Shown one piece after another: positions 1 to 64,000 of a DNA stretch of 64,000 nucleotides. Under the pieces are notes generated by a model that was given only the letters and a program-made list of their open reading frames with translations, ran no database searches and had not been told where the DNA came from. The first letter of the stretch is position 1. Each line of letters starts with the position of its first letter. Location of the stretch: contig CAWFAS010000003.1 in the NCBI GenBank assembly GCA_963813895.1, positions 543,914-607,913 of the forward strand, read 5' to 3'. A program made the position numbers and the translations under genes. The stretch comes from an uncultured Gammaproteobacteria bacterium (GTDB lineage: Bacteria; Pseudomonadota; Gammaproteobacteria; JAURND01).

Positions 1-419
1 TGCTGTCTAATTTGTTCTATTGGGTCTGTCATAACGAATTCCTGATTTGTCAATTATTCAGATGGCAACAGCTCCTGCTGCCGATCGCAATGGATGTCAT
101 AAGGGAATCACCCATTTTTTCATTCGGGGAGATTTCTTCTGACAAGAAGAAAAAAATTTGCTTGTTGCCACTTGCAAATGCTATTCACAAAGACTATTGC
201 CTAATTCTAAATTATGCACTATAACCCTCTTCTCTCCTTGCGAGAGATAGGGTAGTTGCGTCATACATCAGTTGAATTAAGGTGTAAATGCTTAATATTG
301 CCTTCTCCCGCAAAGGGAGAGGAATCATAGAATAACTCATAATTTGGAACATGAATTATTTCAGCGAAACAAGATTCAATTTTTTTCCTATTTTGTCATA
401 TACACCAAAATATCTCTAA

Positions 420-821
420 TCACTCTTGAAAAGCATCCTTAATCCAAGAGATTTGCATCTCGCACCCTCCCGACATTATAGCTACAACATCAAATCGACA
501 AGCTTTATCTGCAGACAAGCCATACTCTCTTAGATAACACATAGCCGCCTTAATGAGCTTATGCTGCTTTGTTCGCGTCACCGTTTCTGCCGCGGTGCCA
601 AATATTGAAGGTTTACGACACCTGACCTCAACGAAAACCAGATTTAGACCATCCTGCATCACTAAATCAATCTCACCAAATCGGCACAGGTAATTACGCT
701 TTATCAGGCGTAACCCCTGTCTTTCCAAGTAAATACACGCCTTATCCTCCGCCTGCTGCCCAATAAGCTTCCTATTTTTTAATGTAGCAGTTGCGGTACT
801 CCATCCTGTATTTTTGCCCAT
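420..821 (-). CDS. yraN: YraN-family (UPF0102) putative endonuclease
   Basis: 133-aa ORF of YraN size. Conserved GE.AA..YL...G..I..RN and FGEIDLV..D....VFVEVR motifs. Sits next to an lpoA-like gene as in gammaproteobacterial rsmI-lpoA-yraN loci. Confidence 0.8.
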   Translation of the reverse strand: MGKNTGWSTATATLKNRKLIGQQAEDKACIYLERQGLRLIKRNYLCRFGEIDLVMQDGLNLVFVEVRCRKPSIFGTAAETVTRTKQHKLIKAAMCYLREYGLSADKACRFDVVAIMSGGCEMQISWIKDAFQE

Positions 822-1933
822 CGCAGCTGACGCCTTATATGCTGATCAGAGTCTAAAGAAAGAGTTCCCGTTGCGCCCTTAATAGTAGAACCTAATCGAT
901 AAGTTAGGTGATATGCATCGATACCCATAGCATACAACCTCGGAGAACGGCTATAGGACCCCCCCCATAAGCTCATAATATGCGTGCGCATCTCACTCCA
1001 CTGCGGCGTATCCGGACCCAAAATCCAAGGCATATCACTAAACTGAATACCATCCAAATCACGATCATTTTGTGGATCAGAATTGCCATCAAACACTAGT
1101 GAAGGTGCATAAACTGGAACCTTCCCCCCCGTGTAAAAAGTTAAAAGTGGCATGATTTGCCGCGCCTGTTGCGGGAACCCTACCAAATAGATCACATCCA
1201 TATCCTGACGCGATTTAGGCTGAGAACGCGCAGAACCACCCTTCACCTGCTCGCTGCCCATCACACCAGCCACCCAACTCGTCAAATTAGTCTTCGACTG
1301 ATAGCCATAATTGCCAACAATGCTACCCCCCTGACTTTGCCAATTCTGCACAAATGCTTGATCAATTCCTTGTCCAAAAGCATTGGCGGGATAAATCACC
1401 AAAGCCCGCTGATGTCCATCCTGCCTAGCTCGCAAAGCCCCCTGGTCCGCATCATCTTTTGGAGATAAACCAAACTGATACAGATTTTTAATCCTGCCGC
1501 CATTATCCAATGTGTTTAAAGCTAACGTTGGCACCGGCAGCTGACCCTGAGCCGCCAAAGCCTGCAGATTTTCCTTAGTCAAGGGTCCCACCACAAAATT
1601 AGCCCCCTGCGCAACCGCCTGTTGATACAGGGCGACAATATTTCCACCACTGGTATCCACCACATCCACCGTAGGCGCATTCGCTTGATTTTGTTTAGCA
1701 TAGTAATAAGCCGTCAAAAACCCATTCCGTATCGCCTGCCCACTCGCTCCCACCTGCCCCTGCAACGGCAATAAAAGCGCAATCTTAGTGGGCTTCTGCC
1801 CTGAAGACACACCGCCATTCCCTCCACCCAAGGGAGTATAACTACACGCAGCCAACCAAGCTGTAGTAAATAACAGAAATAAATAACCCAAAATTTTATA
1901 GTTTCGTGTATGCATATAAATTATTTTACTCAA
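779..1933 (-). CDS. LpoA/YraM-like lipoprotein (penicillin-binding-protein activator family, short form)
   Basis: N-terminal signal peptide with lipobox LAAC, periplasmic-binding-protein-like body, synteny with yraN. An alternative start at the Met near 1915 is possible. Family call rests on position and composition, not alignment. Confidence 0.5.
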   Translation of the reverse strand: MSKIIYMHTRNYKILGYLFLLFTTAWLAACSYTPLGGGNGGVSSGQKPTKIALLLPLQGQVGASGQAIRNGFLTAYYYAKQNQANAPTVDVVDTSGGNIVALYQQAVAQGANFVVGPLTKENLQALAAQGQLPVPTLALNTLDNGGRIKNLYQFGLSPKDDADQGALRARQDGHQRALVIYPANAFGQGIDQAFVQNWQSQGGSIVGNYGYQSKTNLTSWVAGVMGSEQVKGGSARSQPKSRQDMDVIYLVGFPQQARQIMPLLTFYTGGKVPVYAPSLVFDGNSDPQNDRDLDGIQFSDMPWILGPDTPQWSEMRTHIMSLWGGSYSRSPRLYAMGIDAYHLTYRLGSTIKGATGTLSLDSDQHIRRQLRWAKIQDGVPQLLH

Positions 1934-2165
1934 GAATTTTTGGAAATAACATTACCGTAATGACCACTATCTAGTCATTCCAATGGCAGGTACTTAAATT
2001 ACGAAGCAGTTTTAACAACTTTGAGAAAGTTTAGAATTTCACTTCCCTTTTTGCCCATTCCTCTTATACAATTCCACACCGCTTGGCAGGATAGCTTATA
2101 CAGGGTGTATAAAATACCATAAAATTATCCCCCAAGCTTTTCTTCTTAGCAGTCCTCATATCAAA

Positions 2166-2242
2166 AGCTGGCATAGCTCAGTCGGTAGAGCAACTGATTT
2201 GTAATCAGTAGGTCCCGGGTTCGACTCCTGGTGCCAGCACCA
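2166..2242 (+). tRNA. tRNA-Thr (anticodon UGU)
   Basis: Cloverleaf readable by eye: acceptor GCTGGCA/TGCCAGC, D-arm GCTC-AGTCGGTA-GAGC, anticodon stem ACTGA/TCAGT with loop TTTGTAA (U33, anticodon TGT, A37), T-arm CCGGG/CCTGG with TTCGA, discriminator A, encoded CCA. The T-loop appears one base longer than canonical in my reading, so the count may be off by one. Confidence 0.85.
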
Positions 2243-2248
2243 GTTAAA

Positions 2249-3424
2249 TCAATGGGTTACAGCAACATCACCCCTCATTACACAAATCCCTGCGGGACTT
2301 TTGCGGGAGCTGTCATTTTTCATCAATGAATTAGCACCTGAATTAACCTCATAAAATCCTCTGATAACACTCAATGCCGGGCCATTCTGCTGCACACACA
2401 CCTTGTTAACCGCTTCAATCAGCTGAGACAATTCTGCTGCAGAATAGTGCGTCGTAATTCTTCCTGACTTATGACCCAGCAAGTCCTGACGATCCTCAAA
2501 ACTGACTCCCGCCGCACGCAATCTGCGACCAAAAGTGTGCTTGAGATCATGAACTCGCATATGCGGCAACTCTGCCCTAACCCGCGCCTTTCTCCACGCG
2601 GAGCGCAGCATCCTGTCTACTGGTTTACCTTTATAAGTAAATACATACTCAGGGTGTGTGCCACGCACTTCCTCAATCACGGATTTAGCAATACTGTTCA
2701 ATACTACTAAACGGTCATCACGATTCTTAACAACTTTACCGGGTATAAGAAATACTGAGCAATTAGGTATTTCAGGAACAGACACCTCCCACTCCCATTT
2801 AAGCAAACAGACTTCTCTATCACGGCAGCCTGTATTTACTGCAAATAAAGCCATATGCCGGAGGTGAAGCGGTAATTCCTGAAAAAACTGAGTCTGTTCT
2901 TCCCAATTAAGTGGAAAAGGCTTACGCGCATCAGGTTCTGGTAGCAACTTGATCTTAGGCGCAACCTGTAACCAGGTAAGTCCATGTTCATCCAGCCATA
3001 CACCAGCTGCCAAGTTGAGGATATGCCGAACCACTTGCAATCCATGGTTGATGGTACGCATTTTTACACCATCTTTTTTCCTGGCACTAATAAATGACTG
3101 CAAAGTCCCGATATGAACAGCCTCCAGAGTCAAATCACCTATATGCTCGTCCAACACTTTGAGATGACCTGCATCATCTCCAATGCTCGCTTTATGCTGA
3201 TTTTCCAGCAAAAATTTAGTAGCTGCCTCCCGGAATATCCGCTTGGGCCTGACTCCATAAACTTTAGCCTGCCTTATTTGCTCGATCCTTCGCGCAAGGT
3301 ACTGCTCCGCTTCTGCGAGGTCGAAAGTGCCAGTGCTCTCGCAAAGTCTGCGCCCGTGTATTTGTTTGTCGATGTGCCATAAGTCTTTACGTTTGTAGAG
3401 ACCTGGCGTTCTTTTGCGTCCCAT
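2249..3424 (-). CDS. int: P4-type tyrosine integrase (site-specific recombinase) of the genomic island
   Basis: 391 aa. C-terminal catalytic region shows R...HxxR...Y (HDLKHTFGRRL ... LLGHKSGRITTHYSAAEL). Lies 7 bp from the 3' end of tRNA-Thr, the classic island-integration arrangement. Confidence 0.9.
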   Translation of the reverse strand: MGRKRTPGLYKRKDLWHIDKQIHGRRLCESTGTFDLAEAEQYLARRIEQIRQAKVYGVRPKRIFREAATKFLLENQHKASIGDDAGHLKVLDEHIGDLTLEAVHIGTLQSFISARKKDGVKMRTINHGLQVVRHILNLAAGVWLDEHGLTWLQVAPKIKLLPEPDARKPFPLNWEEQTQFFQELPLHLRHMALFAVNTGCRDREVCLLKWEWEVSVPEIPNCSVFLIPGKVVKNRDDRLVVLNSIAKSVIEEVRGTHPEYVFTYKGKPVDRMLRSAWRKARVRAELPHMRVHDLKHTFGRRLRAAGVSFEDRQDLLGHKSGRITTHYSAAELSQLIEAVNKVCVQQNGPALSVIRGFYEVNSGANSLMKNDSSRKSPAGICVMRGDVAVTH

Positions 3425-3645
3425 AATTTTTTCCTCTCTTCAGGGGGACGCCCACTACAGGACTTATGATGATCTGCCCAGACGTCTAAATCAAGTCTGT
3501 CAAAAGCAATTGACTGCTTACCTATAGGTATCTCCGTTAAAAGCGGTCGAACTTCAGCATTAAACCGCTTTTTACTCATAGCCAAATAGGCAGGGCAATC
3601 GGGCAAGCGTATATATCGCAATGCCATTAATTCGCTAAAGCGCAT
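3274..3645 (-). CDS. possible AlpA/Xis-like HTH excisionase (prophage CP4-57 AlpA family)
   Basis: Segment ALRYIRLPDCPAYLAMSKKRF...PIGKQSIAFDRLDLDVWAD resembles the AlpA pattern (RLP...G.S..Y.......G.....W...E.D.W). The ORF overlaps the integrase 5' end by ~150 nt in another frame, so the 3' part may be spurious. Confidence 0.35.
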   Translation of the reverse strand: MRFSELMALRYIRLPDCPAYLAMSKKRFNAEVRPLLTEIPIGKQSIAFDRLDLDVWADHHKSCSGRPPEERKKLWDAKERQVSTNVKTYGTSTNKYTGADFARALALSTSQKRSSTLREGSSK

Positions 3646-4097
3646 GAAAATTCCCCATGATGATTTTTTAAAATACAAATTGTGAGTGACATTTCTGCAT
3701 ATGTGTGTGAAACAAAAATCTCACTCTCAAACCATACAAATTTATAGATGTATATTGCATTCCATAAGCTGAACATCACATTTCTTTTATTTTTAAATGG
3801 GATAAAAGTAAAAAATATTTTTATCCCACTCAAAGCTTTGCCCTTCATAAATATACTGCAATCAACTCAGCAATAACGGGAATTAATCTAAAGCATAAAC
3901 TCACTACATTTGTAGCGAATTTCTCACCTAATTTATTGTTTGGTAGGAGTCTGTTCATATTTACAAATTAAATTTGCCCGATATCATTAATAGGCGGGTA
4001 GTGGTAACAATGTTAATTGAAGCACTGCCAATTAGTGAGTGGCCATTGATTTGGCTATAGAGCGTGAACTTGGTAATTGAAAGGGGAAAGAACAGAT

Positions 4098-4121
4098 TTG
4101 GAACTTCCGCAGGAAGCTGCG
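4098..4121. other. perfect 10-bp-stem hairpin ACTTCCGCAG-GAAG-CTGCGGAAGT in the int-proximal non-coding region
   Basis: Read directly. No T-run, so not an obvious terminator. Confidence 0.4.
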
Positions 4122-4279
4122 GAAGTCATAACTCTTAGCAATTGTTAGCTCTAAGGACAGCCATTTGTTAAAAATTACACCTAGAATCCGCCGTTTCCTC
4201 AACTCCTTTGCTGTCTAGCTGTTCTTAATTTCTGATGTACACCTTAATTTGTGCCTAAGCACATTATCTGATGCACTAT

Positions 4280-4330
4280 AAAAGAATAATGGCTAGCATG
4301 GCTGACATTTTTAACAGATTGGGTGGATAC
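4280..4330 (+). repeat. ~47-bp sequence (ATAATGGCTAGCATGGCTGACATTTTTAACAGATTGGGTGGATA) repeated imperfectly at 38437-38483
   Basis: Direct comparison of the two stretches shows ~80% identity. Here it is the start of a 70-aa ORF (MASMADIFNRLGGYP...); the second copy is truncated after 13 codons. Confidence 0.6.
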
Positions 4331-5515
4331 CCCCCCCAAAGTGAAGATGCGCAAAGGTTATGGATGCTTAATATATCTTTGATAAGCAAAAAAAACAGGG
4401 ATGGACGAGGAAGAATGATGCAGCAATGGGCAGATTATTTGGATGGATTGAAATTTCAACTAAAGGAGTCATCCTCTGTCTGACCAAATAAAATAGAGCT
4501 CTATAATAGACGCCTAACTTTTTGGTCGGCACTTGAGAATTGCAGCGAAGACCAATAAGATTTAAAACCAACGAATACAACGCGCATTCTGCCGCCAAAA
4601 TTTCCAATTTATCGACCATCGTTAATAAGATTTGTGAACAAAATCAATTGCCCGCTTTGATTAATTGTGAAGATAATCTAATTATTTTGATATCTGCTGT
4701 CCCACCAACCAATTCCGTACTTTAGCAACGGTTTGTTTTTCAGTGTAATTACCAGGTTAAGGAAAAAATTATTCCTAAGGTTATTCACGCAATCTGTAGA
4801 CAACATCAAAATATTTCATAACCTGCCAAAAGCGAGTCTCAAGTTAGTAACTTAATCTTCAGGCTTATGAAGTTCTTTCCTATATATCGGTATGGCGGGA
4901 GGAGCTTGGATTGCTAATTTTATTATAGAGCCAACTATTGTTACCACAATCACCTCAATACAACCATTGATAATAATAACTTCTTTTAATTTTGTTGTTG
5001 TCAAAACCATCATTAAGTCACCAAAATAGTTTTTAATTTCATTATTTTTTTACTTCCAGTGAGGCAAATCGCTCTGGTGATATTGAATCGTCTAAAAGTG
5101 GTTGCCAGAGACTTCCAGATTTTTTATCGAAATTTTCATCAATAATAATATCGCCATCTTGTTTTTCTTGATTATCTTCTTCAGATTTATCTATTTTCAT
5201 CAGCTTAATAATAAAATTCTCTAAACATTAATTAACCATAATCTTTTATTTTGTCATGGCTAATTAAAAATAAAAATGTAATTTTTGGGAAAAATTACCT
5301 TATTTTTCTGAAAAATATTTGCACACAGTGACAAAATCATCGATCGTTAAATTATTTTTATAGTTACAGAGTAAAAAATCAGAGTTAGAAAAATTTTTAA
5401 ATATAAAGGAGATAATTATTAATAGTTATTGAGAAATAAACGATGAAATAATGCTTGTGGGGAGTATTTGGTTGATGAAATGATTTTGGGATTTTTATTG
5501 TGAGAGAGGGTGAAT

Positions 5516-6172
5516 TTATTCACTATCCAATAGAGGAATCAATCCTAATGGCCCTTTTTCAGAGTCAAAAAGAATGTCAATAAGCCGTTCAATTTTTTTA
5601 ACTCCTAATTTTTTCATGCCATGATATTTTTTGTTTGCAACTGTTTTAGGGCTGATGCATAAACCTTCTGAAATTTCTTCGTGTGTTTTACCCTGAGAAA
5701 CCATTAAAAGTACTTGATGCTCAATTTCTGTTATATTACGAAGATGGCCGGAAATATTTTTATCCATAAGATATTGCAATAATTGATAGGCCAAATCTGG
5801 TTGCACATAAACGTTTCCATGATACACATTTTTAACGGCTTCCGTCCCAGAAAAATTGGAATTTTTACTCATGATTCCTTTGGCGGGCGTGTTAAGCAGG
5901 CGACTCAAAGAAAATAAGTGGCGACTTGCTGATATGAAAATAATTTTAGAATCTGGAGCTTTTCTGCAGATAGAACGACATACTTGGATTCCTGGCATGT
6001 CGGGCAAATATAGATCAAGAATAATAACATCAGGCTGTGTTTCAAGCACCAACTTGATTCCGCTGGCGCCATCGCATGCTTCGCCAATGATTTCAATTTC
6101 ATCATCAGCCAAAAAACTTCTAACACCGAGGCGGGATATTTTATCATCATCTATAATTACTACTTTTATCAT
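5516..6172 (-). CDS. response regulator, receiver domain + LuxR/GerE-type HTH (NarL/FixJ family), orphan
   Basis: N-terminal VVIIDDD...ILDLYLPDM receiver motifs. C-terminal LuxR-type HTH (EISEGLCISPKTVANKKYHGMKKLGV). No adjacent kinase. Confidence 0.7.
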   Translation of the reverse strand: MIKVVIIDDDKISRLGVRSFLADDEIEIIGEACDGASGIKLVLETQPDVIILDLYLPDMPGIQVCRSICRKAPDSKIIFISASRHLFSLSRLLNTPAKGIMSKNSNFSGTEAVKNVYHGNVYVQPDLAYQLLQYLMDKNISGHLRNITEIEHQVLLMVSQGKTHEEISEGLCISPKTVANKKYHGMKKLGVKKIERLIDILFDSEKGPLGLIPLLDSE

Positions 6173-6214
6173 TGTTTATACTACGCTATAAATTTAATAA
6201 CTTAATATTTGGTT

Positions 6215-6529
6215 TTATTTAATTTCACACCTATTATCAACTTTTTTGTTTCTTCGACTGTGGCGTTTTATAAATAATTCTGTAAAGTCTATCATTTCTT
6301 GACTAGGGCTATCATTGCCTAGTTCTTCTAACAATTGAATTGCAAGATAATTAAAGTATTGCGATTTTGACATATTAACTGGCCTAGGAGCATTTTGTTG
6401 CGCTACGCCATAGTATTTAATAAATTTTAGCTCTATATTGCGCTTATCCGCTATCTCGGGCATTAAATTTCTGGTTATTTCCGCTATATTTTTTTCCTTA
6501 GAGTTAATAAATAAATATGTCTCTGGCAT
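6215..6529 (-). CDS. small hypothetical protein, paralog of 6587-6907
   Basis: 104-aa ORF. Shares a ~40-aa C-terminal block with the neighbouring 106-aa ORF (..NMSKS.YF...AI..LE..GN..PSQ.EID..EL.IKR.S.R), i.e. a tandem duplication. Confidence 0.45.
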   Translation of the reverse strand: MPETYLFINSKEKNIAEITRNLMPEIADKRNIELKFIKYYGVAQQNAPRPVNMSKSQYFNYLAIQLLEELGNDSPSQEMIDFTELFIKRHSRRNKKVDNRCEIK

Positions 6530-6586
6530 CTAACGCAATACACTCATATAATTTTGCAAAGGCTTTAAGATAATTAATGATAAATT

Positions 6587-6907
6587 CTAGGCAGCTTTAG
6601 AAACCGCACTAATGCCCGATGCTGTCCGGCATGCCTGCATAAAAATAGGTTTAGTTGACTTTCGCAGGCTATAGCGCTTAATGTTCAATTCGACCATATC
6701 AATTTCAACTTGCGATGGAAACTTGTTGCCCATTTGTTCTAATATCGAAATAGCTGTACAAGTAAAATAAATTGATTTACTCATATTCTGCGGTTTTGGT
6801 TGCTGCTGTAGAATATTTAAGAAATGCTTCATTAATACACTTTCGAATTCCGCAGAATTTTTAGTTATTGCTCCAATTTGCTTGGCTTGTAGATTCAGAC
6901 TTTTCAT
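6587..6907 (-). CDS. small hypothetical protein, paralog of 6215-6529
   Basis: See 6215-6529. Confidence 0.45.
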   Translation of the reverse strand: MKSLNLQAKQIGAITKNSAEFESVLMKHFLNILQQQPKPQNMSKSIYFTCTAISILEQMGNKFPSQVEIDMVELNIKRYSLRKSTKPIFMQACRTASGISAVSKAA

Positions 6908-7105
6908 AATGACCTCTTAACTAATTTTGCTAATTTTCCAGGATTGTAAAACTCAAGAAACATCCTTACTTCTGGCTTAAGATAGCCTTAAGTGCTGATA
7001 TGATCGCTTATATTTGGTTAGAAAAAAATTAAGAGATTTGCCTGATTTTAAAACATTCTTTTTTTGCGCATAAAAAAATTAGGATTTTATGGAGAAAGGA
7101 AGCCC

Positions 7106-8539
7106 ATGATTAATAACAAAAAACAGCCGCGCGGCTTATATCTATTATCTTTTTTAGAGATATGGGATAGGTTTGGATATTATGGCATTCAGTCGATATT
7201 GGTTCTTTTTTTGACTAAAACCATGCTAATGGCTGATGATTCTGCTTATGCTCTGTATGGTATTTATACAGCATTGGCGTTCAGCACACCTTTATTAGGC
7301 GGATACATTGCAGACCGTTTTTTGGGGTACCGAAAGGCAGTAGCATATGGATTGACATTGCTAACTATTGGTAATGCCTTATTATTTATCGAAGGAGCGC
7401 ATACTTTTTATATAGGGTTGTCTCTGGTTATCTGTGGCATAGGTCTTTTTAAAGCCAATAATGCCACACTTCTCGGTTCTCTTTATGAAGCGGGCGATAT
7501 CAAAAAAGAAAAAGGTTTTACTTTGTTTTATATGGGAATGAATATAGGAGCTACATTAGGTCCTGTTGTTTTTGGATTAGCTGCACTTTATTTTAACTGG
7601 AAATATGGCTTCATGCTAAGCGCTTTGGCTAGCGGCTGCAGTCTTGTTTTGTTTGTATTCTTTCGTCAGCTATACAATTCCATTAAACCAAAGACATCTA
7701 AAAAATATCCATTACGATTCTGCGTGGCTTTAATTTGTGCTGTCTTGGGTATATCAGGCCTATTCTATTTTCCGGAGGTATTCAAAGATATACTCTGGCT
7801 CATAGGCATTGTTAGTTTAATTTACTTATTTACAGCTGCGGCAAAACACAGCAAATTTGAAAGAAAATGTATACTGCTGCTGGTTATTTTAGATCTGTTT
7901 GCAATTTTCTTTTTCGCTTGCCAGATACAGATAGGCAGCTCATTAACACTTTTTATAGATCGCCTGGTGAATAAACAGGTATTTGCCTGGACTATTCCCA
8001 CGGCAGCGTTCTCTGCCTTACAACCGATATGTGTTATTATTTCTGCTCCCCTACTGGAACCCATTTGGAATTCTTTGGGACGTTTATTACCTATTTATTC
8101 AGTTATATTACGAGTATTCTTAGGACTGGCATTAGGCGGTCTTAGCTTTGTTTTATTTGCATTATCCGCCGATAGTACTGCATGGCACACTACTATCAAT
8201 TATCCATTAATTGGTGTAGTGGCAGGGAATTTTGTTTTAGGCGCTGGAGAATTATGCATAGGTCCCATTATTATGGCAGCTGTATCTCGCTTTGCCCCTG
8301 AAAGATTACGAGGGCAGCTAATGGGATTCTGGTTTTTATCAATAGCTTTTGCCAGCTATCTGGGCAGTATACTTGCCCAATTTGCAGGGACAGCCAACAT
8401 CAAGTTGACCAACAATAGTACCATTTATTTTCACTCATTCTTAAAAACTAGCCTTGTTACGCTGAGCACCGCATTACTTCTGCTTATTTTCCTGGCTGTA
8501 GTGCGCCGTTTTCCGCTTGCTCAGATAACATCGAAATAA
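7106..8539 (+). CDS. POT/PTR2-family proton-dependent di/tripeptide transporter (MFS)
   Basis: POT signature FLEIWDRFGYYGIQSILVLFLT near the N-terminus and about 12-14 hydrophobic segments. A Shine-Dalgarno GGAGAAAGGAAG lies before the ATG at 7106 (ORF track gives 7064). Confidence 0.85.
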   Translation: MINNKKQPRGLYLLSFLEIWDRFGYYGIQSILVLFLTKTMLMADDSAYALYGIYTALAFSTPLLGGYIADRFLGYRKAVAYGLTLLTIGNALLFIEGAHTFYIGLSLVICGIGLFKANNATLLGSLYEAGDIKKEKGFTLFYMGMNIGATLGPVVFGLAALYFNWKYGFMLSALASGCSLVLFVFFRQLYNSIKPKTSKKYPLRFCVALICAVLGISGLFYFPEVFKDILWLIGIVSLIYLFTAAAKHSKFERKCILLLVILDLFAIFFFACQIQIGSSLTLFIDRLVNKQVFAWTIPTAAFSALQPICVIISAPLLEPIWNSLGRLLPIYSVILRVFLGLALGGLSFVLFALSADSTAWHTTINYPLIGVVAGNFVLGAGELCIGPIIMAAVSRFAPERLRGQLMGFWFLSIAFASYLGSILAQFAGTANIKLTNNSTIYFHSFLKTSLVTLSTALLLLIFLAVVRRFPLAQITSK

Positions 8540-10172
8540 AGCGATTTAATTCCGCTTCCCCCTGCTCAAAACCATGATAACTTGCATATTCATGGGTATT
8601 AATATTCAATTTACTCCATTCAGTCAAAAAAAGCGTCATTGCTTTTGGCTCTATATATAAGCGTTTTGCTTTTTGATAAAGACCAGTTAAACGTAAGGCA
8701 TCTAAAAACCACCAAATATCTTGACTAGATGGATAAGCACCAATGGCGTCAGCATTGTTATTGACCACCAAAAAATCAAATCGTATAGCTAAATCCATTA
8801 ATGCTAAGAATGCCTCCAGTGATGAATCATTTTCTTGCAGCCAAGTTTCCATAGCTTGAGTGCTTAATAATTTATGATTAAAACGAAATTTATTAGCATA
8901 ATGTGCGACTTCAATCTGGTCAGGGATCAAGCCAATTTGCGTGGCTTTTAGATCAATTCTATGAAAAAGAGTAGCAATGGTATACATAATATTATATTTA
9001 TCAATATCTGACTGTTTAAATGCGCTACATACGACAGATTTATTTTTTTCAGGAGAATACTGTAAGCCAATGCGTTTTTTGTAGTAGCTATAATAACCTG
9101 ATAATTGCATCAGATAGACCAAGTAATCCATGCTACTTTTTTCATTATCGCTATAATTTAAACAATTAAGTCGTGTGATAAATTGCTTTAGATCTTTATC
9201 AAAACAATCATTTTCCATTTGCCAGCTTTGCTGTGTGACAATATCTCCCAAACCAAATATACCCTCTGATTGATTTCTTTCTCTTTGAGCAATATTGTAG
9301 GTTATCGTCAATAGGTAGGCCAAACGTTGTGTAAGTAGGTAATTTTTTCCAAATAATCGCGCAATCAAAGCGACTTTTTCTTGAATAGGCAACCAATCCT
9401 TATAAACGATAAAAGGCTGGCACTGCATTGATCGTTGTAGAGTACGAAAATAAATAGTGCGCTCAAGATGGGGTTTATTTTGAGATGGAACAACAGCAGT
9501 ATTTGAATTTCTGATTAACTCCAATAATTCGGCTGCATCCAAAGCTTTTTGATCTATGTAACCTCCCTGAGCTAGCCAGGTTATTAAGCGTTTAATCTCT
9601 TCTTCCTTGAATTTATCAATGTTGCTTAAACAAATTTCTTTCAATGTACGTCGTTGATAAAATGTTTGTTTGGTTAGGTAAATTAAGGTATCTACTGTTT
9701 CCTGATTGACAATAGACTGAGCAAGTGCCGACTCCAGTGTCGCTCGTATATTTACCATAGGGTCTGTAATAACTTGGTAACCTGTAGCTTCAGTACCATG
9801 TAATATAGCCACTTCATCATCATCCGTAAGCTTGCCTGACGCATAATCATAAAAAACTTTTCCAACTCCCCGCATACCATAGCGCTCTAATTCCGCAGCT
9901 CTTAATGCACCCATGCTGGAAGCACCGAATACTTTAATACCTTGTTCCAACGCATATAATATTTCTTTATGCCAGACCGCTGCTGTTTTTTCAAACACGC
10001 CATCAATAATTAAGATGACCTCCGGTTTTAATCGCATGACACGCAAAATATCGCCACATTTTACTGGGGGCAAATAAAACGCTTCAGGCAATATCTCTTG
10101 AGCTTTAGTTAATGGTAACGATGGGCCTAGGAAGACGAATATATTGCAGCTAGGAGGATTTTTAGTATTCAC
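8484..10172 (-). CDS. TfuA-like domain protein with ~330-aa C-terminal extension of unknown function
   Basis: N-terminal ~230 aa match the TfuA core (IFVFLGPSLP...CGDILR...LIIDGVFEKTAAVWHKEILYALEQGIKVFGASSMGALRAAEL..YGM.GVG). It is immediately downstream of, and overlaps by 4 nt, a YcaO gene. Confidence 0.75.
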   Translation of the reverse strand: MNTKNPPSCNIFVFLGPSLPLTKAQEILPEAFYLPPVKCGDILRVMRLKPEVILIIDGVFEKTAAVWHKEILYALEQGIKVFGASSMGALRAAELERYGMRGVGKVFYDYASGKLTDDDEVAILHGTEATGYQVITDPMVNIRATLESALAQSIVNQETVDTLIYLTKQTFYQRRTLKEICLSNIDKFKEEEIKRLITWLAQGGYIDQKALDAAELLELIRNSNTAVVPSQNKPHLERTIYFRTLQRSMQCQPFIVYKDWLPIQEKVALIARLFGKNYLLTQRLAYLLTITYNIAQRERNQSEGIFGLGDIVTQQSWQMENDCFDKDLKQFITRLNCLNYSDNEKSSMDYLVYLMQLSGYYSYYKKRIGLQYSPEKNKSVVCSAFKQSDIDKYNIMYTIATLFHRIDLKATQIGLIPDQIEVAHYANKFRFNHKLLSTQAMETWLQENDSSLEAFLALMDLAIRFDFLVVNNNADAIGAYPSSQDIWWFLDALRLTGLYQKAKRLYIEPKAMTLFLTEWSKLNINTHEYASYHGFEQGEAELNRFISMLSEQAENGALQPGK

Positions 10173-11341
10173 ATTCTGGCCCCATTGAACTTTAAACCTG
10201 GAACCAATACTTGCACTACGGGGATGCCAATCTCCTTTTTAGTATGATTTACTAGCAACACATGTCGATAGTCCTTCCTATAGAGTAAGACGATTATTTG
10301 TTTTATATTTTCAGCAAAAGAAGATTGATATTCTGGCTGCACCCCTTTTGCATAGTCATGCATGCCATCTTTGAGCCAGTCTTCCTCCAATAGTTGATTA
10401 AGCATTCTTTGCCGCTGATAGTATTCAGGGAATACATCATCCCGGTTGCCGCTGATTAATGTTAATCTTGCCTGTGCTGCTTCGGTTAATGCCCGAGACA
10501 AGGCAACTTCTTTTGATAAATGAGCCCCAGTTCCTGTGAATAATCCCAAACTTCTAAATAAATTGATGTCGTAGATTGCACAATGAAATGCTGGAATTCC
10601 CAAGGGCGAAGCAATGTCCCAAATTTTTACCCGTAACCCCGCCAGATGCAAGTGCGTCAATAACTGAATGTTACTGTCCTGAATACTCGCCTGCGATAGT
10701 AGTTTTTTATTCTTGATTTCCTGATCCAGTTGTTGCCATTGATAAAGCGAATCACGCTCTATCAATTCATATAATGCATGACAGATCGCTTCTTCATGGG
10801 TATTGCCTGCCGCCAAACCGTTCGTACTGACAGATAAAAAACTATATTCAGGGTGAGGTTGGGTAGAGTCTAAACAGGTAAGAATATGAGGAATATAAAA
10901 ATTAGTATTGGTAGGTAAATCTAAAGCAGACACCCATCCCAACTCCAGAGTATCTAATTTTTTCTGAGTAAATTGAGTCCTATTAAAAAAATCAGGATTT
11001 ATCAGCTTGTGAATATTGCAAAGTGCAGCATAGGAGCCAGCAAGCGCAGGGCCGAGTGCATTTTCCATATGATAGGCTTCTAGTGCCTCCATAATTGCAG
11101 AAATTTCTGCTAACTGTTGGGACAAGCCTTTGCCTTGTGATACTGAAAGATGCTTCGCATTGGGGCGTATGCAGGTAGCAACAGCGATACCGACGGAATC
11201 GAGTCCTGTAATATTGGCTACTCGAGTAATACCCACATTGGGCAAAATTGGCTTTAATCGTTGTAGAGTCTTATCAGTGAAATCGGCACGAATTGTACCT
11301 TGCAGAGGATAATAATTGTCCAAGCACACCACATTAACCAC
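10169..11341 (-). CDS. YcaO-domain protein (ATP-dependent amide-backbone activating enzyme family)
   Basis: Hallmark YcaO motifs GITRVANITGLD..GI.V......RP ... SQGKG and SVSTNGLAAGNTHEEAICHALYELIERD. Confidence 0.85.
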   Translation of the reverse strand: MVNVVCLDNYYPLQGTIRADFTDKTLQRLKPILPNVGITRVANITGLDSVGIAVATCIRPNAKHLSVSQGKGLSQQLAEISAIMEALEAYHMENALGPALAGSYAALCNIHKLINPDFFNRTQFTQKKLDTLELGWVSALDLPTNTNFYIPHILTCLDSTQPHPEYSFLSVSTNGLAAGNTHEEAICHALYELIERDSLYQWQQLDQEIKNKKLLSQASIQDSNIQLLTHLHLAGLRVKIWDIASPLGIPAFHCAIYDINLFRSLGLFTGTGAHLSKEVALSRALTEAAQARLTLISGNRDDVFPEYYQRQRMLNQLLEEDWLKDGMHDYAKGVQPEYQSSFAENIKQIIVLLYRKDYRHVLLVNHTKKEIGIPVVQVLVPGLKFNGARM

Positions 11342-11606
11342 CCACCAGGGGTAAAAACAAGGTTATAACATCATCGCTTTCGAGAAAAAGTTCTTGTTGG
11401 GATGAAGGATGTATTTGCTTGCCATTTAAATAGATGCTTATAAAAGGGCGTATATTGTGCTTGTCATCAAAAAGATACTGCTCTATTTCAGGAAAATCCT
11501 TAATTAAAGCAGCTCTAACATCTTTTAAGTGATCACAATTAACAATAATCTTAGATTGATGGTTAGTAAACTTAGTTAATACATCTGGTATAAGAATTGT
11601 CGGCAT
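11334..11606 (-). CDS. ThiS/MoaD-like ubiquitin-fold sulfur-carrier protein ending in Gly-Gly
   Basis: 90-aa ORF with C-terminus ...ITLFLPLVGG-stop. Beta-grasp-like length. Overlaps the YcaO start by 8 nt. Confidence 0.65.
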   Translation of the reverse strand: MPTILIPDVLTKFTNHQSKIIVNCDHLKDVRAALIKDFPEIEQYLFDDKHNIRPFISIYLNGKQIHPSSQQELFLESDDVITLFLPLVGG

Positions 11607-11765
11607 AAGTGAGGCAATATTCTGTTGATAAACCTAAAATTAAATCAGGTCTAACAATTGGAACTAAGCGGGCGATACCGAGTAATTTGTTAAAAAAATC
11701 CTTTGATGACCTTGTCATTTCACAAGATGGCTGCCTTGCCGAACAAAAACTCGTTACAAGCCAAC

Positions 11766-11972
11766 TTAATTTAATAAGCTAATACCTGATTCGCATTCTA
11801 CATTCGAAAATAGTGGCCCTGAGAGACCTAACAAACTTTCATAAAAAATCATTATTTGCACGTTATCAAGTTCTTGAGCAGAAATACCGCTCTTTGGTTC
11901 AAAGTCATTAATCATGGTTAATCCCGGATAATTTATATTATTTAGTGAAACACTAAACGTTTTAGTTCTCAC
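11766..11972 (-). CDS. 68-aa ORF between the ThiS-like gene and the 443-aa gene; candidate small peptide (speculative)
   Basis: Same strand, inside the operon and fills the gap. No homology recognised. Could equally be non-coding. Confidence 0.2.
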   Translation of the reverse strand: MRTKTFSVSLNNINYPGLTMINDFEPKSGISAQELDNVQIMIFYESLLGLSGPLFSNVECESGISLLN

Positions 11973-12004
11973 AACCCTGAGAGTAAATTAATCCTTTGAT
12001 CTTA

Positions 12005-13336
12005 TTATACATCAGATTTTCTTGAGATTCGAATACAACCTCTTAAAAATGGACTCGATGCGCAGAATGACTTCTCAGGATATTTCTTTAATTCAGAGAC
12101 TAGCATGGAATCACCCATTGTGATTTCAGAAGAATTTAATATCAGTTCTCTGCTATCCATTTCAGAATGAAAATAAGAATAATCAATATTTTTTGCCCAT
12201 TTATAAATAGGAGTATTTACCAATTTTAACTTGTCCTCCAATAAATAAGTAGATATTCCATTCATTACATGTTTGATTTCTCGTAAGTCTTCGAGCTTAC
12301 TAGTGATTTTTTTTGATTTTGGTGAAAATACTACCAAGGTCGGTACTGCTAGAGAGTAATAGCAGGGTCTTTGGGGATCTTCTGCAGAAAAGTATCCAGG
12401 ATGTAACATCGTGGGAGAGTATTTTAAGCTATAGATATTATTAAAAACAGTTTGTAGTGCTCTGATAGGACCTGCACTCTCGTCGTGGGCCACTATAAAA
12501 GCTGGGTAAGTACCAGTTCCAATAGAATATAAATGCTTTACAGTGTCAGTAAGATATGGATTAGGTTTCAGATTTTTGGCTTCTAACGCGCAGGAAAAAG
12601 CAAAATCAAGCACGACCTGATTACGTAAATATGCGGTTTCGTGCCAAGCAGTTTCCATAAGATAGGATCGAAGAAGTCGCCATTTGGGGTCTTTCTGATT
12701 TTCTAACCATTTGCCTGAAAAAAATAAAACTTCTACTGACCACGGTTCAGGGAAAGTAGCGCATTGTGCCAATTCCTTAAAGACTTCCCATTCATCAAGA
12801 AAATCTTTGGGCACAGAAGAAAATAGGTTGAATTCACGTTTTAGCTTTTTGTAATAGGTGACATCCGAAATTTTAGGTAGCATTATAAGTGAACGTGCGC
12901 CAGCGGTAATGCTCCAGATATGGCCGAGATGCGCCGACTGCATAATTTCTAATACAGTCCAAAGTGCAAAGATTTTGCCAGTTCGCATTAAACTGAATGG
13001 CACTACACGCCTGCCTTCCAACAAAAATAGTTCAATTGAATTATTAAGTACTACTCCCATTGGCATAGTCTGCGCATAGGTTAATGATTCTCTTATTTCA
13101 GGGTCAAGGTCAGGATTATCAATGGATAATAATTGCTGATTATCTGTGGGGAGATGAAGCACACCCTTATCTAAAATGGTAGCCCCAAAGGGATAGCGAG
13201 CCTTAATTAAAAGGAAATCATTTCCCGGATCAATTTTATCTATTTCGTTAGCAAGCTGGGGATTAGCCTTAACTACATCGTCTCTTGCCTGCTTCCAGGT
13301 CAATTTTTCAATTGCAGGTCTATTGTCTTTCCCCAT
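12005..13336 (-). CDS. hypothetical protein (443 aa), first gene of the YcaO/TfuA operon
   Basis: Long uninterrupted ORF, co-directional and tightly spaced with the downstream genes. No family recognised by eye. Confidence 0.6.
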   Translation of the reverse strand: MGKDNRPAIEKLTWKQARDDVVKANPQLANEIDKIDPGNDFLLIKARYPFGATILDKGVLHLPTDNQQLLSIDNPDLDPEIRESLTYAQTMPMGVVLNNSIELFLLEGRRVVPFSLMRTGKIFALWTVLEIMQSAHLGHIWSITAGARSLIMLPKISDVTYYKKLKREFNLFSSVPKDFLDEWEVFKELAQCATFPEPWSVEVLFFSGKWLENQKDPKWRLLRSYLMETAWHETAYLRNQVVLDFAFSCALEAKNLKPNPYLTDTVKHLYSIGTGTYPAFIVAHDESAGPIRALQTVFNNIYSLKYSPTMLHPGYFSAEDPQRPCYYSLAVPTLVVFSPKSKKITSKLEDLREIKHVMNGISTYLLEDKLKLVNTPIYKWAKNIDYSYFHSEMDSRELILNSSEITMGDSMLVSELKKYPEKSFCASSPFLRGCIRISRKSDV

Positions 13337-13756
13337 AATAATTTTCCCTTTGATGAATGAACATTTTGTTTCATCGTAATATGTATTTTAAACCGATTTC
13401 CTTTTTGCACCTGGTCTAGCATACACATTTCCAATAATTAAATTACCAGTTTTATGCAAACATTAGTTCTTATTGCTGATAATACGATTAAGTATAGTAG
13501 ATGGGAATTACTAAGTGAGCCACATCAGGGGATTACCGAGGTTTTTAATCTCTTTAACCATAAATCTTAAACTTATTGGATATACCCAAATTCTTTCCAT
13601 CATGATTTTTAAGTTGATTATTTTCAAAAAAAGATCGTAAGCCACCAATATTCACTTTGCTTTCATTGTACTAATCATAGCAACATAAACTGGAGGTTTC
13701 CATGAGTAACTTCATCGTACCTGATCGCTAGTTTTGCTTGAAAGATTGGCCAGAAA

Positions 13757-13972
13757 ATGGCACAGGAATGCGGGTGCTATGCTTGCTATAGACTTTCAGA
13801 TAATTTCTTTGGAACTCCCCATCTTGAAAAAATGGGGAGCGAGGATTTTTTCAAAAATCATTATCTGAAAAACCAGTTGGGCAAAAAATATCAAAAAAAC
13901 TCCAAAGAATGTACAATTAAAAATTCTTATGCCTATTTTGAGAAAAACCATTCTTTTGATATTTATTTATGA
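13757..13972 (+). CDS. 71-aa Cys-rich small ORF translationally coupled (ATGA overlap) to the E1/rhodanese gene
   Basis: MAQECGCYACYRLSD... Its stop overlaps the start codon of the following gene. Confidence 0.3.
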   Translation: MAQECGCYACYRLSDNFFGTPHLEKMGSEDFFKNHYLKNQLGKKYQKNSKECTIKNSYAYFEKNHSFDIYL

Positions 13973-15087
13973 AGCTAACCCCAACTGAAATTCTACGCTA
14001 TTCGCGCCATTTCCCGATCATTAATCAGACTGGCCAAGAGCAACTAAAAAACGCAGCTGTGCTATGTGTGGGCGCGGGTGGTTTAGGTTCTCCTGCTCTG
14101 TTATATCTGGCAGCAGCAGGTATAGGAAAACTCGGGATCATAGATCATGATCGCGTAGAAATCAGCAACCTACAACGACAGATATTATTTACCAATGCTG
14201 ATATCGGGCAGCTCAAAGTTGATTGCGCGCGACAACACCTTGTTGCACAAAATCCCGATATCGAGATCAAAACTTATCCGCTGCGCTTGATTAGCAGCAA
14301 TGCGCAACAGCTAGTTGCTAATTACGATATCGTACTGGATGGCAGCGATAACTATGAAACACGCTATCTGATTAACGATGTGTGTCACAGTGCCGGTAAA
14401 CCAATGGTCTCCGCGAGTATTTTTCAGTTTCAAGGTCAAATCAGTGTCTTCAATGTCGATGATGGTCCGTGTTATCGCTGCTTATATCGCGCTCCACCGC
14501 CCGCTGAGTTAATGCCGGATTGCGCTGCCGGCGGTGTATTAGGAGTGTTACCTGGCATTATGGGCACAATCCAGGCAACAGAAACCATTAAACTAATCCT
14601 CAAAAAGGGGCAATCCTTGGGTGGGCGCTTATTGATCTTTGATGCTCTCTGCATGAGTTTTAATGAGTATACTATTCATTCTGATCCGCAGTGTCCGCTT
14701 TGCCAGTATAGCCAGCTATCTGATGATCTATTCACTCAACCTTCGCGGGAATGTAATTCTGATGGAACGGTACCTGAAATCCAGCCTTCAGAGTTGGCCA
14801 GTTGGTTACGGGATTCAGCAGCATCAGTGCAACTATTGGATGTACGTGAACCCTATGAGCGCGCAATTTGTCACATTGGTGGAGCATTTCTACCACTTTC
14901 CCAATACAATCCTTCCCACTTAAAACTTAATAAGCAAATACCAACTGTTGTTTATTGCAAGCATGGTAATCGGAGTCAAATAGCCGCCAAATTGTTGCAG
15001 GCAGAAGGTTACCAACGGGTTTTCACTCTAAAAGGTGGAATTATAGCTTGGGCGGAACAGATTGACTCATCCATTGTAATATATTGA
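13969..15087 (+). CDS. MoeZ/MoeB-like E1 adenylyltransferase with C-terminal rhodanese domain (sulfur-carrier activating enzyme)
   Basis: ThiF/MoeB nucleotide-binding motif VLCVGAGGLGSPALLYLAAAGIGKLGIIDHDRVEISNLQRQ. CxxC pairs (CYRC, CPLC). C-terminal rhodanese-like block (VVYCKHGNRSQIAAKLL..GY..VF.L.GGI..W). Confidence 0.85.
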   Translation: MKLTPTEILRYSRHFPIINQTGQEQLKNAAVLCVGAGGLGSPALLYLAAAGIGKLGIIDHDRVEISNLQRQILFTNADIGQLKVDCARQHLVAQNPDIEIKTYPLRLISSNAQQLVANYDIVLDGSDNYETRYLINDVCHSAGKPMVSASIFQFQGQISVFNVDDGPCYRCLYRAPPPAELMPDCAAGGVLGVLPGIMGTIQATETIKLILKKGQSLGGRLLIFDALCMSFNEYTIHSDPQCPLCQYSQLSDDLFTQPSRECNSDGTVPEIQPSELASWLRDSAASVQLLDVREPYERAICHIGGAFLPLSQYNPSHLKLNKQIPTVVYCKHGNRSQIAAKLLQAEGYQRVFTLKGGIIAWAEQIDSSIVIY

Positions 15088-15321
15088 GGATTGTAGTTGT
15101 CTTGGATATTTTCAATATGCTGTTCAAATATTTGGAGGCTGAGTCTTCTTTCTTGACAGGATAAAAGTGCCTATAAAAATGGAGCAAGATCACCATTAGG
15201 GAAATTATTTTTAAAATAAGATTCCTTAGAATCTAAAAAAAATGTGAATTGCATGGGGAAGAGCTTTTTGACAATATTATACTTGATATCTTAATTGGAT
15301 TAAATTTTGGCCGGAAATGCT

Positions 15322-15966
15322 CTAATCGACCCCATTGATCAAACCACTTTCTATCACCATACGCACCGCTTCTGCATCCGTTTTAACCCCCAGTTTCTTT
15401 AATACATTAGCTATATATCCGCTAATCGTTTTCTTACTGAGATACAAACTCTTTGCAATGTCGCCTCTTTTCATACCACTCACAATCAGGAGAAGAATTT
15501 GCAACTCACGCTCATTCAACTGCAGTAACGGTGATGGATTATTCTGTGCAGCCATATGGAATGAAGCAATGACTTCAGCCATCGCTGGGTCAATATAGCG
15601 ACTGCCCGCATAAACAGCCTGAATTGCCTGCAGCATTTCTTCCCGGCTGGCGCGCTTACTTAAATAACCCGCAGCGCCCATGTCAAGTAAGCGAGCAGGC
15701 ACAAGTCCACTGGTATACGCACTAAGAATTAATATCTTCAGCGCAGGTTTATGCCGCAACAGACGAGCAATCGCTTCAAAGCCGCCCATGCCTGGCATAT
15801 TAAGGTCTATCAGAATAATGTCTGGATTGAGCTCGCGAGCAGCGCGAATGGCGTCTTCGCCGCTTTCTGCTTCGCCAATCACTTGGAGGGTGTCAGTATC
15901 ATTCAACATCAATTTTAGGCTACTCCGTACCAATTCGTGGTCGTCGACAAGTAAAATCCTGATCAC
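15322..15966 (-). CDS. GacA/UvrY (LetA-like) response regulator, NarL/FixJ family
   Basis: MIRILLVDDHELVR...IILIDLNMPGMGG...LILSAY receiver domain plus LuxR HTH (LNERELQILLLIVSGMKRGDIAKSLYLSKKTISGYIANVLKKLGV). Confidence 0.8.
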   Translation of the reverse strand: MIRILLVDDHELVRSSLKLMLNDTDTLQVIGEAESGEDAIRAARELNPDIILIDLNMPGMGGFEAIARLLRHKPALKILILSAYTSGLVPARLLDMGAAGYLSKRASREEMLQAIQAVYAGSRYIDPAMAEVIASFHMAAQNNPSPLLQLNERELQILLLIVSGMKRGDIAKSLYLSKKTISGYIANVLKKLGVKTDAEAVRMVIESGLINGVD

Positions 15967-16359
15967 TCAAAGCCCTCCTGGTATTTCACAAAGAATTTGA
16001 TGCTTGCGCCCCATTAAGGAAAGCATATTCTTCCTATTGGACATAGTTGTTAATTCTCGTACTGATATCATCCCTCAGGAAAAAATAAAGTATTCAAAAA
16101 ATGCTTGTCCTGTCGCAATAAAATCCTGTGCCGGACAAATAGAAAGTTCGTATTTTTCCCAACTTTCCCTTAAAGGCCCTTATCAAAGCATACGGGTGGG
16201 ACTTCCCTGTTCATTAAAGAAACCTTAATAGGGTGTTGCTTTCGAAAAGTATTAGTCAGATAATGTATGTAGCTTATTAAAAAATAATAAGCGCAACCCC
16301 CAAGTGGCGCTAACCACAAGGGGGTCACTTCCCGACAAACCTTACTTCACGAGGTTCAT

Positions 16360-18913
16360 ATAGGGTAGGAAGCGAGATTCCCCGAAGGGTAATCCGTCAA
16401 CCCCCCTCCGAACCGGACTTGAACCTTTCAGCTCATCCGGCTCTCCACTTGCTTTTCTTTAGCTCTTCTTAAGTCAGGAAGTTTTCCAGCATGTAACAAA
16501 TCATGACATGAGACACAGAGAACTAATGTTTTCCTTTGTCTTCTTGCCATTATTATTTGCCACAATTTCTTTCCTTCTTTTAAGTCACTCAACTTTCGGA
16601 TGTGATGCACTTCGAATGGTCCCGTTTGTCCCTTACAGTATTCGCACTGACGTGCATTTAATCGTTGAACAAGCTCCGTTCGACTTAAAGTAAATTGCCA
16701 GGTATTAGGCATATCATCGATATGTTTATATGTGGCTTCTTTACGCTTCACATCCTTCAATTTGAATATCTTAAAAATGTGTATATTCGTTTTGCTGCGA
16801 ACAGTTAGCATTAGCCCTTGCGGAGTTTGGAGCCTTTTGGTGATTTTGCCTATCGTAGTTTTGTGCTTGCCTGCTAATGTTTTAAGCAAGCTTGTTTGCC
16901 ATACCCACGCTAGTTTTCCCAAGCTCCAAAAGTTCTGGGCTAACCCATAATAATTAGCTAACCCACGCATTTCCGCGTTATAGGTTTTAATAATCTCTGC
17001 GTCGCTGAGATTGAACAACTCCGCTCGATGAACTGTTTTGAGAGTTGCATAATTTCCGTATTTTTTGTTTTTACAGAATTGACTCAGCTTTTCTTGGGGT
17101 ATATATAATTGCATACGTTCTGCCATAGTTCTTTCGCGCGTATGGCATTTTCCCCTGACAGTCCTAACTGTCTTATTGCCAGAGTAAATAGCTATATTAT
17201 AACCCAAGAATCGTGCACCTTTCGACCCACTTACTATATGAGATTTTTCATGAGCTATTTCGAGCTGTAGATTGATCTCGATAAATTTCTGTATTTTATC
17301 GCGCACAGTAATTGCATCATATTTGGAACCGATAATGCCAATTACAAAATCATCTGCATATCGACAGTAGCGCAATCTCTTATAATTCGGGTCTAACGGT
17401 TCAAGAGTTTTATTTGTTTTCCGTTGTATATCCAGGATTTTTATTTGTTGCTTGAGAGCATGAATCTGCTCAGCAGTGTTTTGCTGTTGATTCAAACTGT
17501 CAATTTTCTTCCGTAATCCATAGATAGAAGCACTGATACGGTCATACTCCGCCTTACTTGCTCTCCTCTTACCTCGGTTAAACTCCGTTTTCAATGTTTC
17601 AACGAATATATCGAGTTCGTGAAGATAAATATTTGCTAGAAGCGGTGAAACAATATTTCCTTGCGGTGTTCCGCTAAATGTTTTGTGGAATTTCCAGTCT
17701 TCGACATATCCGGCTGTTAACATCAGTTCAATAAGGTGAATGAATTTATTATCTTCAATCTTTTCCTTAAGGAGCTTGATGAGGATAGCATGATGGATAT
17801 TATCGAAGTAACCTCTGATATCCATGTCAATGATCCACTTTAGACCGTGCCATCGATTTTTAATTTCATTTAATGCGGTATGACAAGATTTTCCTGGCCT
17901 AAATCCATGGGCATTTTTATGAAAAATTGGCTCATAGATCTTTTCCAGTATCATCCTGACTACTTCAGAAATTAATTTATCGTCTCCAGACGGAATACCT
18001 AATGGACGCTGCTTCCCATTCGCTTTGGGAATATACACTCTTTTTACTGGGTTGAAACGATAATGGTCTTCTTTGATTTCTTTAATCAATCTTTGGACTC
18101 GTTCCATAGAGAATCTGTCCAATGATTTACCATCTGTTCCAGGTGTCGTTGCTCCCTTATTGGCATATATATTTATATATGCCTGCAGCCACAACATCGG
18201 ATTCTCTAAAAGTCTAAAAAGACCATTAATACGTTTTCCTTTCTTAGATAGCTCTCCAAGTGCATCTAATCTCTTAATCGTAGTATCGGTTAGCATCAGC
18301 ACAACCTCTCTTAAGATTTTAGTTGCATAAGCAAGCTGCTTTCCTTCCCCCCAGACAGAGAGTTTTTCATTGATATTACTATCAACTTATGACTGTGTCG
18401 GTATCGCTTACTTTTAGGCGATCAGCCATTTCCATTACAGAAATGACATCGGGTAATACGAAAGCTCTGTTGCCTTATTGGTCGTAGTCTGAATAGACCA
18501 ACTTAGGCAATCCCATGTTTACGACAAACCAAAGTTACAACGTGGTTAGGCCTCCTTTTCGTCTCGACGATCCCTTTTATGAGGGCATGTCTAAACAACT
18601 GGACAATGTAACACGCCCGATAAGTTACCTTGTGTTTAGAACAGATGTTACAGTTATCTTTCATCAGTGCCTGTCAAAAAGCCATGGAGACTGGGATTCA
18701 GGTAGTATAACTTTGACCATACACGTTTTATCCTTACCCCTTCAGCTATAGATAACTTTCAGCATTGGGGCATTTTCCCAACATGCTACACTCCCTCTTC
18801 CCTTTCGGGATTCAAGCCTGTTACCAAGCAGAGATAAGTTGGGTGGATATAAGATTTTCCAGTAATCTTAGCGACTGTTAGTCGCGCTCCTGTTTGACGC
18901 CGACACGGCGCAC
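16360..18913 (-). mobile_element. group II intron (apparently intact), minus strand
   Basis: RT/maturase/endonuclease ORF inside. Domain V (GAGCCGGATGAGCTGAAAGGTTCAAGTCCGGTTC) read as the reverse complement of 16408-16443, overlapping the ORF stop. A GTGCGCC 5' end lies at plus 18913. The 3' end is placed approximately (+/-20 nt) after a domain VI-like hairpin. Confidence 0.75.
16428..18302 (-). CDS. group II intron-encoded protein: reverse transcriptase + maturase (X) + HNH endonuclease
   Basis: RT blocks (RPLGIPSGDDKLISEV, GFRPGKSCHTAL, DIRGYFDNIHH, GTPQGNIVSPLLANIYL, YADDFVIG). C-terminal Cys/His HNH region (CEYCKG...HHIRKLSDL...CVSCHDLLH). Confidence 0.9.
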   Translation of the reverse strand: MLMLTDTTIKRLDALGELSKKGKRINGLFRLLENPMLWLQAYINIYANKGATTPGTDGKSLDRFSMERVQRLIKEIKEDHYRFNPVKRVYIPKANGKQRPLGIPSGDDKLISEVVRMILEKIYEPIFHKNAHGFRPGKSCHTALNEIKNRWHGLKWIIDMDIRGYFDNIHHAILIKLLKEKIEDNKFIHLIELMLTAGYVEDWKFHKTFSGTPQGNIVSPLLANIYLHELDIFVETLKTEFNRGKRRASKAEYDRISASIYGLRKKIDSLNQQQNTAEQIHALKQQIKILDIQRKTNKTLEPLDPNYKRLRYCRYADDFVIGIIGSKYDAITVRDKIQKFIEINLQLEIAHEKSHIVSGSKGARFLGYNIAIYSGNKTVRTVRGKCHTRERTMAERMQLYIPQEKLSQFCKNKKYGNYATLKTVHRAELFNLSDAEIIKTYNAEMRGLANYYGLAQNFWSLGKLAWVWQTSLLKTLAGKHKTTIGKITKRLQTPQGLMLTVRSKTNIHIFKIFKLKDVKRKEATYKHIDDMPNTWQFTLSRTELVQRLNARQCEYCKGQTGPFEVHHIRKLSDLKEGKKLWQIIMARRQRKTLVLCVSCHDLLHAGKLPDLRRAKEKQVESRMS

Positions 18914-19143
18914 CAGACGATGAGATTTTACACCATTGCGCTTCAGCGCTGTATTCCTTTTTTCACCTTTTCCCCCTTTTCGCAAGCCCGATCTTGCCGT
19001 GGCTATATGCCCGCGGCAAAACAACGCACTGCCCTGAGTCAACCCTCAACGCCTGATGTATTCGGGAGGCGGGGCCGCGCGTTGCCGAGCTTAAGAAAAG
19101 CGGTTCTAGGTGCAACAAGCGGGGTAAACTAGCAGAGGGTGGA

Positions 19144-20022
19144 TTGATAGCGGGGCGTCACGCCCTCAAAGCAATACGCCTCGCTGTTCGTCTTACCCCC
19201 GCCAGTTTGCCCCTCTGGCTGAATTTTGTTCAGAAGAGGATACACGTGGAAAATAAATTATCAACCATCATTACCATCACCCAACCGCTAGTGACTGCCA
19301 TTAACGGGCATAAGATTTATCAAGCCATCAATTCTATTGAACGATTGCGCCGCTTCGCTGAGGTTCACGTTTTTGCAGTGTGGGATTTCATGGTGCTACT
19401 GCAAAGCTTACAGCGCAAACTGACCAGCAACTCACCATTATGGTTACCACCAGTGACCCATCTCGGTTGTCACTTAGTCAATACCATGCTGGCTGAAGAA
19501 GAAAGCGACGCGCTACCAGATGGTCGCTATTCAAGTCATTTTGAACTGTATCTGGAGGCCATGCACCACAGCGGAACAAATACCCAAAGCATCCAGGCTT
19601 TTATCGAACGTGTGAAACACAATCCCGAATTACTCCAATTGCTGGCGCAGGATTATTTACCCATACCAGCCAAACGATTTCTGGCCGACACTTTTGAAAT
19701 CATCGACAAAGACAGCCATGCGATTGCCGCATCGATCGCCTTTGCGCGCGAACATATTACTTCAAACATGTTCTCTCAAATTTTGCAGCACCTCGCATCC
19801 TTTACCACTGAGAAAAAATATTCACTGCAACCTTTTATTTATTATTTCCAGCGCCATATCGACCTGGATGGCGGCAAGCATAGTGAGCAATCAAAAATCC
19901 TGGTAGCTCATCTCTGTGGTACCGATGCGGCCAAATGGGATGAAGCAATCGAAATTGCGGTTTTCTCGCTTAAAAGTAGACTGCAATTGCTGGATGGAAT
20001 TTATGCTTATATGGTAGCTTAG
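19144..20022 (+). CDS. DUF3050-family (heme-oxygenase-like fold) protein; real start probably downstream (near 19245)
   Basis: Block AEVHVFAVWDFMVLLQSLQRKL resembles the conserved DUF3050 signature. The first ~30 codons run through an atypical GC-rich stretch and are probably not coding. Confidence 0.5.
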   Translation: MIAGRHALKAIRLAVRLTPASLPLWLNFVQKRIHVENKLSTIITITQPLVTAINGHKIYQAINSIERLRRFAEVHVFAVWDFMVLLQSLQRKLTSNSPLWLPPVTHLGCHLVNTMLAEEESDALPDGRYSSHFELYLEAMHHSGTNTQSIQAFIERVKHNPELLQLLAQDYLPIPAKRFLADTFEIIDKDSHAIAASIAFAREHITSNMFSQILQHLASFTTEKKYSLQPFIYYFQRHIDLDGGKHSEQSKILVAHLCGTDAAKWDEAIEIAVFSLKSRLQLLDGIYAYMVA

Positions 20023-20025
20023 GAA

Positions 20026-21186
20026 ATGCACATGGAATCATTCAATCCCCAACAAAAAACTTTGATCGAAACCATTTTCCAACAGATACCCCAATACATT
20101 TTTTGGAAAAATACCCACTCCGTTTATTTGGGTTGTAACCAGCGCTATGCAGAGTTAATTGGTTTAAATAACCCAGAAGAAATCATCGGTAAAACTGATT
20201 ACGAAATTGGCTGGCAACCCGACGGTGACACCGCAGACAAATTCCGCACTGGTGATCAAGAAACGTTAGCAGGCAAATACCTTACCAATGCTGAAGAATG
20301 GTTATCACTCAAAAATGGCTCGAAAATCCTTACTTTGATTAATAAAGTTCCTATCGTCAATCCGCAAGGAATAGTTTTCGGTGTATTAGGCGTCGCCACT
20401 GATATTACCGAGAAAAAACGTATTGAAGAAACGCTGACACAGACCCACCACCAGCTCAAAGGAATGACCCTGGTCAGTGCCAGCATTGCCCATGAATTAC
20501 GCACTCCACTAGCAGCACTTAAAAACGCCGCCAAAGGCATTAGAGAACTGTTGCCTGCCTTAATCGCAGGTTACAAAACTGCCCAGAAAAACCATCTTCA
20601 TGTATCGCCTATTCCTGCCTCTCAATTGAAATTATTAATCGGTGTAATTGATAGCCTGGAAAATAAAGTCGATCAATCAAATGTCATCATTGATATGGTA
20701 TTAACTAACATTCGTGCCCGACAGGAAACCCAGTCAACGCCTGCAAAAAAATGCTCTGCGCGAAAATGCATCAACCAGGCGCTCACGCAATATGTTTTTC
20801 CCGTTCATGGCAAGCCTGAAATAATTTGGGATGATACCCAGGATTTTAATTTTTATGGTCGAGAAATCCTAGTGGTGCATGTATTGTTCAACCTGCTAAA
20901 AAACGCAATTTACTTCATAAGTAAAGCGGGTGAAGGCCATATCCAAATCTGGATTGAAATGACGGATAACTATAATGCCATTCACTTCAAAGATACCGGC
21001 ATGGGTATCGAAGAAAAAAATCTGCCGTATATCTTTGATTTGTTTTTTACCCATGGCACCAACAAAGGCACCGGTGTGGGACTGGCTTTTTGTGACATCA
21101 CCTTGCAAGCGCTGGGTGGCAGCATTAGTTGTGAATCCCGCTGGCACGAGTACACTGAATTTATATTGAAGTTTCCGCAATGTTAA
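20026..21186 (+). CDS. cytoplasmic PAS-domain sensor histidine kinase
   Basis: No TM segments. H-box SIAHELRTPLAAL. ATP-lid G boxes (GTGVGLAFCDITLQALGGSISCES). Stop is 4 nt after the DUF3050 gene, so the two look operonic. Confidence 0.85.
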   Translation: MHMESFNPQQKTLIETIFQQIPQYIFWKNTHSVYLGCNQRYAELIGLNNPEEIIGKTDYEIGWQPDGDTADKFRTGDQETLAGKYLTNAEEWLSLKNGSKILTLINKVPIVNPQGIVFGVLGVATDITEKKRIEETLTQTHHQLKGMTLVSASIAHELRTPLAALKNAAKGIRELLPALIAGYKTAQKNHLHVSPIPASQLKLLIGVIDSLENKVDQSNVIIDMVLTNIRARQETQSTPAKKCSARKCINQALTQYVFPVHGKPEIIWDDTQDFNFYGREILVVHVLFNLLKNAIYFISKAGEGHIQIWIEMTDNYNAIHFKDTGMGIEEKNLPYIFDLFFTHGTNKGTGVGLAFCDITLQALGGSISCESRWHEYTEFILKFPQC

Positions 21187-21312
21187 TCGTAGGAGCGTGA
21201 TCAGCTTCCCTCCACGACTGTCATCCTGAAGGCTTGTCATCCTGACGGCTTTCAGGCGCTTTCAAGGATCAAGTTACAAATTTCCAGCAATCCAACTTCA
21301 TGGAGTATTAAC

Positions 21313-22293
21313 ATGCACCAAATCCCCGTTCTATATCATCCAACCACCCTAACTCTAATAGATGACGATTCTGAATTTTTAAACAGCCTGGCGTTGGCAT
21401 TAAGCAGTCAATTCAAATGCAGATGCTTTACCTATGCGCAACACGCACTAGAATTTCTAACGGCTAATTACTCGCAACAGGACGCATCAAAAATAAAATA
21501 CTTGCAGTTGGAGTATCAGGATATCTGCGATTTTTCAGTGCGGGTGCAGCTATCCGGTTTATACCAGGAAATCTTTAATCCAAAACGCTTTGAAGAAACC
21601 TGCATCCTGGTGGTGGATTACGATATGCCCAGCATGAATGGGTTAGAATTGGCGCGCACCTTAAAATCCAAACTGCCCGTTAAAATAATTATGTTAACCG
21701 GAGAAGCTGACCAGGAAACAGCTATCACTGCCTTTAACAACAAAGAAATCGATCAATTTTTGCTAAAAAGCGCGCCCGATTATCATGAAAAGCTAATACG
21801 ATATATCCAGCAGCTACAGCGGGAACACTTTCTGGAATTATCCAAAGGAATATTGGATCCTCTGAATAGTGTAATCAATCCTCCATTACAAAATAAACAA
21901 TTTATTGAACTGTTTCAAATGGTTTGTTCTGAACATAAAATTATTGAATTTTATCTGCTCGATGAATCAGGCAGTTTTTTAATGCTGGACATAGCAGGTA
22001 AAGAAACCTGGCTTATCGTGCGCACCGCTGCCGATATGGAAACATTTTATGAGTTGGCAGCAGGTGAACCGGATGTGCCGCAAGAGACACTGCAGGCATT
22101 GCATGATAAAACTAAACTGGTATTTTTTCCTAAACGCGCTGAATTTATTCCGCCACAGGAGGATTGGGTAATCGAGGACACTATTCTGTTAAAAAGGAGT
22201 GACATTTATTATTGCCTTTTGCCGGGGAAAGATAAATATCATCTCCAACAGACACCCATCTTCAGTTATAATATGTTTTTAGATCAGGAGTGA
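21313..22293 (+). CDS. atypical response regulator: receiver domain (Asp ~102/104, ILVVDYDMPSMNGLELA...KIIMLTGEAD) with ~190-aa C-terminal output domain of unknown type
   Basis: Receiver-domain motifs seen by eye. Output domain not recognised. The architecture is reminiscent of Legionella LqsR-type regulators, but that was not established. Confidence 0.65.
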   Translation: MHQIPVLYHPTTLTLIDDDSEFLNSLALALSSQFKCRCFTYAQHALEFLTANYSQQDASKIKYLQLEYQDICDFSVRVQLSGLYQEIFNPKRFEETCILVVDYDMPSMNGLELARTLKSKLPVKIIMLTGEADQETAITAFNNKEIDQFLLKSAPDYHEKLIRYIQQLQREHFLELSKGILDPLNSVINPPLQNKQFIELFQMVCSEHKIIEFYLLDESGSFLMLDIAGKETWLIVRTAADMETFYELAAGEPDVPQETLQALHDKTKLVFFPKRAEFIPPQEDWVIEDTILLKRSDIYYCLLPGKDKYHLQQTPIFSYNMFLDQE

Positions 22294-22352
22294 TGTCAAA
22301 TAATTTGATGCTTCCAGAGAGAATTGAATCAATAGGAAATGGATTCTATTGA

Positions 22353-23420
22353 TCAATTATTTCCGATTATCCCACTTGTTTCCAAAACCAAAGCATCCAT
22401 CAATTCACCTGCAGTGATATTTCTACATAAACATGCAGATTGGCCTGCCCACATTGATATAAAATCGATATTATTCTGCTCTTTAGCTGCTTTTCTCATG
22501 CTGGTTGTTAGGGCATTTTGGATCGGATAAGCAAGAATATTTTGCTCTTGGGCCTTCAGATGGTTGATAAATTTGTTGCGTATGCCGCGCGCTAATTTTC
22601 CAGAAAAAGCTCGTGTTAGCACTGTGTTATCTTGCCGCTGGGCCAATAAGGCTTGTTTGTATATAGAAGATATACCTGCTTCCATGCAACTTAAAAACGC
22701 CGTTCCCATTTGTACGCCAGACGCTCCCAAATTCATTGAGGCAACGATACCTCGCCCATCCATAATCCCGCCTGCTGATACAATCGGGATTTTAATTTGA
22801 TCTACCAGTTGTGGTATTAAACTGAATAAACCAATCAGTGCATCCTCAGCCTTACCTAAAAAAGTACCTCGATGTCCACCCGCTTCGCTGCCTTGGGCAA
22901 TGATGATATCGACCCCGCTTTCTTCCAACACATGCGCTTCGGCCAAGGTAGTTGCCGTACCCATTAAAATAGTATGATGCTTTTTAAATGCGGTTATCCA
23001 GGATGAATGCAAGCTGCCAAAGGTATAACTAAAAACAGGCACCTTTTCTTCAAGAATAACGGTTATTTGTTCTTCAAAAGATGGTGTATAAGGTGCGGGA
23101 ACGGGTTTAATTTCCAAATTTAATTCAATGCAGGCTTTATGAATATCCTCACGCGCTTTCTGTATTTGGTTTGGACTTGCATTATGCGTTTCAGGGATAA
23201 AAAGGTTAACAGCAAAAGGATGTTTAGTTAATTGCCGAATTTTTGTTATCGCTTGCCTAATTTCGCTCGGTGTCATATACCCTGCAGCCAAAGAACCTAA
23301 CCCCCCCGAATTAGATACTGCGGAAATGAGTTCTGGCGTAGTGGCCCCGCCTGCCATTGGCGCTTGGATAATTGGAAGTTGTATGCCTATTTTTTTAGTC
23401 AGACTAGTAACTCGCCACAT
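22353..23420 (-). CDS. nitronate monooxygenase (2-nitropropane dioxygenase, NMO/FabK-like FMN enzyme)
   Basis: N-terminal PIIQAPMAGGATTPELISAVSNSGGLGSL motif typical of the NMO family. TIM-barrel length. Confidence 0.8.
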   Translation of the reverse strand: MWRVTSLTKKIGIQLPIIQAPMAGGATTPELISAVSNSGGLGSLAAGYMTPSEIRQAITKIRQLTKHPFAVNLFIPETHNASPNQIQKAREDIHKACIELNLEIKPVPAPYTPSFEEQITVILEEKVPVFSYTFGSLHSSWITAFKKHHTILMGTATTLAEAHVLEESGVDIIIAQGSEAGGHRGTFLGKAEDALIGLFSLIPQLVDQIKIPIVSAGGIMDGRGIVASMNLGASGVQMGTAFLSCMEAGISSIYKQALLAQRQDNTVLTRAFSGKLARGIRNKFINHLKAQEQNILAYPIQNALTTSMRKAAKEQNNIDFISMWAGQSACLCRNITAGELMDALVLETSGIIGNN

Positions 23421-23597
23421 AATAATGCACTCCAGTAAGCCTCTATTTAGACAATTAATTTTAAATTAAGCTAAATGCCTGGGATAGTACGAAATATCCG
23501 AGCTAAAAGCCTCGCATACCAGGCAATATTGCGTTGCTGCATATCACTTTGTATTGGCTAATGCTGGGTGAAGATAATGCCACACCAGCGCAAAAGC

Positions 23598-23640
23598 AGA
23601 GAAGAAAAAATCCCGCCTTGAACCAAACAAAGCGGGATTC
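23598..23640 (-). terminator. rho-independent terminator downstream of 23653-24123
   Basis: Minus-strand hairpin GAATCCCGC-(14 nt)-GCGGGATT followed by a TTTTTTCTTC run. Confidence 0.55.
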
Positions 23641-23652
23641 TCATGAGTGAAT

Positions 23653-24123
23653 TTATTCTGCTTCAACTAGATTTTGCATAAAAGAAGCTTTAGCAATTTT
23701 TGCCTTTGGAACCGATTTTGATAGTTTTCGAGGTTTCTTAGCTGCGCGCGATTTTTTTACCCAGTCTTTCTCAAATTGCTGTAGTATTTTTTTCTGCGCC
23801 AATAATTTTTTATGACTAGAGGTTATGAGCGCTTTTTCCGCTTTTAAACTGTCCAATTTCTTTTTCATGGCCGCCAGATCAGCCGGTTTGATTTTGGCCG
23901 AGCGAGCAGTAGATTTAGTAGCCTTGGTGGTCTTAGATTTTCCTTGAGTTTTTTTCAACTCTTGGACAGCATTTTTTATTGCCTTATCAATGTCAGCCAG
24001 TACTTTCGGATAGATTTTTTCCAATTTTGCCTGATCCTGTGTCCAGCAGGTTTCCAGCTGTTGAATCTGCGCTGAAAATCCACTCGCTTTAGCCTTGGAT
24101 GTAGTTGCACGTTTTGTTGCCAT
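23653..24123 (-). CDS. Lys/Ala-rich histone-H1-like hypothetical protein
   Basis: 156-aa ORF, strongly basic low-complexity C-terminal half (KSKTTKATKSTARSAKIKPADLAAMKKKL...AKKPRKLSKSVPKAKIAKA). Followed by a terminator. Confidence 0.45.
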   Translation of the reverse strand: MATKRATTSKAKASGFSAQIQQLETCWTQDQAKLEKIYPKVLADIDKAIKNAVQELKKTQGKSKTTKATKSTARSAKIKPADLAAMKKKLDSLKAEKALITSSHKKLLAQKKILQQFEKDWVKKSRAAKKPRKLSKSVPKAKIAKASFMQNLVEAE

Positions 24124-24196
24124 ACTTCAACTCCTGTTTGAATGGAAAAAAATGATTAAGTGGTAAAGAATTTTAGTATACACGGTTTGCGGACTA

Positions 24197-24538
24197 CTAT
24201 TCTACAACGCTCTCCAAATGCCCCTTTTGCTTTTCAGTTTTAACTTGGGTAGTTTTTTTATTCTTCGCATTTAGCTGCTCTTTGATTTTGGAACTGATAC
24301 GAGCAAAAGGCACCTGGGCTTCTGGGATATTAATAGTCTTGCCAGTACTGGGATTGCGTCCAGTGCGGGCGGCGCGGGTTTTAACACCAAACGTACCAAA
24401 ACCCGGCAGAATTAAGGTGTCATTATTCTGGAATATCTCGGTGATTGTTTCCAAAACAGCTTCCAGATTGCGGGCAGTTTCTGTTTTAGAAATCTGGGCT
24501 TTGTCCGCGATGGTTTTGATAAAATCTGCTTTGTTCAT
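24197..24538 (-). CDS. HU/IHF-family nucleoid-associated DNA-binding protein with Lys-rich C-terminal tail
   Basis: MNKADFIKTIADKAQISKTETARNLEAVLETITE...GFGTFGVKTRAARTGRNPSTGKTINIPEAQVPFARISSKIKE is a canonical HU fold sequence. Confidence 0.8.
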   Translation of the reverse strand: MNKADFIKTIADKAQISKTETARNLEAVLETITEIFQNNDTLILPGFGTFGVKTRAARTGRNPSTGKTINIPEAQVPFARISSKIKEQLNAKNKKTTQVKTEKQKGHLESVVE

Positions 24539-24770
24539 ATTTGTTTGCTCCGTAGGTGAAATGAGTAAAAATCCTTAGGAAATCAGGGCAAGTTTTGTGG
24601 GGAATAGTCGCTCTTAGTGTCTTTGTAAGTACCGAGTAAGCCAGTTGCATTACTGCAACTGGCTCCTCTAAGAACGCAGCTTGCGACTTTCATCGCACTA
24701 CGCTCAAGCATTTTTTAAGACTGATTTTGTCAGTCCGACCATCTCATCCAGAGGCTCATTAAAACTCCAG

Positions 24771-25517
24771 TTAGCGTTGACCCGTATTTGATCGGACTAG
24801 TTTGCTACGCTTATCGCGGGCTTCAAAATAGTCTTTAAACTTCGGGTTGAATAGACATGCCTCACCGCGAATCTTAATGTAGCGTTCGATCTTCACGCTT
24901 TTAGCTGAGAACAAATCAAGGTGTTTAATTTCTCCTTTCTTGTTCCTGATTTTAGTGGAAAAGATCCAGTTTCTTGTCGACGATATGCGGAAATATTTAG
25001 CACACCATTTTCGCAAACTCCCTTTTGAATGCTTCCGCTTTATCCAGCGCATAATAGCCTGAAAGATGCATCTATCTACATACGAGAAAATTCTTTTAGA
25101 AACCACATGACGATAGTAGTTTGTCCAGCCACGTAAGCGTGCATTCAGCATCGGGATAAACAATTCTCTCGGTGTGTTGCTATGATATTTGATAAATTCT
25201 CGGATACCCTTTAAGAATAAGAGTACGTTTTTCTTGGCTGGTTTTATTAATAATTTCCCGCCATATTTTCGAACGTTAAATCCGAGAAAATCAAAGCCCT
25301 CATCCACGTGCGTGATTTTAGTTTTCTCCGGAGAGAGTTCTAATCCACGTTCTCTGAGAAAGGATTCAATAGCTGGTTTGATTTTATACTCTAGTACTTC
25401 ATATGTGCTTCCGGTCACAATAAAATCGTCAGCATATCGCACAAAATTAATTTTGTCTGGTTGTTTAGTTATTCCTTTTACCAAAGCTTCCATACTATCC
25501 AAAACTATATTCGCCAT
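24771..25517 (-). pseudogene. C-terminal fragment (RT blocks 5-7 + maturase X) of the split group II intron RT
   Basis: Begins ..GGIISPTMANIVLD. Contains YADDFIVTG and the maturase region (RLRGWTNYYR). No endonuclease domain. Confidence 0.8.
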
Positions 25518-25679
25518 GGTTGGGGAAATTATTCCACCTTATGCGAAGAAAGTAATTATGCAAAGTAGTTCTTAAAGTTTCCCATTAATTCAACAACTTC
25601 ATTTCAATTTACTTTGCATAATAGCCTAGAGCGATAATAGAGTCTAGCACTCTAATTATCATTTCTAGGAGATATTTTT

Positions 25680-26915
25680 ATGCAAAATAAACCATTGATT
25701 GATCTGCTCCGTGATTTGGAGCAAGAAATGCTTCGTCTAGGTTACACTGAAGGTTCCATGAAGTTTTATCGTAGACGCTGGCAAATGTTATTAGGATTTG
25801 CACAAGAACGCGATGAACCCTTTTTTTCTGAAAGTTTAGGAATGGATTTTCTCGAAAAGTATTTTCATATTCTTGAAAAAGATTCTAACCGTAAACTTTC
25901 CCAATCAGAAGTTCAAGAACTCCGCATCATACGGGTAATTGGAGACTTTCAACTCCATCATGCCATTTTACGTCGATATTTTAAGCACAAAGAAATTTTA
26001 ACTGAACCCCATTTTTTAACTATCAGTCATCGATTTAAATCCTATTGCGTAGATAATGGCTATTCTGAAGTAACCATTGATCATTATGTTAAACAATCTG
26101 CAAGATTTATGGATTACCTCGCTTCACAGCAAATTATCAGCTGTCAGAAAATTAATCTCGCATTCATTCATAATTATATTAAAACTTTATCTGGTTACGC
26201 CTATAAAACCGTGGAACAAAATATTTGTTCCTTGCGCGCATTTTTTCGTTTCCTTTTAAAAACAGAGGAGGTTGCGATTGATTTTGCAGCAAAAACACCA
26301 ATGGTTCAAGCCAGAAAGCAAACTCGTATTCCATCTGTATGGACAATCGATGAATTGAAAAAATTGATCGCCGCTATTGATAGAGGAAGTCCAAAGGGTA
26401 AACGAGATTATGCCATCATTTTGTTAGCCTGTTGTTTGGGGATGCGATGCCTGGATATTAAACATTTAAAAATGGAAAATTTTAAATGGGAAGAGAAAAA
26501 ATTAATTTTCACTCAATCTAAGACGAAAACCCCTACTGTTCTTCCGTTAACTCCAGAAGTAGGCTGGGCGGTAATTGATTACCTCAAGCACGGTAGACCT
26601 AAAATAGACAGCCCCTTTATTTTTGTCAAGCACATGGCTCCTTTTGGTCCCTTTGCAGAAGACGATCATTTAGCTCAGATCATTAAACATTATATGGAGC
26701 TGGCGCATCTACCTACTTTGAAAAAAAGAAGAGGGATGCATTCCCTTCGACATACGATGGCCAGTCATCTTTTGGAAAAGGACACACCGCTTGCTGTTAT
26801 TTCTGACATTCTCGGTCATATGGATACTGACTCCACGGCAGTTTATTTAAAAGTTGATACGAAGAAACTAAGAGAATGTGCAATGACTTTTGGGGAGGGT
26901 ATTCATCATGAATAA
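25680..26915 (+). CDS. tyrosine recombinase 1 of the RIT trio (RitA position)
   Basis: 411 aa. N-terminal SAM-like domain, catalytic R (MRCLDIKHL region) and HSLRHTMASHLL...LGHMDTDSTAVYLK (H-x-x-R ... Y). Confidence 0.85.
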   Translation: MQNKPLIDLLRDLEQEMLRLGYTEGSMKFYRRRWQMLLGFAQERDEPFFSESLGMDFLEKYFHILEKDSNRKLSQSEVQELRIIRVIGDFQLHHAILRRYFKHKEILTEPHFLTISHRFKSYCVDNGYSEVTIDHYVKQSARFMDYLASQQIISCQKINLAFIHNYIKTLSGYAYKTVEQNICSLRAFFRFLLKTEEVAIDFAAKTPMVQARKQTRIPSVWTIDELKKLIAAIDRGSPKGKRDYAIILLACCLGMRCLDIKHLKMENFKWEEKKLIFTQSKTKTPTVLPLTPEVGWAVIDYLKHGRPKIDSPFIFVKHMAPFGPFAEDDHLAQIIKHYMELAHLPTLKKRRGMHSLRHTMASHLLEKDTPLAVISDILGHMDTDSTAVYLKVDTKKLRECAMTFGEGIHHE

Positions 26916-27894
26916 TTTTAATTATACCGGCCCTTTCAAGGATCATATTCAAAATCATTTAAAATTAAAACAGGCTATTGGATACAAGTATGATACTGAT
27001 GCCGGGCATTTAAAACGTTTCGATCAATTTACATTAGATAAATATCCTCAAGCGACTATTCTGACTAAGGAAATGGTACTTGATTGGTGCAGCAAAAAAA
27101 CTTATGAGGCACAAGCCAACCAAAGCTCGCGTGCTTCTGTCATTCGGCAATTTGGAAAATATCTCGATTCTATCGGAATGAACGCTTATGTCTTAGCCAA
27201 AGGTTATTATCCTAGCGCAAAACAATATATACCGTATATTTATACTATTGAAGAATTGGAAAAATTTTTCTCTGAAACCGACCGATGTCAGTATTGTTGC
27301 GAATGTCCCTATCGGCACCTGATTATGCCTGTGATTTTTCGCATGATCTATCTATGCGGATTGAGATTATCCGAAGCCAGACTGCTTAAAGTTGCAGATG
27401 TTGATCTAAAAGACGGTGTCCTCAGCATCCATCACGCTAAAAAAGATAATTGCCGATTGGTGCCTATGTCCGCCTTTCTAACGGATCTATGTCGAAATTT
27501 CTCAAAAAAAGTGCACCTAAACTCAGCCGAAAGTGATTATTATTTTCCAGCATTGCATGGTAAACCCATGACAAAAACTAATCTTTATCATAACTTCCGC
27601 AGATTTTTATGGCGTGCCAAAATTTCCCATGGCGGCAGAGGACATGGCCCACGCATTTATGACTTTCGACACGTTTATGCCGTGCATTGCTTAAAAAAAT
27701 GGGCTGAAGAAGAAAAAGATCTCACTGTTTACCTGCCTCTGTTAAAAACCTATATGGGACACGACTCATTCAACGAAACTGCCTATTACCTCCGCTTAAC
27801 TGCCGATGTATTCCCTCACATCACGTTAAAAATAGAGACTCAGTATCCAAACATCATCCCCATGCTTGGAGGTGAAACCAATGAAACCCACTGA
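26890..27894 (+). CDS. tyrosine recombinase 2 of the RIT trio (RitB position)
   Basis: 334 aa. GLRLSEARLLKVADVDL..., YDFRHVYAVHCL, MGHDSFNETAYYLR. Overlaps the upstream gene by 26 nt. Confidence 0.85.
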   Translation: MGRVFIMNNFNYTGPFKDHIQNHLKLKQAIGYKYDTDAGHLKRFDQFTLDKYPQATILTKEMVLDWCSKKTYEAQANQSSRASVIRQFGKYLDSIGMNAYVLAKGYYPSAKQYIPYIYTIEELEKFFSETDRCQYCCECPYRHLIMPVIFRMIYLCGLRLSEARLLKVADVDLKDGVLSIHHAKKDNCRLVPMSAFLTDLCRNFSKKVHLNSAESDYYFPALHGKPMTKTNLYHNFRRFLWRAKISHGGRGHGPRIYDFRHVYAVHCLKKWAEEEKDLTVYLPLLKTYMGHDSFNETAYYLRLTADVFPHITLKIETQYPNIIPMLGGETNETH

Positions 27895-28894
27895 TTTTGC
27901 AAAATACCTAACTGAATTTCTTTCCATTTACTTGCCAACGCAGAAAAATGTCAGCAAAAATACTATTCACTCTTATCGAGATACATTTAAATTATTGATT
28001 AATTACTGTCAAGAGATTAAAAAAATTTCGGCAGAAAAAATCACTATTAGTATTCTCTCAAGCCAATGGTTGATTGATTTTTTACAGTGGCTGGAAACAG
28101 ACAGAAAATGTAGCATATCCACTCGAAATCAAAGACTAGCGGCTATTCATTCTTTTTTTAGATATTTACAGGCAGAAGAGCCTGCTGGTATATTTAATTT
28201 TCAAAAGATCACAGCTATCCCCATTAAAAAAGCACAGAAAAAAATTGTGGAATATCTGACTCCAGAAGCTATGAAATTACTTTTGGAGCAGCCCGACAAA
28301 CATACGTTGAGGGGTAGACGTGATTTAACGTTAATGGCGGTCTTATATGATTCTGGAGCACGCGTGCAGGAAGTATGTGATCTGAAGATCGGTGATGTTA
28401 GTTTACAAGAACCCGTTGTTATTACGTTAACTGGCAAAGGAAATAAAATCAGACGGGTACCTATCATGAAAAATACAGCTTCTTTATTAAAAAATTATTT
28501 GTCGGAAAATAACTTAGATAAAACTTGGAAAAATGAAAATCCACTATTCACAAATAACCAACATAGGAAACTGACAAAAGAAGGCGTGTCTTACATAATT
28601 GCAAAGTATGTTGAATCTGCCAGAAAAAAATCAACCATAGTACCTTTAAAAGTACATGCCCATATGCTTCGCCATTCAAAGGCGATGCATTTATTACAAG
28701 CGGGTGTTAATCTCATCTATATCCGTGATTTTCTTGGTCACGTTGACCTGAAGACCACAGAGATATATGCCAGGGCAGATACTGAAACCAAAAGAAAAGC
28801 TGTTGAAAATCTTTATCCTGATTTAATTGAAAGTAATCTGCCTGATTGGAGCAAAGATCAAGCATTGCTTTCGTGGCTGTCTGAGTTAAAATAA
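27866..28894 (+). CDS. tyrosine recombinase 3 of the RIT trio (RitC position)
   Basis: 342 aa. GARVQEVCDLKIGDV, HAHMLRHSKAMHLL, LGHVDLKTTEIYAR. Overlaps the upstream gene by 29 nt. Confidence 0.85.
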   Translation: MEVKPMKPTDFAKYLTEFLSIYLPTQKNVSKNTIHSYRDTFKLLINYCQEIKKISAEKITISILSSQWLIDFLQWLETDRKCSISTRNQRLAAIHSFFRYLQAEEPAGIFNFQKITAIPIKKAQKKIVEYLTPEAMKLLLEQPDKHTLRGRRDLTLMAVLYDSGARVQEVCDLKIGDVSLQEPVVITLTGKGNKIRRVPIMKNTASLLKNYLSENNLDKTWKNENPLFTNNQHRKLTKEGVSYIIAKYVESARKKSTIVPLKVHAHMLRHSKAMHLLQAGVNLIYIRDFLGHVDLKTTEIYARADTETKRKAVENLYPDLIESNLPDWSKDQALLSWLSELK

Positions 28895-28976
28895 ACACCA
28901 TGAGAAATTATGCAAAGTAAATAAAAGTAAAATCATTATTTTTTAATAACCTAAGTAATTTACTTTGCATAATGTC

Positions 28977-29762
28977 CTACTTCGCATAAGGCGGGTTATG
29001 CAAAGCTTTGCATAATCCACCCTGTGGCGTCCCTTCTTCTGTTGGATAAAATGCTTGTTTCTCGATGTAGCCAGATTTCAACCATTTTCGGAGAATTTTT
29101 CTATCTATAAGGATATTATTTTCTAACCATAAATGGTCTATTTTATCGAAGCACGATTTTATATCCCCTTCGAGAATCCACTGGGCAGATGTTCCTTTTG
29201 CAAGGGCATTGAAGCATTGCTCAATGGCGTCAGCACAAGATCTCTTAACCCTAAAACCATATGAGTTTTTATCCGCTTGAGTTTCTGCTACAGGTTCTAA
29301 AGCTAGCAAATGCAATGCTTGCATCGCTCTATCAGCCATCGTAGGGATTCCCAACGGGCGAGTCTGAGTGCTATCATTTTTCTTGGGGATATAAACACGC
29401 CGCAGCGGTTGAGGTTGGTAGCCTCTTTGCTTCAACGCACGTGCTGCTTGCATCTTTTCTTGTGAAGTCTTCCAGATGATACCGTCAACTCCAGCTGTTT
29501 TACTGCCAGAGTTTTCGGCGACTCGTTTTGTCGCTAGTAATTTAGCACAATGCGAGTGAGTTAGGAGATGTTGCAGAGCTTTCGCTTTGCCGCGTTTCCC
29601 TTCTCTAATGGCCTTCGCGATACGCACTTGCAGCCGGTAAACATGCTTGATAACCCTTGACCAATTTATAAAGCCCCAGGTCTTCAAACCTGCCGGAAGG
29701 GCACCCACTGACGATATTGCTGTCGCGGTCATTTGCGTTCTCCCATTATGCCGGTTCTCCAA
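28977..29762 (-). pseudogene. N-terminal fragment (RT blocks 0-4) of the split group II intron RT
   Basis: RPLGIPTMADRAMQ, GFRVKRSCADAI, ILEGDIKSCFDKIDH, ...GTPQGG, then runs into the RIT terminal repeat (LCKALHNPPYAK-stop). Confidence 0.8.
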
Positions 29763-30259
29763 GTTCTCTCACGATAAAACACCAGCTGGATGTGGGCCCG
29801 CTTGCGCGTTGAGTGGTTCAAACCCATATCTCTGTCGTTACAACAGAGCGTTCGCTTTTTCCAGCATCTCAAGCCTGCACTGTTGTAGGCTAGCTTTACA
29901 GTTAGCTTTCCTAAGGAAATCATTAGGGGCAGCACAGGGTTTCCACGTTCCGCTCAAATGAGTATGTCAGGTTAGGTGCCTACTATAGAACGGGAGATTC
30001 GGTGGCCACGAAAGTATATGGAAGAGAAAACTTTCCTATCTCCAGTGCTGATTTTAGCCAAGGCGTGTCAACCACTTTCGCCTTTTTTAAAGTTAACGTT
30101 CTTTGCGTAGATTCACATTACATTCACCATACTGACTTTCTAGCACTCACCCAACTTTGTGGTTGTCAGGAGGGCACGCTTCTTGCGATTTGTGCCCCGT
30201 GCACTAAACTTTGCACTTTGTTACGTTGTCAGGGTCGCTCTTTATTCAGACCCGTAGAA

Positions 30260-30502
30260 TCACCCGGTGGCACGGGTGGTCCCTCGCTCTTTTGAGTGGG
30301 ACAACTTTTTTTGAGCGACTTCGTGTCGCAACTTCCAGTCTTTATCCATCTTTAACAGATATTTAGCAGCCTCCACCAGGAAAAATTCTTTGTCTGCAAC
30401 CCCGGCCCATTGTATGTACTGTTCTATCTCAGCATTCAGGGATTTAGGCAGCTTGGTTCTGACGGCCACTGTTTCCAGATTAACCGGTTTAATTAACGGC
30501 AT
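30260..30502 (-). CDS. small hypothetical protein (possible ribbon-helix-helix type); 3' end overlaps the presumed intron 5' region
   Basis: 80-aa ORF MPLIKPVNLETVAVRTKLPKSLNAEIEQY... No firm homology. Confidence 0.3.
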   Translation of the reverse strand: MPLIKPVNLETVAVRTKLPKSLNAEIEQYIQWAGVADKEFFLVEAAKYLLKMDKDWKLRHEVAQKKLSHSKERGTTRATG

Positions 30503-30881
30503 GATCGACTCCTTTTTTATAAATATATTTTAGATTTTATCTTAAGATAGCATAGGTTTTTTATCCTGGGTTGTCTATGGATTTTTCTGAAAATGCAGCG
30601 CCGTTTCTTATCTGGAGTAGGCCTGTGTTTTATATAAAAATCAACTATGGATAGGAGCTATTTTAGGTGCGTTGTAAGGTGTGCCGCTGCTAATTTGGCT
30701 GGCTGCAAACCACATTAAAACTTGGACCAAAATAAAGTAATTTTCCACACAAAACTTTGCTAAAATAATCGCCAAATTAGCAACAGCACGTGTGTACCCT
30801 GACGGGCTGCGCCCGTCAGGGTACACATTTTTTTGCGCAATATATATTGCTGATTTATAAAAGAAAAGAAAGGATTTTTAT

Positions 30882-31397
30882 ATGAAGAAAGAGACAGTAA
30901 AATTGAGACAGCATTTTGAGACAATAAATACTGATAAATTGGTTAATGGAAGCATCACGAACAGTCACTTATATTGCCACCTGCAACAACTCATGGGGAG
31001 GCTGGCAGATGATGAAATTTCCCATGCTTGCAGAGATCTGATAGGGGCAATGAACACCGCTTTACTCACAGGAGAAAGCCCTGAAAAACTAGTCCGGCGT
31101 ATTGGCAGAAAGCGTTCACCAAAGCTATATAATTTGCACTCCATGACTAGAGAAGAAGCCAAAAAAGAACTGGTAGAAATCAGACGACTGCGCAGATTGG
31201 CCGCAGCACATTCACCTATTCCTGGTGCACGAAAATTGGAACAATACCACCCTGAAATTATCACCCTCTATCAGTCAGATGCCTCTTATCGCGACATCCA
31301 ATTCTGGTTACGCGCCAAGAAAGGATTAGTGGTGTCTCATCATAGCGTACAGCGTTATCTAAAGGCCGTGTTAAATCATGATCCGAAAGAAATCTGA
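30882..31397 (+). CDS. hypothetical protein with C-terminal HTH-like segment, co-operonic with the downstream recombinase
   Basis: 171 aa. Overlaps the next gene by 20 nt. C-terminal ...ASYRDIQFWLRAKKGLVVSHHSVQRYL resembles an HTH. Confidence 0.45.
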   Translation: MKKETVKLRQHFETINTDKLVNGSITNSHLYCHLQQLMGRLADDEISHACRDLIGAMNTALLTGESPEKLVRRIGRKRSPKLYNLHSMTREEAKKELVEIRRLRRLAAAHSPIPGARKLEQYHPEIITLYQSDASYRDIQFWLRAKKGLVVSHHSVQRYLKAVLNHDPKEI

Positions 31398-32340
31398 TGG
31401 AAAAACCAGCGTTCAAGGTCATGCGCGATTCTCATTACGTGAGCAAGCTGAAAAGTATATAGACGCACGTGCTAATCGCGGCAAAAGCAAAGCCAGCGGC
31501 GCTATTTTGCGCAGCGACCGGACAGTGCAACGGTATCAGGGTGACTTGGGCCGAGCAGCTGAAGCCATTCAAAAAATCTACGGCATAATCCGCCTGAAAG
31601 ACATCACCCAACAGCAGGCCCAAGAATATATTGACGGACGTTTACGCGAAAAAATCAGAGTTCGCACGGTGCAGGGATACGCCAAAGCATTAGAAATGTT
31701 ACCTTTAGTTAAAAGTCTGACAGTGCCTTCACGGGCGAGTGATAAGCGGGATAAACCATGCCAGACTAGAGCCTATACCTATGAGCAAATTCAGGCGATC
31801 CAACATCATATTGTGACACCAACTGTGCGCTTGGCCATACAAATTCTGCAGGAATCAGGATGCCGAACCAAGGACTTTGCCTCAATCCGATTAGAAGCTG
31901 AACGGCCAGTTAAAAATGCCCGCTTAAACAAACTACATGCTGATCGATTTGCTGGCCGAGAGAACTGGGTTAAGGTCACTTTTGTCGGCAAGGGAGGCCA
32001 TGAATATATCTCAACCATTTCGCCTAAAACCGCAGAGGAGTTGGCTAAATACCGTCTGCCGCAGCCTCGTGATTTCCGAGAGCGTAACCAGGCTAACGTG
32101 GTGGCTAAACAGTATTATGATTTACCCGCGGGTTTCAATTTATCCAAGATTTGGAGTGAGGCATCCAGGAAAGCTTTATTAAATTCTAAGGGCGCGCACG
32201 GGCTTCGACATTACTTTGCGCAAAGCCGATTGCGGGAGATGTTATGGGCGGGTATGACCTGGGATAAAGCGGTGGAATGTGTTAGTCAGCTCATGGGTCA
32301 CTACCGCGCTTCGGAGGTAATAAACACCTATTTGCGATAG
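31378..32340 (+). CDS. tyrosine recombinase / phage-integrase-family protein (second, internal to the island)
   Basis: SAM-like N-terminal domain. C-terminal KGAHGLRHYFAQ ... LMGHYRASEVINTYLR (H-x-x-R ... Y). Confidence 0.75.
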   Translation: MIRKKSDGKTSVQGHARFSLREQAEKYIDARANRGKSKASGAILRSDRTVQRYQGDLGRAAEAIQKIYGIIRLKDITQQQAQEYIDGRLREKIRVRTVQGYAKALEMLPLVKSLTVPSRASDKRDKPCQTRAYTYEQIQAIQHHIVTPTVRLAIQILQESGCRTKDFASIRLEAERPVKNARLNKLHADRFAGRENWVKVTFVGKGGHEYISTISPKTAEELAKYRLPQPRDFRERNQANVVAKQYYDLPAGFNLSKIWSEASRKALLNSKGAHGLRHYFAQSRLREMLWAGMTWDKAVECVSQLMGHYRASEVINTYLR

Positions 32341-32371
32341 TGCCTGGAAATCAAATTTTAGTTAAGTGACA

Positions 32372-32402
32372 TTTTTCATGAGACATGAAAAATGACGCCT
32401 CC
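32372..32402. terminator. 13-bp perfect palindrome GTCATTTTTCATG-AGA-CATGAAAAATGAC between convergent genes (possible bidirectional terminator)
   Basis: Read directly. AT-rich stem, so terminator function is uncertain. Confidence 0.35.
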
Positions 32403-32596
32403 AAAGAGACGATTTTATGAGCCAATCAAGTGGCTCACTGGTGCCAACTGTCGTGTGGAGTCTATAACACAACAGAAGGATGCAAAGGTATTTTTGTGTT
32501 CAAAAATACCTTTGCAAAGAGGGCAATCTCTGCTCTCAGGCAACCGCGACGAGAAACCCAGAATGGTTTCCCGTTGCGGCAAAGACATTAGTACCA

Positions 32597-33124
32597 TTAA
32601 AGCAAACCTGTTTCAGCAAAACTAAATACTTGCCTGCCTGAGACAATAAAATGGTCCAATACCTTAATATCAAATAACTGCAAAATCTCTACCAACCTTG
32701 TTGTGATAGCCTTATCCGCCGTGCTGGGGTTTGTGCTATCACCCGATGGGTGATTATGTGCCAGGATGAGATTAACCGCGTTTAATTCCAATGCTTTTTT
32801 TGCAACTTCACGCGGATACACATGTGTGTTGCTAACACTACCGCGAAACATGGGTTCAAATGCAATTAACTTATTGCGGCAGTTTAAAAAAGCAACCCCA
32901 AACACTTCATAGGGTAAGGCGGACAAATGCATGATAAAAAAATCTTTGGCAGTACGACAGTCGGTAAAAGACTCTTTTTCAATACCCTGTTGATTTAAAA
33001 TGTTTTTAGCTTGTTCAATAATCTCCGCGCCGGTAACAGGGCGGGTAGCAGTATAAACATTAGAGGTTCCCTCATTAACAAAAGCAACCTCAGTATGTGT
33101 GGATAAATTTTGATGCATCAACAT
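32597..33124 (-). CDS. radC: RadC-like JAB/MPN-domain protein (UPF0758)
   Basis: JAMM motif region LILAHNHPSGDSTNPSTADKAITTRL. Start placed at the Met preceded by AGGAGA at 33124 (the ORF track extends to 33256). Confidence 0.8.
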   Translation of the reverse strand: MLMHQNLSTHTEVAFVNEGTSNVYTATRPVTGAEIIEQAKNILNQQGIEKESFTDCRTAKDFFIMHLSALPYEVFGVAFLNCRNKLIAFEPMFRGSVSNTHVYPREVAKKALELNAVNLILAHNHPSGDSTNPSTADKAITTRLVEILQLFDIKVLDHFIVSGRQVFSFAETGLL

Positions 33125-33149
33125 ATCTCCTGATTGAAAAAAAACCCAC

Positions 33150-33200
33150 AACGGAAATATATCCCCGCAGGGAAATATATTTCCCTGAAGTTGGGGAATT
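33150..33200 (-). repeat. palindromic hairpin element (GGGAAATATaTCCCcGCAGGGAAATATaTTTCCC type) just upstream of the radC start; member of the intergenic hairpin family seen at 40.5-42.9 kb
   Basis: Compare with 42866-42915 (GGGGAAATATTCCCTGCAGGGATATTTCCCC). Confidence 0.55.
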
Positions 33201-33359
33201 TGAAAAATCACCGCATAAGACCATGTTGAGTTGGCGGCAAAAAAGCGCAAACCCACTTAGTTTATGGATGATAGTTGAAATGCAAGCAGAGCAGACTTGC
33301 GATAAATACGGTAATCTGTATGAAAGACAGTAAAGAGTCTAAAGACTACGTTGCGCGAA

Positions 33360-33480
33360 AGAAGAATCCCCGAGGATACGGGTACAACCACAAAACCATT
33401 ATGAAAAAAATGGCGATCAGGGGTTTTCATTGTGGCTACGCCTGATCTTCACTGCGATTTTGAGTCTTGCAGTGTTGGAC
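33360..33480. repeat. ~110-bp diverged repeat (AAGAATCCCC..GGAT.GGGTAC...TGGCGATCAGGG...GCTACGCCTGATCTTCACTGCG.TTT..AGTCTTGCAG) with second copy at 43560-43670
   Basis: The two copies share ~70-75% identity, including a 23-nt perfect block GCTACGCCTGATCTTCACTGCG. Each lies ~250-300 bp upstream (minus sense) of a core operon start: radC and ssb. Confidence 0.6.
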
Positions 33481-34317
33481 TTAAGTTTTCAATATTATAC
33501 CAGCTGATTTGCATGTCAAGCATTTCCAGATTGAGGTTATGCGGTCGCTTTAAAAAGTATTTTTAAAGGATATTTAGGCGGGCATTTCAAGAAGCTGCCA
33601 CGTCTTTCGGTTGGGAGCTGCAATCAATTCTGAATAAGTTTCGGCAGTATAGGGGTAGTGCTGACGGGATACTTAATCTCAAGAGCCAGTGTTTCTGCTC
33701 CATCAATACATCGAGAAGCTCTGTATCGTGCTGGTATCGCAGGCTCGAATATGGGTCGGTGAGGCGCGGCGGATGAAGCACGCAGCCAACTTCTACGCAC
33801 GAGTTTTCGCGCCTGGTTTCTTGGGCAGACTTTCGTGGCGGCTTGGATGCGGCGCTTGCATGGCCTGCTGCGCAGTCCATGCAAGGAGTTCGCTGTACTC
33901 ACATCTTCTCTTTAGGTGCGTCTTGTAATCCCTTGGATGAAAATCCAGGCGATGTGTGGATGATCCCCAATATAAAAGCCAATCATTGCGAGAAAACACT
34001 ATACCCATTTGCTGTGGTGACATGGTGATTCCTATAAACAAAATAATCCATCAAAGGTGATTATTTTGGTTGTATTGAGGAAGTCAAAAAGCGCATTCAA
34101 TTGTATTACGGAAAATGGATCCAATAATTTGGGCACTCAACTAAAACAGATAATAGGCAAACACGCTCCCATGTTGCTGTATGTCAAATCTCAACTCAAG
34201 GCAGCCATATTCGCTGCTGAATCTAAAACTAAAAATGACCATACATAAAATAGCTTAGAAAAACTATTTAATTGATGTTCATGATACGAGTCACCCAAGA
34301 ATCGGTATGACCCCCTT

Positions 34318-34421
34318 TTGATCGTTAGCTCCTAACGATTTTAAGAGGCAATTGCATTACCGTTAGCGCCTAACGATATTGACAAGTAATTATATTATCG
34401 TTAGCATCTAACGAAAATAAG
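34318..34421 (+). promoter_or_regulatory. array of three 18-bp palindromic operator-like sites (TCGTTAGCTCCTAACGAT, CCGTTAGCGCCTAACGAT, TCGTTAGCATCTAACGAA) immediately upstream of ORF 34431
   Basis: Each is CGTTAG-N-CTAACG dyad symmetry, spaced ~43 bp. Related sites occur at 34880-34897 (GCGTTAGGTTCTAACGA) and 38024-38042 (AGCGTTAGGTACTAACGCT). Confidence 0.6.
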
Positions 34422-34430
34422 AGAGATGAC

Positions 34431-34865
34431 ATGGCAAGAGCTAAATTTAAAATTGATTCTGAAAAAACATTCCGAATTATCCGGTATTTCATCGATGGCA
34501 TTGATAAATCTCGATGTTTAAAGCATCTTGAAGGACAAGTTCAGGCTCAAAAAGAGTTAAGGTTACTCTTTGATCGATATTTACAAACCGCCACAAGGGA
34601 TACAGCAAAGGATAGCGCTGAGATAACAGAGGAATTAAAAATTTGGTTGGAAAAATATGCTTCAGATAAGGATTGGACCAATTGCCTTGGGGCAATCCGC
34701 CAACGGTCATTTTGCAGCCTTAAGAAAATGAAAACTATTAAATTTCCCGCCAAAGCATATTACGCTATCTATTATTATGCAAACGATAGGGATTTGCCGA
34801 TGTGGGAAGCTGTTTTTCAACTCGTTGAAAAAGAGGAAAGTTTATTGCGCCAGGCCAGGGATTAA
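34431..34865 (+). CDS. hypothetical 144-aa protein, candidate DNA-binding regulator of the palindromic operators
   Basis: ORF follows three dyad operators, and a fourth lies just after its stop. No recognisable family. Regulator role is inference. Confidence 0.45.
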   Translation: MARAKFKIDSEKTFRIIRYFIDGIDKSRCLKHLEGQVQAQKELRLLFDRYLQTATRDTAKDSAEITEELKIWLEKYASDKDWTNCLGAIRQRSFCSLKKMKTIKFPAKAYYAIYYYANDRDLPMWEAVFQLVEKEESLLRQARD

Positions 34866-35209
34866 AAAATCCTTTGCTGAGCGTTAGGTTCTAACGATTA
34901 AAAGGAAGTCTGGTCGATTTGGGCGGGGGTCAAATCTGTAGGGAAGAGGTCGGCAGGGGGGGCTGTGTTTATTTATGCCTTTGATGGCATAAATAAATAT
35001 AGACCTCCTGCTGATTTTCGGGGGCGATCTTGGAAAGCTCTGACCACTTGTGTCTGTCTAGCCAAGGGCCTAAACAGTTACTAATTCTTTTTACGGACTT
35101 CACTTTCCTTTACAGTAATCAAAATGACCTGGATTGTCCGCTCACTTGATCTAGCCCTATTGTTCAATAAATAATTATTAAACAGCCAGCCTTATACAAC
35201 AAAAGCTAC

Positions 35210-37441
35210 CTAAGCCTCAGCCATTTGAATATTATATCTCTCGCATACATCATATAGTGCTTTAATAGAATATTTTTCTTCAGAATTGAGCTGCAGCCCA
35301 TTAATTATGCCAACATGCCTCATCAGTTGGTGCAGATCAATAATTTTTTTGTCAACAAGTATTGAGTCAATATTTTTTTTCAACCCTGACGTGATACTCT
35401 TGCCATAGAGGGAAATTGCGCAGAGAAACTTTAAAAATCCTTCTCCCGTGCGGATTAAATGATTTATCCATAAATTTTCCCCCTCTAAATCACCGCACTC
35501 AACCCACAATAAAAGAATTAAACCCAAATTTTTTAGCGACTCCAATTTACCGTTGTCCCGAGCTTTATGTATGATTTCTAATCCTAATTTTTGCAACAAT
35601 TCAATGTTTTCTTCTTCAAAGTTAGGATCATTACCGGTAGGACTTTTTATTTTATCTAATTCAGTACCCAACCAATACAAAGGAAGGTACACGCCATTAG
35701 TTTCTTTTAATGATTTCGAAATGCAGGTTAATTTTTTGTTTTTATCTGCTTCCGCTCTTATGATTCTATCAATAATAACGGTAATATATGTTTTTGTAAG
35801 ATCATAGGAGGGTTGAGATTGAGACAAACTATCGCCAAAATCAAACAGAACAATGACAAAATTAGATAAATTTTCCTTTTTAATATCTATAGGTGATTGA
35901 TAAAGTCTATAGATTAGTTTAGTTAAAATGTTATTTTTTTCTAGTACTTCAAAATGTTTCCGCAGTGCCTCAATATCTGCCGAATTAATTATAATTTTTT
36001 CAATTTCTTCTTGAGAAACCTCTCCTTCTGATAGCTGAAGCTGAAAATATCTATCGAAAAAATCAGGATGATATAATCTTAGACTGGATTCACCAATGTA
36101 TGGTTTATTAGTAAGGCGACCCTCAAAATATTTCTTCAAGTTTGGAAATAAATAACGTACAATATCTTTTAAACTCTCGTTTTTAATTATTGAATTAATA
36201 AATTTCCTGTTTTCTTCAAAAAGTTCCGGGCTTGAGGAGAAGTTTTCAATAAAATATTTTTTATATTTATAAATATTTTCGTAAAATTTTGGCTCGTATT
36301 GTCGAATTACCTCTAGTAAAATTAAATCCATAATATTTACTTCCAAGGTATTATTTGTTTTCATCATATTTAGTTGAAATTGAAAAATGGATATAAAGCG
36401 CTTAATATCTCTAAGGTTGTTAAAATATCCATAAAAATTTACCAACAATACTTTTTTCTGATAATAGTCATTCAAGTGAGATAAATTATTGTGAATAATA
36501 ATTTTTTCCATATTTTCATGGAAAAAACTATGAATTGCCTGAATGGATGGCTTTGGTAGCTCAAAAGGAACTTGAATAATTTTTTTTAAATATTCTGAGC
36601 CAGAAATCCCATCTTCATGAAGATGAGCTTCAACGATATCTCGTTGAAAGAAAAGTACATAAATTAAGTTTGGAAAATCTGAGTTTGCTTTAATTATTTG
36701 AAATAATAATTTAGTTTCATTCTTATTGAGCCTATCTATGTCGTCAATCATTGTGACAATAGGATTATCAAGTTCATTAAGTAGCTCAGCAACTTCCTCT
36801 TTTATGGTTTGTAAAGATTTATTTTCTTCAAAACTCAGGCAGTCATGAAGGACATCAAAAAAGTTAGCCAAGTAATCAGATAAACTAACAAATGATAAAA
36901 TAACAACGGGTATTAATAAAAGCCAATGAGAATAACCATTTAATAATTTTAAAAATGGAGTTACTCCAATTGCCCCCAAAATAGTAAAAATCCACTTATT
37001 ACTTTTACCCAATGGACGAAAAATTATAGACGCTATGCGTAAACGAAGAGCATATTTTTTTAGTTTCTTTATTATTTTTTCAATTTTCTTTTTATTTTCT
37101 TTATTCTTGCTAGAATATAATCCAATTTGAACTTGATTAAACAGTTCCTTAGCAATAGCATGTTGTTCTTGCCATTCCCACGGATTAAACTGAACAACTT
37201 TAGCTCTACCTTTCAAACACTCAATTATCATGTTTTTAACCGAGGATTTGCCACTCCCCCACTCACCATACACCCCTATAATCAAATTATCTTTATTTTT
37301 ATATTTAGATATAGTTGTGGCGATATTTTCAGCAAATTTAGCACGATTAAGAAGGTCATCTTTTTTGTTTTCAATGGCTCGGTCATTGAAGAAAGGAGAA
37401 TCTTCAGCATCACTTTTTTCCATTTCAATAGTCCTAATCAA
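35210..37441 (-). CDS. KAP-family P-loop NTPase with membrane-spanning insertion
   Basis: Walker A GVYGEWGSGKSSV near the N-terminus. Two hydrophobic helices inserted after it (IFTILGAIGVTPFL..., LLLIPVVILSFVSL), which is diagnostic of KAP NTPases. Walker B-like IDDIDRL. Confidence 0.8.
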   Translation of the reverse strand: MIRTIEMEKSDAEDSPFFNDRAIENKKDDLLNRAKFAENIATTISKYKNKDNLIIGVYGEWGSGKSSVKNMIIECLKGRAKVVQFNPWEWQEQHAIAKELFNQVQIGLYSSKNKENKKKIEKIIKKLKKYALRLRIASIIFRPLGKSNKWIFTILGAIGVTPFLKLLNGYSHWLLLIPVVILSFVSLSDYLANFFDVLHDCLSFEENKSLQTIKEEVAELLNELDNPIVTMIDDIDRLNKNETKLLFQIIKANSDFPNLIYVLFFQRDIVEAHLHEDGISGSEYLKKIIQVPFELPKPSIQAIHSFFHENMEKIIIHNNLSHLNDYYQKKVLLVNFYGYFNNLRDIKRFISIFQFQLNMMKTNNTLEVNIMDLILLEVIRQYEPKFYENIYKYKKYFIENFSSSPELFEENRKFINSIIKNESLKDIVRYLFPNLKKYFEGRLTNKPYIGESSLRLYHPDFFDRYFQLQLSEGEVSQEEIEKIIINSADIEALRKHFEVLEKNNILTKLIYRLYQSPIDIKKENLSNFVIVLFDFGDSLSQSQPSYDLTKTYITVIIDRIIRAEADKNKKLTCISKSLKETNGVYLPLYWLGTELDKIKSPTGNDPNFEEENIELLQKLGLEIIHKARDNGKLESLKNLGLILLLWVECGDLEGENLWINHLIRTGEGFLKFLCAISLYGKSITSGLKKNIDSILVDKKIIDLHQLMRHVGIINGLQLNSEEKYSIKALYDVCERYNIQMAEA

Positions 37442-37757
37442 AATTAATTAATAACTCAAAAAAAAGAGTACCCAACTGATAACTCAGTTAGGCACTTAAG
37501 CAATTATGCTACTCTTCAATTAATTGCTTGGCCAACGCCACTTCAACATTCTCAGCCTCCATGTTCAACACATCAAGACTGGTCTTGGGCATTGTCCCTG
37601 CGGTTGATTAACTCACCGCAATCTTCTTGGCCATCAGCGAAGGGCACTCTATTTGCGCCGTCCGTTTATAACCCAAAAAATGTACAGCCGCCGGTCGAGT
37701 CTGCCCGATACCCAACTACGTCGCGTCGCTTGCAGCAAAGTATATGGGCAGGGGGTC

Positions 37758-37946
37758 CTATTTGTGGGGAATATAGCTGCACAATAATGTAGCTGTTATG
37801 CGGCCATAAGAATTAATGAGCATAAGCATGCTTTGAAGCAGAATTTTAATCTCACTGCCAATTTTTTTGTTCACTGAGAGATGGTCAAGCTCCGACTTGA
37901 TCCGATCAACCTCTTCGCGCACTGATTGTTTATTAACACTGCTCAT
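37758..37946 (-). CDS. 62-aa hypothetical protein upstream of the KAP NTPase, downstream of operator-like palindrome at 38024
   Basis: Small ORF on the same strand as the KAP gene. Weak. Confidence 0.25.
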   Translation of the reverse strand: MSSVNKQSVREEVDRIKSELDHLSVNKKIGSEIKILLQSMLMLINSYGRITATLLCSYIPHK

Positions 37947-38023
37947 ATTATTCCTAGCGATCTAATTAAACTTTCGCTATTATAACATAGGTTTTTTTGA
38001 CCCTCGCAATTGCGCGCCATTTA

Positions 38024-38042
38024 TTAGCGTTAGGTACTAACG
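38024..38042. promoter_or_regulatory. operator-like palindrome AGCGTTAGGTACTAACGCT (same family as 34318-34421)
   Basis: Perfect dyad, ~80 bp upstream of the minus-strand ORF 37758-37946 and the KAP NTPase gene. Confidence 0.5.
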
Positions 38043-38110
38043 CTTAAAAGAAGTCATACGGATCTGTGCTAGCTCTCCATCGCGTTTAGTGACGCAATAA
38101 CATGCCTTTA

Positions 38111-38422
38111 TTAGAAGCAGTCAAGCGCTCTGCTGTAGCAGGACACGTTTTTAGTTATGCACCTGCCCCCGGGCCGGGCATTATTTGGATTGATCTTAAT
38201 AGCCTGCTCATAGGCCCTTAAAGCGACTTCCAACTTATCTTGTTGGTATAAGGTCAAACCCAAGTCCAGGACGATGCTTATAGTATCGCCTTTGACTTTG
38301 CCCAACTGTTGACCAGTGGGCAATTTGCCTTTGAGTAACTGAGTGGATAGCTCACTCTCGACAGTACCAAATAAACCCAATATTTGTGCGCCTTTGCCCA
38401 GTGTTTGATCTACGAGCAGCAA
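38111..38422 (-). pseudogene. TPR-like gene fragment
   Basis: Only ~25 aa (ALRAYEQAIKINPNNA) look TPR-like. Abuts the truncated copy of the 4.28-kb repeat. Confidence 0.25.
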
Positions 38423-38436
38423 TTATCATGAGCTAA

Positions 38437-38483
38437 AAAATAATGGCTAGCTTGGCCGATATTATTAATGGCTTGAGTGGATA
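38437..38483 (+). repeat. second (truncated) copy of the 4280-4330 repeat
   Basis: ATAATGGCTAGCTTGGCCGATATTATTAATGGCTTGAGTGGATAA versus ATAATGGCTAGCATGGCTGACATTTTTAACAGATTGGGTGGATA. Confidence 0.6.
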
Positions 38484-38916
38484 ATATACAATATCTGCAA
38501 ATTGTCCTTGAAAATTTACTGAATTAACCAATTTAGAATTTTTAAGTTTTCATTAATACAGGAGACTCATATAGTAACTGGCAAGAAACCCGCCTTCTTA
38601 GCAGCCAAAGGATTAAAAAATAAAAAAACGTGCCAAACTCCGAGAATAGTAGATGGAAGCGATTTAGCCCAACTTCAAGGAAGAAAACAACAAAAGCAAA
38701 AAATAGAAAGTAATTGAATTTGGAATAATTTGAGGCCAGTCAATTAGGCCACTCCAAAACGAAAAAAATACTATTTAGTCCGCTATGTGGCATAAATTTA
38801 CAGGCACAAGCTAAGAGAGAATTGCACCTCTATCGGGGAGTTCGATTGCGCTGTTTTCGCTGTAGCTGCGGGTAATCATAGATATCATTATTAACCTTCA
38901 TGGAGTAATTCAGTTA

Positions 38917-40122
38917 ATGAAGAATTTTGCGAATAATACTCGAGGCGATAATTCAATCCCTCAACTTAGAAAATCACGGGATGAAATTAATAAATTTCTT
39001 TCGGATCAGATCAGAGAAGGCAAAGAAAATTTTTTGGTGGTTGAAATTGGCAGCTCAGCCCAATTGGATGAAACACAAAGAGAATACAAAAAATGGAAAT
39101 CATCCAACAAAAACTATTTAACTATAGCATTTAGTAATGATCAATTTTCGAACCAATATGATAATACCTATGTTTCAATGGACATTAGAACTTCTAGAAC
39201 TCCTTTTTCAATGGAGGTAAAATATTTTAAAGATGAAGTACAGTCTAATATTGATAAGCTAATAGAAATTTTAGATACACTACCTCTATGTGAAACGACT
39301 CAATTAGAAAGCTCTGAAATACCTGTGAGTAACCAAGATTTCGACAATGTTGTTCTGGGTTATGTTAATAGTCAATCTCCTTCTCCCGTTAGATTCAATA
39401 TGGCAAAAATTGAAAAATTGACGGGGTTAAAAAATAATACAGAAAATGAAGGCGATCTTATACGATTTTTGCAAACTGTAGATTTTCTTGTGGATGAAGG
39501 TTATTTAAGATGTTCTTCTAAGCACATACGTTATGGCATGAACTATGATCTAATCCTGCAACTCGATCAGCTCGTTACTATTACAGAGAAGGGTAAAGAT
39601 AAAATAAAATCTAATCTTACACAACAGAATATCAAAATTCATGACAATAATAAAAAAGTCTTTATAGTGCACGGGCATGATGATACGGCCAAGCTTCAAG
39701 TGGCTTATTTTCTAAAAACAATTGGATTAGAGCCGATTATTTTACACGAACAACCAAACAAGGGTCGTACAATTATTGAAAAGTTGAATGATCATGCGCA
39801 GGAAGTCGCTTTTGCTGTAATATTACTCACGCCTGATGATATTGGTTGTGCTAAAAAAGAGTTTGATGGTGATGTTCAAAAATTGAAGCCACGCGCCAGG
39901 CAAAACGTGGTTTTGGAGCTTGGTCTTTTTATAGGTCTCTTAGGAGGAAAGAACGTTTGTGCTTTAATGAAAGGCGCTATTGAACAGCCTAGCGATTATA
40001 ATGGAGTACTTTATATCAATATGGATGAATCCGATGGATGGCAGATACGACTTATTAAAGAATTAAACGCGGCTAATTTAGATATTGACCATACAGCTCT
40101 TGTTACTTCCGGTAAAAATTGA
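38917..40122 (+). CDS. TIR-like (Cap12/Pycsar-TIR-type, COG4271) C-terminal domain protein with unknown ~230-aa N-terminal domain
   Basis: C-terminal KKVFIVHGHDDTAKLQVAYFLKTIGLEPIILHEQPNKGRTIIEKLNDHAQEVAFAVILLTPDD matches the TIR-like nucleotide-binding-domain signature. Confidence 0.7.
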   Translation: MKNFANNTRGDNSIPQLRKSRDEINKFLSDQIREGKENFLVVEIGSSAQLDETQREYKKWKSSNKNYLTIAFSNDQFSNQYDNTYVSMDIRTSRTPFSMEVKYFKDEVQSNIDKLIEILDTLPLCETTQLESSEIPVSNQDFDNVVLGYVNSQSPSPVRFNMAKIEKLTGLKNNTENEGDLIRFLQTVDFLVDEGYLRCSSKHIRYGMNYDLILQLDQLVTITEKGKDKIKSNLTQQNIKIHDNNKKVFIVHGHDDTAKLQVAYFLKTIGLEPIILHEQPNKGRTIIEKLNDHAQEVAFAVILLTPDDIGCAKKEFDGDVQKLKPRARQNVVLELGLFIGLLGGKNVCALMKGAIEQPSDYNGVLYINMDESDGWQIRLIKELNAANLDIDHTALVTSGKN

Positions 40123-40139
40123 TTCCGTTTAGTTGTAAA

Positions 40140-40492
40140 CCTGCTTTTTGGTTCTATAGGATCTAAGGCGGATTAAAGAACAACAGACCAAAACACTGCC
40201 TGGTAATGATGCAGTCCATTAAATCACCGTGGATGCAATGATTTAACAGCGATTTGGCGTGCCAGGCGCGTTCTTTATCAATTTCAACCCCATAGGCAGG
40301 GTGCGGGTTTGGACTAAAGGATGTTTGCATTCAGCCAATGCTAAGCCTTTTCCGGCAGTGGGATCAAAGATGGCCAGTTGATCACCACTTTCAGCGGGAA
40401 CTAAGGCATTTAAGATGCGCCCAGTATCTCGCTGTCAGTGGGAAAATAACCGAACTTGATAAAGTTTCGTGCCAGTCGTTGAAATAACATAG
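40140..40492 (-). pseudogene. 5' remnant of an N6-adenine DNA methyltransferase gene (frameshifted and truncated)
   Basis: Translation from the ATG at 40492 gives MLFQRLARNFIKFGYFPTDSEILGAS-stop. The next frame continues LNALVPAESGDQLAIFDPTAGKGLALAE, which is MTase motif X/I style (YFTP...; xLDPxxGxG). The ORF dies at the edge of the inserted TIR gene. Confidence 0.4.
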
Positions 40493-40511
40493 TGGTTTCT
40501 CCTGTGGTTGA

Positions 40512-40565
40512 AAATTAAAAGGAGAAACCATCCCCAGGGAGTTAGTTTCTCCCCGTTTGGGACTC
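40512..40565 (-). repeat. intergenic hairpin element (GGAGAAACCATCCCCAGGGAGTTAGTTTCTCCCC) upstream of the MTase remnant start
   Basis: Stem GGAGAAAC / GTTTCTCC read directly. Confidence 0.55.
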
Positions 40566-40602
40566 TATTTATTGCAGATCACGATACGATCTGCTTTATG
40601 GT

Positions 40603-40938
40603 TTACGCAGCATAGGAATATACATGCGGTTCCACCAATTGTTTAAAAGGTACTTTGAATATACTTCGGTCTCGCTCAATGGTCAGGGCCGATGGGCTAT
40701 GAGCAGACTTTAATTCGGATAAAGCAAAATAGCCTAATTCATTTTCAAAACCCTGCACAAATCCAAAAAATAAAAAATCCTTATCTTCCGGATACCATTC
40801 TCCCTCGAACACATACCATGTCCAGTTAGAATATGGTGAGAAGAATTTACAAATGACGATTCTCTCAGCCAAAGGCAGGTGTTCAGTTGCATACAATTTT
40901 GGTAATGCAGCTTTAATTTTTTGGGTTAATAACATCAT
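40603..40938 (-). CDS. DUF2958-family ICE protein
   Basis: Pattern ...LP.LY..E.....A...KFF.P...WTWY..E......D..FGFV.G.E.ELGYF.LSEL.......L.IERD..F matches DUF2958, common in ICE/plasmid leading regions. Confidence 0.7.
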   Translation of the reverse strand: MMLLTQKIKAALPKLYATEHLPLAERIVICKFFSPYSNWTWYVFEGEWYPEDKDFLFFGFVQGFENELGYFALSELKSAHSPSALTIERDRSIFKVPFKQLVEPHVYSYAA

Positions 40939-40957
40939 GATATTTCTCCTATAAAAA

Positions 40958-41010
40958 AATTTGAATCAGGAGAAATATCCCCGAAGGGAGCTTCTCCCTT
41001 CGGGTGTAGA
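40958..41010 (-). repeat. intergenic hairpin element (GGAGAAATATCCCCGAAGGGAGCTTCTCCCTTCGGG) upstream of DUF2958 gene
   Basis: Nested inverted repeats read directly. Confidence 0.55.
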
Positions 41011-41018
41011 ATATTAGT

Positions 41019-41669
41019 TTAACTATTGATTAACTTTTTTTTTAAAAAAGCTAAACCAGAATCATCTTGTCCTGAATCATCGTTCATGTCCATCGTCCAC
41101 CAGCTTGGCGGATCATCTCCTATCAATAAATAATGCCCATTGACGGAAATGACTGTATTATCATCCAACAAAATATGATCATTATCGATCCAGTTGCCCT
41201 CGCTACAAAACCTATCTTTCCAGCCCACTGCGCCTATAGGAACCTTTGCATTATAATGTAAGTTGCTATAGCTTTTGCGGGTGGCGGAAAAATAGAAAAC
41301 ATAACGAGTAGGCGGGATATTGACTAATGCACCGACTTTATGTTCACCAGATTTATACCCACTGGCGCACCATACCCGATCACCCGGCTGCAACAACCGA
41401 CGTATTTTGTTGTAAGGTACCTTCTCACGCACCTGCTCTACATTATCTTCAGTCACGACATAATGCCAATGCACCTGATAATGTATCTGCTCCAGGGTGA
41501 GCCGTAGCCTGAGTTTATCTTTTAAAAAGCGTGATGACTTCTCCAAGAAAGCGGCTGTTTGACTTAAAACAGCCATACTCAGGATTTTGACCCTCAGATA
41601 GACACGCAGTTTAAATCCAAATAAACCTTGTCTTAGACAATCAATTTTCTTTGAAAGTAAAGTTTTCAT
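41019..41669 (-). CDS. hypothetical ICE core protein (216 aa)
   Basis: ORF preceded by hairpin element + GGAG + ATG. No family recognised. Confidence 0.5.
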   Translation of the reverse strand: MKTLLSKKIDCLRQGLFGFKLRVYLRVKILSMAVLSQTAAFLEKSSRFLKDKLRLRLTLEQIHYQVHWHYVVTEDNVEQVREKVPYNKIRRLLQPGDRVWCASGYKSGEHKVGALVNIPPTRYVFYFSATRKSYSNLHYNAKVPIGAVGWKDRFCSEGNWIDNDHILLDDNTVISVNGHYLLIGDDPPSWWTMDMNDDSGQDDSGLAFLKKKLINS

Positions 41670-41692
41670 AATTTCTCCATAATTTAAAAAAA

Positions 41693-41760
41693 ATAAGGAG
41701 AAACCATCCCAACTGGGAGTTGGTTTCTCCCCAGCTGGGACTTGATTAGTTACAGATCAA
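41693..41760 (-). repeat. intergenic hairpin element (GGAGAAACCAACTCCCAGTTGGGATGGTTTCTCC) upstream of 41019-41669
   Basis: 10-bp stem GGAGAAACCA / TGGTTTCTCC with inner CCCAGTTGGG dyad. Followed (gene sense) by T-run, GGAG, ATG. Confidence 0.6.
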
Positions 41761-42002
41761 ACACAATCTGCTTCATTTCATTCAGAGTTGTTTCCGCCAT
41801 ATCAACCGCAAAACGCAGGAGAGCTGTTGTGATCATTTTTATCGGTAATAAACCCGCAATTTGAATCGCAGGAAAAACTGCCTATCCATAAAGCGACCAT
41901 CATTAAGCACAAAGCGGCCTAAGCTGCAATGTAGTAATGTGCCTTGCGAACTAATGTGAAGTGTACCACTTAAGGTAATCATTGAATTTTCCTCCTGGTT
42001 TA

Positions 42003-42070
42003 AAAATAGATGAGGAGGAAAAGCCCATAACCAGGGAGTTTCCTCCCCAAGGGGTGATTTGAAAATGACG
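42003..42070 (-). repeat. intergenic hairpin element (GGAGGAAAAGCCC...GGGAGTTTCCTCCCCAAGGGG)
   Basis: Followed (gene sense) by AGGAGGAAAATTCA-ATG of a possible 48-aa ORF (41839-41988). Confidence 0.5.
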
Positions 42071-42101
42071 CAGTCAGCTGACTGTTCATTGAACAACAAT
42101 A

Positions 42102-42461
42102 TTAATGTACCAGAGTATGTACTAACACAATGAGTGTAGAAACTGCTGCGGATAGAGCAGCAAGGCCAATCATCCAACCTGCTTTGAACGTGAAATCGAA
42201 CAAACGGGTACGGATTTCACCGCGGACTTGATCGCGTCTGCCTAAGGCGGTTTCGACAGAGGACAGGCGGCTTTCAACTTTCGAAAAACGCTCAATCATG
42301 TCGTGACGAAGACCGCTAATATCACGGTGCATCTCATGCCTGAGTGTAACGATCTGATCAACTACTTGAGTGATGGCTCTGCTCACAGATATCTCCACTT
42401 TTGAATCTACCAGTTCGGTTTGCAACTGGAACAACAATCTTGCTTGATCTTCGTAACGCAT
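42102..42461 (-). CDS. coiled-coil protein with C-terminal transmembrane anchor (ICE core, unknown function)
   Basis: 119 aa. Heptad-like N-terminal region. C-terminal hydrophobic helix GWMIGLAALSAAVSTLIVLV. Confidence 0.5.
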   Translation of the reverse strand: MRYEDQARLLFQLQTELVDSKVEISVSRAITQVVDQIVTLRHEMHRDISGLRHDMIERFSKVESRLSSVETALGRRDQVRGEIRTRLFDFTFKAGWMIGLAALSAAVSTLIVLVHTLVH

Positions 42462-42493
42462 AGTATAACTCCTTTAAAGACAGGTGGCGATGG

Positions 42494-42853
42494 TCAAACT
42501 TCATCAGGCGAAGTAGCGAGATGTTCACTATTTTCAATCCAGCCTTGGAGCGCCATCAGCCTGCCTTTAATTTGGAGCATATCCTTATCCCCTGCTAACC
42601 CTGAGTAGCAATGCCCGAAACTCGAATAATGCACGATAAACTGTAGCAAGATACATTCTCCGTTTCGGCAACGTTCCTTGAGTTCTTGCAGTTGCGTCAG
42701 CAATTGTGGTGTATCCACAATGCAATCAAGCTCAATATTTTCTGACCCATCCGAGTGAACCTTGATTTTAACCATGGTCCCTTGAGGTGTATCAGTAGTT
42801 TCAATCCAATGCCCATAACCGGACATGCAAAGTTTAAAGCTATTTTTAATCAT
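42494..42853 (-). CDS. hypothetical ICE core protein (119 aa)
   Basis: ORF with hairpin element + AAGGAGG + ATG upstream. Confidence 0.5.
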   Translation of the reverse strand: MIKNSFKLCMSGYGHWIETTDTPQGTMVKIKVHSDGSENIELDCIVDTPQLLTQLQELKERCRNGECILLQFIVHYSSFGHCYSGLAGDKDMLQIKGRLMALQGWIENSEHLATSPDEV

Positions 42854-42865
42854 ATTTCCTCCTTA

Positions 42866-42915
42866 AAAAATAAAAGGGGAAATATTCCCTGCAGGGATAT
42901 TTCCCCGCTAGGGTG
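42866..42915 (-). repeat. intergenic hairpin element (GGGGAAATATTCCCTGCAGGGATATTTCCCC) between ssb and the next gene
   Basis: Near-perfect 15-bp dyad, then (gene sense) TTTTATTTTTT, AAGGAGG, ATG. Confidence 0.6.
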
Positions 42916-42952
42916 ATTTTTGTTCGTTACATTCGTAGCGAAAGTTTAGAAA

Positions 42953-43315
42953 TTAATCTGACAATGATTGCGACTCTTGTGCCGGTTTCTGATCCAAAAA
43001 CAGGAGTTTGGAAGCATAGATACCGGTATTAAACTGCCGCTGATTCTCTTTGTTTTGCCATTCGGTAGTACGTAATTCACCGGAAACATAAATGACAGAT
43101 CCTTTATTTAAATGATCTACCACAGATTTTCCCAGCTGATTATTAAAATACACCGTATGCCATTCAGTCACTTCTTCAGATTCCTCTTTGTCATTGGTAA
43201 TCCTTTTGGAAGTAGCCAGTGAGATTCGAACAAAAAGACCATTTTGAGTGGTTTTTAAAACTTCAGGGTCTTTACCTAAACGACCAATCAGTTGCATTAA
43301 ATTAAGTGATAACAT
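42953..43315 (-). CDS. ssb: single-stranded DNA-binding protein (short ICE-type SSB)
   Basis: OB-fold SSB N-terminus MLSLNLMQLIGRLGKDPEV...G......SLA.....W..V.... No long acidic tail. Confidence 0.7.
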   Translation of the reverse strand: MLSLNLMQLIGRLGKDPEVLKTTQNGLFVRISLATSKRITNDKEESEEVTEWHTVYFNNQLGKSVVDHLNKGSVIYVSGELRTTEWQNKENQRQFNTGIYASKLLFLDQKPAQESQSLSD

Positions 43316-43559
43316 GATGTTTTCTCCTTTGATTTAAAAAAATCCTTTGAGTACAAACACACATCTCCTTATGGAGAGGTTGATTTTCCTCGACAGGATG
43401 GGTTGATAAAAGCAAGACGCAACTTATTTCTGGTAATAATTAAACCGGAAGATAAATTTAGTAAAATCATGACAGCAGAATTACAGATAAACTGTAACAG
43501 AACGGCAAGAACCGTATTGAAAGTGGAAATAGCTTAAAGGCTATCGGAGGATACAGAAG

Positions 43560-43670
43560 AATCCCCATTAGGATGGGTACGGCTATGACACCAGGATTAA
43601 ATCTGGCGATCAGGGAATTGCATCATAGCTACGCCTGATCTTCACTGCGGTTTATAGTCTTGCAGAGAGC
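43560..43670. repeat. second copy of the ~110-bp repeat (see 33360-33480)
   Basis: See 33360-33480. Confidence 0.6.
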
Positions 43671-43717
43671 GACTAATACAGATAATTTTACCCCAATTAT
43701 TTGTGGAAGCAATATTC

Positions 43718-44416
43718 TTATGCAGTAGTTTTCGCAGCACCTAACATGCTATCTAGTAAATATACAAATTTTATTTCTTTATTTAATATGGCACTGGGTA
43801 TCGTGCCCATTTTTTCTTTAGCCTGCTGGGCCAGATCATTGTTTTCGCGAATATCCTGACGTGTGACTTGCATTTTCCAGCCTAATGGCAAAGAAAATAG
43901 ATTGCGTATGCTGGATAGAATACGTAATGGCAATTGTTCAGGCTCCAGGAGTTGACCAACATGTCGCAAGGTATAAGCTTGTCGTGATACATAGTCCAAT
44001 TCAGGTAATAACGACGCGCCCATATAGCTAAATGGAATGGCAAATTTTAATGCTAATTGCATAGGTTCTGGATTTTCAAATACTTTGATATTAAAACCAC
44101 GCAATTGAGACAGACGCTGTTGACAATACTGCTCCAGCTCCTGAATTTCACTGCGGATGTTATGGATTTTTTCATCAATTTTCATAAAAAACCAATCAGC
44201 ATAGGGGTCGTCGGCGCGATGGCCTTTCCAGAGATCACGTACCTTGAGGGCATATTGCCATAATCCCAGTTTTCCATTACCCCAATTGCCTTGTAATAAA
44301 GTTTGCGCCAATTTGGTATGTAATGTTAAATCGATTTCGCCCTCCAGATACACTGGAGAACGTATGGGTGGTTTAGGGGTATAACTATCGTTATTGATTA
44401 TGGGTGAAGTCGTCAT
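43718..44416 (-). CDS. hypothetical ICE core protein (232 aa)
   Basis: ORF in the conserved block upstream of traD. Not assigned. Confidence 0.5.
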   Translation of the reverse strand: MTTSPIINNDSYTPKPPIRSPVYLEGEIDLTLHTKLAQTLLQGNWGNGKLGLWQYALKVRDLWKGHRADDPYADWFFMKIDEKIHNIRSEIQELEQYCQQRLSQLRGFNIKVFENPEPMQLALKFAIPFSYMGASLLPELDYVSRQAYTLRHVGQLLEPEQLPLRILSSIRNLFSLPLGWKMQVTRQDIRENNDLAQQAKEKMGTIPSAILNKEIKFVYLLDSMLGAAKTTA

Positions 44417-44427
44417 ATGTATTTCTC

Positions 44428-45552
44428 CTATAGCGGGATGTCGGTTGCGAAGCTGGATTGTAGAGGGAGTGATTTTGCTTGTGGTGGTAAATAGCTAACG
44501 TCCAAAATAATTCCTTCGATTACGAGGCGTTTTTCAAAACGGGCTGAACGATAGCGGTGAATTGTGTTAGTATTTTTTTTGATCAAATAACTATCGAGCA
44601 GTTGCAGTAAATTATCTTGTGGTGCGTATTGGGGATAAAGTTGGAGAAATTCTGCAATACGCTTTATGCCTATGAACAAACCGGCGGGGATGCGTAACAA
44701 TAGAGTATTTTCCACATTAAAATCCGTTGCAGTACATTGGTGATCTATCCATTCATTCAAAATATTTAGGAGCTGCGAAGGATTAGTTTTTTCCTCTTGT
44801 TCATCAGTGGTTGCATGGGGGCTCTGATGCTTTTGTATTATTGGATTGGCATCGTCTGGAGGATCTGTGTCCAAAGGGTAATTAATTTTTTCAGCAGCCT
44901 CACGGATAATTTCTGTCAAAACAGTAGGTGCTGTCGGATTTTCTACTAAAGTTGTCCACCAGACTTGAAAGGCAGTGGGGCAACCAGTTAGCCAACGCAA
45001 TGCAATTGATGGGACTATCCGACCAATGAGGGCAGCGCGGAATACCCATTCGTTGACGATGACGGGGTGAGATTTATTTTCAAGAGAATAAAATGTCGCT
45101 GCTTCGTATAAATTGCCGGCTAATGGATGCCAAAGACCCAATTTATTGCCGCCATTTTTAAATAGCGTGATAGTGCGATCGTGTTGTAGGTGATTTATTT
45201 GCGTGAATAGGCAAGCGGTAAATAATGCGTAGGTCCACAAGGGCTCTTGTTCGGCAATAGTTTCACTTTCTGATTGTAGGGGTAACATTTTGCCCCGCCG
45301 CAATTTTAATGCTGTGATTGCTAAATCCAGTTGCCGCTGTAAGAGGCTATAGGGTTTTGATTGATGATCAAATGACATCGCTTGGCAAAACGCCATAAAG
45401 CGATTTAGGGTTGTGAGATATAATTCCTGATAAATATCGAGCGGTGCACTGACGAGCTGTTTTAACTGAATAAGATGGGGCTGTAATGCTGGGAGCCTGG
45501 CAATTTCTTCCCCAGTCAGGCAGGGCAATAATTCATTGGACTGTTTTTCCAT
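44428..45552 (-). CDS. hypothetical ICE core protein (374 aa)
   Basis: ORF immediately upstream of, and co-directional with, traD. Confidence 0.5.
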   Translation of the reverse strand: MEKQSNELLPCLTGEEIARLPALQPHLIQLKQLVSAPLDIYQELYLTTLNRFMAFCQAMSFDHQSKPYSLLQRQLDLAITALKLRRGKMLPLQSESETIAEQEPLWTYALFTACLFTQINHLQHDRTITLFKNGGNKLGLWHPLAGNLYEAATFYSLENKSHPVIVNEWVFRAALIGRIVPSIALRWLTGCPTAFQVWWTTLVENPTAPTVLTEIIREAAEKINYPLDTDPPDDANPIIQKHQSPHATTDEQEEKTNPSQLLNILNEWIDHQCTATDFNVENTLLLRIPAGLFIGIKRIAEFLQLYPQYAPQDNLLQLLDSYLIKKNTNTIHRYRSARFEKRLVIEGIILDVSYLPPQAKSLPLQSSFATDIPL

Positions 45553-45573
45553 GGTGCTGCTCCGAATAATGGG

Positions 45574-47604
45574 TTAAGCGGCTTTAGCCAAACAGACATA
45601 ATCCTGTCGCATCATACGCAGAATATTGTCTAAATCAGCGGGGATATCTATGTCATCCTGATGTGGCAAAGGCATTCGCAGTTTATGGAGATTCCCACCG
45701 GCAATTAGGCAAAATGCTTGGCCTTTGGGCAGATTTAGTACATCATTTTGTTCAATCAGCCGCTGTTCATTATGAGCAAAACGATCTTCGTTAGATGAGT
45801 GATAGAAAATCCCGTCCTCACCCTGTGCAGTGTCACTACTACTGGAAGCCGGTAAAACTCGTACAATCGGAACTCTGGGTAATTGCTCCAACAGCATCTC
45901 TACCGTGCGGGCCTCTTTGCAGCGGAACATCACCACGGTGCCAAAATTCCCAGCGACTTGACCCGCTTTGGCAGCGGTCTTGAGGCGCGCTTCTACATCA
46001 GACCATGTTTGTGTGTAGGCGATTACGGTAAAACCAGCGCCGCGGCCTTTATTCAGCAAGGGGATAAATTCATCGCCGATGATTTCGTTAAATTCGTCGC
46101 TGTGTACGCAAATGCGTGGGAGATTGTGATTTTGTGTCGCGGATTGATAGAAACCGTCGTACAGGCCATATTTATATATGCGACCTGCCACAGAAACCAA
46201 ATCGGAAAACATGGCGTTGCCTACGGCGGTTGACACTTCCCGGTCAGTCAATGCATCCAGCCCCACGTAGACAATTTGCTTATTACGAATAACCTGTAAC
46301 CAATCCAGTATAGGGCGCTGGTCTTCTGTGTTTTCGTAATCGGGAGATAATAATTCCGCAACTTTACCTGTGGTGAGTTTCTTTAGCAGCGGGCCTAATG
46401 ATGCAGTAATTTTACTGAAATACTCTTTGTCGTATTTACAAGCGTTATGTAAATCATCAAACACTGGATTGTGGAGTAATTCATGGTTTTGTACATAAGC
46501 AATTAAAGCCTCCAAGCGAGCAACCTGTTTTTTTTCTGTACTTTTTTCCGCCATATAGGACTTCACCCATTGTTCTAGCTCTTTATCAATGGAGGGCAAC
46601 CAAAAGTTCAAGTATTTTTCTAGCAGTAAATCCATTTTGGTGATGTAAAATTTCATCTTCTGGTAGTCGGGTTTTTCGCCCATCGACACCAGGGCTAATG
46701 CCATTGAATTGATAAACTGCCAGCCGAAATCTTTAAAAGCTGCGGAATCTCCAGAGCTGGGTAATTGATTGGAAATGCGGTTAGCCACCTCAGTAACACG
46801 GGTGAAATTACCGACGGGATTGTAGCGCGCAGAGATTTGCGGATGCCCTAAATGAATGATAAGTAAATCCTGTTCACGCCCGACTAATTTAGCTTCAGTA
46901 TAAATACGTTTAAGTAAATCAGCATCGCCTTTTGGATCAAGGACAATGACTACATCACCGCGTCGGATATCTTGGGTGATAAGTATTTCGGCAAAGCGAG
47001 TTTTTCCCATGCCTGGTAATCCAACTACCACCATGTGGCTTGCGCGGTCGGCAAGATTAATTGCAATGTCTCCTTCTTTTTCTGAGACTCCATGCAGACA
47101 AGGCTGACCACCGATGTCAGGATAAGGTTTGAAGGGATTCCAGGGGGCATCTTTTGCCAGGCATTTTGCCAATGCTTTGTATAAAGGCTTGTACTCCCAT
47201 TGTAGTTCTTTTCGTCGCGCCCATTGTTTCAGGTTTGAGGGGTTTTTATAGTGGAGATTGTATTGGAGATCCAAGTCACGCAGACGTTGAGTGTGGGTTG
47301 TAGTCCATAGAAATCCCTTGCCTAAAAATAGTTTGCGATCACTGGCTGGAATTTGTTGAGAGTTGATACGGTATGTTGGCATACGCTTCAGATTGCACTG
47401 GTAGCGGAAGACGCGATAGCCTTGCCTTACGCGTATCAGGCTGATGGCAAGCAGAAGAATGGCAGTGGCATATTCCAGGGCATGAGGCATTAAAAAGGCT
47501 TCAGGCCAAGCCAGAAGTAATAAGGCACCTGTGCTGGCTGCCAATGCGCTGTACCACTCCAACGGTGGGCGCAGTAAACCCTCCAGAGGTTTTTGCATCG
47601 ACAT
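45574..47604 (-). CDS. traD: type IV coupling protein (TraD/VirD4 family)
   Basis: Two N-terminal TM helices. Walker A VVGLPGMGKT. Walker B-like hydrophobic run ...IVYVGLDALTD. Typical T4CP size. Confidence 0.85.
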   Translation of the reverse strand: MSMQKPLEGLLRPPLEWYSALAASTGALLLLAWPEAFLMPHALEYATAILLLAISLIRVRQGYRVFRYQCNLKRMPTYRINSQQIPASDRKLFLGKGFLWTTTHTQRLRDLDLQYNLHYKNPSNLKQWARRKELQWEYKPLYKALAKCLAKDAPWNPFKPYPDIGGQPCLHGVSEKEGDIAINLADRASHMVVVGLPGMGKTRFAEILITQDIRRGDVVIVLDPKGDADLLKRIYTEAKLVGREQDLLIIHLGHPQISARYNPVGNFTRVTEVANRISNQLPSSGDSAAFKDFGWQFINSMALALVSMGEKPDYQKMKFYITKMDLLLEKYLNFWLPSIDKELEQWVKSYMAEKSTEKKQVARLEALIAYVQNHELLHNPVFDDLHNACKYDKEYFSKITASLGPLLKKLTTGKVAELLSPDYENTEDQRPILDWLQVIRNKQIVYVGLDALTDREVSTAVGNAMFSDLVSVAGRIYKYGLYDGFYQSATQNHNLPRICVHSDEFNEIIGDEFIPLLNKGRGAGFTVIAYTQTWSDVEARLKTAAKAGQVAGNFGTVVMFRCKEARTVEMLLEQLPRVPIVRVLPASSSSDTAQGEDGIFYHSSNEDRFAHNEQRLIEQNDVLNLPKGQAFCLIAGGNLHKLRMPLPHQDDIDIPADLDNILRMMRQDYVCLAKAA

Positions 47605-47972
47605 TAGTGTCCCTCTAACAGGTGCAGGAGTATTAAAAACAGGTTTTCACAGACGACTAACTCAAATATAATCAGCCAGAGCGTGATTTTTATTCGTTGC
47701 TTTAACCAAAACATGGTTTTTTCAGGTTTCCAATAATGATTTTTAGCCCACCAGCGTATAAAGTGAGGCCAGGCACAAAATAGGACTATTATTATCAGCC
47801 AGCGCATGGCGGTGAAAAATAATTTATTTTGTGAAATAATTCGACTCACGCTCTGCAAGTGGTTGGGGTGAGCGAAATTAAGCCAGACAAATGGCGTCAT
47901 GATAAGAAGCATGAATGCAAGCCATAGTATCAGCTGCAGAAAGGTTTTTTTTAAATGTTTTAATAAAAGCAT
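47604..47972 (-). CDS. small polytopic membrane protein
   Basis: 122 aa, 3-4 hydrophobic helices. Stop overlaps the traD start (ATGA). Confidence 0.45.
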   Translation of the reverse strand: MLLLKHLKKTFLQLILWLAFMLLIMTPFVWLNFAHPNHLQSVSRIISQNKLFFTAMRWLIIIVLFCAWPHFIRWWAKNHYWKPEKTMFWLKQRIKITLWLIIFELVVCENLFLILLHLLEGH

Positions 47973-48196
47973 TTTTTCCTCAAAAAGGATTTAGTTATGA
48001 AAAATAAAGTTATTAGAAAAAATCGTTCACCGGCTTTAAAAGCCGTACTATTTTTAATAAAAATCCCATTACTTATCCTCGGAGCAACTGCTACAGCTCA
48101 TTCAGATGAAGAAGAGCAATCAAATGTAGTAGAGGATTTATATTCACAAAAACCAAGTCTTTTTGATCCTCGATCTCCTAAACATTGAGTGAAATT

Positions 48197-49690
48197 TTAT
48201 ATTTTTTCAGCTAATTTTTTTGCCCCTTCCTTGATTAATTTAGCGCCAACTTTAGCCGAATCTTCAGAAACACTATTCAGCTTATTAAAGGCTAAGGTGA
48301 CAACATCGCCAACTGCAACGCCCATGCTTGCCATAAAACTAAACCAAAACAACGGTGCAACAATAATTAGCGTACCCGTAATCATATCTACTAATGTTGC
48401 ATTGGGAGATTGATGTGAAAACCAGCTATTGCCATACAATGCATTCATCAAAGTGGTATCCGTCCAACTCACTAAATGCCAAATAAAACTCCAGAAAATC
48501 AGCGAGAAGATAATCACTGCGCCCGAAATAAAACTCCCTGGTTTATATCCTGTAAATACCAAAGCCAGTGGTAAAAATGCATAGACCATCAATAACAATA
48601 ATGCCTGTATAATTGGCGCAGCTTGCGCCGCCGCATATAATTTTGGGTAAGTATCCAATTGCTGAAACCATTCGCCCAACCCAGCTGCCAAATTCGAATA
48701 TCCATTATCCCCCACCGTTTCATTGGCCTTGTCATAACCGGTATTGTTAAAAATAATTTCCTTCAACAAATCATCTTTAGTTCGTTCATCTTTTAATTGG
48801 GCAAACTCACTAAAATAGCTAGTCGGCATAACCTTTTCCAGGCGGTTTTTTAAACCATTTTGTGAATCATTCCACCATTGGTCACAGGTGGGGGTTCCAT
48901 AGGCGGGTGGATTATCTTCATTTGTGTCTGCATTAATGTCCTGGCTAGATTCATAAATAAAACCCTTCACAGGTTGTGCTGCTTTTAAATTTTGGTAATA
49001 CGTTTGAGAAAACCCATGCGAACCGGCCCATTCGGTATCATCGCTGCCGTATTCGGATTGGTTAGAGTTAATGACAGGAATAGTTGCAGCGTTAGTGTGA
49101 CTATCTGCCAAATATTGTGTACGTGCCGGTACAAAACAATCCTGTTCGAACTGGGCTACTTCTTGTTTGAGTTCTGGATCAGTGATTCTCGCCATATTGG
49201 CTTGCGTGACCATACTCCTTAAATCGGGTACGCATGAGACCATGGTATTGGCACCGGAAGTGATTCCTTCGGACAGAGCCATCACTGCATACCACCAAAT
49301 AGGGACGCGCGTTTCCGTGGTTGGCAGGGTAAATGCTGAATCGTAGGTAGTCCCGGTATTACCTGGATGTACTGTATTGTTTTGCCCATCTACGGGACAC
49401 AGCGGCGTATAGGAAACGATAGATGGGTCTAATAAAAATGCCGGTGATACGCCAAAAAAGATAAACAATAGCGTTCCAATAAAATCCACTTCCATACGCC
49501 GCAGTGATGTACTGCCCGCATCTTTAGTTTCCTGCGAAGTATAGGGTTGTGCCATATTCCTCAGCACGATACCGATAAACGGTAGATAGGCTAAACCGGA
49601 TTGTGATAATAAATCCCATATCTGATCATAGAGGTTCCAGCCCAGCAACATAGTATAAAGTTCAGGGTAAGATTGAACGCCAATACTCAT
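48197..49690 (-). CDS. TraG-N-terminal-like polytopic membrane protein (position of PFL_4711-family ICE protein)
   Basis: 497 aa. Several TM helices at both ends around a large periplasmic domain. Assigned by architecture and gene order. Confidence 0.55.
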   Translation of the reverse strand: MSIGVQSYPELYTMLLGWNLYDQIWDLLSQSGLAYLPFIGIVLRNMAQPYTSQETKDAGSTSLRRMEVDFIGTLLFIFFGVSPAFLLDPSIVSYTPLCPVDGQNNTVHPGNTGTTYDSAFTLPTTETRVPIWWYAVMALSEGITSGANTMVSCVPDLRSMVTQANMARITDPELKQEVAQFEQDCFVPARTQYLADSHTNAATIPVINSNQSEYGSDDTEWAGSHGFSQTYYQNLKAAQPVKGFIYESSQDINADTNEDNPPAYGTPTCDQWWNDSQNGLKNRLEKVMPTSYFSEFAQLKDERTKDDLLKEIIFNNTGYDKANETVGDNGYSNLAAGLGEWFQQLDTYPKLYAAAQAAPIIQALLLLMVYAFLPLALVFTGYKPGSFISGAVIIFSLIFWSFIWHLVSWTDTTLMNALYGNSWFSHQSPNATLVDMITGTLIIVAPLFWFSFMASMGVAVGDVVTLAFNKLNSVSEDSAKVGAKLIKEGAKKLAEKI

Positions 49691-51129
49691 TTTTTGGCTC
49701 CTGGTGTGCTCGGAATAGCCCCATTTTCCATTACAGATTGTGGCTGGTTCACTTTGCTGACATCAAAGGCTTGCTGTTGTTGCGAATTGGCGTAATTAAC
49801 AATATTGGATAATGTATCCGACATCATTTGCCTGCGTACTTGAGCTGAGAATGTAATCGATTGGATATTTTTATCCAGTTGCACTATCGATTGATGCAAC
49901 AATTTTTGCGCTGGTTCATTGGTGGCAATCACCGGTACTTGACTGCCAGTCTGCAAAAGGTCACGGGCGGTCAAGGCTTTATCCATCAGACGTTGGGCTG
50001 CAACTTCCTGCGCTAGCTTGTTGATAAAAATTCCCTGTTGGCTGGGATCCATCCCTTTCAATGTCGTAATGATCTGAGGGCTGACAACTAAGTTGTCGGC
50101 AGAAACCGCCATTAAATTATCTTTAGTTGCGGCGCTGGTCCCTGTTACTAAATTTTGCAATTTGCTGCGTAGCGTATCGACACAGTCATTATTATTTTGC
50201 GCATTACAAACTGTAGCCCAGGGTAATAAACCCCTTCCCGCTACGCCGCCTTGAGCACTTTTGCAGCTGGTTGCATTGCAGGTGGTGACTACCTGGTCGC
50301 CCAACACATTAGTAATCCAGTTCACAGCATCCTGGGGTGAAGCAAATTGGTTAGCTAAACCACTATTGCTGGGTGCTGCTGCATCCGAGGTTAAATCACG
50401 ATTCAGCATGGCGTTAAAGCCAGCTTTCACTGTATCGGCAATGACATGAATGGGAGGTTGAGATTGGCCACCTGCGCGTAACGTACCGTCGCTAGTGCTT
50501 TTTCCTTGTACCCAGGCAACCCCATCATCACCTGCATGTTCGGTAATATCGGAATTTGCCGTGTTAATATCTTCATCGCCAATGGCGGTGAGTGATAAAT
50601 GTTCTTTCCACATATCACCTACAGAAATCGTGCCCCAATCTTGATACGGATTTTTGCCTTGAGCGATTTGATTTTTAACAGCCTGACAGGATTTTAATGA
50701 GGCATCGATTTGGGTGTGCGCACTGACCAGGGCATTATTCAGCAGGTTATATAATGTAGGGTTGGCTTGAGCTAAAAAATACATCGGCATTTCGGTGATA
50801 CTACCGGTGGCATTACTAATCAGGCTTTGCTCTAAATTATTCACACTATCCTGTAAATTATTTAATGTATTTTGTATCGACACAGCCGGATTGAACATCC
50901 CGCATTGATTACCCAGCCCTAAATCAGCGCCAGCCAATAAATTAATGGTTGAGGTATCTTGCACGGGCGGTAACGCATAGTCGCTCCCACCACCGATCTT
51001 ATAATACAATGCATTATTATTGTTGCCAGTTGGGATAATGGGTGAAGCGAAAATACTTGTTGTTAAAGACAAACATAAACCCAAGAGTATTTGCTTTTTG
51101 TATTGTTTATAAATGTTTATAGCCATCAA
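49687..51129 (-). CDS. secreted ICE mating-pair protein (TraH-like / PFL_4710-family position)
   Basis: Signal peptide. 480 aa. Overlapping stop/start with its neighbours. Confidence 0.45.
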   Translation of the reverse strand: MMAINIYKQYKKQILLGLCLSLTTSIFASPIIPTGNNNNALYYKIGGGSDYALPPVQDTSTINLLAGADLGLGNQCGMFNPAVSIQNTLNNLQDSVNNLEQSLISNATGSITEMPMYFLAQANPTLYNLLNNALVSAHTQIDASLKSCQAVKNQIAQGKNPYQDWGTISVGDMWKEHLSLTAIGDEDINTANSDITEHAGDDGVAWVQGKSTSDGTLRAGGQSQPPIHVIADTVKAGFNAMLNRDLTSDAAAPSNSGLANQFASPQDAVNWITNVLGDQVVTTCNATSCKSAQGGVAGRGLLPWATVCNAQNNNDCVDTLRSKLQNLVTGTSAATKDNLMAVSADNLVVSPQIITTLKGMDPSQQGIFINKLAQEVAAQRLMDKALTARDLLQTGSQVPVIATNEPAQKLLHQSIVQLDKNIQSITFSAQVRRQMMSDTLSNIVNYANSQQQQAFDVSKVNQPQSVMENGAIPSTPGAKK

Positions 51130-52115
51130 TTATTTTCTCCTTTCATCACGGTCTTACCGATATATTTTCCTTCGCCAGGAATGCAACCTTGATAGTGTCG
51201 CCACAAAATCCAGACATATCCGCCATTCGTGTTTTGTTCAAAATTTTCACCATAGCTATTGGATTTACCAAATACTTGGCAACTGGTTTGCTGGATGGGA
51301 TATATCAGCTGAAATTGGGTGTTGTCACTGTCTTCGGAAATGACTGCTGCATCACATTCTTGACCGCAGTGCGTGGATAAAGATTGATAGACATGTGCCC
51401 AAGAATTTGATGCGGTGAGTAAGTTACTTGCGCGCTGGGCAATCACAGCAGCGGCTTTGGCATCGTTGGTGGTTTCAACTTTGCCTTCAAACGGAAAAGC
51501 GCCACCCCAGTTAATTGCACTGCCATTGCTACCTACGTAATGAGTGATATCTTCGATGACAGCATCTGCTTGTTCTGGCTCTGCCTGCGGGGAAAAACCG
51601 CGCCACAGTGCACTATCCAGCATCGATTGAAAATAAGGTTTTAGCGGTGTAGCGCTAGAGGGTAATAACATAGGAGTGCTGGGTAATACGGTTAAGGCTG
51701 GATTGCCGATAATATCAACTTCTTTAAAATACACATTTTGCTGCAGCGGATTTTCAAACCCATGTTGACCGCCACCGGCTTTGGTGTGCGCCAGGGCACT
51801 GATGATTTCTTTTTCTGCGATTACACCTGCTTGGTCTAGCGTTTCATTGATCTCAAACCAAGGATTACCACCATTTTTATCGGTAGGCGGATTAAAACTA
51901 CTAACCACCACATCGGGTAGGAAATGCGCGATATACGGTGTAGTCATTGTGACACCCGCATCGGTGAGCCAATAACAGACGCCTTTTATTTGATAATGTA
52001 GACATTGCGGTAATGCGGCCAAAGTGCTTTCCGTGATTGAGACACTGTTGATACTGCCAGCCAGTGTGGTTAAAGAATATAATGCGAAAAAAGGTAACCA
52101 GAGCAATTTAGACAT
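51126..52115 (-). CDS. secreted ICE mating-pair protein (TraU-like / PFL_4709-family position)
   Basis: Signal peptide. Conserved Cys pair (CLHYQIKGVCYWL). 329 aa. Confidence 0.45.
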   Translation of the reverse strand: MSKLLWLPFFALYSLTTLAGSINSVSITESTLAALPQCLHYQIKGVCYWLTDAGVTMTTPYIAHFLPDVVVSSFNPPTDKNGGNPWFEINETLDQAGVIAEKEIISALAHTKAGGGQHGFENPLQQNVYFKEVDIIGNPALTVLPSTPMLLPSSATPLKPYFQSMLDSALWRGFSPQAEPEQADAVIEDITHYVGSNGSAINWGGAFPFEGKVETTNDAKAAAVIAQRASNLLTASNSWAHVYQSLSTHCGQECDAAVISEDSDNTQFQLIYPIQQTSCQVFGKSNSYGENFEQNTNGGYVWILWRHYQGCIPGEGKYIGKTVMKGENN

Positions 52116-54885
52116 CGCTATATTCCTCCATCGCTCGCAACATCCGTTGTTCAGCTAGATACTGAATCACTTGCAGTTCGGATAAATTTAACTGCTGCAT
52201 CAATTGTCGACGTTGGTGTTTTTCATATTGTTCGGTGGCTGCCATAGCTAGATAAAGCGCAGGCGGTACATTACGAAATAGTCCTTGGATTTTTGGGCTT
52301 AATAATACGCCTTCGGTATATTTGCCTTTTTCTTTGCGCGCGGATAGAAACAAGGTGCCTTGTTCTGCGCTCAAAACTTTAAAACGCTCTATCTGATCAA
52401 TTTCATCGGGAGGGACAGCCAAACACATCCAGGTTTCAAACATCGGCAACATTTTGCGCGCTTCTTCGGCAAAGTCCCTGACGTTTTGCGTAGCAATCCA
52501 GATCCACCAACCTAGTTTGCGGCCCATTTTGGTTCCACGTGTTTCTATGGCGGCTAATAAGGGTAATTTACTGAATATATGGTTCTCATCAAGCACTGAA
52601 ATTAGTGGGCGGTTGCTGTATTGATTGGCTTCAGCCAGGGTCTGAATTTTGCCGAACACACCACAAAAAGCGATGGAGCGCTGCGCCTCATAACCTTCTT
52701 GCGCAAATAACCCAAAATCAACAACAGTGATATCAGCGGTGGGCCAGGGATTGCCGGGGGTATTAAAAAATTCGCTAGAGACAGGATCCCGGATAAAATA
52801 ACGCAGACTGTCTGCCATCTCCCGTCCGCGGCGAATCTTGTCGGCATCGCGCTCTGGATTGAGCTCCAAAATTAACCGTTCAAAAGCAGCGACAATATCT
52901 GAGGCGATCATTTGCGGTCGTCCAGCGGCTTTGACGGTTTCGGCAGCAAGAATGATTGCATCCATAATTAACATTCGATCACTGCGTCTGATGCGGTCTT
53001 CTTCTTTTTTTTCACCACCAGTAATCATGACCAGTGCGGCTAATACCATGTCGCCCAATATGTCGCGGCTATCGTCATCGATTTCGTTGTTTTCCGGCTG
53101 AGTATTTTTTTCTAATTCTTTGGCGATTCTTGCATCCGCTTTCGCTAGCCATTGCTCACGTTGTGTTTTTTCCAATGTAGCAATCTGGTCTAATACTTTT
53201 AATCCTTCGGCAAAAGGGTTGAGGGGTACTGGGTTCTTGGGATCAATTTTGATTTTGTGTACTTGCAAGCCCAGGCTTTGGCAATAATCCGCCAGCAAAT
53301 CAAAAGAACCGCCGGCATCAATGATAAAAAAGCGTGGATTATAAAGCGCCAAATTATGCATGATGAGGTAATTTAGCGTGTTGGATTTACCCGTGCCGGT
53401 TTCACCTAGAAGTAAAAAATGTGCATTCTTGGTTCGATCTTGCAGAATGTCATAAAACCACGGCTCGCCACCACGGTTGAACATCAACATGCCAGGGTTT
53501 TCGCTGCCGCGGCTTCTGCCATACACCGGTAATAATTTGGCGATATCGCTTAATAGTAAATAACGCGAACGATAAGTGTTTTTCTTATCGAAATGAAAAT
53601 CATAGCCCATAGGTAGGTAACGTAAGTAAGCATCTACCGGATAGAGTTCATCGTCAGTAATGACTTTAAAGCCGTTGCTGTTGAGTAATACTTCCGTATG
53701 CGCTTCACGCTCATGCAACTGATCAACAGTTTCGCCTTGGATGTAAACGGCCATCACTGTGGGTAACAGATAATCACCATTAGCAATAGCTTGCTCGGCC
53801 TCTTCTATTTCACCTTTAACTTTCATCGCCAGGGCATGTCTGCCGACGGCGCTATCATGGATCAGCTTTAAATGCAGCTCCACTTCGCTTTGAGCCTGGA
53901 ACACAATGCTGAGGGAAAATACGCTACCCTCTGGCAAGTGATCAATGAGATTGAAAACTTTGTCATCGGTGCCTCTTTTGCGTTCTGCGGTTAAATGGCC
54001 AATGGCAGGTTCGCTGCTTAAATTTTGGATGGTGATGACTTTGTGAGGGCGGTTATCAAACTGCCACCCTTCTTCAAAAGATTCAGGGGCAGAAAAAAAC
54101 AGTTGTTCTGACAGATCCCAGCCGAAGGGTTTTTCTTTATCTTTAGGAAATTCGATCTGTGATAATAATTTGGTTACATTACCTGCCGTTTGTTTGGGGC
54201 ATGGGTTAAACCAAGGCATTAACCAGCGATAAAAAGCTTCACCCGTCAATCGCTTTACACCTAATCCGCAGGCGCGCCATTGTTCGGCGAGTTTGCGCGA
54301 TATGTTCTGAATAGCCTCCAAACCACTGCGGCGTTGATTTTTATCATGGGTAGTATCATTGCGACGATACAGGACGGCATAAACTTTTAGGATCCCACCA
54401 CGGAAAATTTGTTGTGTTACCTGCTGGTCGAAAAACACACCACCGGGGCGGGTGACATAATCAATATGTTTTTGTAGTGTTTCTAAATGGGCCTGTACTA
54501 AGGGTTCCGTGTGTCGCTCCGCGGGAATAGCTTGTTTTATTTTTTCTATGACGGGTGATAAGTCTTGTTCCCGTTGTACGAAGAGTTGCAATATCCAAGG
54601 ATTGGTTTTTTCGCAGGGAATGGCATTTTGCAATGCATCTTGTAATGATTTTGCAATGGCTTCCATCATGGCTTGCGGGCGCGCTTCGCAGGCTATGGGT
54701 GTGATGCGGAAACAGACCGCCAAGCTTTGGTTATCTTCCAGTAAAAAGACTTTGTGCCTTTCATTATAATCACGCCACGGCAGGTAACTCGCGATGGACG
54801 GTCGTTTTTGATAGCCACGTGCAATATCGCTGTTTTTAATAACAGGTGGTGTTGCTATGGATTTTTTACCCCAAAGTCCCATCAT
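52108..54885 (-). CDS. traC: TraC/VirB4-like T4SS ATPase (GI-type, PFL_4706-family)
   Basis: 925 aa. Walker A LLLGETGTGKSN. Walker B-like DE box region (RPLISVLDENHIF). Confidence 0.85.
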   Translation of the reverse strand: MMGLWGKKSIATPPVIKNSDIARGYQKRPSIASYLPWRDYNERHKVFLLEDNQSLAVCFRITPIACEARPQAMMEAIAKSLQDALQNAIPCEKTNPWILQLFVQREQDLSPVIEKIKQAIPAERHTEPLVQAHLETLQKHIDYVTRPGGVFFDQQVTQQIFRGGILKVYAVLYRRNDTTHDKNQRRSGLEAIQNISRKLAEQWRACGLGVKRLTGEAFYRWLMPWFNPCPKQTAGNVTKLLSQIEFPKDKEKPFGWDLSEQLFFSAPESFEEGWQFDNRPHKVITIQNLSSEPAIGHLTAERKRGTDDKVFNLIDHLPEGSVFSLSIVFQAQSEVELHLKLIHDSAVGRHALAMKVKGEIEEAEQAIANGDYLLPTVMAVYIQGETVDQLHEREAHTEVLLNSNGFKVITDDELYPVDAYLRYLPMGYDFHFDKKNTYRSRYLLLSDIAKLLPVYGRSRGSENPGMLMFNRGGEPWFYDILQDRTKNAHFLLLGETGTGKSNTLNYLIMHNLALYNPRFFIIDAGGSFDLLADYCQSLGLQVHKIKIDPKNPVPLNPFAEGLKVLDQIATLEKTQREQWLAKADARIAKELEKNTQPENNEIDDDSRDILGDMVLAALVMITGGEKKEEDRIRRSDRMLIMDAIILAAETVKAAGRPQMIASDIVAAFERLILELNPERDADKIRRGREMADSLRYFIRDPVSSEFFNTPGNPWPTADITVVDFGLFAQEGYEAQRSIAFCGVFGKIQTLAEANQYSNRPLISVLDENHIFSKLPLLAAIETRGTKMGRKLGWWIWIATQNVRDFAEEARKMLPMFETWMCLAVPPDEIDQIERFKVLSAEQGTLFLSARKEKGKYTEGVLLSPKIQGLFRNVPPALYLAMAATEQYEKHQRRQLMQQLNLSELQVIQYLAEQRMLRAMEEYSDV

Positions 54886-55325
54886 GATGATTCTCTTGCA
54901 GTTTCCTGTGGTAATGCGTAGTGGTCGCGGGGGTAAGCGTTAAATACTGTGCTATACCCGGGAATCGGAATTTCAGATTCGCCCGCCAGGTGTGGGTAGA
55001 CGTACATTTTCAATTCTGGGTTGGGCAGTTTTTGAAAAATATTGTCACTCACCTGGGTTTTAGTTTTTCGCGTAGATGGCCTAGTTTGTGCTTTAGCCGT
55101 ACTACGAATATCGGGTAACGCGTCTTCACCGCTGCTATTTGAGCTATCAATCACAGCGGTGGATGTAGCAGTCAACGGAGTATTTGCTTTCGGTTGTGCC
55201 ACGCCCATGCTGTCATACACCTGCTCCATAGTAGGTCCAGTTTGCGGCACCACATTGCCACGCATACTGCTGCAACCGACCAGGTTAATCGAGGCGGTGA
55301 GAAACGTTAGAATCAAAAGGATGCG
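54882..55325 (-). CDS. T4SS lipoprotein (TraV-like)
   Basis: Lipobox INLVGCSS after a hydrophobic signal. The internal Met at 55325 is the likely start. Confidence 0.5.
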   Translation of the reverse strand, partial: RILLILTFLTASINLVGCSSMRGNVVPQTGPTMEQVYDSMGVAQPKANTPLTATSTAVIDSSNSSGEDALPDIRSTAKAQTRPSTRKTKTQVSDNIFQKLPNPELKMYVYPHLAGESEIPIPGYSTVFNAYPRDHYALPQETARESS

Positions 55326-56586
55326 CATAAACAATTTTTCTCCCTTCAGGGTCATAATCAATTTGAATTTGTTTGGCAAAATTCACGACAATCATTTGTG
55401 GCGTGCCATCGGTTTTCACTGTGGGCACAAACACCGCATCAAAACTATTTTCCTCACGGTCATGCCACCATTGCTGAACTTGGCCAGCAGCATTACTCAT
55501 CGCTTGACCGGCCACATAAGCCCCTGGAGATCCCGTGACGCTGGAAGTGTTAGTACCAACAATCGTGCTTTGCGAACTAGTCTGGGATTGGGCATAGGCA
55601 TTGGCGGCTCCTTGAGCCGCCCCGAGTGCGATATTGATGCCTAAATAGGTCGGTGCATTGGTGATGAGTTTGCCGCGAATCGCTGGATTACCGCGTTCGT
55701 CTGATAAATAGCCTAAGGCGTTATTTTTGCTGTAATGGCCGATATCATTATCGTTGGAGCTGGTGGTGGAAATAGTGCCGTCAGCAAATACAAATGTGAG
55801 TGATGTCACCCATCCGCGGGTGCTTTCTAAATTCAGATCGCCTTCGGTGTAGCCGCTGACGATCATTTGTCTTAAGTTCGGCACACGCAAACCGTTAGCA
55901 GCTAACGTATTATCGGAAAATACAATTTTGAATGGATACGGATCTGTCACGACCCCTTTCACAGGAATTCTACCCACCAACGGTGTCATTAGGCGGTCTT
56001 CTACAGCGGTCGCATTGGGTGGGATGGTATAAAAAGGTATGGGTGGGGGTTTTTTATTATTGACTGCTTCAGCATTATTTTTTTCCTTTTCTTGCGCACG
56101 TCGAGCTTGTTCTTTAGGGTCGGTTAAGGTGTCTGCTAATTCCGGTATGGTGGTAATGGGTTGCGGCACATTGTCTGAATTAACCGGATAATTGACACTA
56201 TTTATGGGTTTAATTTTTTGCACTTGGTCTTTGAGTTCAGCCACTTGCTGAGATAAATCGCCAGTTGTTTTATCTTTTTTGCCTTGCAGCTTCGCCAATA
56301 ATTGCTGATTCTGTTGTAGGGTTTCATTGTTTTTGACTACGGAGTTGACCTGTTGTTGTGTTGCCGATAATTGTGCCGTTAGGGTATCTAACGATTCAGC
56401 CGCACTGTCTTGTGATGCAGTGTTTTTTGCATTTTTAGGCGTTGTGATTAATGGAACCGATTTTTTATCGTGATGGCTGACCGAGAAGAAAGCCACTACC
56501 AATAACAAGACAATGATGGGTGCAGCAAATTTTAATAACCCGTTAGTTTTATGCGCTGCCATGACAGACTCCCAACACATCACCAA
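55285..56586 (-). CDS. VirB10/TraB-like bitopic protein (N-terminal TM, coiled coil, Pro-rich linker, C-terminal beta domain)
   Basis: Architecture only: TM helix, QQ-rich coiled coil, KKPPPIPFYTIPP, beta-rich C-terminus. Confidence 0.45.
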   Translation of the reverse strand: MVMCWESVMAAHKTNGLLKFAAPIIVLLLVVAFFSVSHHDKKSVPLITTPKNAKNTASQDSAAESLDTLTAQLSATQQQVNSVVKNNETLQQNQQLLAKLQGKKDKTTGDLSQQVAELKDQVQKIKPINSVNYPVNSDNVPQPITTIPELADTLTDPKEQARRAQEKEKNNAEAVNNKKPPPIPFYTIPPNATAVEDRLMTPLVGRIPVKGVVTDPYPFKIVFSDNTLAANGLRVPNLRQMIVSGYTEGDLNLESTRGWVTSLTFVFADGTISTTSSNDNDIGHYSKNNALGYLSDERGNPAIRGKLITNAPTYLGINIALGAAQGAANAYAQSQTSSQSTIVGTNTSSVTGSPGAYVAGQAMSNAAGQVQQWWHDREENSFDAVFVPTVKTDGTPQMIVVNFAKQIQIDYDPEGRKIVYAHPFDSNVSHRLD

Positions 56587-57448
56587 ATGGTTTAGTGGAA
56601 ATTAAAAATAAAGTGGTACTGTCACCTGGTTTTTGACCGGTAGGTTTTAAATGAATGCGCGGATATAGTGTGGCTGCCTGCCAATCGCCGCAGAAATCAC
56701 TGGCTATTAATGTAGTGTCATGCGGATATTTATTGCGTAGCTCTATTGCCGTAACGTATAACCCATTGAGTAGCCAAGAGGCTTCAGGATGCGCTAATAC
56801 TTTGTCGCCATAGACTAAGTCGGTTACCCACGATGTGGTATGCATCGGCGTGCGGGTAAACTCCAAATCTTGATTTAATAACCGTTGTGGGGCATACAAT
56901 TGTTGCCAGGCAAAACGGACAGCATTGACATAATCATCAGCTGAAATGGTTTGCGTATTGTTACCCGTTGTTGGATTATTTGCCGTACCCTTGATTTGTT
57001 GTTTAGCCACTGCTATTGATGTAGTCTTTTCATTTTTAGGTAAAGAAATCGTGCGTGTATTGACTGATGCTTGATTGTCAGTTGCAATGTCCAGCAAAAT
57101 AATTTGCTGAGAGTTTTTTAAGGTCACATATAAGCGCGTTTTGGCGAATGCTTGATGCGCAGTCAAATATAGATTTTTGTCATTGTTGATAATGCGTAGT
57201 TGATCTGTGGTTAAGCTGCCGTTTAAATCCACTTGTACCGGTTCTGGAAAAAGTAAACGCTTTTCTTTGTCGACAGGTAATTCAATGGTAATAGGATCGC
57301 CTTTCCAAATTAATGGTGCATTGTCATCATCCGTGGGCAAATATTGCTGCAACTTCTGTATCTGATTATCAGACAACGGTAATGTTGTGGCTGAAAACGC
57401 GGACAAACCTACACTAAATATTAATAGAGACATCAATAACCGTTTCAC
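56549..57448 (-). CDS. secreted T4SS protein (VirB9-like position)
   Basis: Signal peptide, 299 aa, placed by gene order. Confidence 0.4.
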   Translation of the reverse strand: MKRLLMSLLIFSVGLSAFSATTLPLSDNQIQKLQQYLPTDDDNAPLIWKGDPITIELPVDKEKRLLFPEPVQVDLNGSLTTDQLRIINNDKNLYLTAHQAFAKTRLYVTLKNSQQIILLDIATDNQASVNTRTISLPKNEKTTSIAVAKQQIKGTANNPTTGNNTQTISADDYVNAVRFAWQQLYAPQRLLNQDLEFTRTPMHTTSWVTDLVYGDKVLAHPEASWLLNGLYVTAIELRNKYPHDTTLIASDFCGDWQAATLYPRIHLKPTGQKPGDSTTLFLISTKPFGDVLGVCHGSA

Positions 57449-57458
57449 TTGCTATCTC

Positions 57459-58085
57459 CTATATGTACGTCTTTAAGCGTTGCGGTGGCGCAATAAATCC
57501 GCTGATTGCTAACCCATAAGGGTTTAAGCTGTTGGATACATCGTGACGAATCACTTTAAGCGGGTATAAAATTTCCACGTCTTTCACTAGCTGATTGTTT
57601 TTGTATTCCATCAATCGGACTTTGAGATCGACTTCCCAAGCATCTCTGCTTAATTTTTTGACAACTGTGGTATCAAAAGCACTGCCCGAGGCACCTTGAA
57701 TAAACCTCTGTCGCTGAATTTGCCCGCCGGTTAATAAATCTTTGTATTCTTGTAAAAGTTCAGCTTGGAACTCGGGTGTTAAATAAGCTGAATAACTATG
57801 AAGATTTTTCTGGTAGTTTTTACTGCCGTCGTCTGGCCAGTAATTCAATTCTTGCCAGACTTCATAAGTAAAACTGTAAATTAAGGGTGCCGGAATTTCG
57901 CTGACATTAATCGTTGCGCCATTAGAAATATCGGGCGGTACATAAATTCGTAATCGTGACGGTGCGGTCATCCATCCGACACAAAACAAGGCACATAACA
58001 GGAATAAGAGAACAATGAATCGGCCTTGCGCATGAATTAACGCTCGGTCACGATCTTCTTTTTTCCAGGCATTAAACAGCATCAC
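57459..58085 (-). CDS. bitopic T4SS inner-membrane protein (208 aa)
   Basis: Single N-terminal TM helix. Order-based. Confidence 0.4.
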   Translation of the reverse strand: MMLFNAWKKEDRDRALIHAQGRFIVLLFLLCALFCVGWMTAPSRLRIYVPPDISNGATINVSEIPAPLIYSFTYEVWQELNYWPDDGSKNYQKNLHSYSAYLTPEFQAELLQEYKDLLTGGQIQRQRFIQGASGSAFDTTVVKKLSRDAWEVDLKVRLMEYKNNQLVKDVEILYPLKVIRHDVSNSLNPYGLAISGFIAPPQRLKTYI

Positions 58086-58447
58086 GATTCTCTCCTAACT
58101 GACCACCGCCCATTGCGGGTAATAAGCCGGGTTTTCCAGATAAAACTTAATATAGAGGTCCCCAGCTTTTTAAAAAATAATTGCCGATAATAACCATAGG
58201 GTTTGCCGTATTTTAGCCGTTGCAAGCGGCCTAATAAAAAACGGGTAGCATGGACTAATGAGATCAGAGTCAACGCACAACCAATGGACGCATACCCTAT
58301 AAACAGCCAGGTTAATAATGAAAATATGAAACCACCCAGCACCAGATACCCACAACTGACTACCAATAACTCGAACAACGTGCAGTCTTTATAAATAGGC
58401 ATTTTGTGATTGACATGGTTGAGCAGCATCTGGATTATTTCCATCAA
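58082..58447 (-). CDS. small 2-TM membrane protein (TraL-like position)
   Basis: 121 aa, two hydrophobic helices. Confidence 0.4.
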   Translation of the reverse strand: MMEIIQMLLNHVNHKMPIYKDCTLFELLVVSCGYLVLGGFIFSLLTWLFIGYASIGCALTLISLVHATRFLLGRLQRLKYGKPYGYYRQLFFKKLGTSILSFIWKTRLITRNGRWSVRRES

Positions 58448-58809
58448 GTTTGTTGTGGAATAATCAGATAACCGCCATACAGTAACCCAGCACCAATAGC
58501 AGCAGCAGCTACCGCAACAGCGGAGTGCTTAAAGAAATGTCCTATATCCTGTCTTTCTTGTGATGTATGATAGGCTTTGAAAATTCCAAACGCAGCTCCC
58601 GCTACGATCATTGTCCCCAGAACAATTAAAGCGTAACTTAATGTCTTGTATGACAGAGTTCCGCCGACATCAATCCAGTCAGTAGTACCATCTTTGGCAA
58701 TGTCACTATCTGGAGGCTTTGGTAAATCAGCCCAAACTGGCAAAGTCACTGCATAAGCAGTAAGTAAATAAAATCCTTGCTTGATTCGATGCAAACTGCG
58801 TTTCAACAT
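58444..58809 (-). CDS. small membrane protein, possible pilin-like subunit
   Basis: 121 aa, signal-like N-terminus and two C-terminal helices. Confidence 0.4.
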   Translation of the reverse strand: MLKRSLHRIKQGFYLLTAYAVTLPVWADLPKPPDSDIAKDGTTDWIDVGGTLSYKTLSYALIVLGTMIVAGAAFGIFKAYHTSQERQDIGHFFKHSAVAVAAAAIGAGLLYGGYLIIPQQT

Positions 58810-58827
58810 ATTTTTCTCCTGTAAAAA

Positions 58828-59070
58828 TTAACTGATAAACACTAACGTCACGGCGATCGCAACGATAAACATAATCCGTAACAACTGGCGGTGTGCATCA
58901 AACATATCCACGTCATGATGGCGAAAATGGTGGATTTTGCTGTAAACACAAGCAGCTGCCCAAATAAAAACCAAAACCAATAAAATACTGCGCACCGTTA
59001 AACTGAGTTCACTGGCTGATACACCGGCAGCTACTTGTAATGCCTCAATTGCGCTGGACGTTGCAGTCAT
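58828..59070 (-). CDS. 80-aa 2-TM membrane protein
   Basis: Two hydrophobic helices. Confidence 0.35.
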   Translation of the reverse strand: MTATSSAIEALQVAAGVSASELSLTVRSILLVLVFIWAAACVYSKIHHFRHHDVDMFDAHRQLLRIMFIVAIAVTLVFIS

Positions 59071-59438
59071 GAATGGGAATCCTGTGAGAGATTATTTTTA
59101 TCAAGATAATCTCCGCGAATCACATTAAATGACCTTGGTTCCACTGCAGCGTGATCTAGCTTTTGTCGGATCCCAGCTTTGATAGTCTGTACATCGTCTA
59201 ATAATCCGTTGTGCAATTGCCCTTTAGCATCGTGCCAAACAGTATAATGAAATTGAATGCGTAAATTTTTCGGCTGCTCTCGCTCTGCTGCTAAAATCAG
59301 CGGGGTCATGGCATTAAGCTGATTGAGCAGTTGCACCAAATAGCTACGTTCTTGTTCTGGTGAGGCAAAAGCACTACTGACCGCACAACACAGAGTGAAT
59401 ACCAGAATTTTGCTGATTTTATTCACAATCCACCTCAA
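59067..59438 (-). CDS. RAQPRD-family-like secreted ICE protein
   Basis: Signal peptide. Motif region LILAAEREQPKNLRIQF is a variant of the RAQPRD signature. Right size (123 aa) and position. Confidence 0.45.
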   Translation of the reverse strand: MRWIVNKISKILVFTLCCAVSSAFASPEQERSYLVQLLNQLNAMTPLILAAEREQPKNLRIQFHYTVWHDAKGQLHNGLLDDVQTIKAGIRQKLDHAAVEPRSFNVIRGDYLDKNNLSQDSHS

Positions 59439-60163
59439 ACATATTTCTTAAAAGACTTAGCACCAAACTGTGTGATCAATCCCAAAATCATCGCTGATGG
59501 CACAAGAAACCATTGCGGTGATACAGGCCAGGGCAATACCAAATACATCAATAGCGGGACGAAAAACCAAAAACTGCTGCCTCTTTTTAATTCGTGGAAT
59601 AACAAAGTGCTTTCACGCGCACCTTGAAATTTACGGATATCGCGCTGCACCAAGCCATCCACTAATCCCAAACCCAAACACAACAGAAAAAGAGGCAGCG
59701 CTAATAAAAACATAAAAACCCTGGTTAGAATGATTCCAGTTACACCCCAAAGCAGCGGCAGAATCTCGCTGCGGATGGTTTGCCAAACCGGTTGCAGCGG
59801 CTTTTTGAGCCGCGGCGTTTGAACATTCAGTCGTTGCATTTCCTGCTGCAGAGAAGCGAAATCCTGGTTTAACTGTGTCTTCGGATTTATCAACTGCAGT
59901 AATTGCTGCAAGCGCGAATAATTATTTTGATTACCAAATAAAGTATGTTGTTTTAATAGGCGGATATTGGTATCCAAAATGGCATTCATTGCTGGATAAC
60001 CCATTTCATTTTTGTGAACGATGCGGTAAATCCCAAAACCTAATAGCAATATCAGCCAAGCAAACACACTCATTAAAATCAGATGCACCCCAATTGAAAG
60101 TAACATCCCTAACAATCCACGGCGTTTGCGCTGAGTTTTTTCCGGGGCTTTGCTGACCGCCAT
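59435..60163 (-). CDS. polytopic membrane ICE protein (242 aa)
   Basis: 4 TM helices. Order-based. Confidence 0.4.
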   Translation of the reverse strand: MAVSKAPEKTQRKRRGLLGMLLSIGVHLILMSVFAWLILLLGFGIYRIVHKNEMGYPAMNAILDTNIRLLKQHTLFGNQNNYSRLQQLLQLINPKTQLNQDFASLQQEMQRLNVQTPRLKKPLQPVWQTIRSEILPLLWGVTGIILTRVFMFLLALPLFLLCLGLGLVDGLVQRDIRKFQGARESTLLFHELKRGSSFWFFVPLLMYLVLPWPVSPQWFLVPSAMILGLITQFGAKSFKKYV

Positions 60164-60951
60164 TACAAATCCCAGACAGAGACAGCTCGAGATTGGCCAT
60201 TCCTTACCAGTAATAAAAAGGGGGGTTTTAAATCCGCCGGTCTATTTTTAAAACGTTCATCGTCATGGTTGAGGGTAATTCGTCCGCTACTTACTAAATT
60301 GCTCGGTACGTTGTTAACCATTGCCCAGTGGCGAATGGCGTTATTATCTGTGCTGCCGGTGCAATAAATATCTAGGCTAATTTGGGTATTGGATTGCAGT
60401 AAACCCAGCAGTTTGGGTAACACTGCCAAATCCAATCCTTGTTGAATATTTTCAAATAAGGCCAGCCGATCACCTGGCTGCAGTGCACTCTGATTTTTAC
60501 TATGCGTGCTCATGGGGTTAAATACCGATTTATCAAAATCTTTAATCATGGGTTCGTCAGGATATAAGCGGCGCATGGCCATAAACACCGCCTGATTGAA
60601 AGCCAATTCACGCGCCACTTTGTCATGCTCTTGCCGGGCAACGATTTCAGCAAAATGTCGTTGCTCTTCTGATGTTTCCGCGCGCATACCTAGTACCGCC
60701 GGTGGCGTCATATGTGCATACCATAGGCCGTCGGCACCCTGCATCCACTGTTTATACTGCTCCCATTCCTGCTCGGTTAATCTCCAATCCTGCGCAGATC
60801 CAGCAGTGGTAGTTTTTTCCTGTGTATTCTCTGTCACGGTGGATTGTTCTTGTGAATTAGCGATATCATCTGCCTGAATCGATGCATTCCAACTCAAAAC
60901 AAAGACAAAAATTCCTGCACACAGATAGATTATTTTTTTACAAGGTTTCAT
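60163..60951 (-). CDS. secreted ICE protein (262 aa)
   Basis: Signal peptide. Conserved among GI-type T4SS clusters by position. Confidence 0.4.
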   Translation of the reverse strand: MKPCKKIIYLCAGIFVFVLSWNASIQADDIANSQEQSTVTENTQEKTTTAGSAQDWRLTEQEWEQYKQWMQGADGLWYAHMTPPAVLGMRAETSEEQRHFAEIVARQEHDKVARELAFNQAVFMAMRRLYPDEPMIKDFDKSVFNPMSTHSKNQSALQPGDRLALFENIQQGLDLAVLPKLLGLLQSNTQISLDIYCTGSTDNNAIRHWAMVNNVPSNLVSSGRITLNHDDERFKNRPADLKPPFLLLVRNGQSRAVSVWDL

Positions 60952-61631
60952 GCCGTCTGCTCTGAGAGTATGATTTTCACGTACTGGCCTCGAGCATTAG
61001 CTAACTCGACAGTTTGCGTATCATAGTCTGCACTGACTATTTTCCAGGTGGCTAAGGAATCACCTATACCTAAAGGCGCGATGTGATGGTTATAGTCAAC
61101 GGAAATAAAAGGCTGTTCGGAGATCATGTCTAACGACACCACATGAAACGGTAATTTTTTAGCATCTATATATTTTTTACTGATTGATTGCGCTGCCATA
61201 GTTTGTGATAGGTCGCCTAAGTTTGTCTGCATATCGGATAATTGAGCTGATAACTTTTGGATGTCGGTATTTTTTGCAGTCTCTGCGACTTCTTTTTCGA
61301 TGTCGGTTAACTCGGCATCTAGACGGCCCAGAGCAGTTTTCAACTCCGATGGGTTAGATGATGTGGAGGAAAGTTGTTGCACTTGATTGTGTAGGTCACT
61401 GAGTTCACTCAAGATCAACAGACTGCGTTTGTTAGTTATACTGGTTGTTTGATCGGCACCGTGGTTCTCATGCATTACGTAAAATAACGTAGTCAAAGAA
61501 AGTAGCGCACTGAAAAGTAATGTGAAAAAAAGTCCATAATTTTTTATTGAATCGCTGCAATGCCATTGTTTGTCTTTCAACAACTGGAGCAGGGATTTTA
61601 TTTTGACTGATTCATTAGCGGGAGAGTTCAT
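60948..61631 (-). CDS. bitopic ICE protein with coiled coil (227 aa)
   Basis: TM helix then a long heptad region. Confidence 0.4.
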   Translation of the reverse strand: MNSPANESVKIKSLLQLLKDKQWHCSDSIKNYGLFFTLLFSALLSLTTLFYVMHENHGADQTTSITNKRSLLILSELSDLHNQVQQLSSTSSNPSELKTALGRLDAELTDIEKEVAETAKNTDIQKLSAQLSDMQTNLGDLSQTMAAQSISKKYIDAKKLPFHVVSLDMISEQPFISVDYNHHIAPLGIGDSLATWKIVSADYDTQTVELANARGQYVKIILSEQTA

Positions 61632-61637
61632 ACGACC

Positions 61638-62072
61638 TTATCCTTTATGCCAGGTAATATCCGGTTTCAGCTTAAAGTTGATTTCACGATTGAGAGGATC
61701 CTGCATCAAAGTAAATGCAGGACCTGCCAGGGTGATTAATCCGTCTTTTAAACTCATGGGGCCAAAATTACGGTCAACTAAGGGCAACGGTTTTCGTAGC
61801 GTATTTTTCATGGCTACGCTTTGTCTGGCATCGTCAACCAGGCTATAGCCGCTATATCGCAACAAGTAATTCATGGCGTCGCCAATGGTTTGAACTGCTT
61901 GGGGAAAACGCACCTGGATGATTTGTGATAACAAATTGACTTGTGCGCTGCTTGGTTTATTATCGACCGAAAGGTAACGTCCTACTGTCATATTACCCGT
62001 TTGTGCAAAGGCAGAAGATGTAACAACAATGAGCATCATGGCTACTATTCCCAATTTATTTTTGTATCGCAT
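61638..62072 (-). CDS. PilL-like ICE lipoprotein/secreted protein
   Basis: Signal peptide. 144 aa. First structural gene after the LuxR-type regulator, as pilL is in PFGI-1-class clusters. Confidence 0.45.
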   Translation of the reverse strand: MRYKNKLGIVAMMLIVVTSSAFAQTGNMTVGRYLSVDNKPSSAQVNLLSQIIQVRFPQAVQTIGDAMNYLLRYSGYSLVDDARQSVAMKNTLRKPLPLVDRNFGPMSLKDGLITLAGPAFTLMQDPLNREINFKLKPDITWHKG

Positions 62073-62195
62073 AAATTTCTCGTTGAAATTTTTTTAGATA
62101 ATTAAAAAATTTAATAAACAAATTTTAAGAGTTATTTTTGATAATGAGAATACCCCAGATCAGGGGACAAGAATGGCCATGAAGAGAAGATCATT

Positions 62196-62585
62196 TTATT
62201 TTTTCTTATCGGAAATTTGTAAATATCCTCGTTGCAAGGAGATAAAAAATGCCTGTGTTCTATTTCTAACCTGTAGCTTTTTATGTATTCGCTTTAAGTA
62301 AGATGATAGGGTATTAGAGGTGATATTTAACAAGGTGGCGCATTGTTCAGGACTTTTACCTGTAGCTAATAAAATCAGGCATAGCATTTCCCTTATACTT
62401 AAAGGATTATTTTTAACTATGCCTGGAATGATACCTAACTCTTCAGCCAGAATGTCCTGCAAAGCAGCTACTGTGTTCTCAGGTAGTAGTTTGTGATGTG
62501 CAACTTCATTACCTCCAAATATGGCAATTATTTTTTGTTCAAAAGTGATGTTATCCTTTGGCGCCTGTATAATAAATTGCTCCAT
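62196..62585 (-). CDS. LuxR/GerE-family HTH transcriptional regulator (no receiver domain)
   Basis: C-terminal LSIREMLCLILLATGKSPEQCATLLNITSNTLSSYLKRIHKKL. Confidence 0.65.
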   Translation of the reverse strand: MEQFIIQAPKDNITFEQKIIAIFGGNEVAHHKLLPENTVAALQDILAEELGIIPGIVKNNPLSIREMLCLILLATGKSPEQCATLLNITSNTLSSYLKRIHKKLQVRNRTQAFFISLQRGYLQISDKKK

Positions 62586-62588
62586 GAT

Positions 62589-63266
62589 TTAACTCTTTTT
62601 TTCAGGTAGGTTAGAAACTTCTTGAGATGACAAATCCTGCAAAGCAGATGAGTCATTTCCCAATAATAAGACATCTCTATGTATCAGCGCATTAGCATCA
62701 GTGCCTAGCTGATACACCTGATGGGCTTTTTTCTTGTCTCCAATCAATACCGGCGGTGGCTCTTCATAACCTTGTAAACTATTTTGCCAAGCTAGACGAC
62801 CACTTAATTTTTTTGGATATTCTGCAGGTGGATGTAGCACATAAGCTGCGTAAAGTTTTTTAAATTCATGGCCTTTAAATTTCAATTCATCCAAGGTCGT
62901 TTCACACAAGCATATCCATCCTCCTAAATCATCAATAACGCGATGCAGAATCGCGTCGTCGAATACTAGGGAATCATAACTGCCTATACACTTTATAATC
63001 TTCAGGACATGGGTCCAGGCTTTCAGAGCTTGGGTTTCAGTGCTGCCCTCGATATAACGCAACACTTCCGTCGCCTGCGGCATGAAATGCCCTTTGTCAG
63101 GATTTTGAGTGGTGCAGGCATACAAGGCTTTTTTCACCTCAGCAAATTCAAACCGTTCCAATGTTTGCCAGTAGCGTTCAATGGCAAACTCATTTAAGGA
63201 TTGGCCATAGGACAGACTTAAAGCCATTAGCAATTCTACAAATTCCGGCATTTCTTCGCTTTGCAT
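62589..63266 (-). CDS. hypothetical ICE protein (225 aa)
   Basis: ORF co-directional with the regulator. Not assigned. Confidence 0.45.
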   Translation of the reverse strand: MQSEEMPEFVELLMALSLSYGQSLNEFAIERYWQTLERFEFAEVKKALYACTTQNPDKGHFMPQATEVLRYIEGSTETQALKAWTHVLKIIKCIGSYDSLVFDDAILHRVIDDLGGWICLCETTLDELKFKGHEFKKLYAAYVLHPPAEYPKKLSGRLAWQNSLQGYEEPPPVLIGDKKKAHQVYQLGTDANALIHRDVLLLGNDSSALQDLSSQEVSNLPEKKS

Positions 63267-64000
63267 CAGGTTTTTTCTCCCGCTATTTTTTTGTTGAGCC
63301 AGTTTTTGCCGGCATTGACGTTTTCTCGCAGCAGCTTGTCGGATGTGTTCGGTGGGCAGGGTGGATTGTGATGATGGCGCATGAACCGTTCAATCTGGTC
63401 GCTATCCCGCAGTATCACATGCAGCCCATCGTATCGTTGGCCACGATCATTATCCCCCATGTTATGCGGAGTTTTAGCGCAACCACTGATGGCATCACAC
63501 AACTGCGCTACGGAGTAGCCGCGTTGCAATGCCTGTGAAATTAAGCGCTGGCGTTTGGCATCCAGTAGCGCTTGTGAATGGTTGAGGGTGGTTTTCCAGA
63601 AATTAAAAACCTGGAAGACCTGGGCAGAACCCACCGGCCTCCGTCGCGCTGGCGCGACAATGTTTCGGTTACTCCCCAGTTCCCCCTGTTTTTCCATTTC
63701 CTTTTCCACATCCAGCTCCAGTTCCACTTCCCGTTCCACTTCCACTTCCACTTCCACTTCCACTTCCAGCGATGCAGGCATCTGCATTTCACGTGCAGGC
63801 ATGTGCATTGCATGTGCTTGCATATGCATTTCAGGGTGGAGCGGACTTAGATCTTTTTGATTGCTTGTATCTTGCTGATTTATTTTGAAATTTTCTGTTA
63901 CCGCAGAGGATTTCATTGAGAGTACGGTTAAAGGTTCAGGTGTTACAGAGTTTGATATTGGCATTGCAGGAGTCTGTTCGTGCAATGCAGAATATTGCAT
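63266..64000 (-). CDS. partial CDS (N-terminus outside window) with acidic (EV)n / His-Met-rich low-complexity repeats and a basic C-terminal domain
   Basis: Open to the window edge. Contains EVEVEVEVEVEREVELELDVEKE encoded by tandem hexamers. Confidence 0.5.
   Translation of the reverse strand: MQYSALHEQTPAMPISNSVTPEPLTVLSMKSSAVTENFKINQQDTSNQKDLSPLHPEMHMQAHAMHMPAREMQMPASLEVEVEVEVEVEREVELELDVEKEMEKQGELGSNRNIVAPARRRPVGSAQVFQVFNFWKTTLNHSQALLDAKRQRLISQALQRGYSVAQLCDAISGCAKTPHNMGDNDRGQRYDGLHVILRDSDQIERFMRHHHNPPCPPNTSDKLLRENVNAGKNWLNKKIAGEKT
63690..63840. repeat. tandem hexanucleotide repeat (CACTTC x ~6, then degenerate TGCATGTGC-type units) inside the partial CDS
   Basis: ccacttccacttccacttccacttccacttcc read directly. 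In-frame, coding (EV)n. Confidence 0.7.

Follow-up and report, generated by a model that had tools for sequence, protein, structure and literature searches.

The only characterised domains of the Pfam family PF10137 are those of Cap12 and PycTIR, and in the literature both are described as NAD+-depleting effectors. In SfSTING, a TIR-STING protein of the Cap12 type, R78, N80 and E84 are the pocket and catalytic residues, whilst D110 completes the active site of the partner subunit within a filament (PMC9402430). The same study compares the SfSTING TIR fold with that of the hmCMP glycosylhydrolase MilB, the two sharing a catalytic Glu on alpha-C. A single-gene TIR-like NADase has been described in Swarozyc (KpSwz), a DUF4062 protein in which an HTH/winged auxiliary domain brings about NAD+ depletion by binding the phage portal (bioRxiv 10.64898/2026.05.01.722283). 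Recent systematic surveys of TIR proteins explicitly leave stand-alone TIRs aside. PDC-S35 is one of the 145 single-gene phage defence candidates (PDCs) of Payne et al. 2024 (bioRxiv 10.1101/2024.01.29.577857). In the literature we searched, we found neither the name 'PDC-S35' nor a published mechanism or experimental characterisation of the family. Source annotation calls its proteins 'nucleotide-binding protein' or 'predicted nucleotide-binding protein'.

Gene structure and family membership

Here we describe an intact ORF of 401 aa, with an ATG start and a TGA stop, in a 64-kb stretch of DNA (the window; Table 1). The 7.6 kb around the gene is 100% identical to an independently assembled Logan contig. 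A preliminary description had taken the product for a stand-alone, Cap12-like TIR-domain protein with no cyclase partner. We confirm the observation on which this was based. The C-terminus is a TIR-like domain of the Cap12/PycTIR effector type: PF10137 (CAP12-PCTIR_TIR) matches aa 247-370 with an E value of 4.2e-40 and 136.9 bits against a cutoff of 24.7 bits, and the motifs quoted at the time are all present (KVFIVHGHD, aa 247-255; ILHEQPN, aa 275-281; TPDD, aa 305-308; RARQNVVLELG, aa 326-336). The gene also stands alone, with no co-oriented adjacent ORF of at least 25 aa within ~200 nt on either side. The interpretation fared less evenly and is partly supported, as set out below.

Table 1. 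Features of the 401-aa gene and its immediate surroundings; positions are those of the window and aa numbers those of the protein.
Feature	Position	Strand	Basis
Decayed TPR-like fragment	38111..38422		
Shine-Dalgarno-like GGAG	38902..38905	+	11 nt 5' of ATG; read from sequence
Stand-alone TIR-like protein ORF (PADLOC PDC-S35 family)	38917..40122	+	PDC-S35 models E 3e-72 to 7e-49; PF10137 E 4e-40
Family-typical N-terminal helical domain, aa 15-124	38959..39288	+	Aligns with 70 homologues; AF2 pLDDT ~73-98
Insertion relative to all other family members, aa ~125-232	39289..39612	+	Gap-only in 8/8 (alignment A1) and 70/70 (alignment A2) homologues
Predicted winged-helix (MarR/PadR-like) domain and connecting helix, aa 139-244	39331..39648	+	
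TIR-like domain, PF10137 type, aa 247-395	39655..40101	+	Pfam; Foldseek to TIR-STING TIR domains; HMMER to 9lmq, 7un8
Predicted active-site segment R328-Q-N330-V-V-L-E334	39898..39918	+	Aligns with RDNVVFE of SfSTING and 9lmq
D360, putative equivalent of SfSTING D110	39994..39996	+	PSD360 aligns with PTD/PSD of 7un8 and 9lmq
Decayed methyltransferase remnant	40163..40330		

The likeness to Cap12 holds at the level of the PF10137 domain but not over the full length. The NCBIfam Cap12 equivalogs NF050171 and NF050172 reach 31.6 and 23 bits against a cutoff of 450, with the TIR core alone aligning. Moreover, the protein has no STING domain and no CD-NTase operon, and its domain order is opposite, the TIR being N-terminal in Cap12 and C-terminal here. 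PADLOC models of Cap12 and PycTIR effectors match only at E 1e-8 to 1e-12. All five PDC-S35 models match at the E values given in Table 1, the best of them in two stretches, consistent with a split by an insert; its best stretch pairs aa 215-395 with profile positions 87-262 of 264. Judged by these profile matches, the true family of the protein is PDC-S35, not Cap12. Other TIR systems were compared in the same way. PycTIR has a TIR domain of the same Pfam family, and its PADLOC model matches (E 1.5e-8) over TIR core aa 266-373 only; we recognised no cNMP-binding region in the protein and no adjacent pyrimidine cyclase of the PycC/Guanylate_cyc type. There is no match to PF08937 and no adjacent ThsA or other effector partner, as would be expected of Thoeris ThsB, and no match in Pfam at E up to 1 to the DUF4062 of Swarozyc and Evangelion.

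With PDC-S35 the protein has in common the helical N-domain, the PF10137 TIR-like domain and a stand-alone distribution on mobile elements and in defence islands. In the TIR half it is 45-63% identical to other members and keeps all invariant residues. It differs in length, PDC-S35 proteins being typically ~270-330 aa (median 283 aa over 166 sampled family proteins), and in a winged-helix insert of ~105-120 aa in the inter-domain linker, which is absent from the 70 aligned homologues and from the 165 other sampled ORFs. Apart from this extra domain, it is an ordinary member of its family.

The family itself is very common. It extends over many phyla, with at least 594 GTDB species genomes carrying it, and we also found it on 1153 PLSDB plasmids (576 of these records are conjugative plasmids, many from Klebsiella and E. 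coli) and on hundreds of prophage contigs, at least 207 IMG/VR viral contigs being counted. The N-terminal regions of 165 sampled family proteins (that is, the 166 ORFs from genomes and viral contigs less the window's own copy) fall into 23 BLAST clusters, all on one conserved TIR domain, which points to a sensor-plus-effector pattern.

The TIR-like domain and its predicted active site

AlphaFold2 modelled the C-terminal domain with a pLDDT of about 77-96, and in the PDB the folds that match it best are TIR domains, those of the TIR-STING structures 9lmq and 7un8 (Foldseek, E about 1e-5). R328, N330, E334 and D360 align with SfSTING R78, N80, E84 and D110, and all four are invariant in 71 sequences. 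The equivalence of D360 and D110 depends on taking the numbering of chain 7un8_A to be shifted by 8 residues, as we infer from R78, N80 and E84; taken alone, the sequence alignment to 7un8 is weak (E 0.073) and in the PDB alignment spans chain residues 41-127 only. The alignment predicts E334 to be the catalytic Glu, and R328 and N330 to contact NAD+. The preliminary description had made its reading depend on such a Glu, which is thus retained and invariant.

By extrapolation from Cap12 and PycTIR, to which identity over the TIR core is ~20%, the TIR-like domain most likely destroys NAD+. The active-site R, N and E of Cap12 and its trans-acting D are all conserved here, and by analogy an NADase activation that depends on filaments or oligomers is probably common to both proteins. 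We also considered whether the domain might not consume NAD+, and might act instead as an N-glycosidase of a nucleotide or of nucleic acid, resembling MilB, DNPH1 or the nucleoside deoxyribosyltransferases, or as a Thoeris-like producer of a signal for an effector whose gene lies elsewhere. The comparison of the SfSTING TIR fold with MilB and their common alpha-C catalytic Glu (PMC9402430) would agree with this, as would the annotation of the family only as 'nucleotide-binding' and the presence of one STALD (Sir2- and TIR-associating SLOG) protein among 140 genes neighbouring family members elsewhere. However, the conservation of the SfSTING NAD+-pocket residues, the described NAD+ depletion by both characterised PF10137 proteins, and the want of any recurrent ThsA-like or other effector partner speak against it, and we regard such an activity as quite improbable.

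The helical N-domain and the winged-helix insert

The region upstream of the TIR-like domain had been described as a single unassigned domain of 230 aa. It is in fact made up of two modules, a helical domain typical of the family and the winged-helix insert. For these two modules a common origin was tried and rejected (hhalign probability 0.1%).

The helical domain comprises helices at aa 21-40, 47-71, 76-82 and 97-124 and is well modelled, with pLDDT values per 10-residue block over aa 11-130 that are mostly at least 95. Across the 70 aligned homologues W60 is invariant, and F72 and L115 are conserved at 90% or more. An HMM of the domain matches 40 of 166 sampled family ORFs, a count that probably includes the window's own copy (L001). 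The domain belongs to no Pfam family, and the best match of its profile to PDB sequences is at chance level (E 0.37), so that by sequence it has no solved relative.

The N-terminal region had been proposed as a sensor, for example for a cyclic nucleotide made elsewhere, which would make the protein an orphan CBASS/Pycsar-like effector answering to a cyclase at another place in the genome. In favour of this, PF10137 takes in the TIR domains of Cap12 and PycTIR as well as the present one, and the PADLOC models of CBASS and Pycsar TIR effectors match weakly; moreover, our inspection for cyclases covered 64 kb of the genome. However, searches of aa 1-246 with Pfam, PADLOC, NCBIfam and PDB sequences detected no STING, SAVED, CARF, cNMP-binding or other known nucleotide-sensor domain, and the Cap12 equivalog score falls far below its cutoff. 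That the window holds no cyclase agrees with Pfam scans of 41 of the 65 non-overlapping window ORFs with 80 aa or more, which gave no SMODS/CD-NTase or nucleotide-cyclase family; these 41 take in most ORFs of at least 200 aa and the neighbours within about 8 kb (the other ~24 are mostly small or ICE-backbone ORFs). Nor is there a cyclase among the Pfam families seen at least twice in the 140 immediate neighbours of 71 family genes elsewhere. Lastly, N-terminal regions as diverse as those of this family do not resemble a conserved ligand pocket. Together these points leave the orphan-effector reading highly unlikely.

The insert adopts, in a model built from only eight sequences, a winged-helix fold of the MarR/PadR type. 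Its elements are helices at aa 139-152, 162-169 and 175-193, wing strands within aa 197-222 and a last helix at aa 224-244. In the full-length AF2 model the insert is poor (pLDDT 36-65), and therefore the geometry between the domains cannot be read from it. In sequence the insert is a member of neither the Pfam MarR nor the Pfam PadR family: identity to such regulators is 8-18%, and even with E values up to 1 allowed, Pfam matches neither the insert nor the six of its relatives that were scanned. It also differs from MarR/PadR proteins, which are free dimeric repressors, in being embedded in an effector protein. It is net acidic (charge -2, pI 5.3) and its third helix, GDLIRFLQTVDFLVDEGYL, is hydrophobic and acidic, neither basic nor polar; this composition argues weakly against DNA binding.

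We searched for relatives of the insert exhaustively with HMMER among 1.84 billion representatives, a word-indexed search with the insert alone having missed even its parent protein. The relatives are seven free-standing proteins only, six of them of ~150 aa. The fused form is a singleton, this sequence being the only one among the 1.84 billion, and it is alone in its 90% cluster. Searching with a profile made from the insert alignment recovered no further members, the insert was not found in JGI metagenome contigs or IMG/VR, and its profile gave chance-level matches only to PDB sequences. BLAST alignments that extend into the insert region (loci L002 and L123/L124 and an enterobacterial plasmid protein; query 111, 135 or 155 to 387 or 391) are not homology: we rejected them because the insert HMM matches none of these loci, and hhalign gives the plasmid protein 1.4%.

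The uniqueness of the fused form, together with the decayed TPR-like and methyltransferase fragments around the gene, might suggest that the insertion is a non-functional accident, in which a small gene was recently captured in frame, leaving the protein as an inactivated relic or as an otherwise plain member of PDC-S35 with an effectless insert. Against this, the position of the insert coincides exactly with the linker between the domains, the reading frame runs unbroken through both junctions, and to either side of the insert all family-invariant residues are kept. The insert also keeps the residues invariant among its free-standing relatives (L, P, F, LTG, F, T, D, L, E and Y), and at ~30-35% identity to these relatives its capture was not recent. 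We therefore consider an accident very unlikely.

The neighbourhoods of the free-standing relatives are mobile, toxin or Abi-type, with Fic, Zeta toxin, VbhA-type, IS66, integrase, AbiJ_NTD4 and N6_N4 methylase genes. On one contig a free ~150-aa relative lies directly downstream of unrelated effector-like genes, encoding an AbiJ_NTD4 protein and a Glyoxalase_8 protein, and one locus (L085) has two paralogues, each placed immediately after a gene of ~260-300 aa that is not the same in the two cases. By analogy, abortive-infection systems may use the insert as a portable specificity module, which here would bind a phage structural protein and retarget a generic PDC-S35 effector; we put this forward as a speculation, and an unlikely one as it stands. 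Swarozyc would supply the precedent for a winged helix as the phage-protein sensor of a single-gene TIR-like NADase. It follows the same single-gene logic, combining a TIR-like NADase with helical elements and an HTH/winged-helix auxiliary domain, and may serve as a functional analogy for the insert.

Genomic context and proposed function

The gene is cargo on an integrative conjugative element (ICE), at the edge of the transfer module. With a GC content of 0.31-0.38 it is poorer in GC than the ICE backbone (0.43). The gene of a PifA-like KAP NTPase is found at a distance of 1.5 kb, and the flanking genes encode DUF2958, SSB, AcaB, TraI_2, a coupling protein, TraG_N, TraU and TraC. The ICE has no near match in PLSDB. 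Promoter-like sites around the gene occur at background frequency only, no terminator-like site directly follows the stop codon, and Rfam identified no RNA element nearby. In a PADLOC scan of the 65 window ORFs, the best 25 of 117 families were matches to three group II intron reverse transcriptases.

The 71 family loci elsewhere were surveyed with crude ORF calling and two flanking genes per locus. Recurrent among the 140 neighbours are type III/II methyltransferases (8), AriA-like ATPases (6), PD-T4-4_A (4), ResIII (3) and PIN (2). No neighbour is universally conserved which, together with the isolation of the gene in the window, agrees with the single-gene organisation of PDC-S35.

Its place on an ICE raises the question of whether the gene could be an addiction or exclusion toxin of the element, in which the winged helix would be a DNA-binding autorepressor, like those of many toxin-antitoxin and PadR/MarR modules. 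The TIR-like domain would then be lethal to cells in which the element is lost or wrongly regulated, or would target competing elements on their arrival. Folds of the MarR/PadR type are overwhelmingly those of DNA-binding regulators, the gene sits at the edge of the transfer module, the family abounds on conjugative plasmids, and free relatives of the insert are found next to genes of the Fic, Zeta-toxin and VbhA types. However, there is no antitoxin-like partner ORF upstream or downstream, the acidic insert and its third helix are atypical of a DNA-reading helix, and other family members show the same mobile-element distribution without a winged helix. Taken together, we find a toxin of this kind distinctly unlikely.

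On balance, we think it somewhat probable that the 401-aa gene is a self-contained, single-gene abortive-infection NADase of the PDC-S35 family, carried as low-GC ICE cargo. In this proposal the effector would be the C-terminal PF10137 TIR-like domain, acting as an NAD+ glycohydrolase. It would be inactive until subunits pack together, each R328/N330/E334 site being completed in trans by the D360 of a neighbour, as in TIR-STING. The input would come from the non-TIR part, that is the N-terminal helical domain and, in this copy only, the winged-helix insert. These modules may recognise a cue of infection and drive oligomerisation; for the cue, a protein or nucleoprotein of the phage would be more likely than a nucleotide that diffuses. 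The ensuing collapse of NAD+ would cause the infected cell to stop growing or to die before phage release. Of all this, the arrangement of domains, the assigned folds, the conserved catalytic residues, the unique insertion, the lack of a cyclase partner in the ORFs scanned and the setting among mobile-element and defence genes are observed; NADase activity, its dependence on oligomerisation, an anti-phage role and any ligand that the winged helix may have are inferred.

For the window, these data point to an annotation as ICE-borne defence cargo adjoining a PifA-like Abi gene, and not as an orphan CBASS/Pycsar component. PDC-S35 was already known as a candidate family; what is new is the winged-helix insert variant, a natural case of a discrete foreign domain lying between the family N-domain and the effector. 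If it is indeed a portable module, the locus would show how nature can exchange one sensor for another through the insertion of a domain. Given how widespread stand-alone TIR-like proteins of the PDC-S35 type are, the insert offers a simple handle on which part of these proteins senses infection.

Family assignment and distribution

The ORF at 38917..40122 (+) is intact (401 codons and TGA), with GGAG 11 nt 5′ of its ATG. Its product contains the motif string quoted in the preliminary description, and aa 247-370 match Pfam PF10137 (CAP12-PCTIR_TIR, E 4.2e-40). AlphaFold2 models the C-terminal half with confidence, and the solved structures that match this model best are the TIR domains of bacterial TIR-STING proteins (9lmq and 7un8). 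Moreover, 7.6 kb around the gene is 100% identical on an independently assembled Logan contig. Given the intact ORF, motifs, Pfam and fold matches and identical contig, this TIR-like gene is real, far beyond chance.

It had been described as Cap12-like, which holds for the TIR core matched by PF10137. However, the NCBIfam Cap12 equivalogs score only 31.6 and 23 bits (cutoff 450 bits) and the PADLOC models of CBASS and Pycsar TIR effectors match at 1e-8 to 1e-12, whereas five PADLOC models of PDC-S35, a single-gene phage defence candidate family, match at 3e-72 to 7e-49. The protein is therefore not a Cap12 or PycTIR orphan, the likeness to both being limited to the TIR core. A rival reading as an orphan effector of a cyclic nucleotide is unlikely: the CBASS and Pycsar matches that speak for it are weak, and Pfam scans of 41 window ORFs showed no nucleotide cyclase, in line with the preliminary description. 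The name PDC-S35 is absent from papers in the literature searched, and a recent systematic survey of bacterial TIR proteins explicitly left out stand-alone ones.

The family occurs in at least 594 species-representative genomes of many phyla, one archaeon included, on at least 207 IMG/VR contigs and on 1153 PLSDB plasmids (Klebsiella 617, Escherichia 367; 576 conjugative). No universal neighbour was found across 71 genome loci. Pfam families recurring next to the gene, among 140 flanking genes in all, were N6_N4 methylase (8), AAA_15 (6), AAA_21 (6), ResIII (3), PIN (2) and M78 (2), and no cyclase was among families occurring at least twice; PADLOC names for these genes comprise type III/II methyltransferases, AriA, PD-T4-4_A and PDC-M47A. 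The median length of 166 sampled family ORFs is 283 aa; 40 carry an N-domain of the type in our protein, and the N-terminal regions of the 165 members other than the window's own copy form 23 BLAST clusters.

Two further arrangements were observed. In a subfamily whose members measure 298-302 aa and have another N-terminal domain (GTDB loci L030, L032, L034, L036, L038, L039, L047 and L048), a co-oriented 94-95-aa ORF, without a match to the recurrent Pfam families, always lies 5′ of the TIR-like gene and extends 1-8 bp into it (4 bp in 6/8 loci), so that the two likely form an operon; L053, L071, L073 and L074 are similar. Several top Enterobacteriaceae plasmid matches align to our protein over one span, aa 155-387. 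One such record was examined, the Klebsiella pneumoniae IncI-gamma/K1 plasmid NZ_CP071822.1 (L166, 4551-6844). There the gene for a 367-aa family 'nucleotide-binding protein' is directly followed 3′ by a DUF4238-domain gene, with IS26 and a class 1 integron adjoining; together the two genes might make up a defence cassette carried by resistance plasmids.

Domain anatomy and the winged-helix insertion

A search of 5.8 billion clusters recovered 7085 relatives. Among the 120 matches listed, only the identical protein gave full-length coverage, the remaining 119 being 244-327 aa long and covering 32-52% of the query. Alignment with 70 homologues resolves three parts (see table). The supposedly single, unassigned N-terminal domain of 230 aa is thus two distinct things, since its first part aligns with the homologues and its second is gapped in all of them: a family helical domain, with W60 invariant and F72 and L115 at least 90% conserved, and an insertion.

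An exhaustive HMMER search with aa 121-246 against 1.84 billion cluster representatives returned, apart from the parent itself, seven small free-standing proteins (E 1e-13 to 1e-5), of which six measure 142-154 aa and the seventh 84 aa. Profile search and scans of JGI metagenomes and IMG/VR yielded no further relatives, and neither the insert nor the six relatives scanned has a Pfam match. Its HMM had 0 matches in the other 165 family ORFs (genomes and viral contigs), and among the examined members of the catalogued PDC-S35 candidate kind the winged-helix insertion is unique to this protein. Two weak matches of the exhaustive HMMER search, in long proteins, were probably spurious, and BLAST extensions into the insert region at a few loci were rejected as homology.

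The AlphaFold2 model of the insert, built on an alignment of 7 sequences, is confident (pLDDT 85, pTM 0.77), with three helices ahead of a beta wing and a final helix at the C-terminus. The mildly acidic core (net -2, pI 5.3) and the hydrophobic and acidic third helix, GDLIRFLQTVDFLVDEGYL, argue weakly against a classical DNA-reading helix. A neutral, accidental insertion, for which the uniqueness of the insert would speak, is an unlikely rival reading.

The free-standing winged-helix family (~150 aa, no Pfam match) has about eight members among the 1.84 billion representatives, with loci L082, L083, L084 and L085 (1341-4170, Logan SRR5581858 contig). Their neighbourhoods are mobile, toxin or Abi-type (Fic, Zeta toxin, IS66, integrase, DUF1016/YhcG, AbiJ_NTD4, N6_N4 methylase, VbhA). 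L085 encodes two paralogues with 49% identity. Each immediately follows a gene of 260-300 aa, and this gene differs between the two (one for an AbiJ_NTD4 protein, one for a Glyoxalase_8 protein), which suggests two-gene cassettes in which the winged-helix partner is conserved while the effector varies.

Genomic context

Downstream of the TIR-like gene, an ICE transfer module occupies the minus strand (DUF2958, SSB, AcaB, a TraI_2-type protein, a TrwB/TraD-type coupling protein, TraG_N, TraU, TraC, DUF3438 and DUF4400). Upstream, divergent and 1.5 kb off, is a KAP-family NTPase gene, a probable second abortive-infection gene. Both genes are much AT-richer (GC 0.31-0.38 and 0.30) than the ICE backbone (0.43) and thus have a composition typical of acquired cargo. 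ICE addiction, or an autoregulated toxin, is a much less likely rival reading, which this mobile context would also fit.

A convergent 55-aa ORF (40163-40330, -), ending '...YGVEIDKERAWHA...LLFFNPP*', shows by eye motif I and the NPP[YF] motif IV of N6-adenine DNA methyltransferases and is probably a truncated methylase remnant. A TPR-like fragment (38111..38422, -) has the appearance of a relic. Elsewhere in the window, the reverse-transcriptase ORF of a group II intron (24631-30279, -) is in two pieces, since three tyrosine-recombinase genes intervene; the triplet resembles a 'recombinase in trio' element that has entered the intron. A second group II intron (16360-18302, -) is apparently intact. 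The tRNA-Thr(TGT)/integrase pair probably marks where a genomic island is attached, and this island may span much of the window. The YcaO/TfuA region (8484-13336, -) is possibly a locus of thioamide or RiPP type.

Features of the 401-aa protein (aa) and of the window (nt)
Feature	Position	Strand	Basis or remark
N-terminal helical domain	aa ~15-124		homologous to N-terminal domain of shorter family proteins (alignment)
Insertion	aa ~125-232		gaps in 70/70 homologues
TIR-like domain	aa 247-395		alignment
tRNA-Thr(TGT)	2167-2242		
Tyrosine integrase	2249..3424	-	directly after tRNA-Thr(TGT)
TfuA-domain protein, 562 aa	8484..10172	-	adjoining YcaO
YcaO cyclodehydratase	10169..11341	-	
443-aa ORF	12005..13336	-	near YcaO; no Pfam match
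Second intron, Intron_gpII match	16360-16445		Rfam
Second intron, RT-maturase-HNH ORF, 624 aa	16428..18302	-	
Split intron, domain V/VI	24631-24707		Rfam
Split intron RT, C-terminal part	24771..25517	-	
Three tandem overlapping tyrosine-recombinase genes	25680..26915, 26890..27894, 27866..28894	+	25680-28894
Split intron RT, N-terminal part	28977..29762	-	
Split intron, D1-D4	30143-30279		Rfam
KAP-family P-loop NTPase, 743 aa	35210-37441	-	PF07693 E 6e-44; PADLOC PifA 5e-66

Predicted active site and possible activation

In HMMER alignments with 9lmq and 7un8, R328-Q-N330-V-V-L-E334 corresponds to RDNVVFE and P358-S-D360 to P(T/S)D. The NAD+ pocket of SfSTING is lined by R78 and N80, with E84 as catalytic residue, and D110 crosses from the dimer mate, completing the active site upon filament formation (PMC9402430); chain and paper numbering differ by an 8-residue offset inferred from the R/N/E register. 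R328, N330, E334 and D360 do not vary across 71 family sequences, so that the catalytic Glu, whose loss would have spoken against the preliminary TIR reading, is retained. A glycosidase with a different substrate, or a signal-producing TIR, is a much less likely rival reading, against which this match to an NAD+ pocket speaks.

The most likely reading, which we favour somewhat over even odds, is a self-contained abortive-infection NADase. The non-TIR modules would detect infection, perhaps through a ligand, and drive self-association; TIR packing would allow D360 to complete the E334 site in trans, and NAD+ would be consumed with loss of the infected cell. In function, the insert is best compared with part of Swarozyc, a DUF4062 TIR-like NADase encoded by one gene, in which an HTH/winged auxiliary domain recognises the phage portal and thereby turns the enzyme on (bioRxiv 10.64898/2026.05.01.722283). 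This is an analogy only, since the TIR-like family of Swarozyc differs and the winged helices may bear no specific similarity.

Thus, the observation in the preliminary description was confirmed and its interpretation borne out in part. None of these findings conflicts with how TIR-based abortive infection is currently modelled. The PDC-S35 candidate family is common, and the insert variant can serve as a natural experiment for locating the sensing function.
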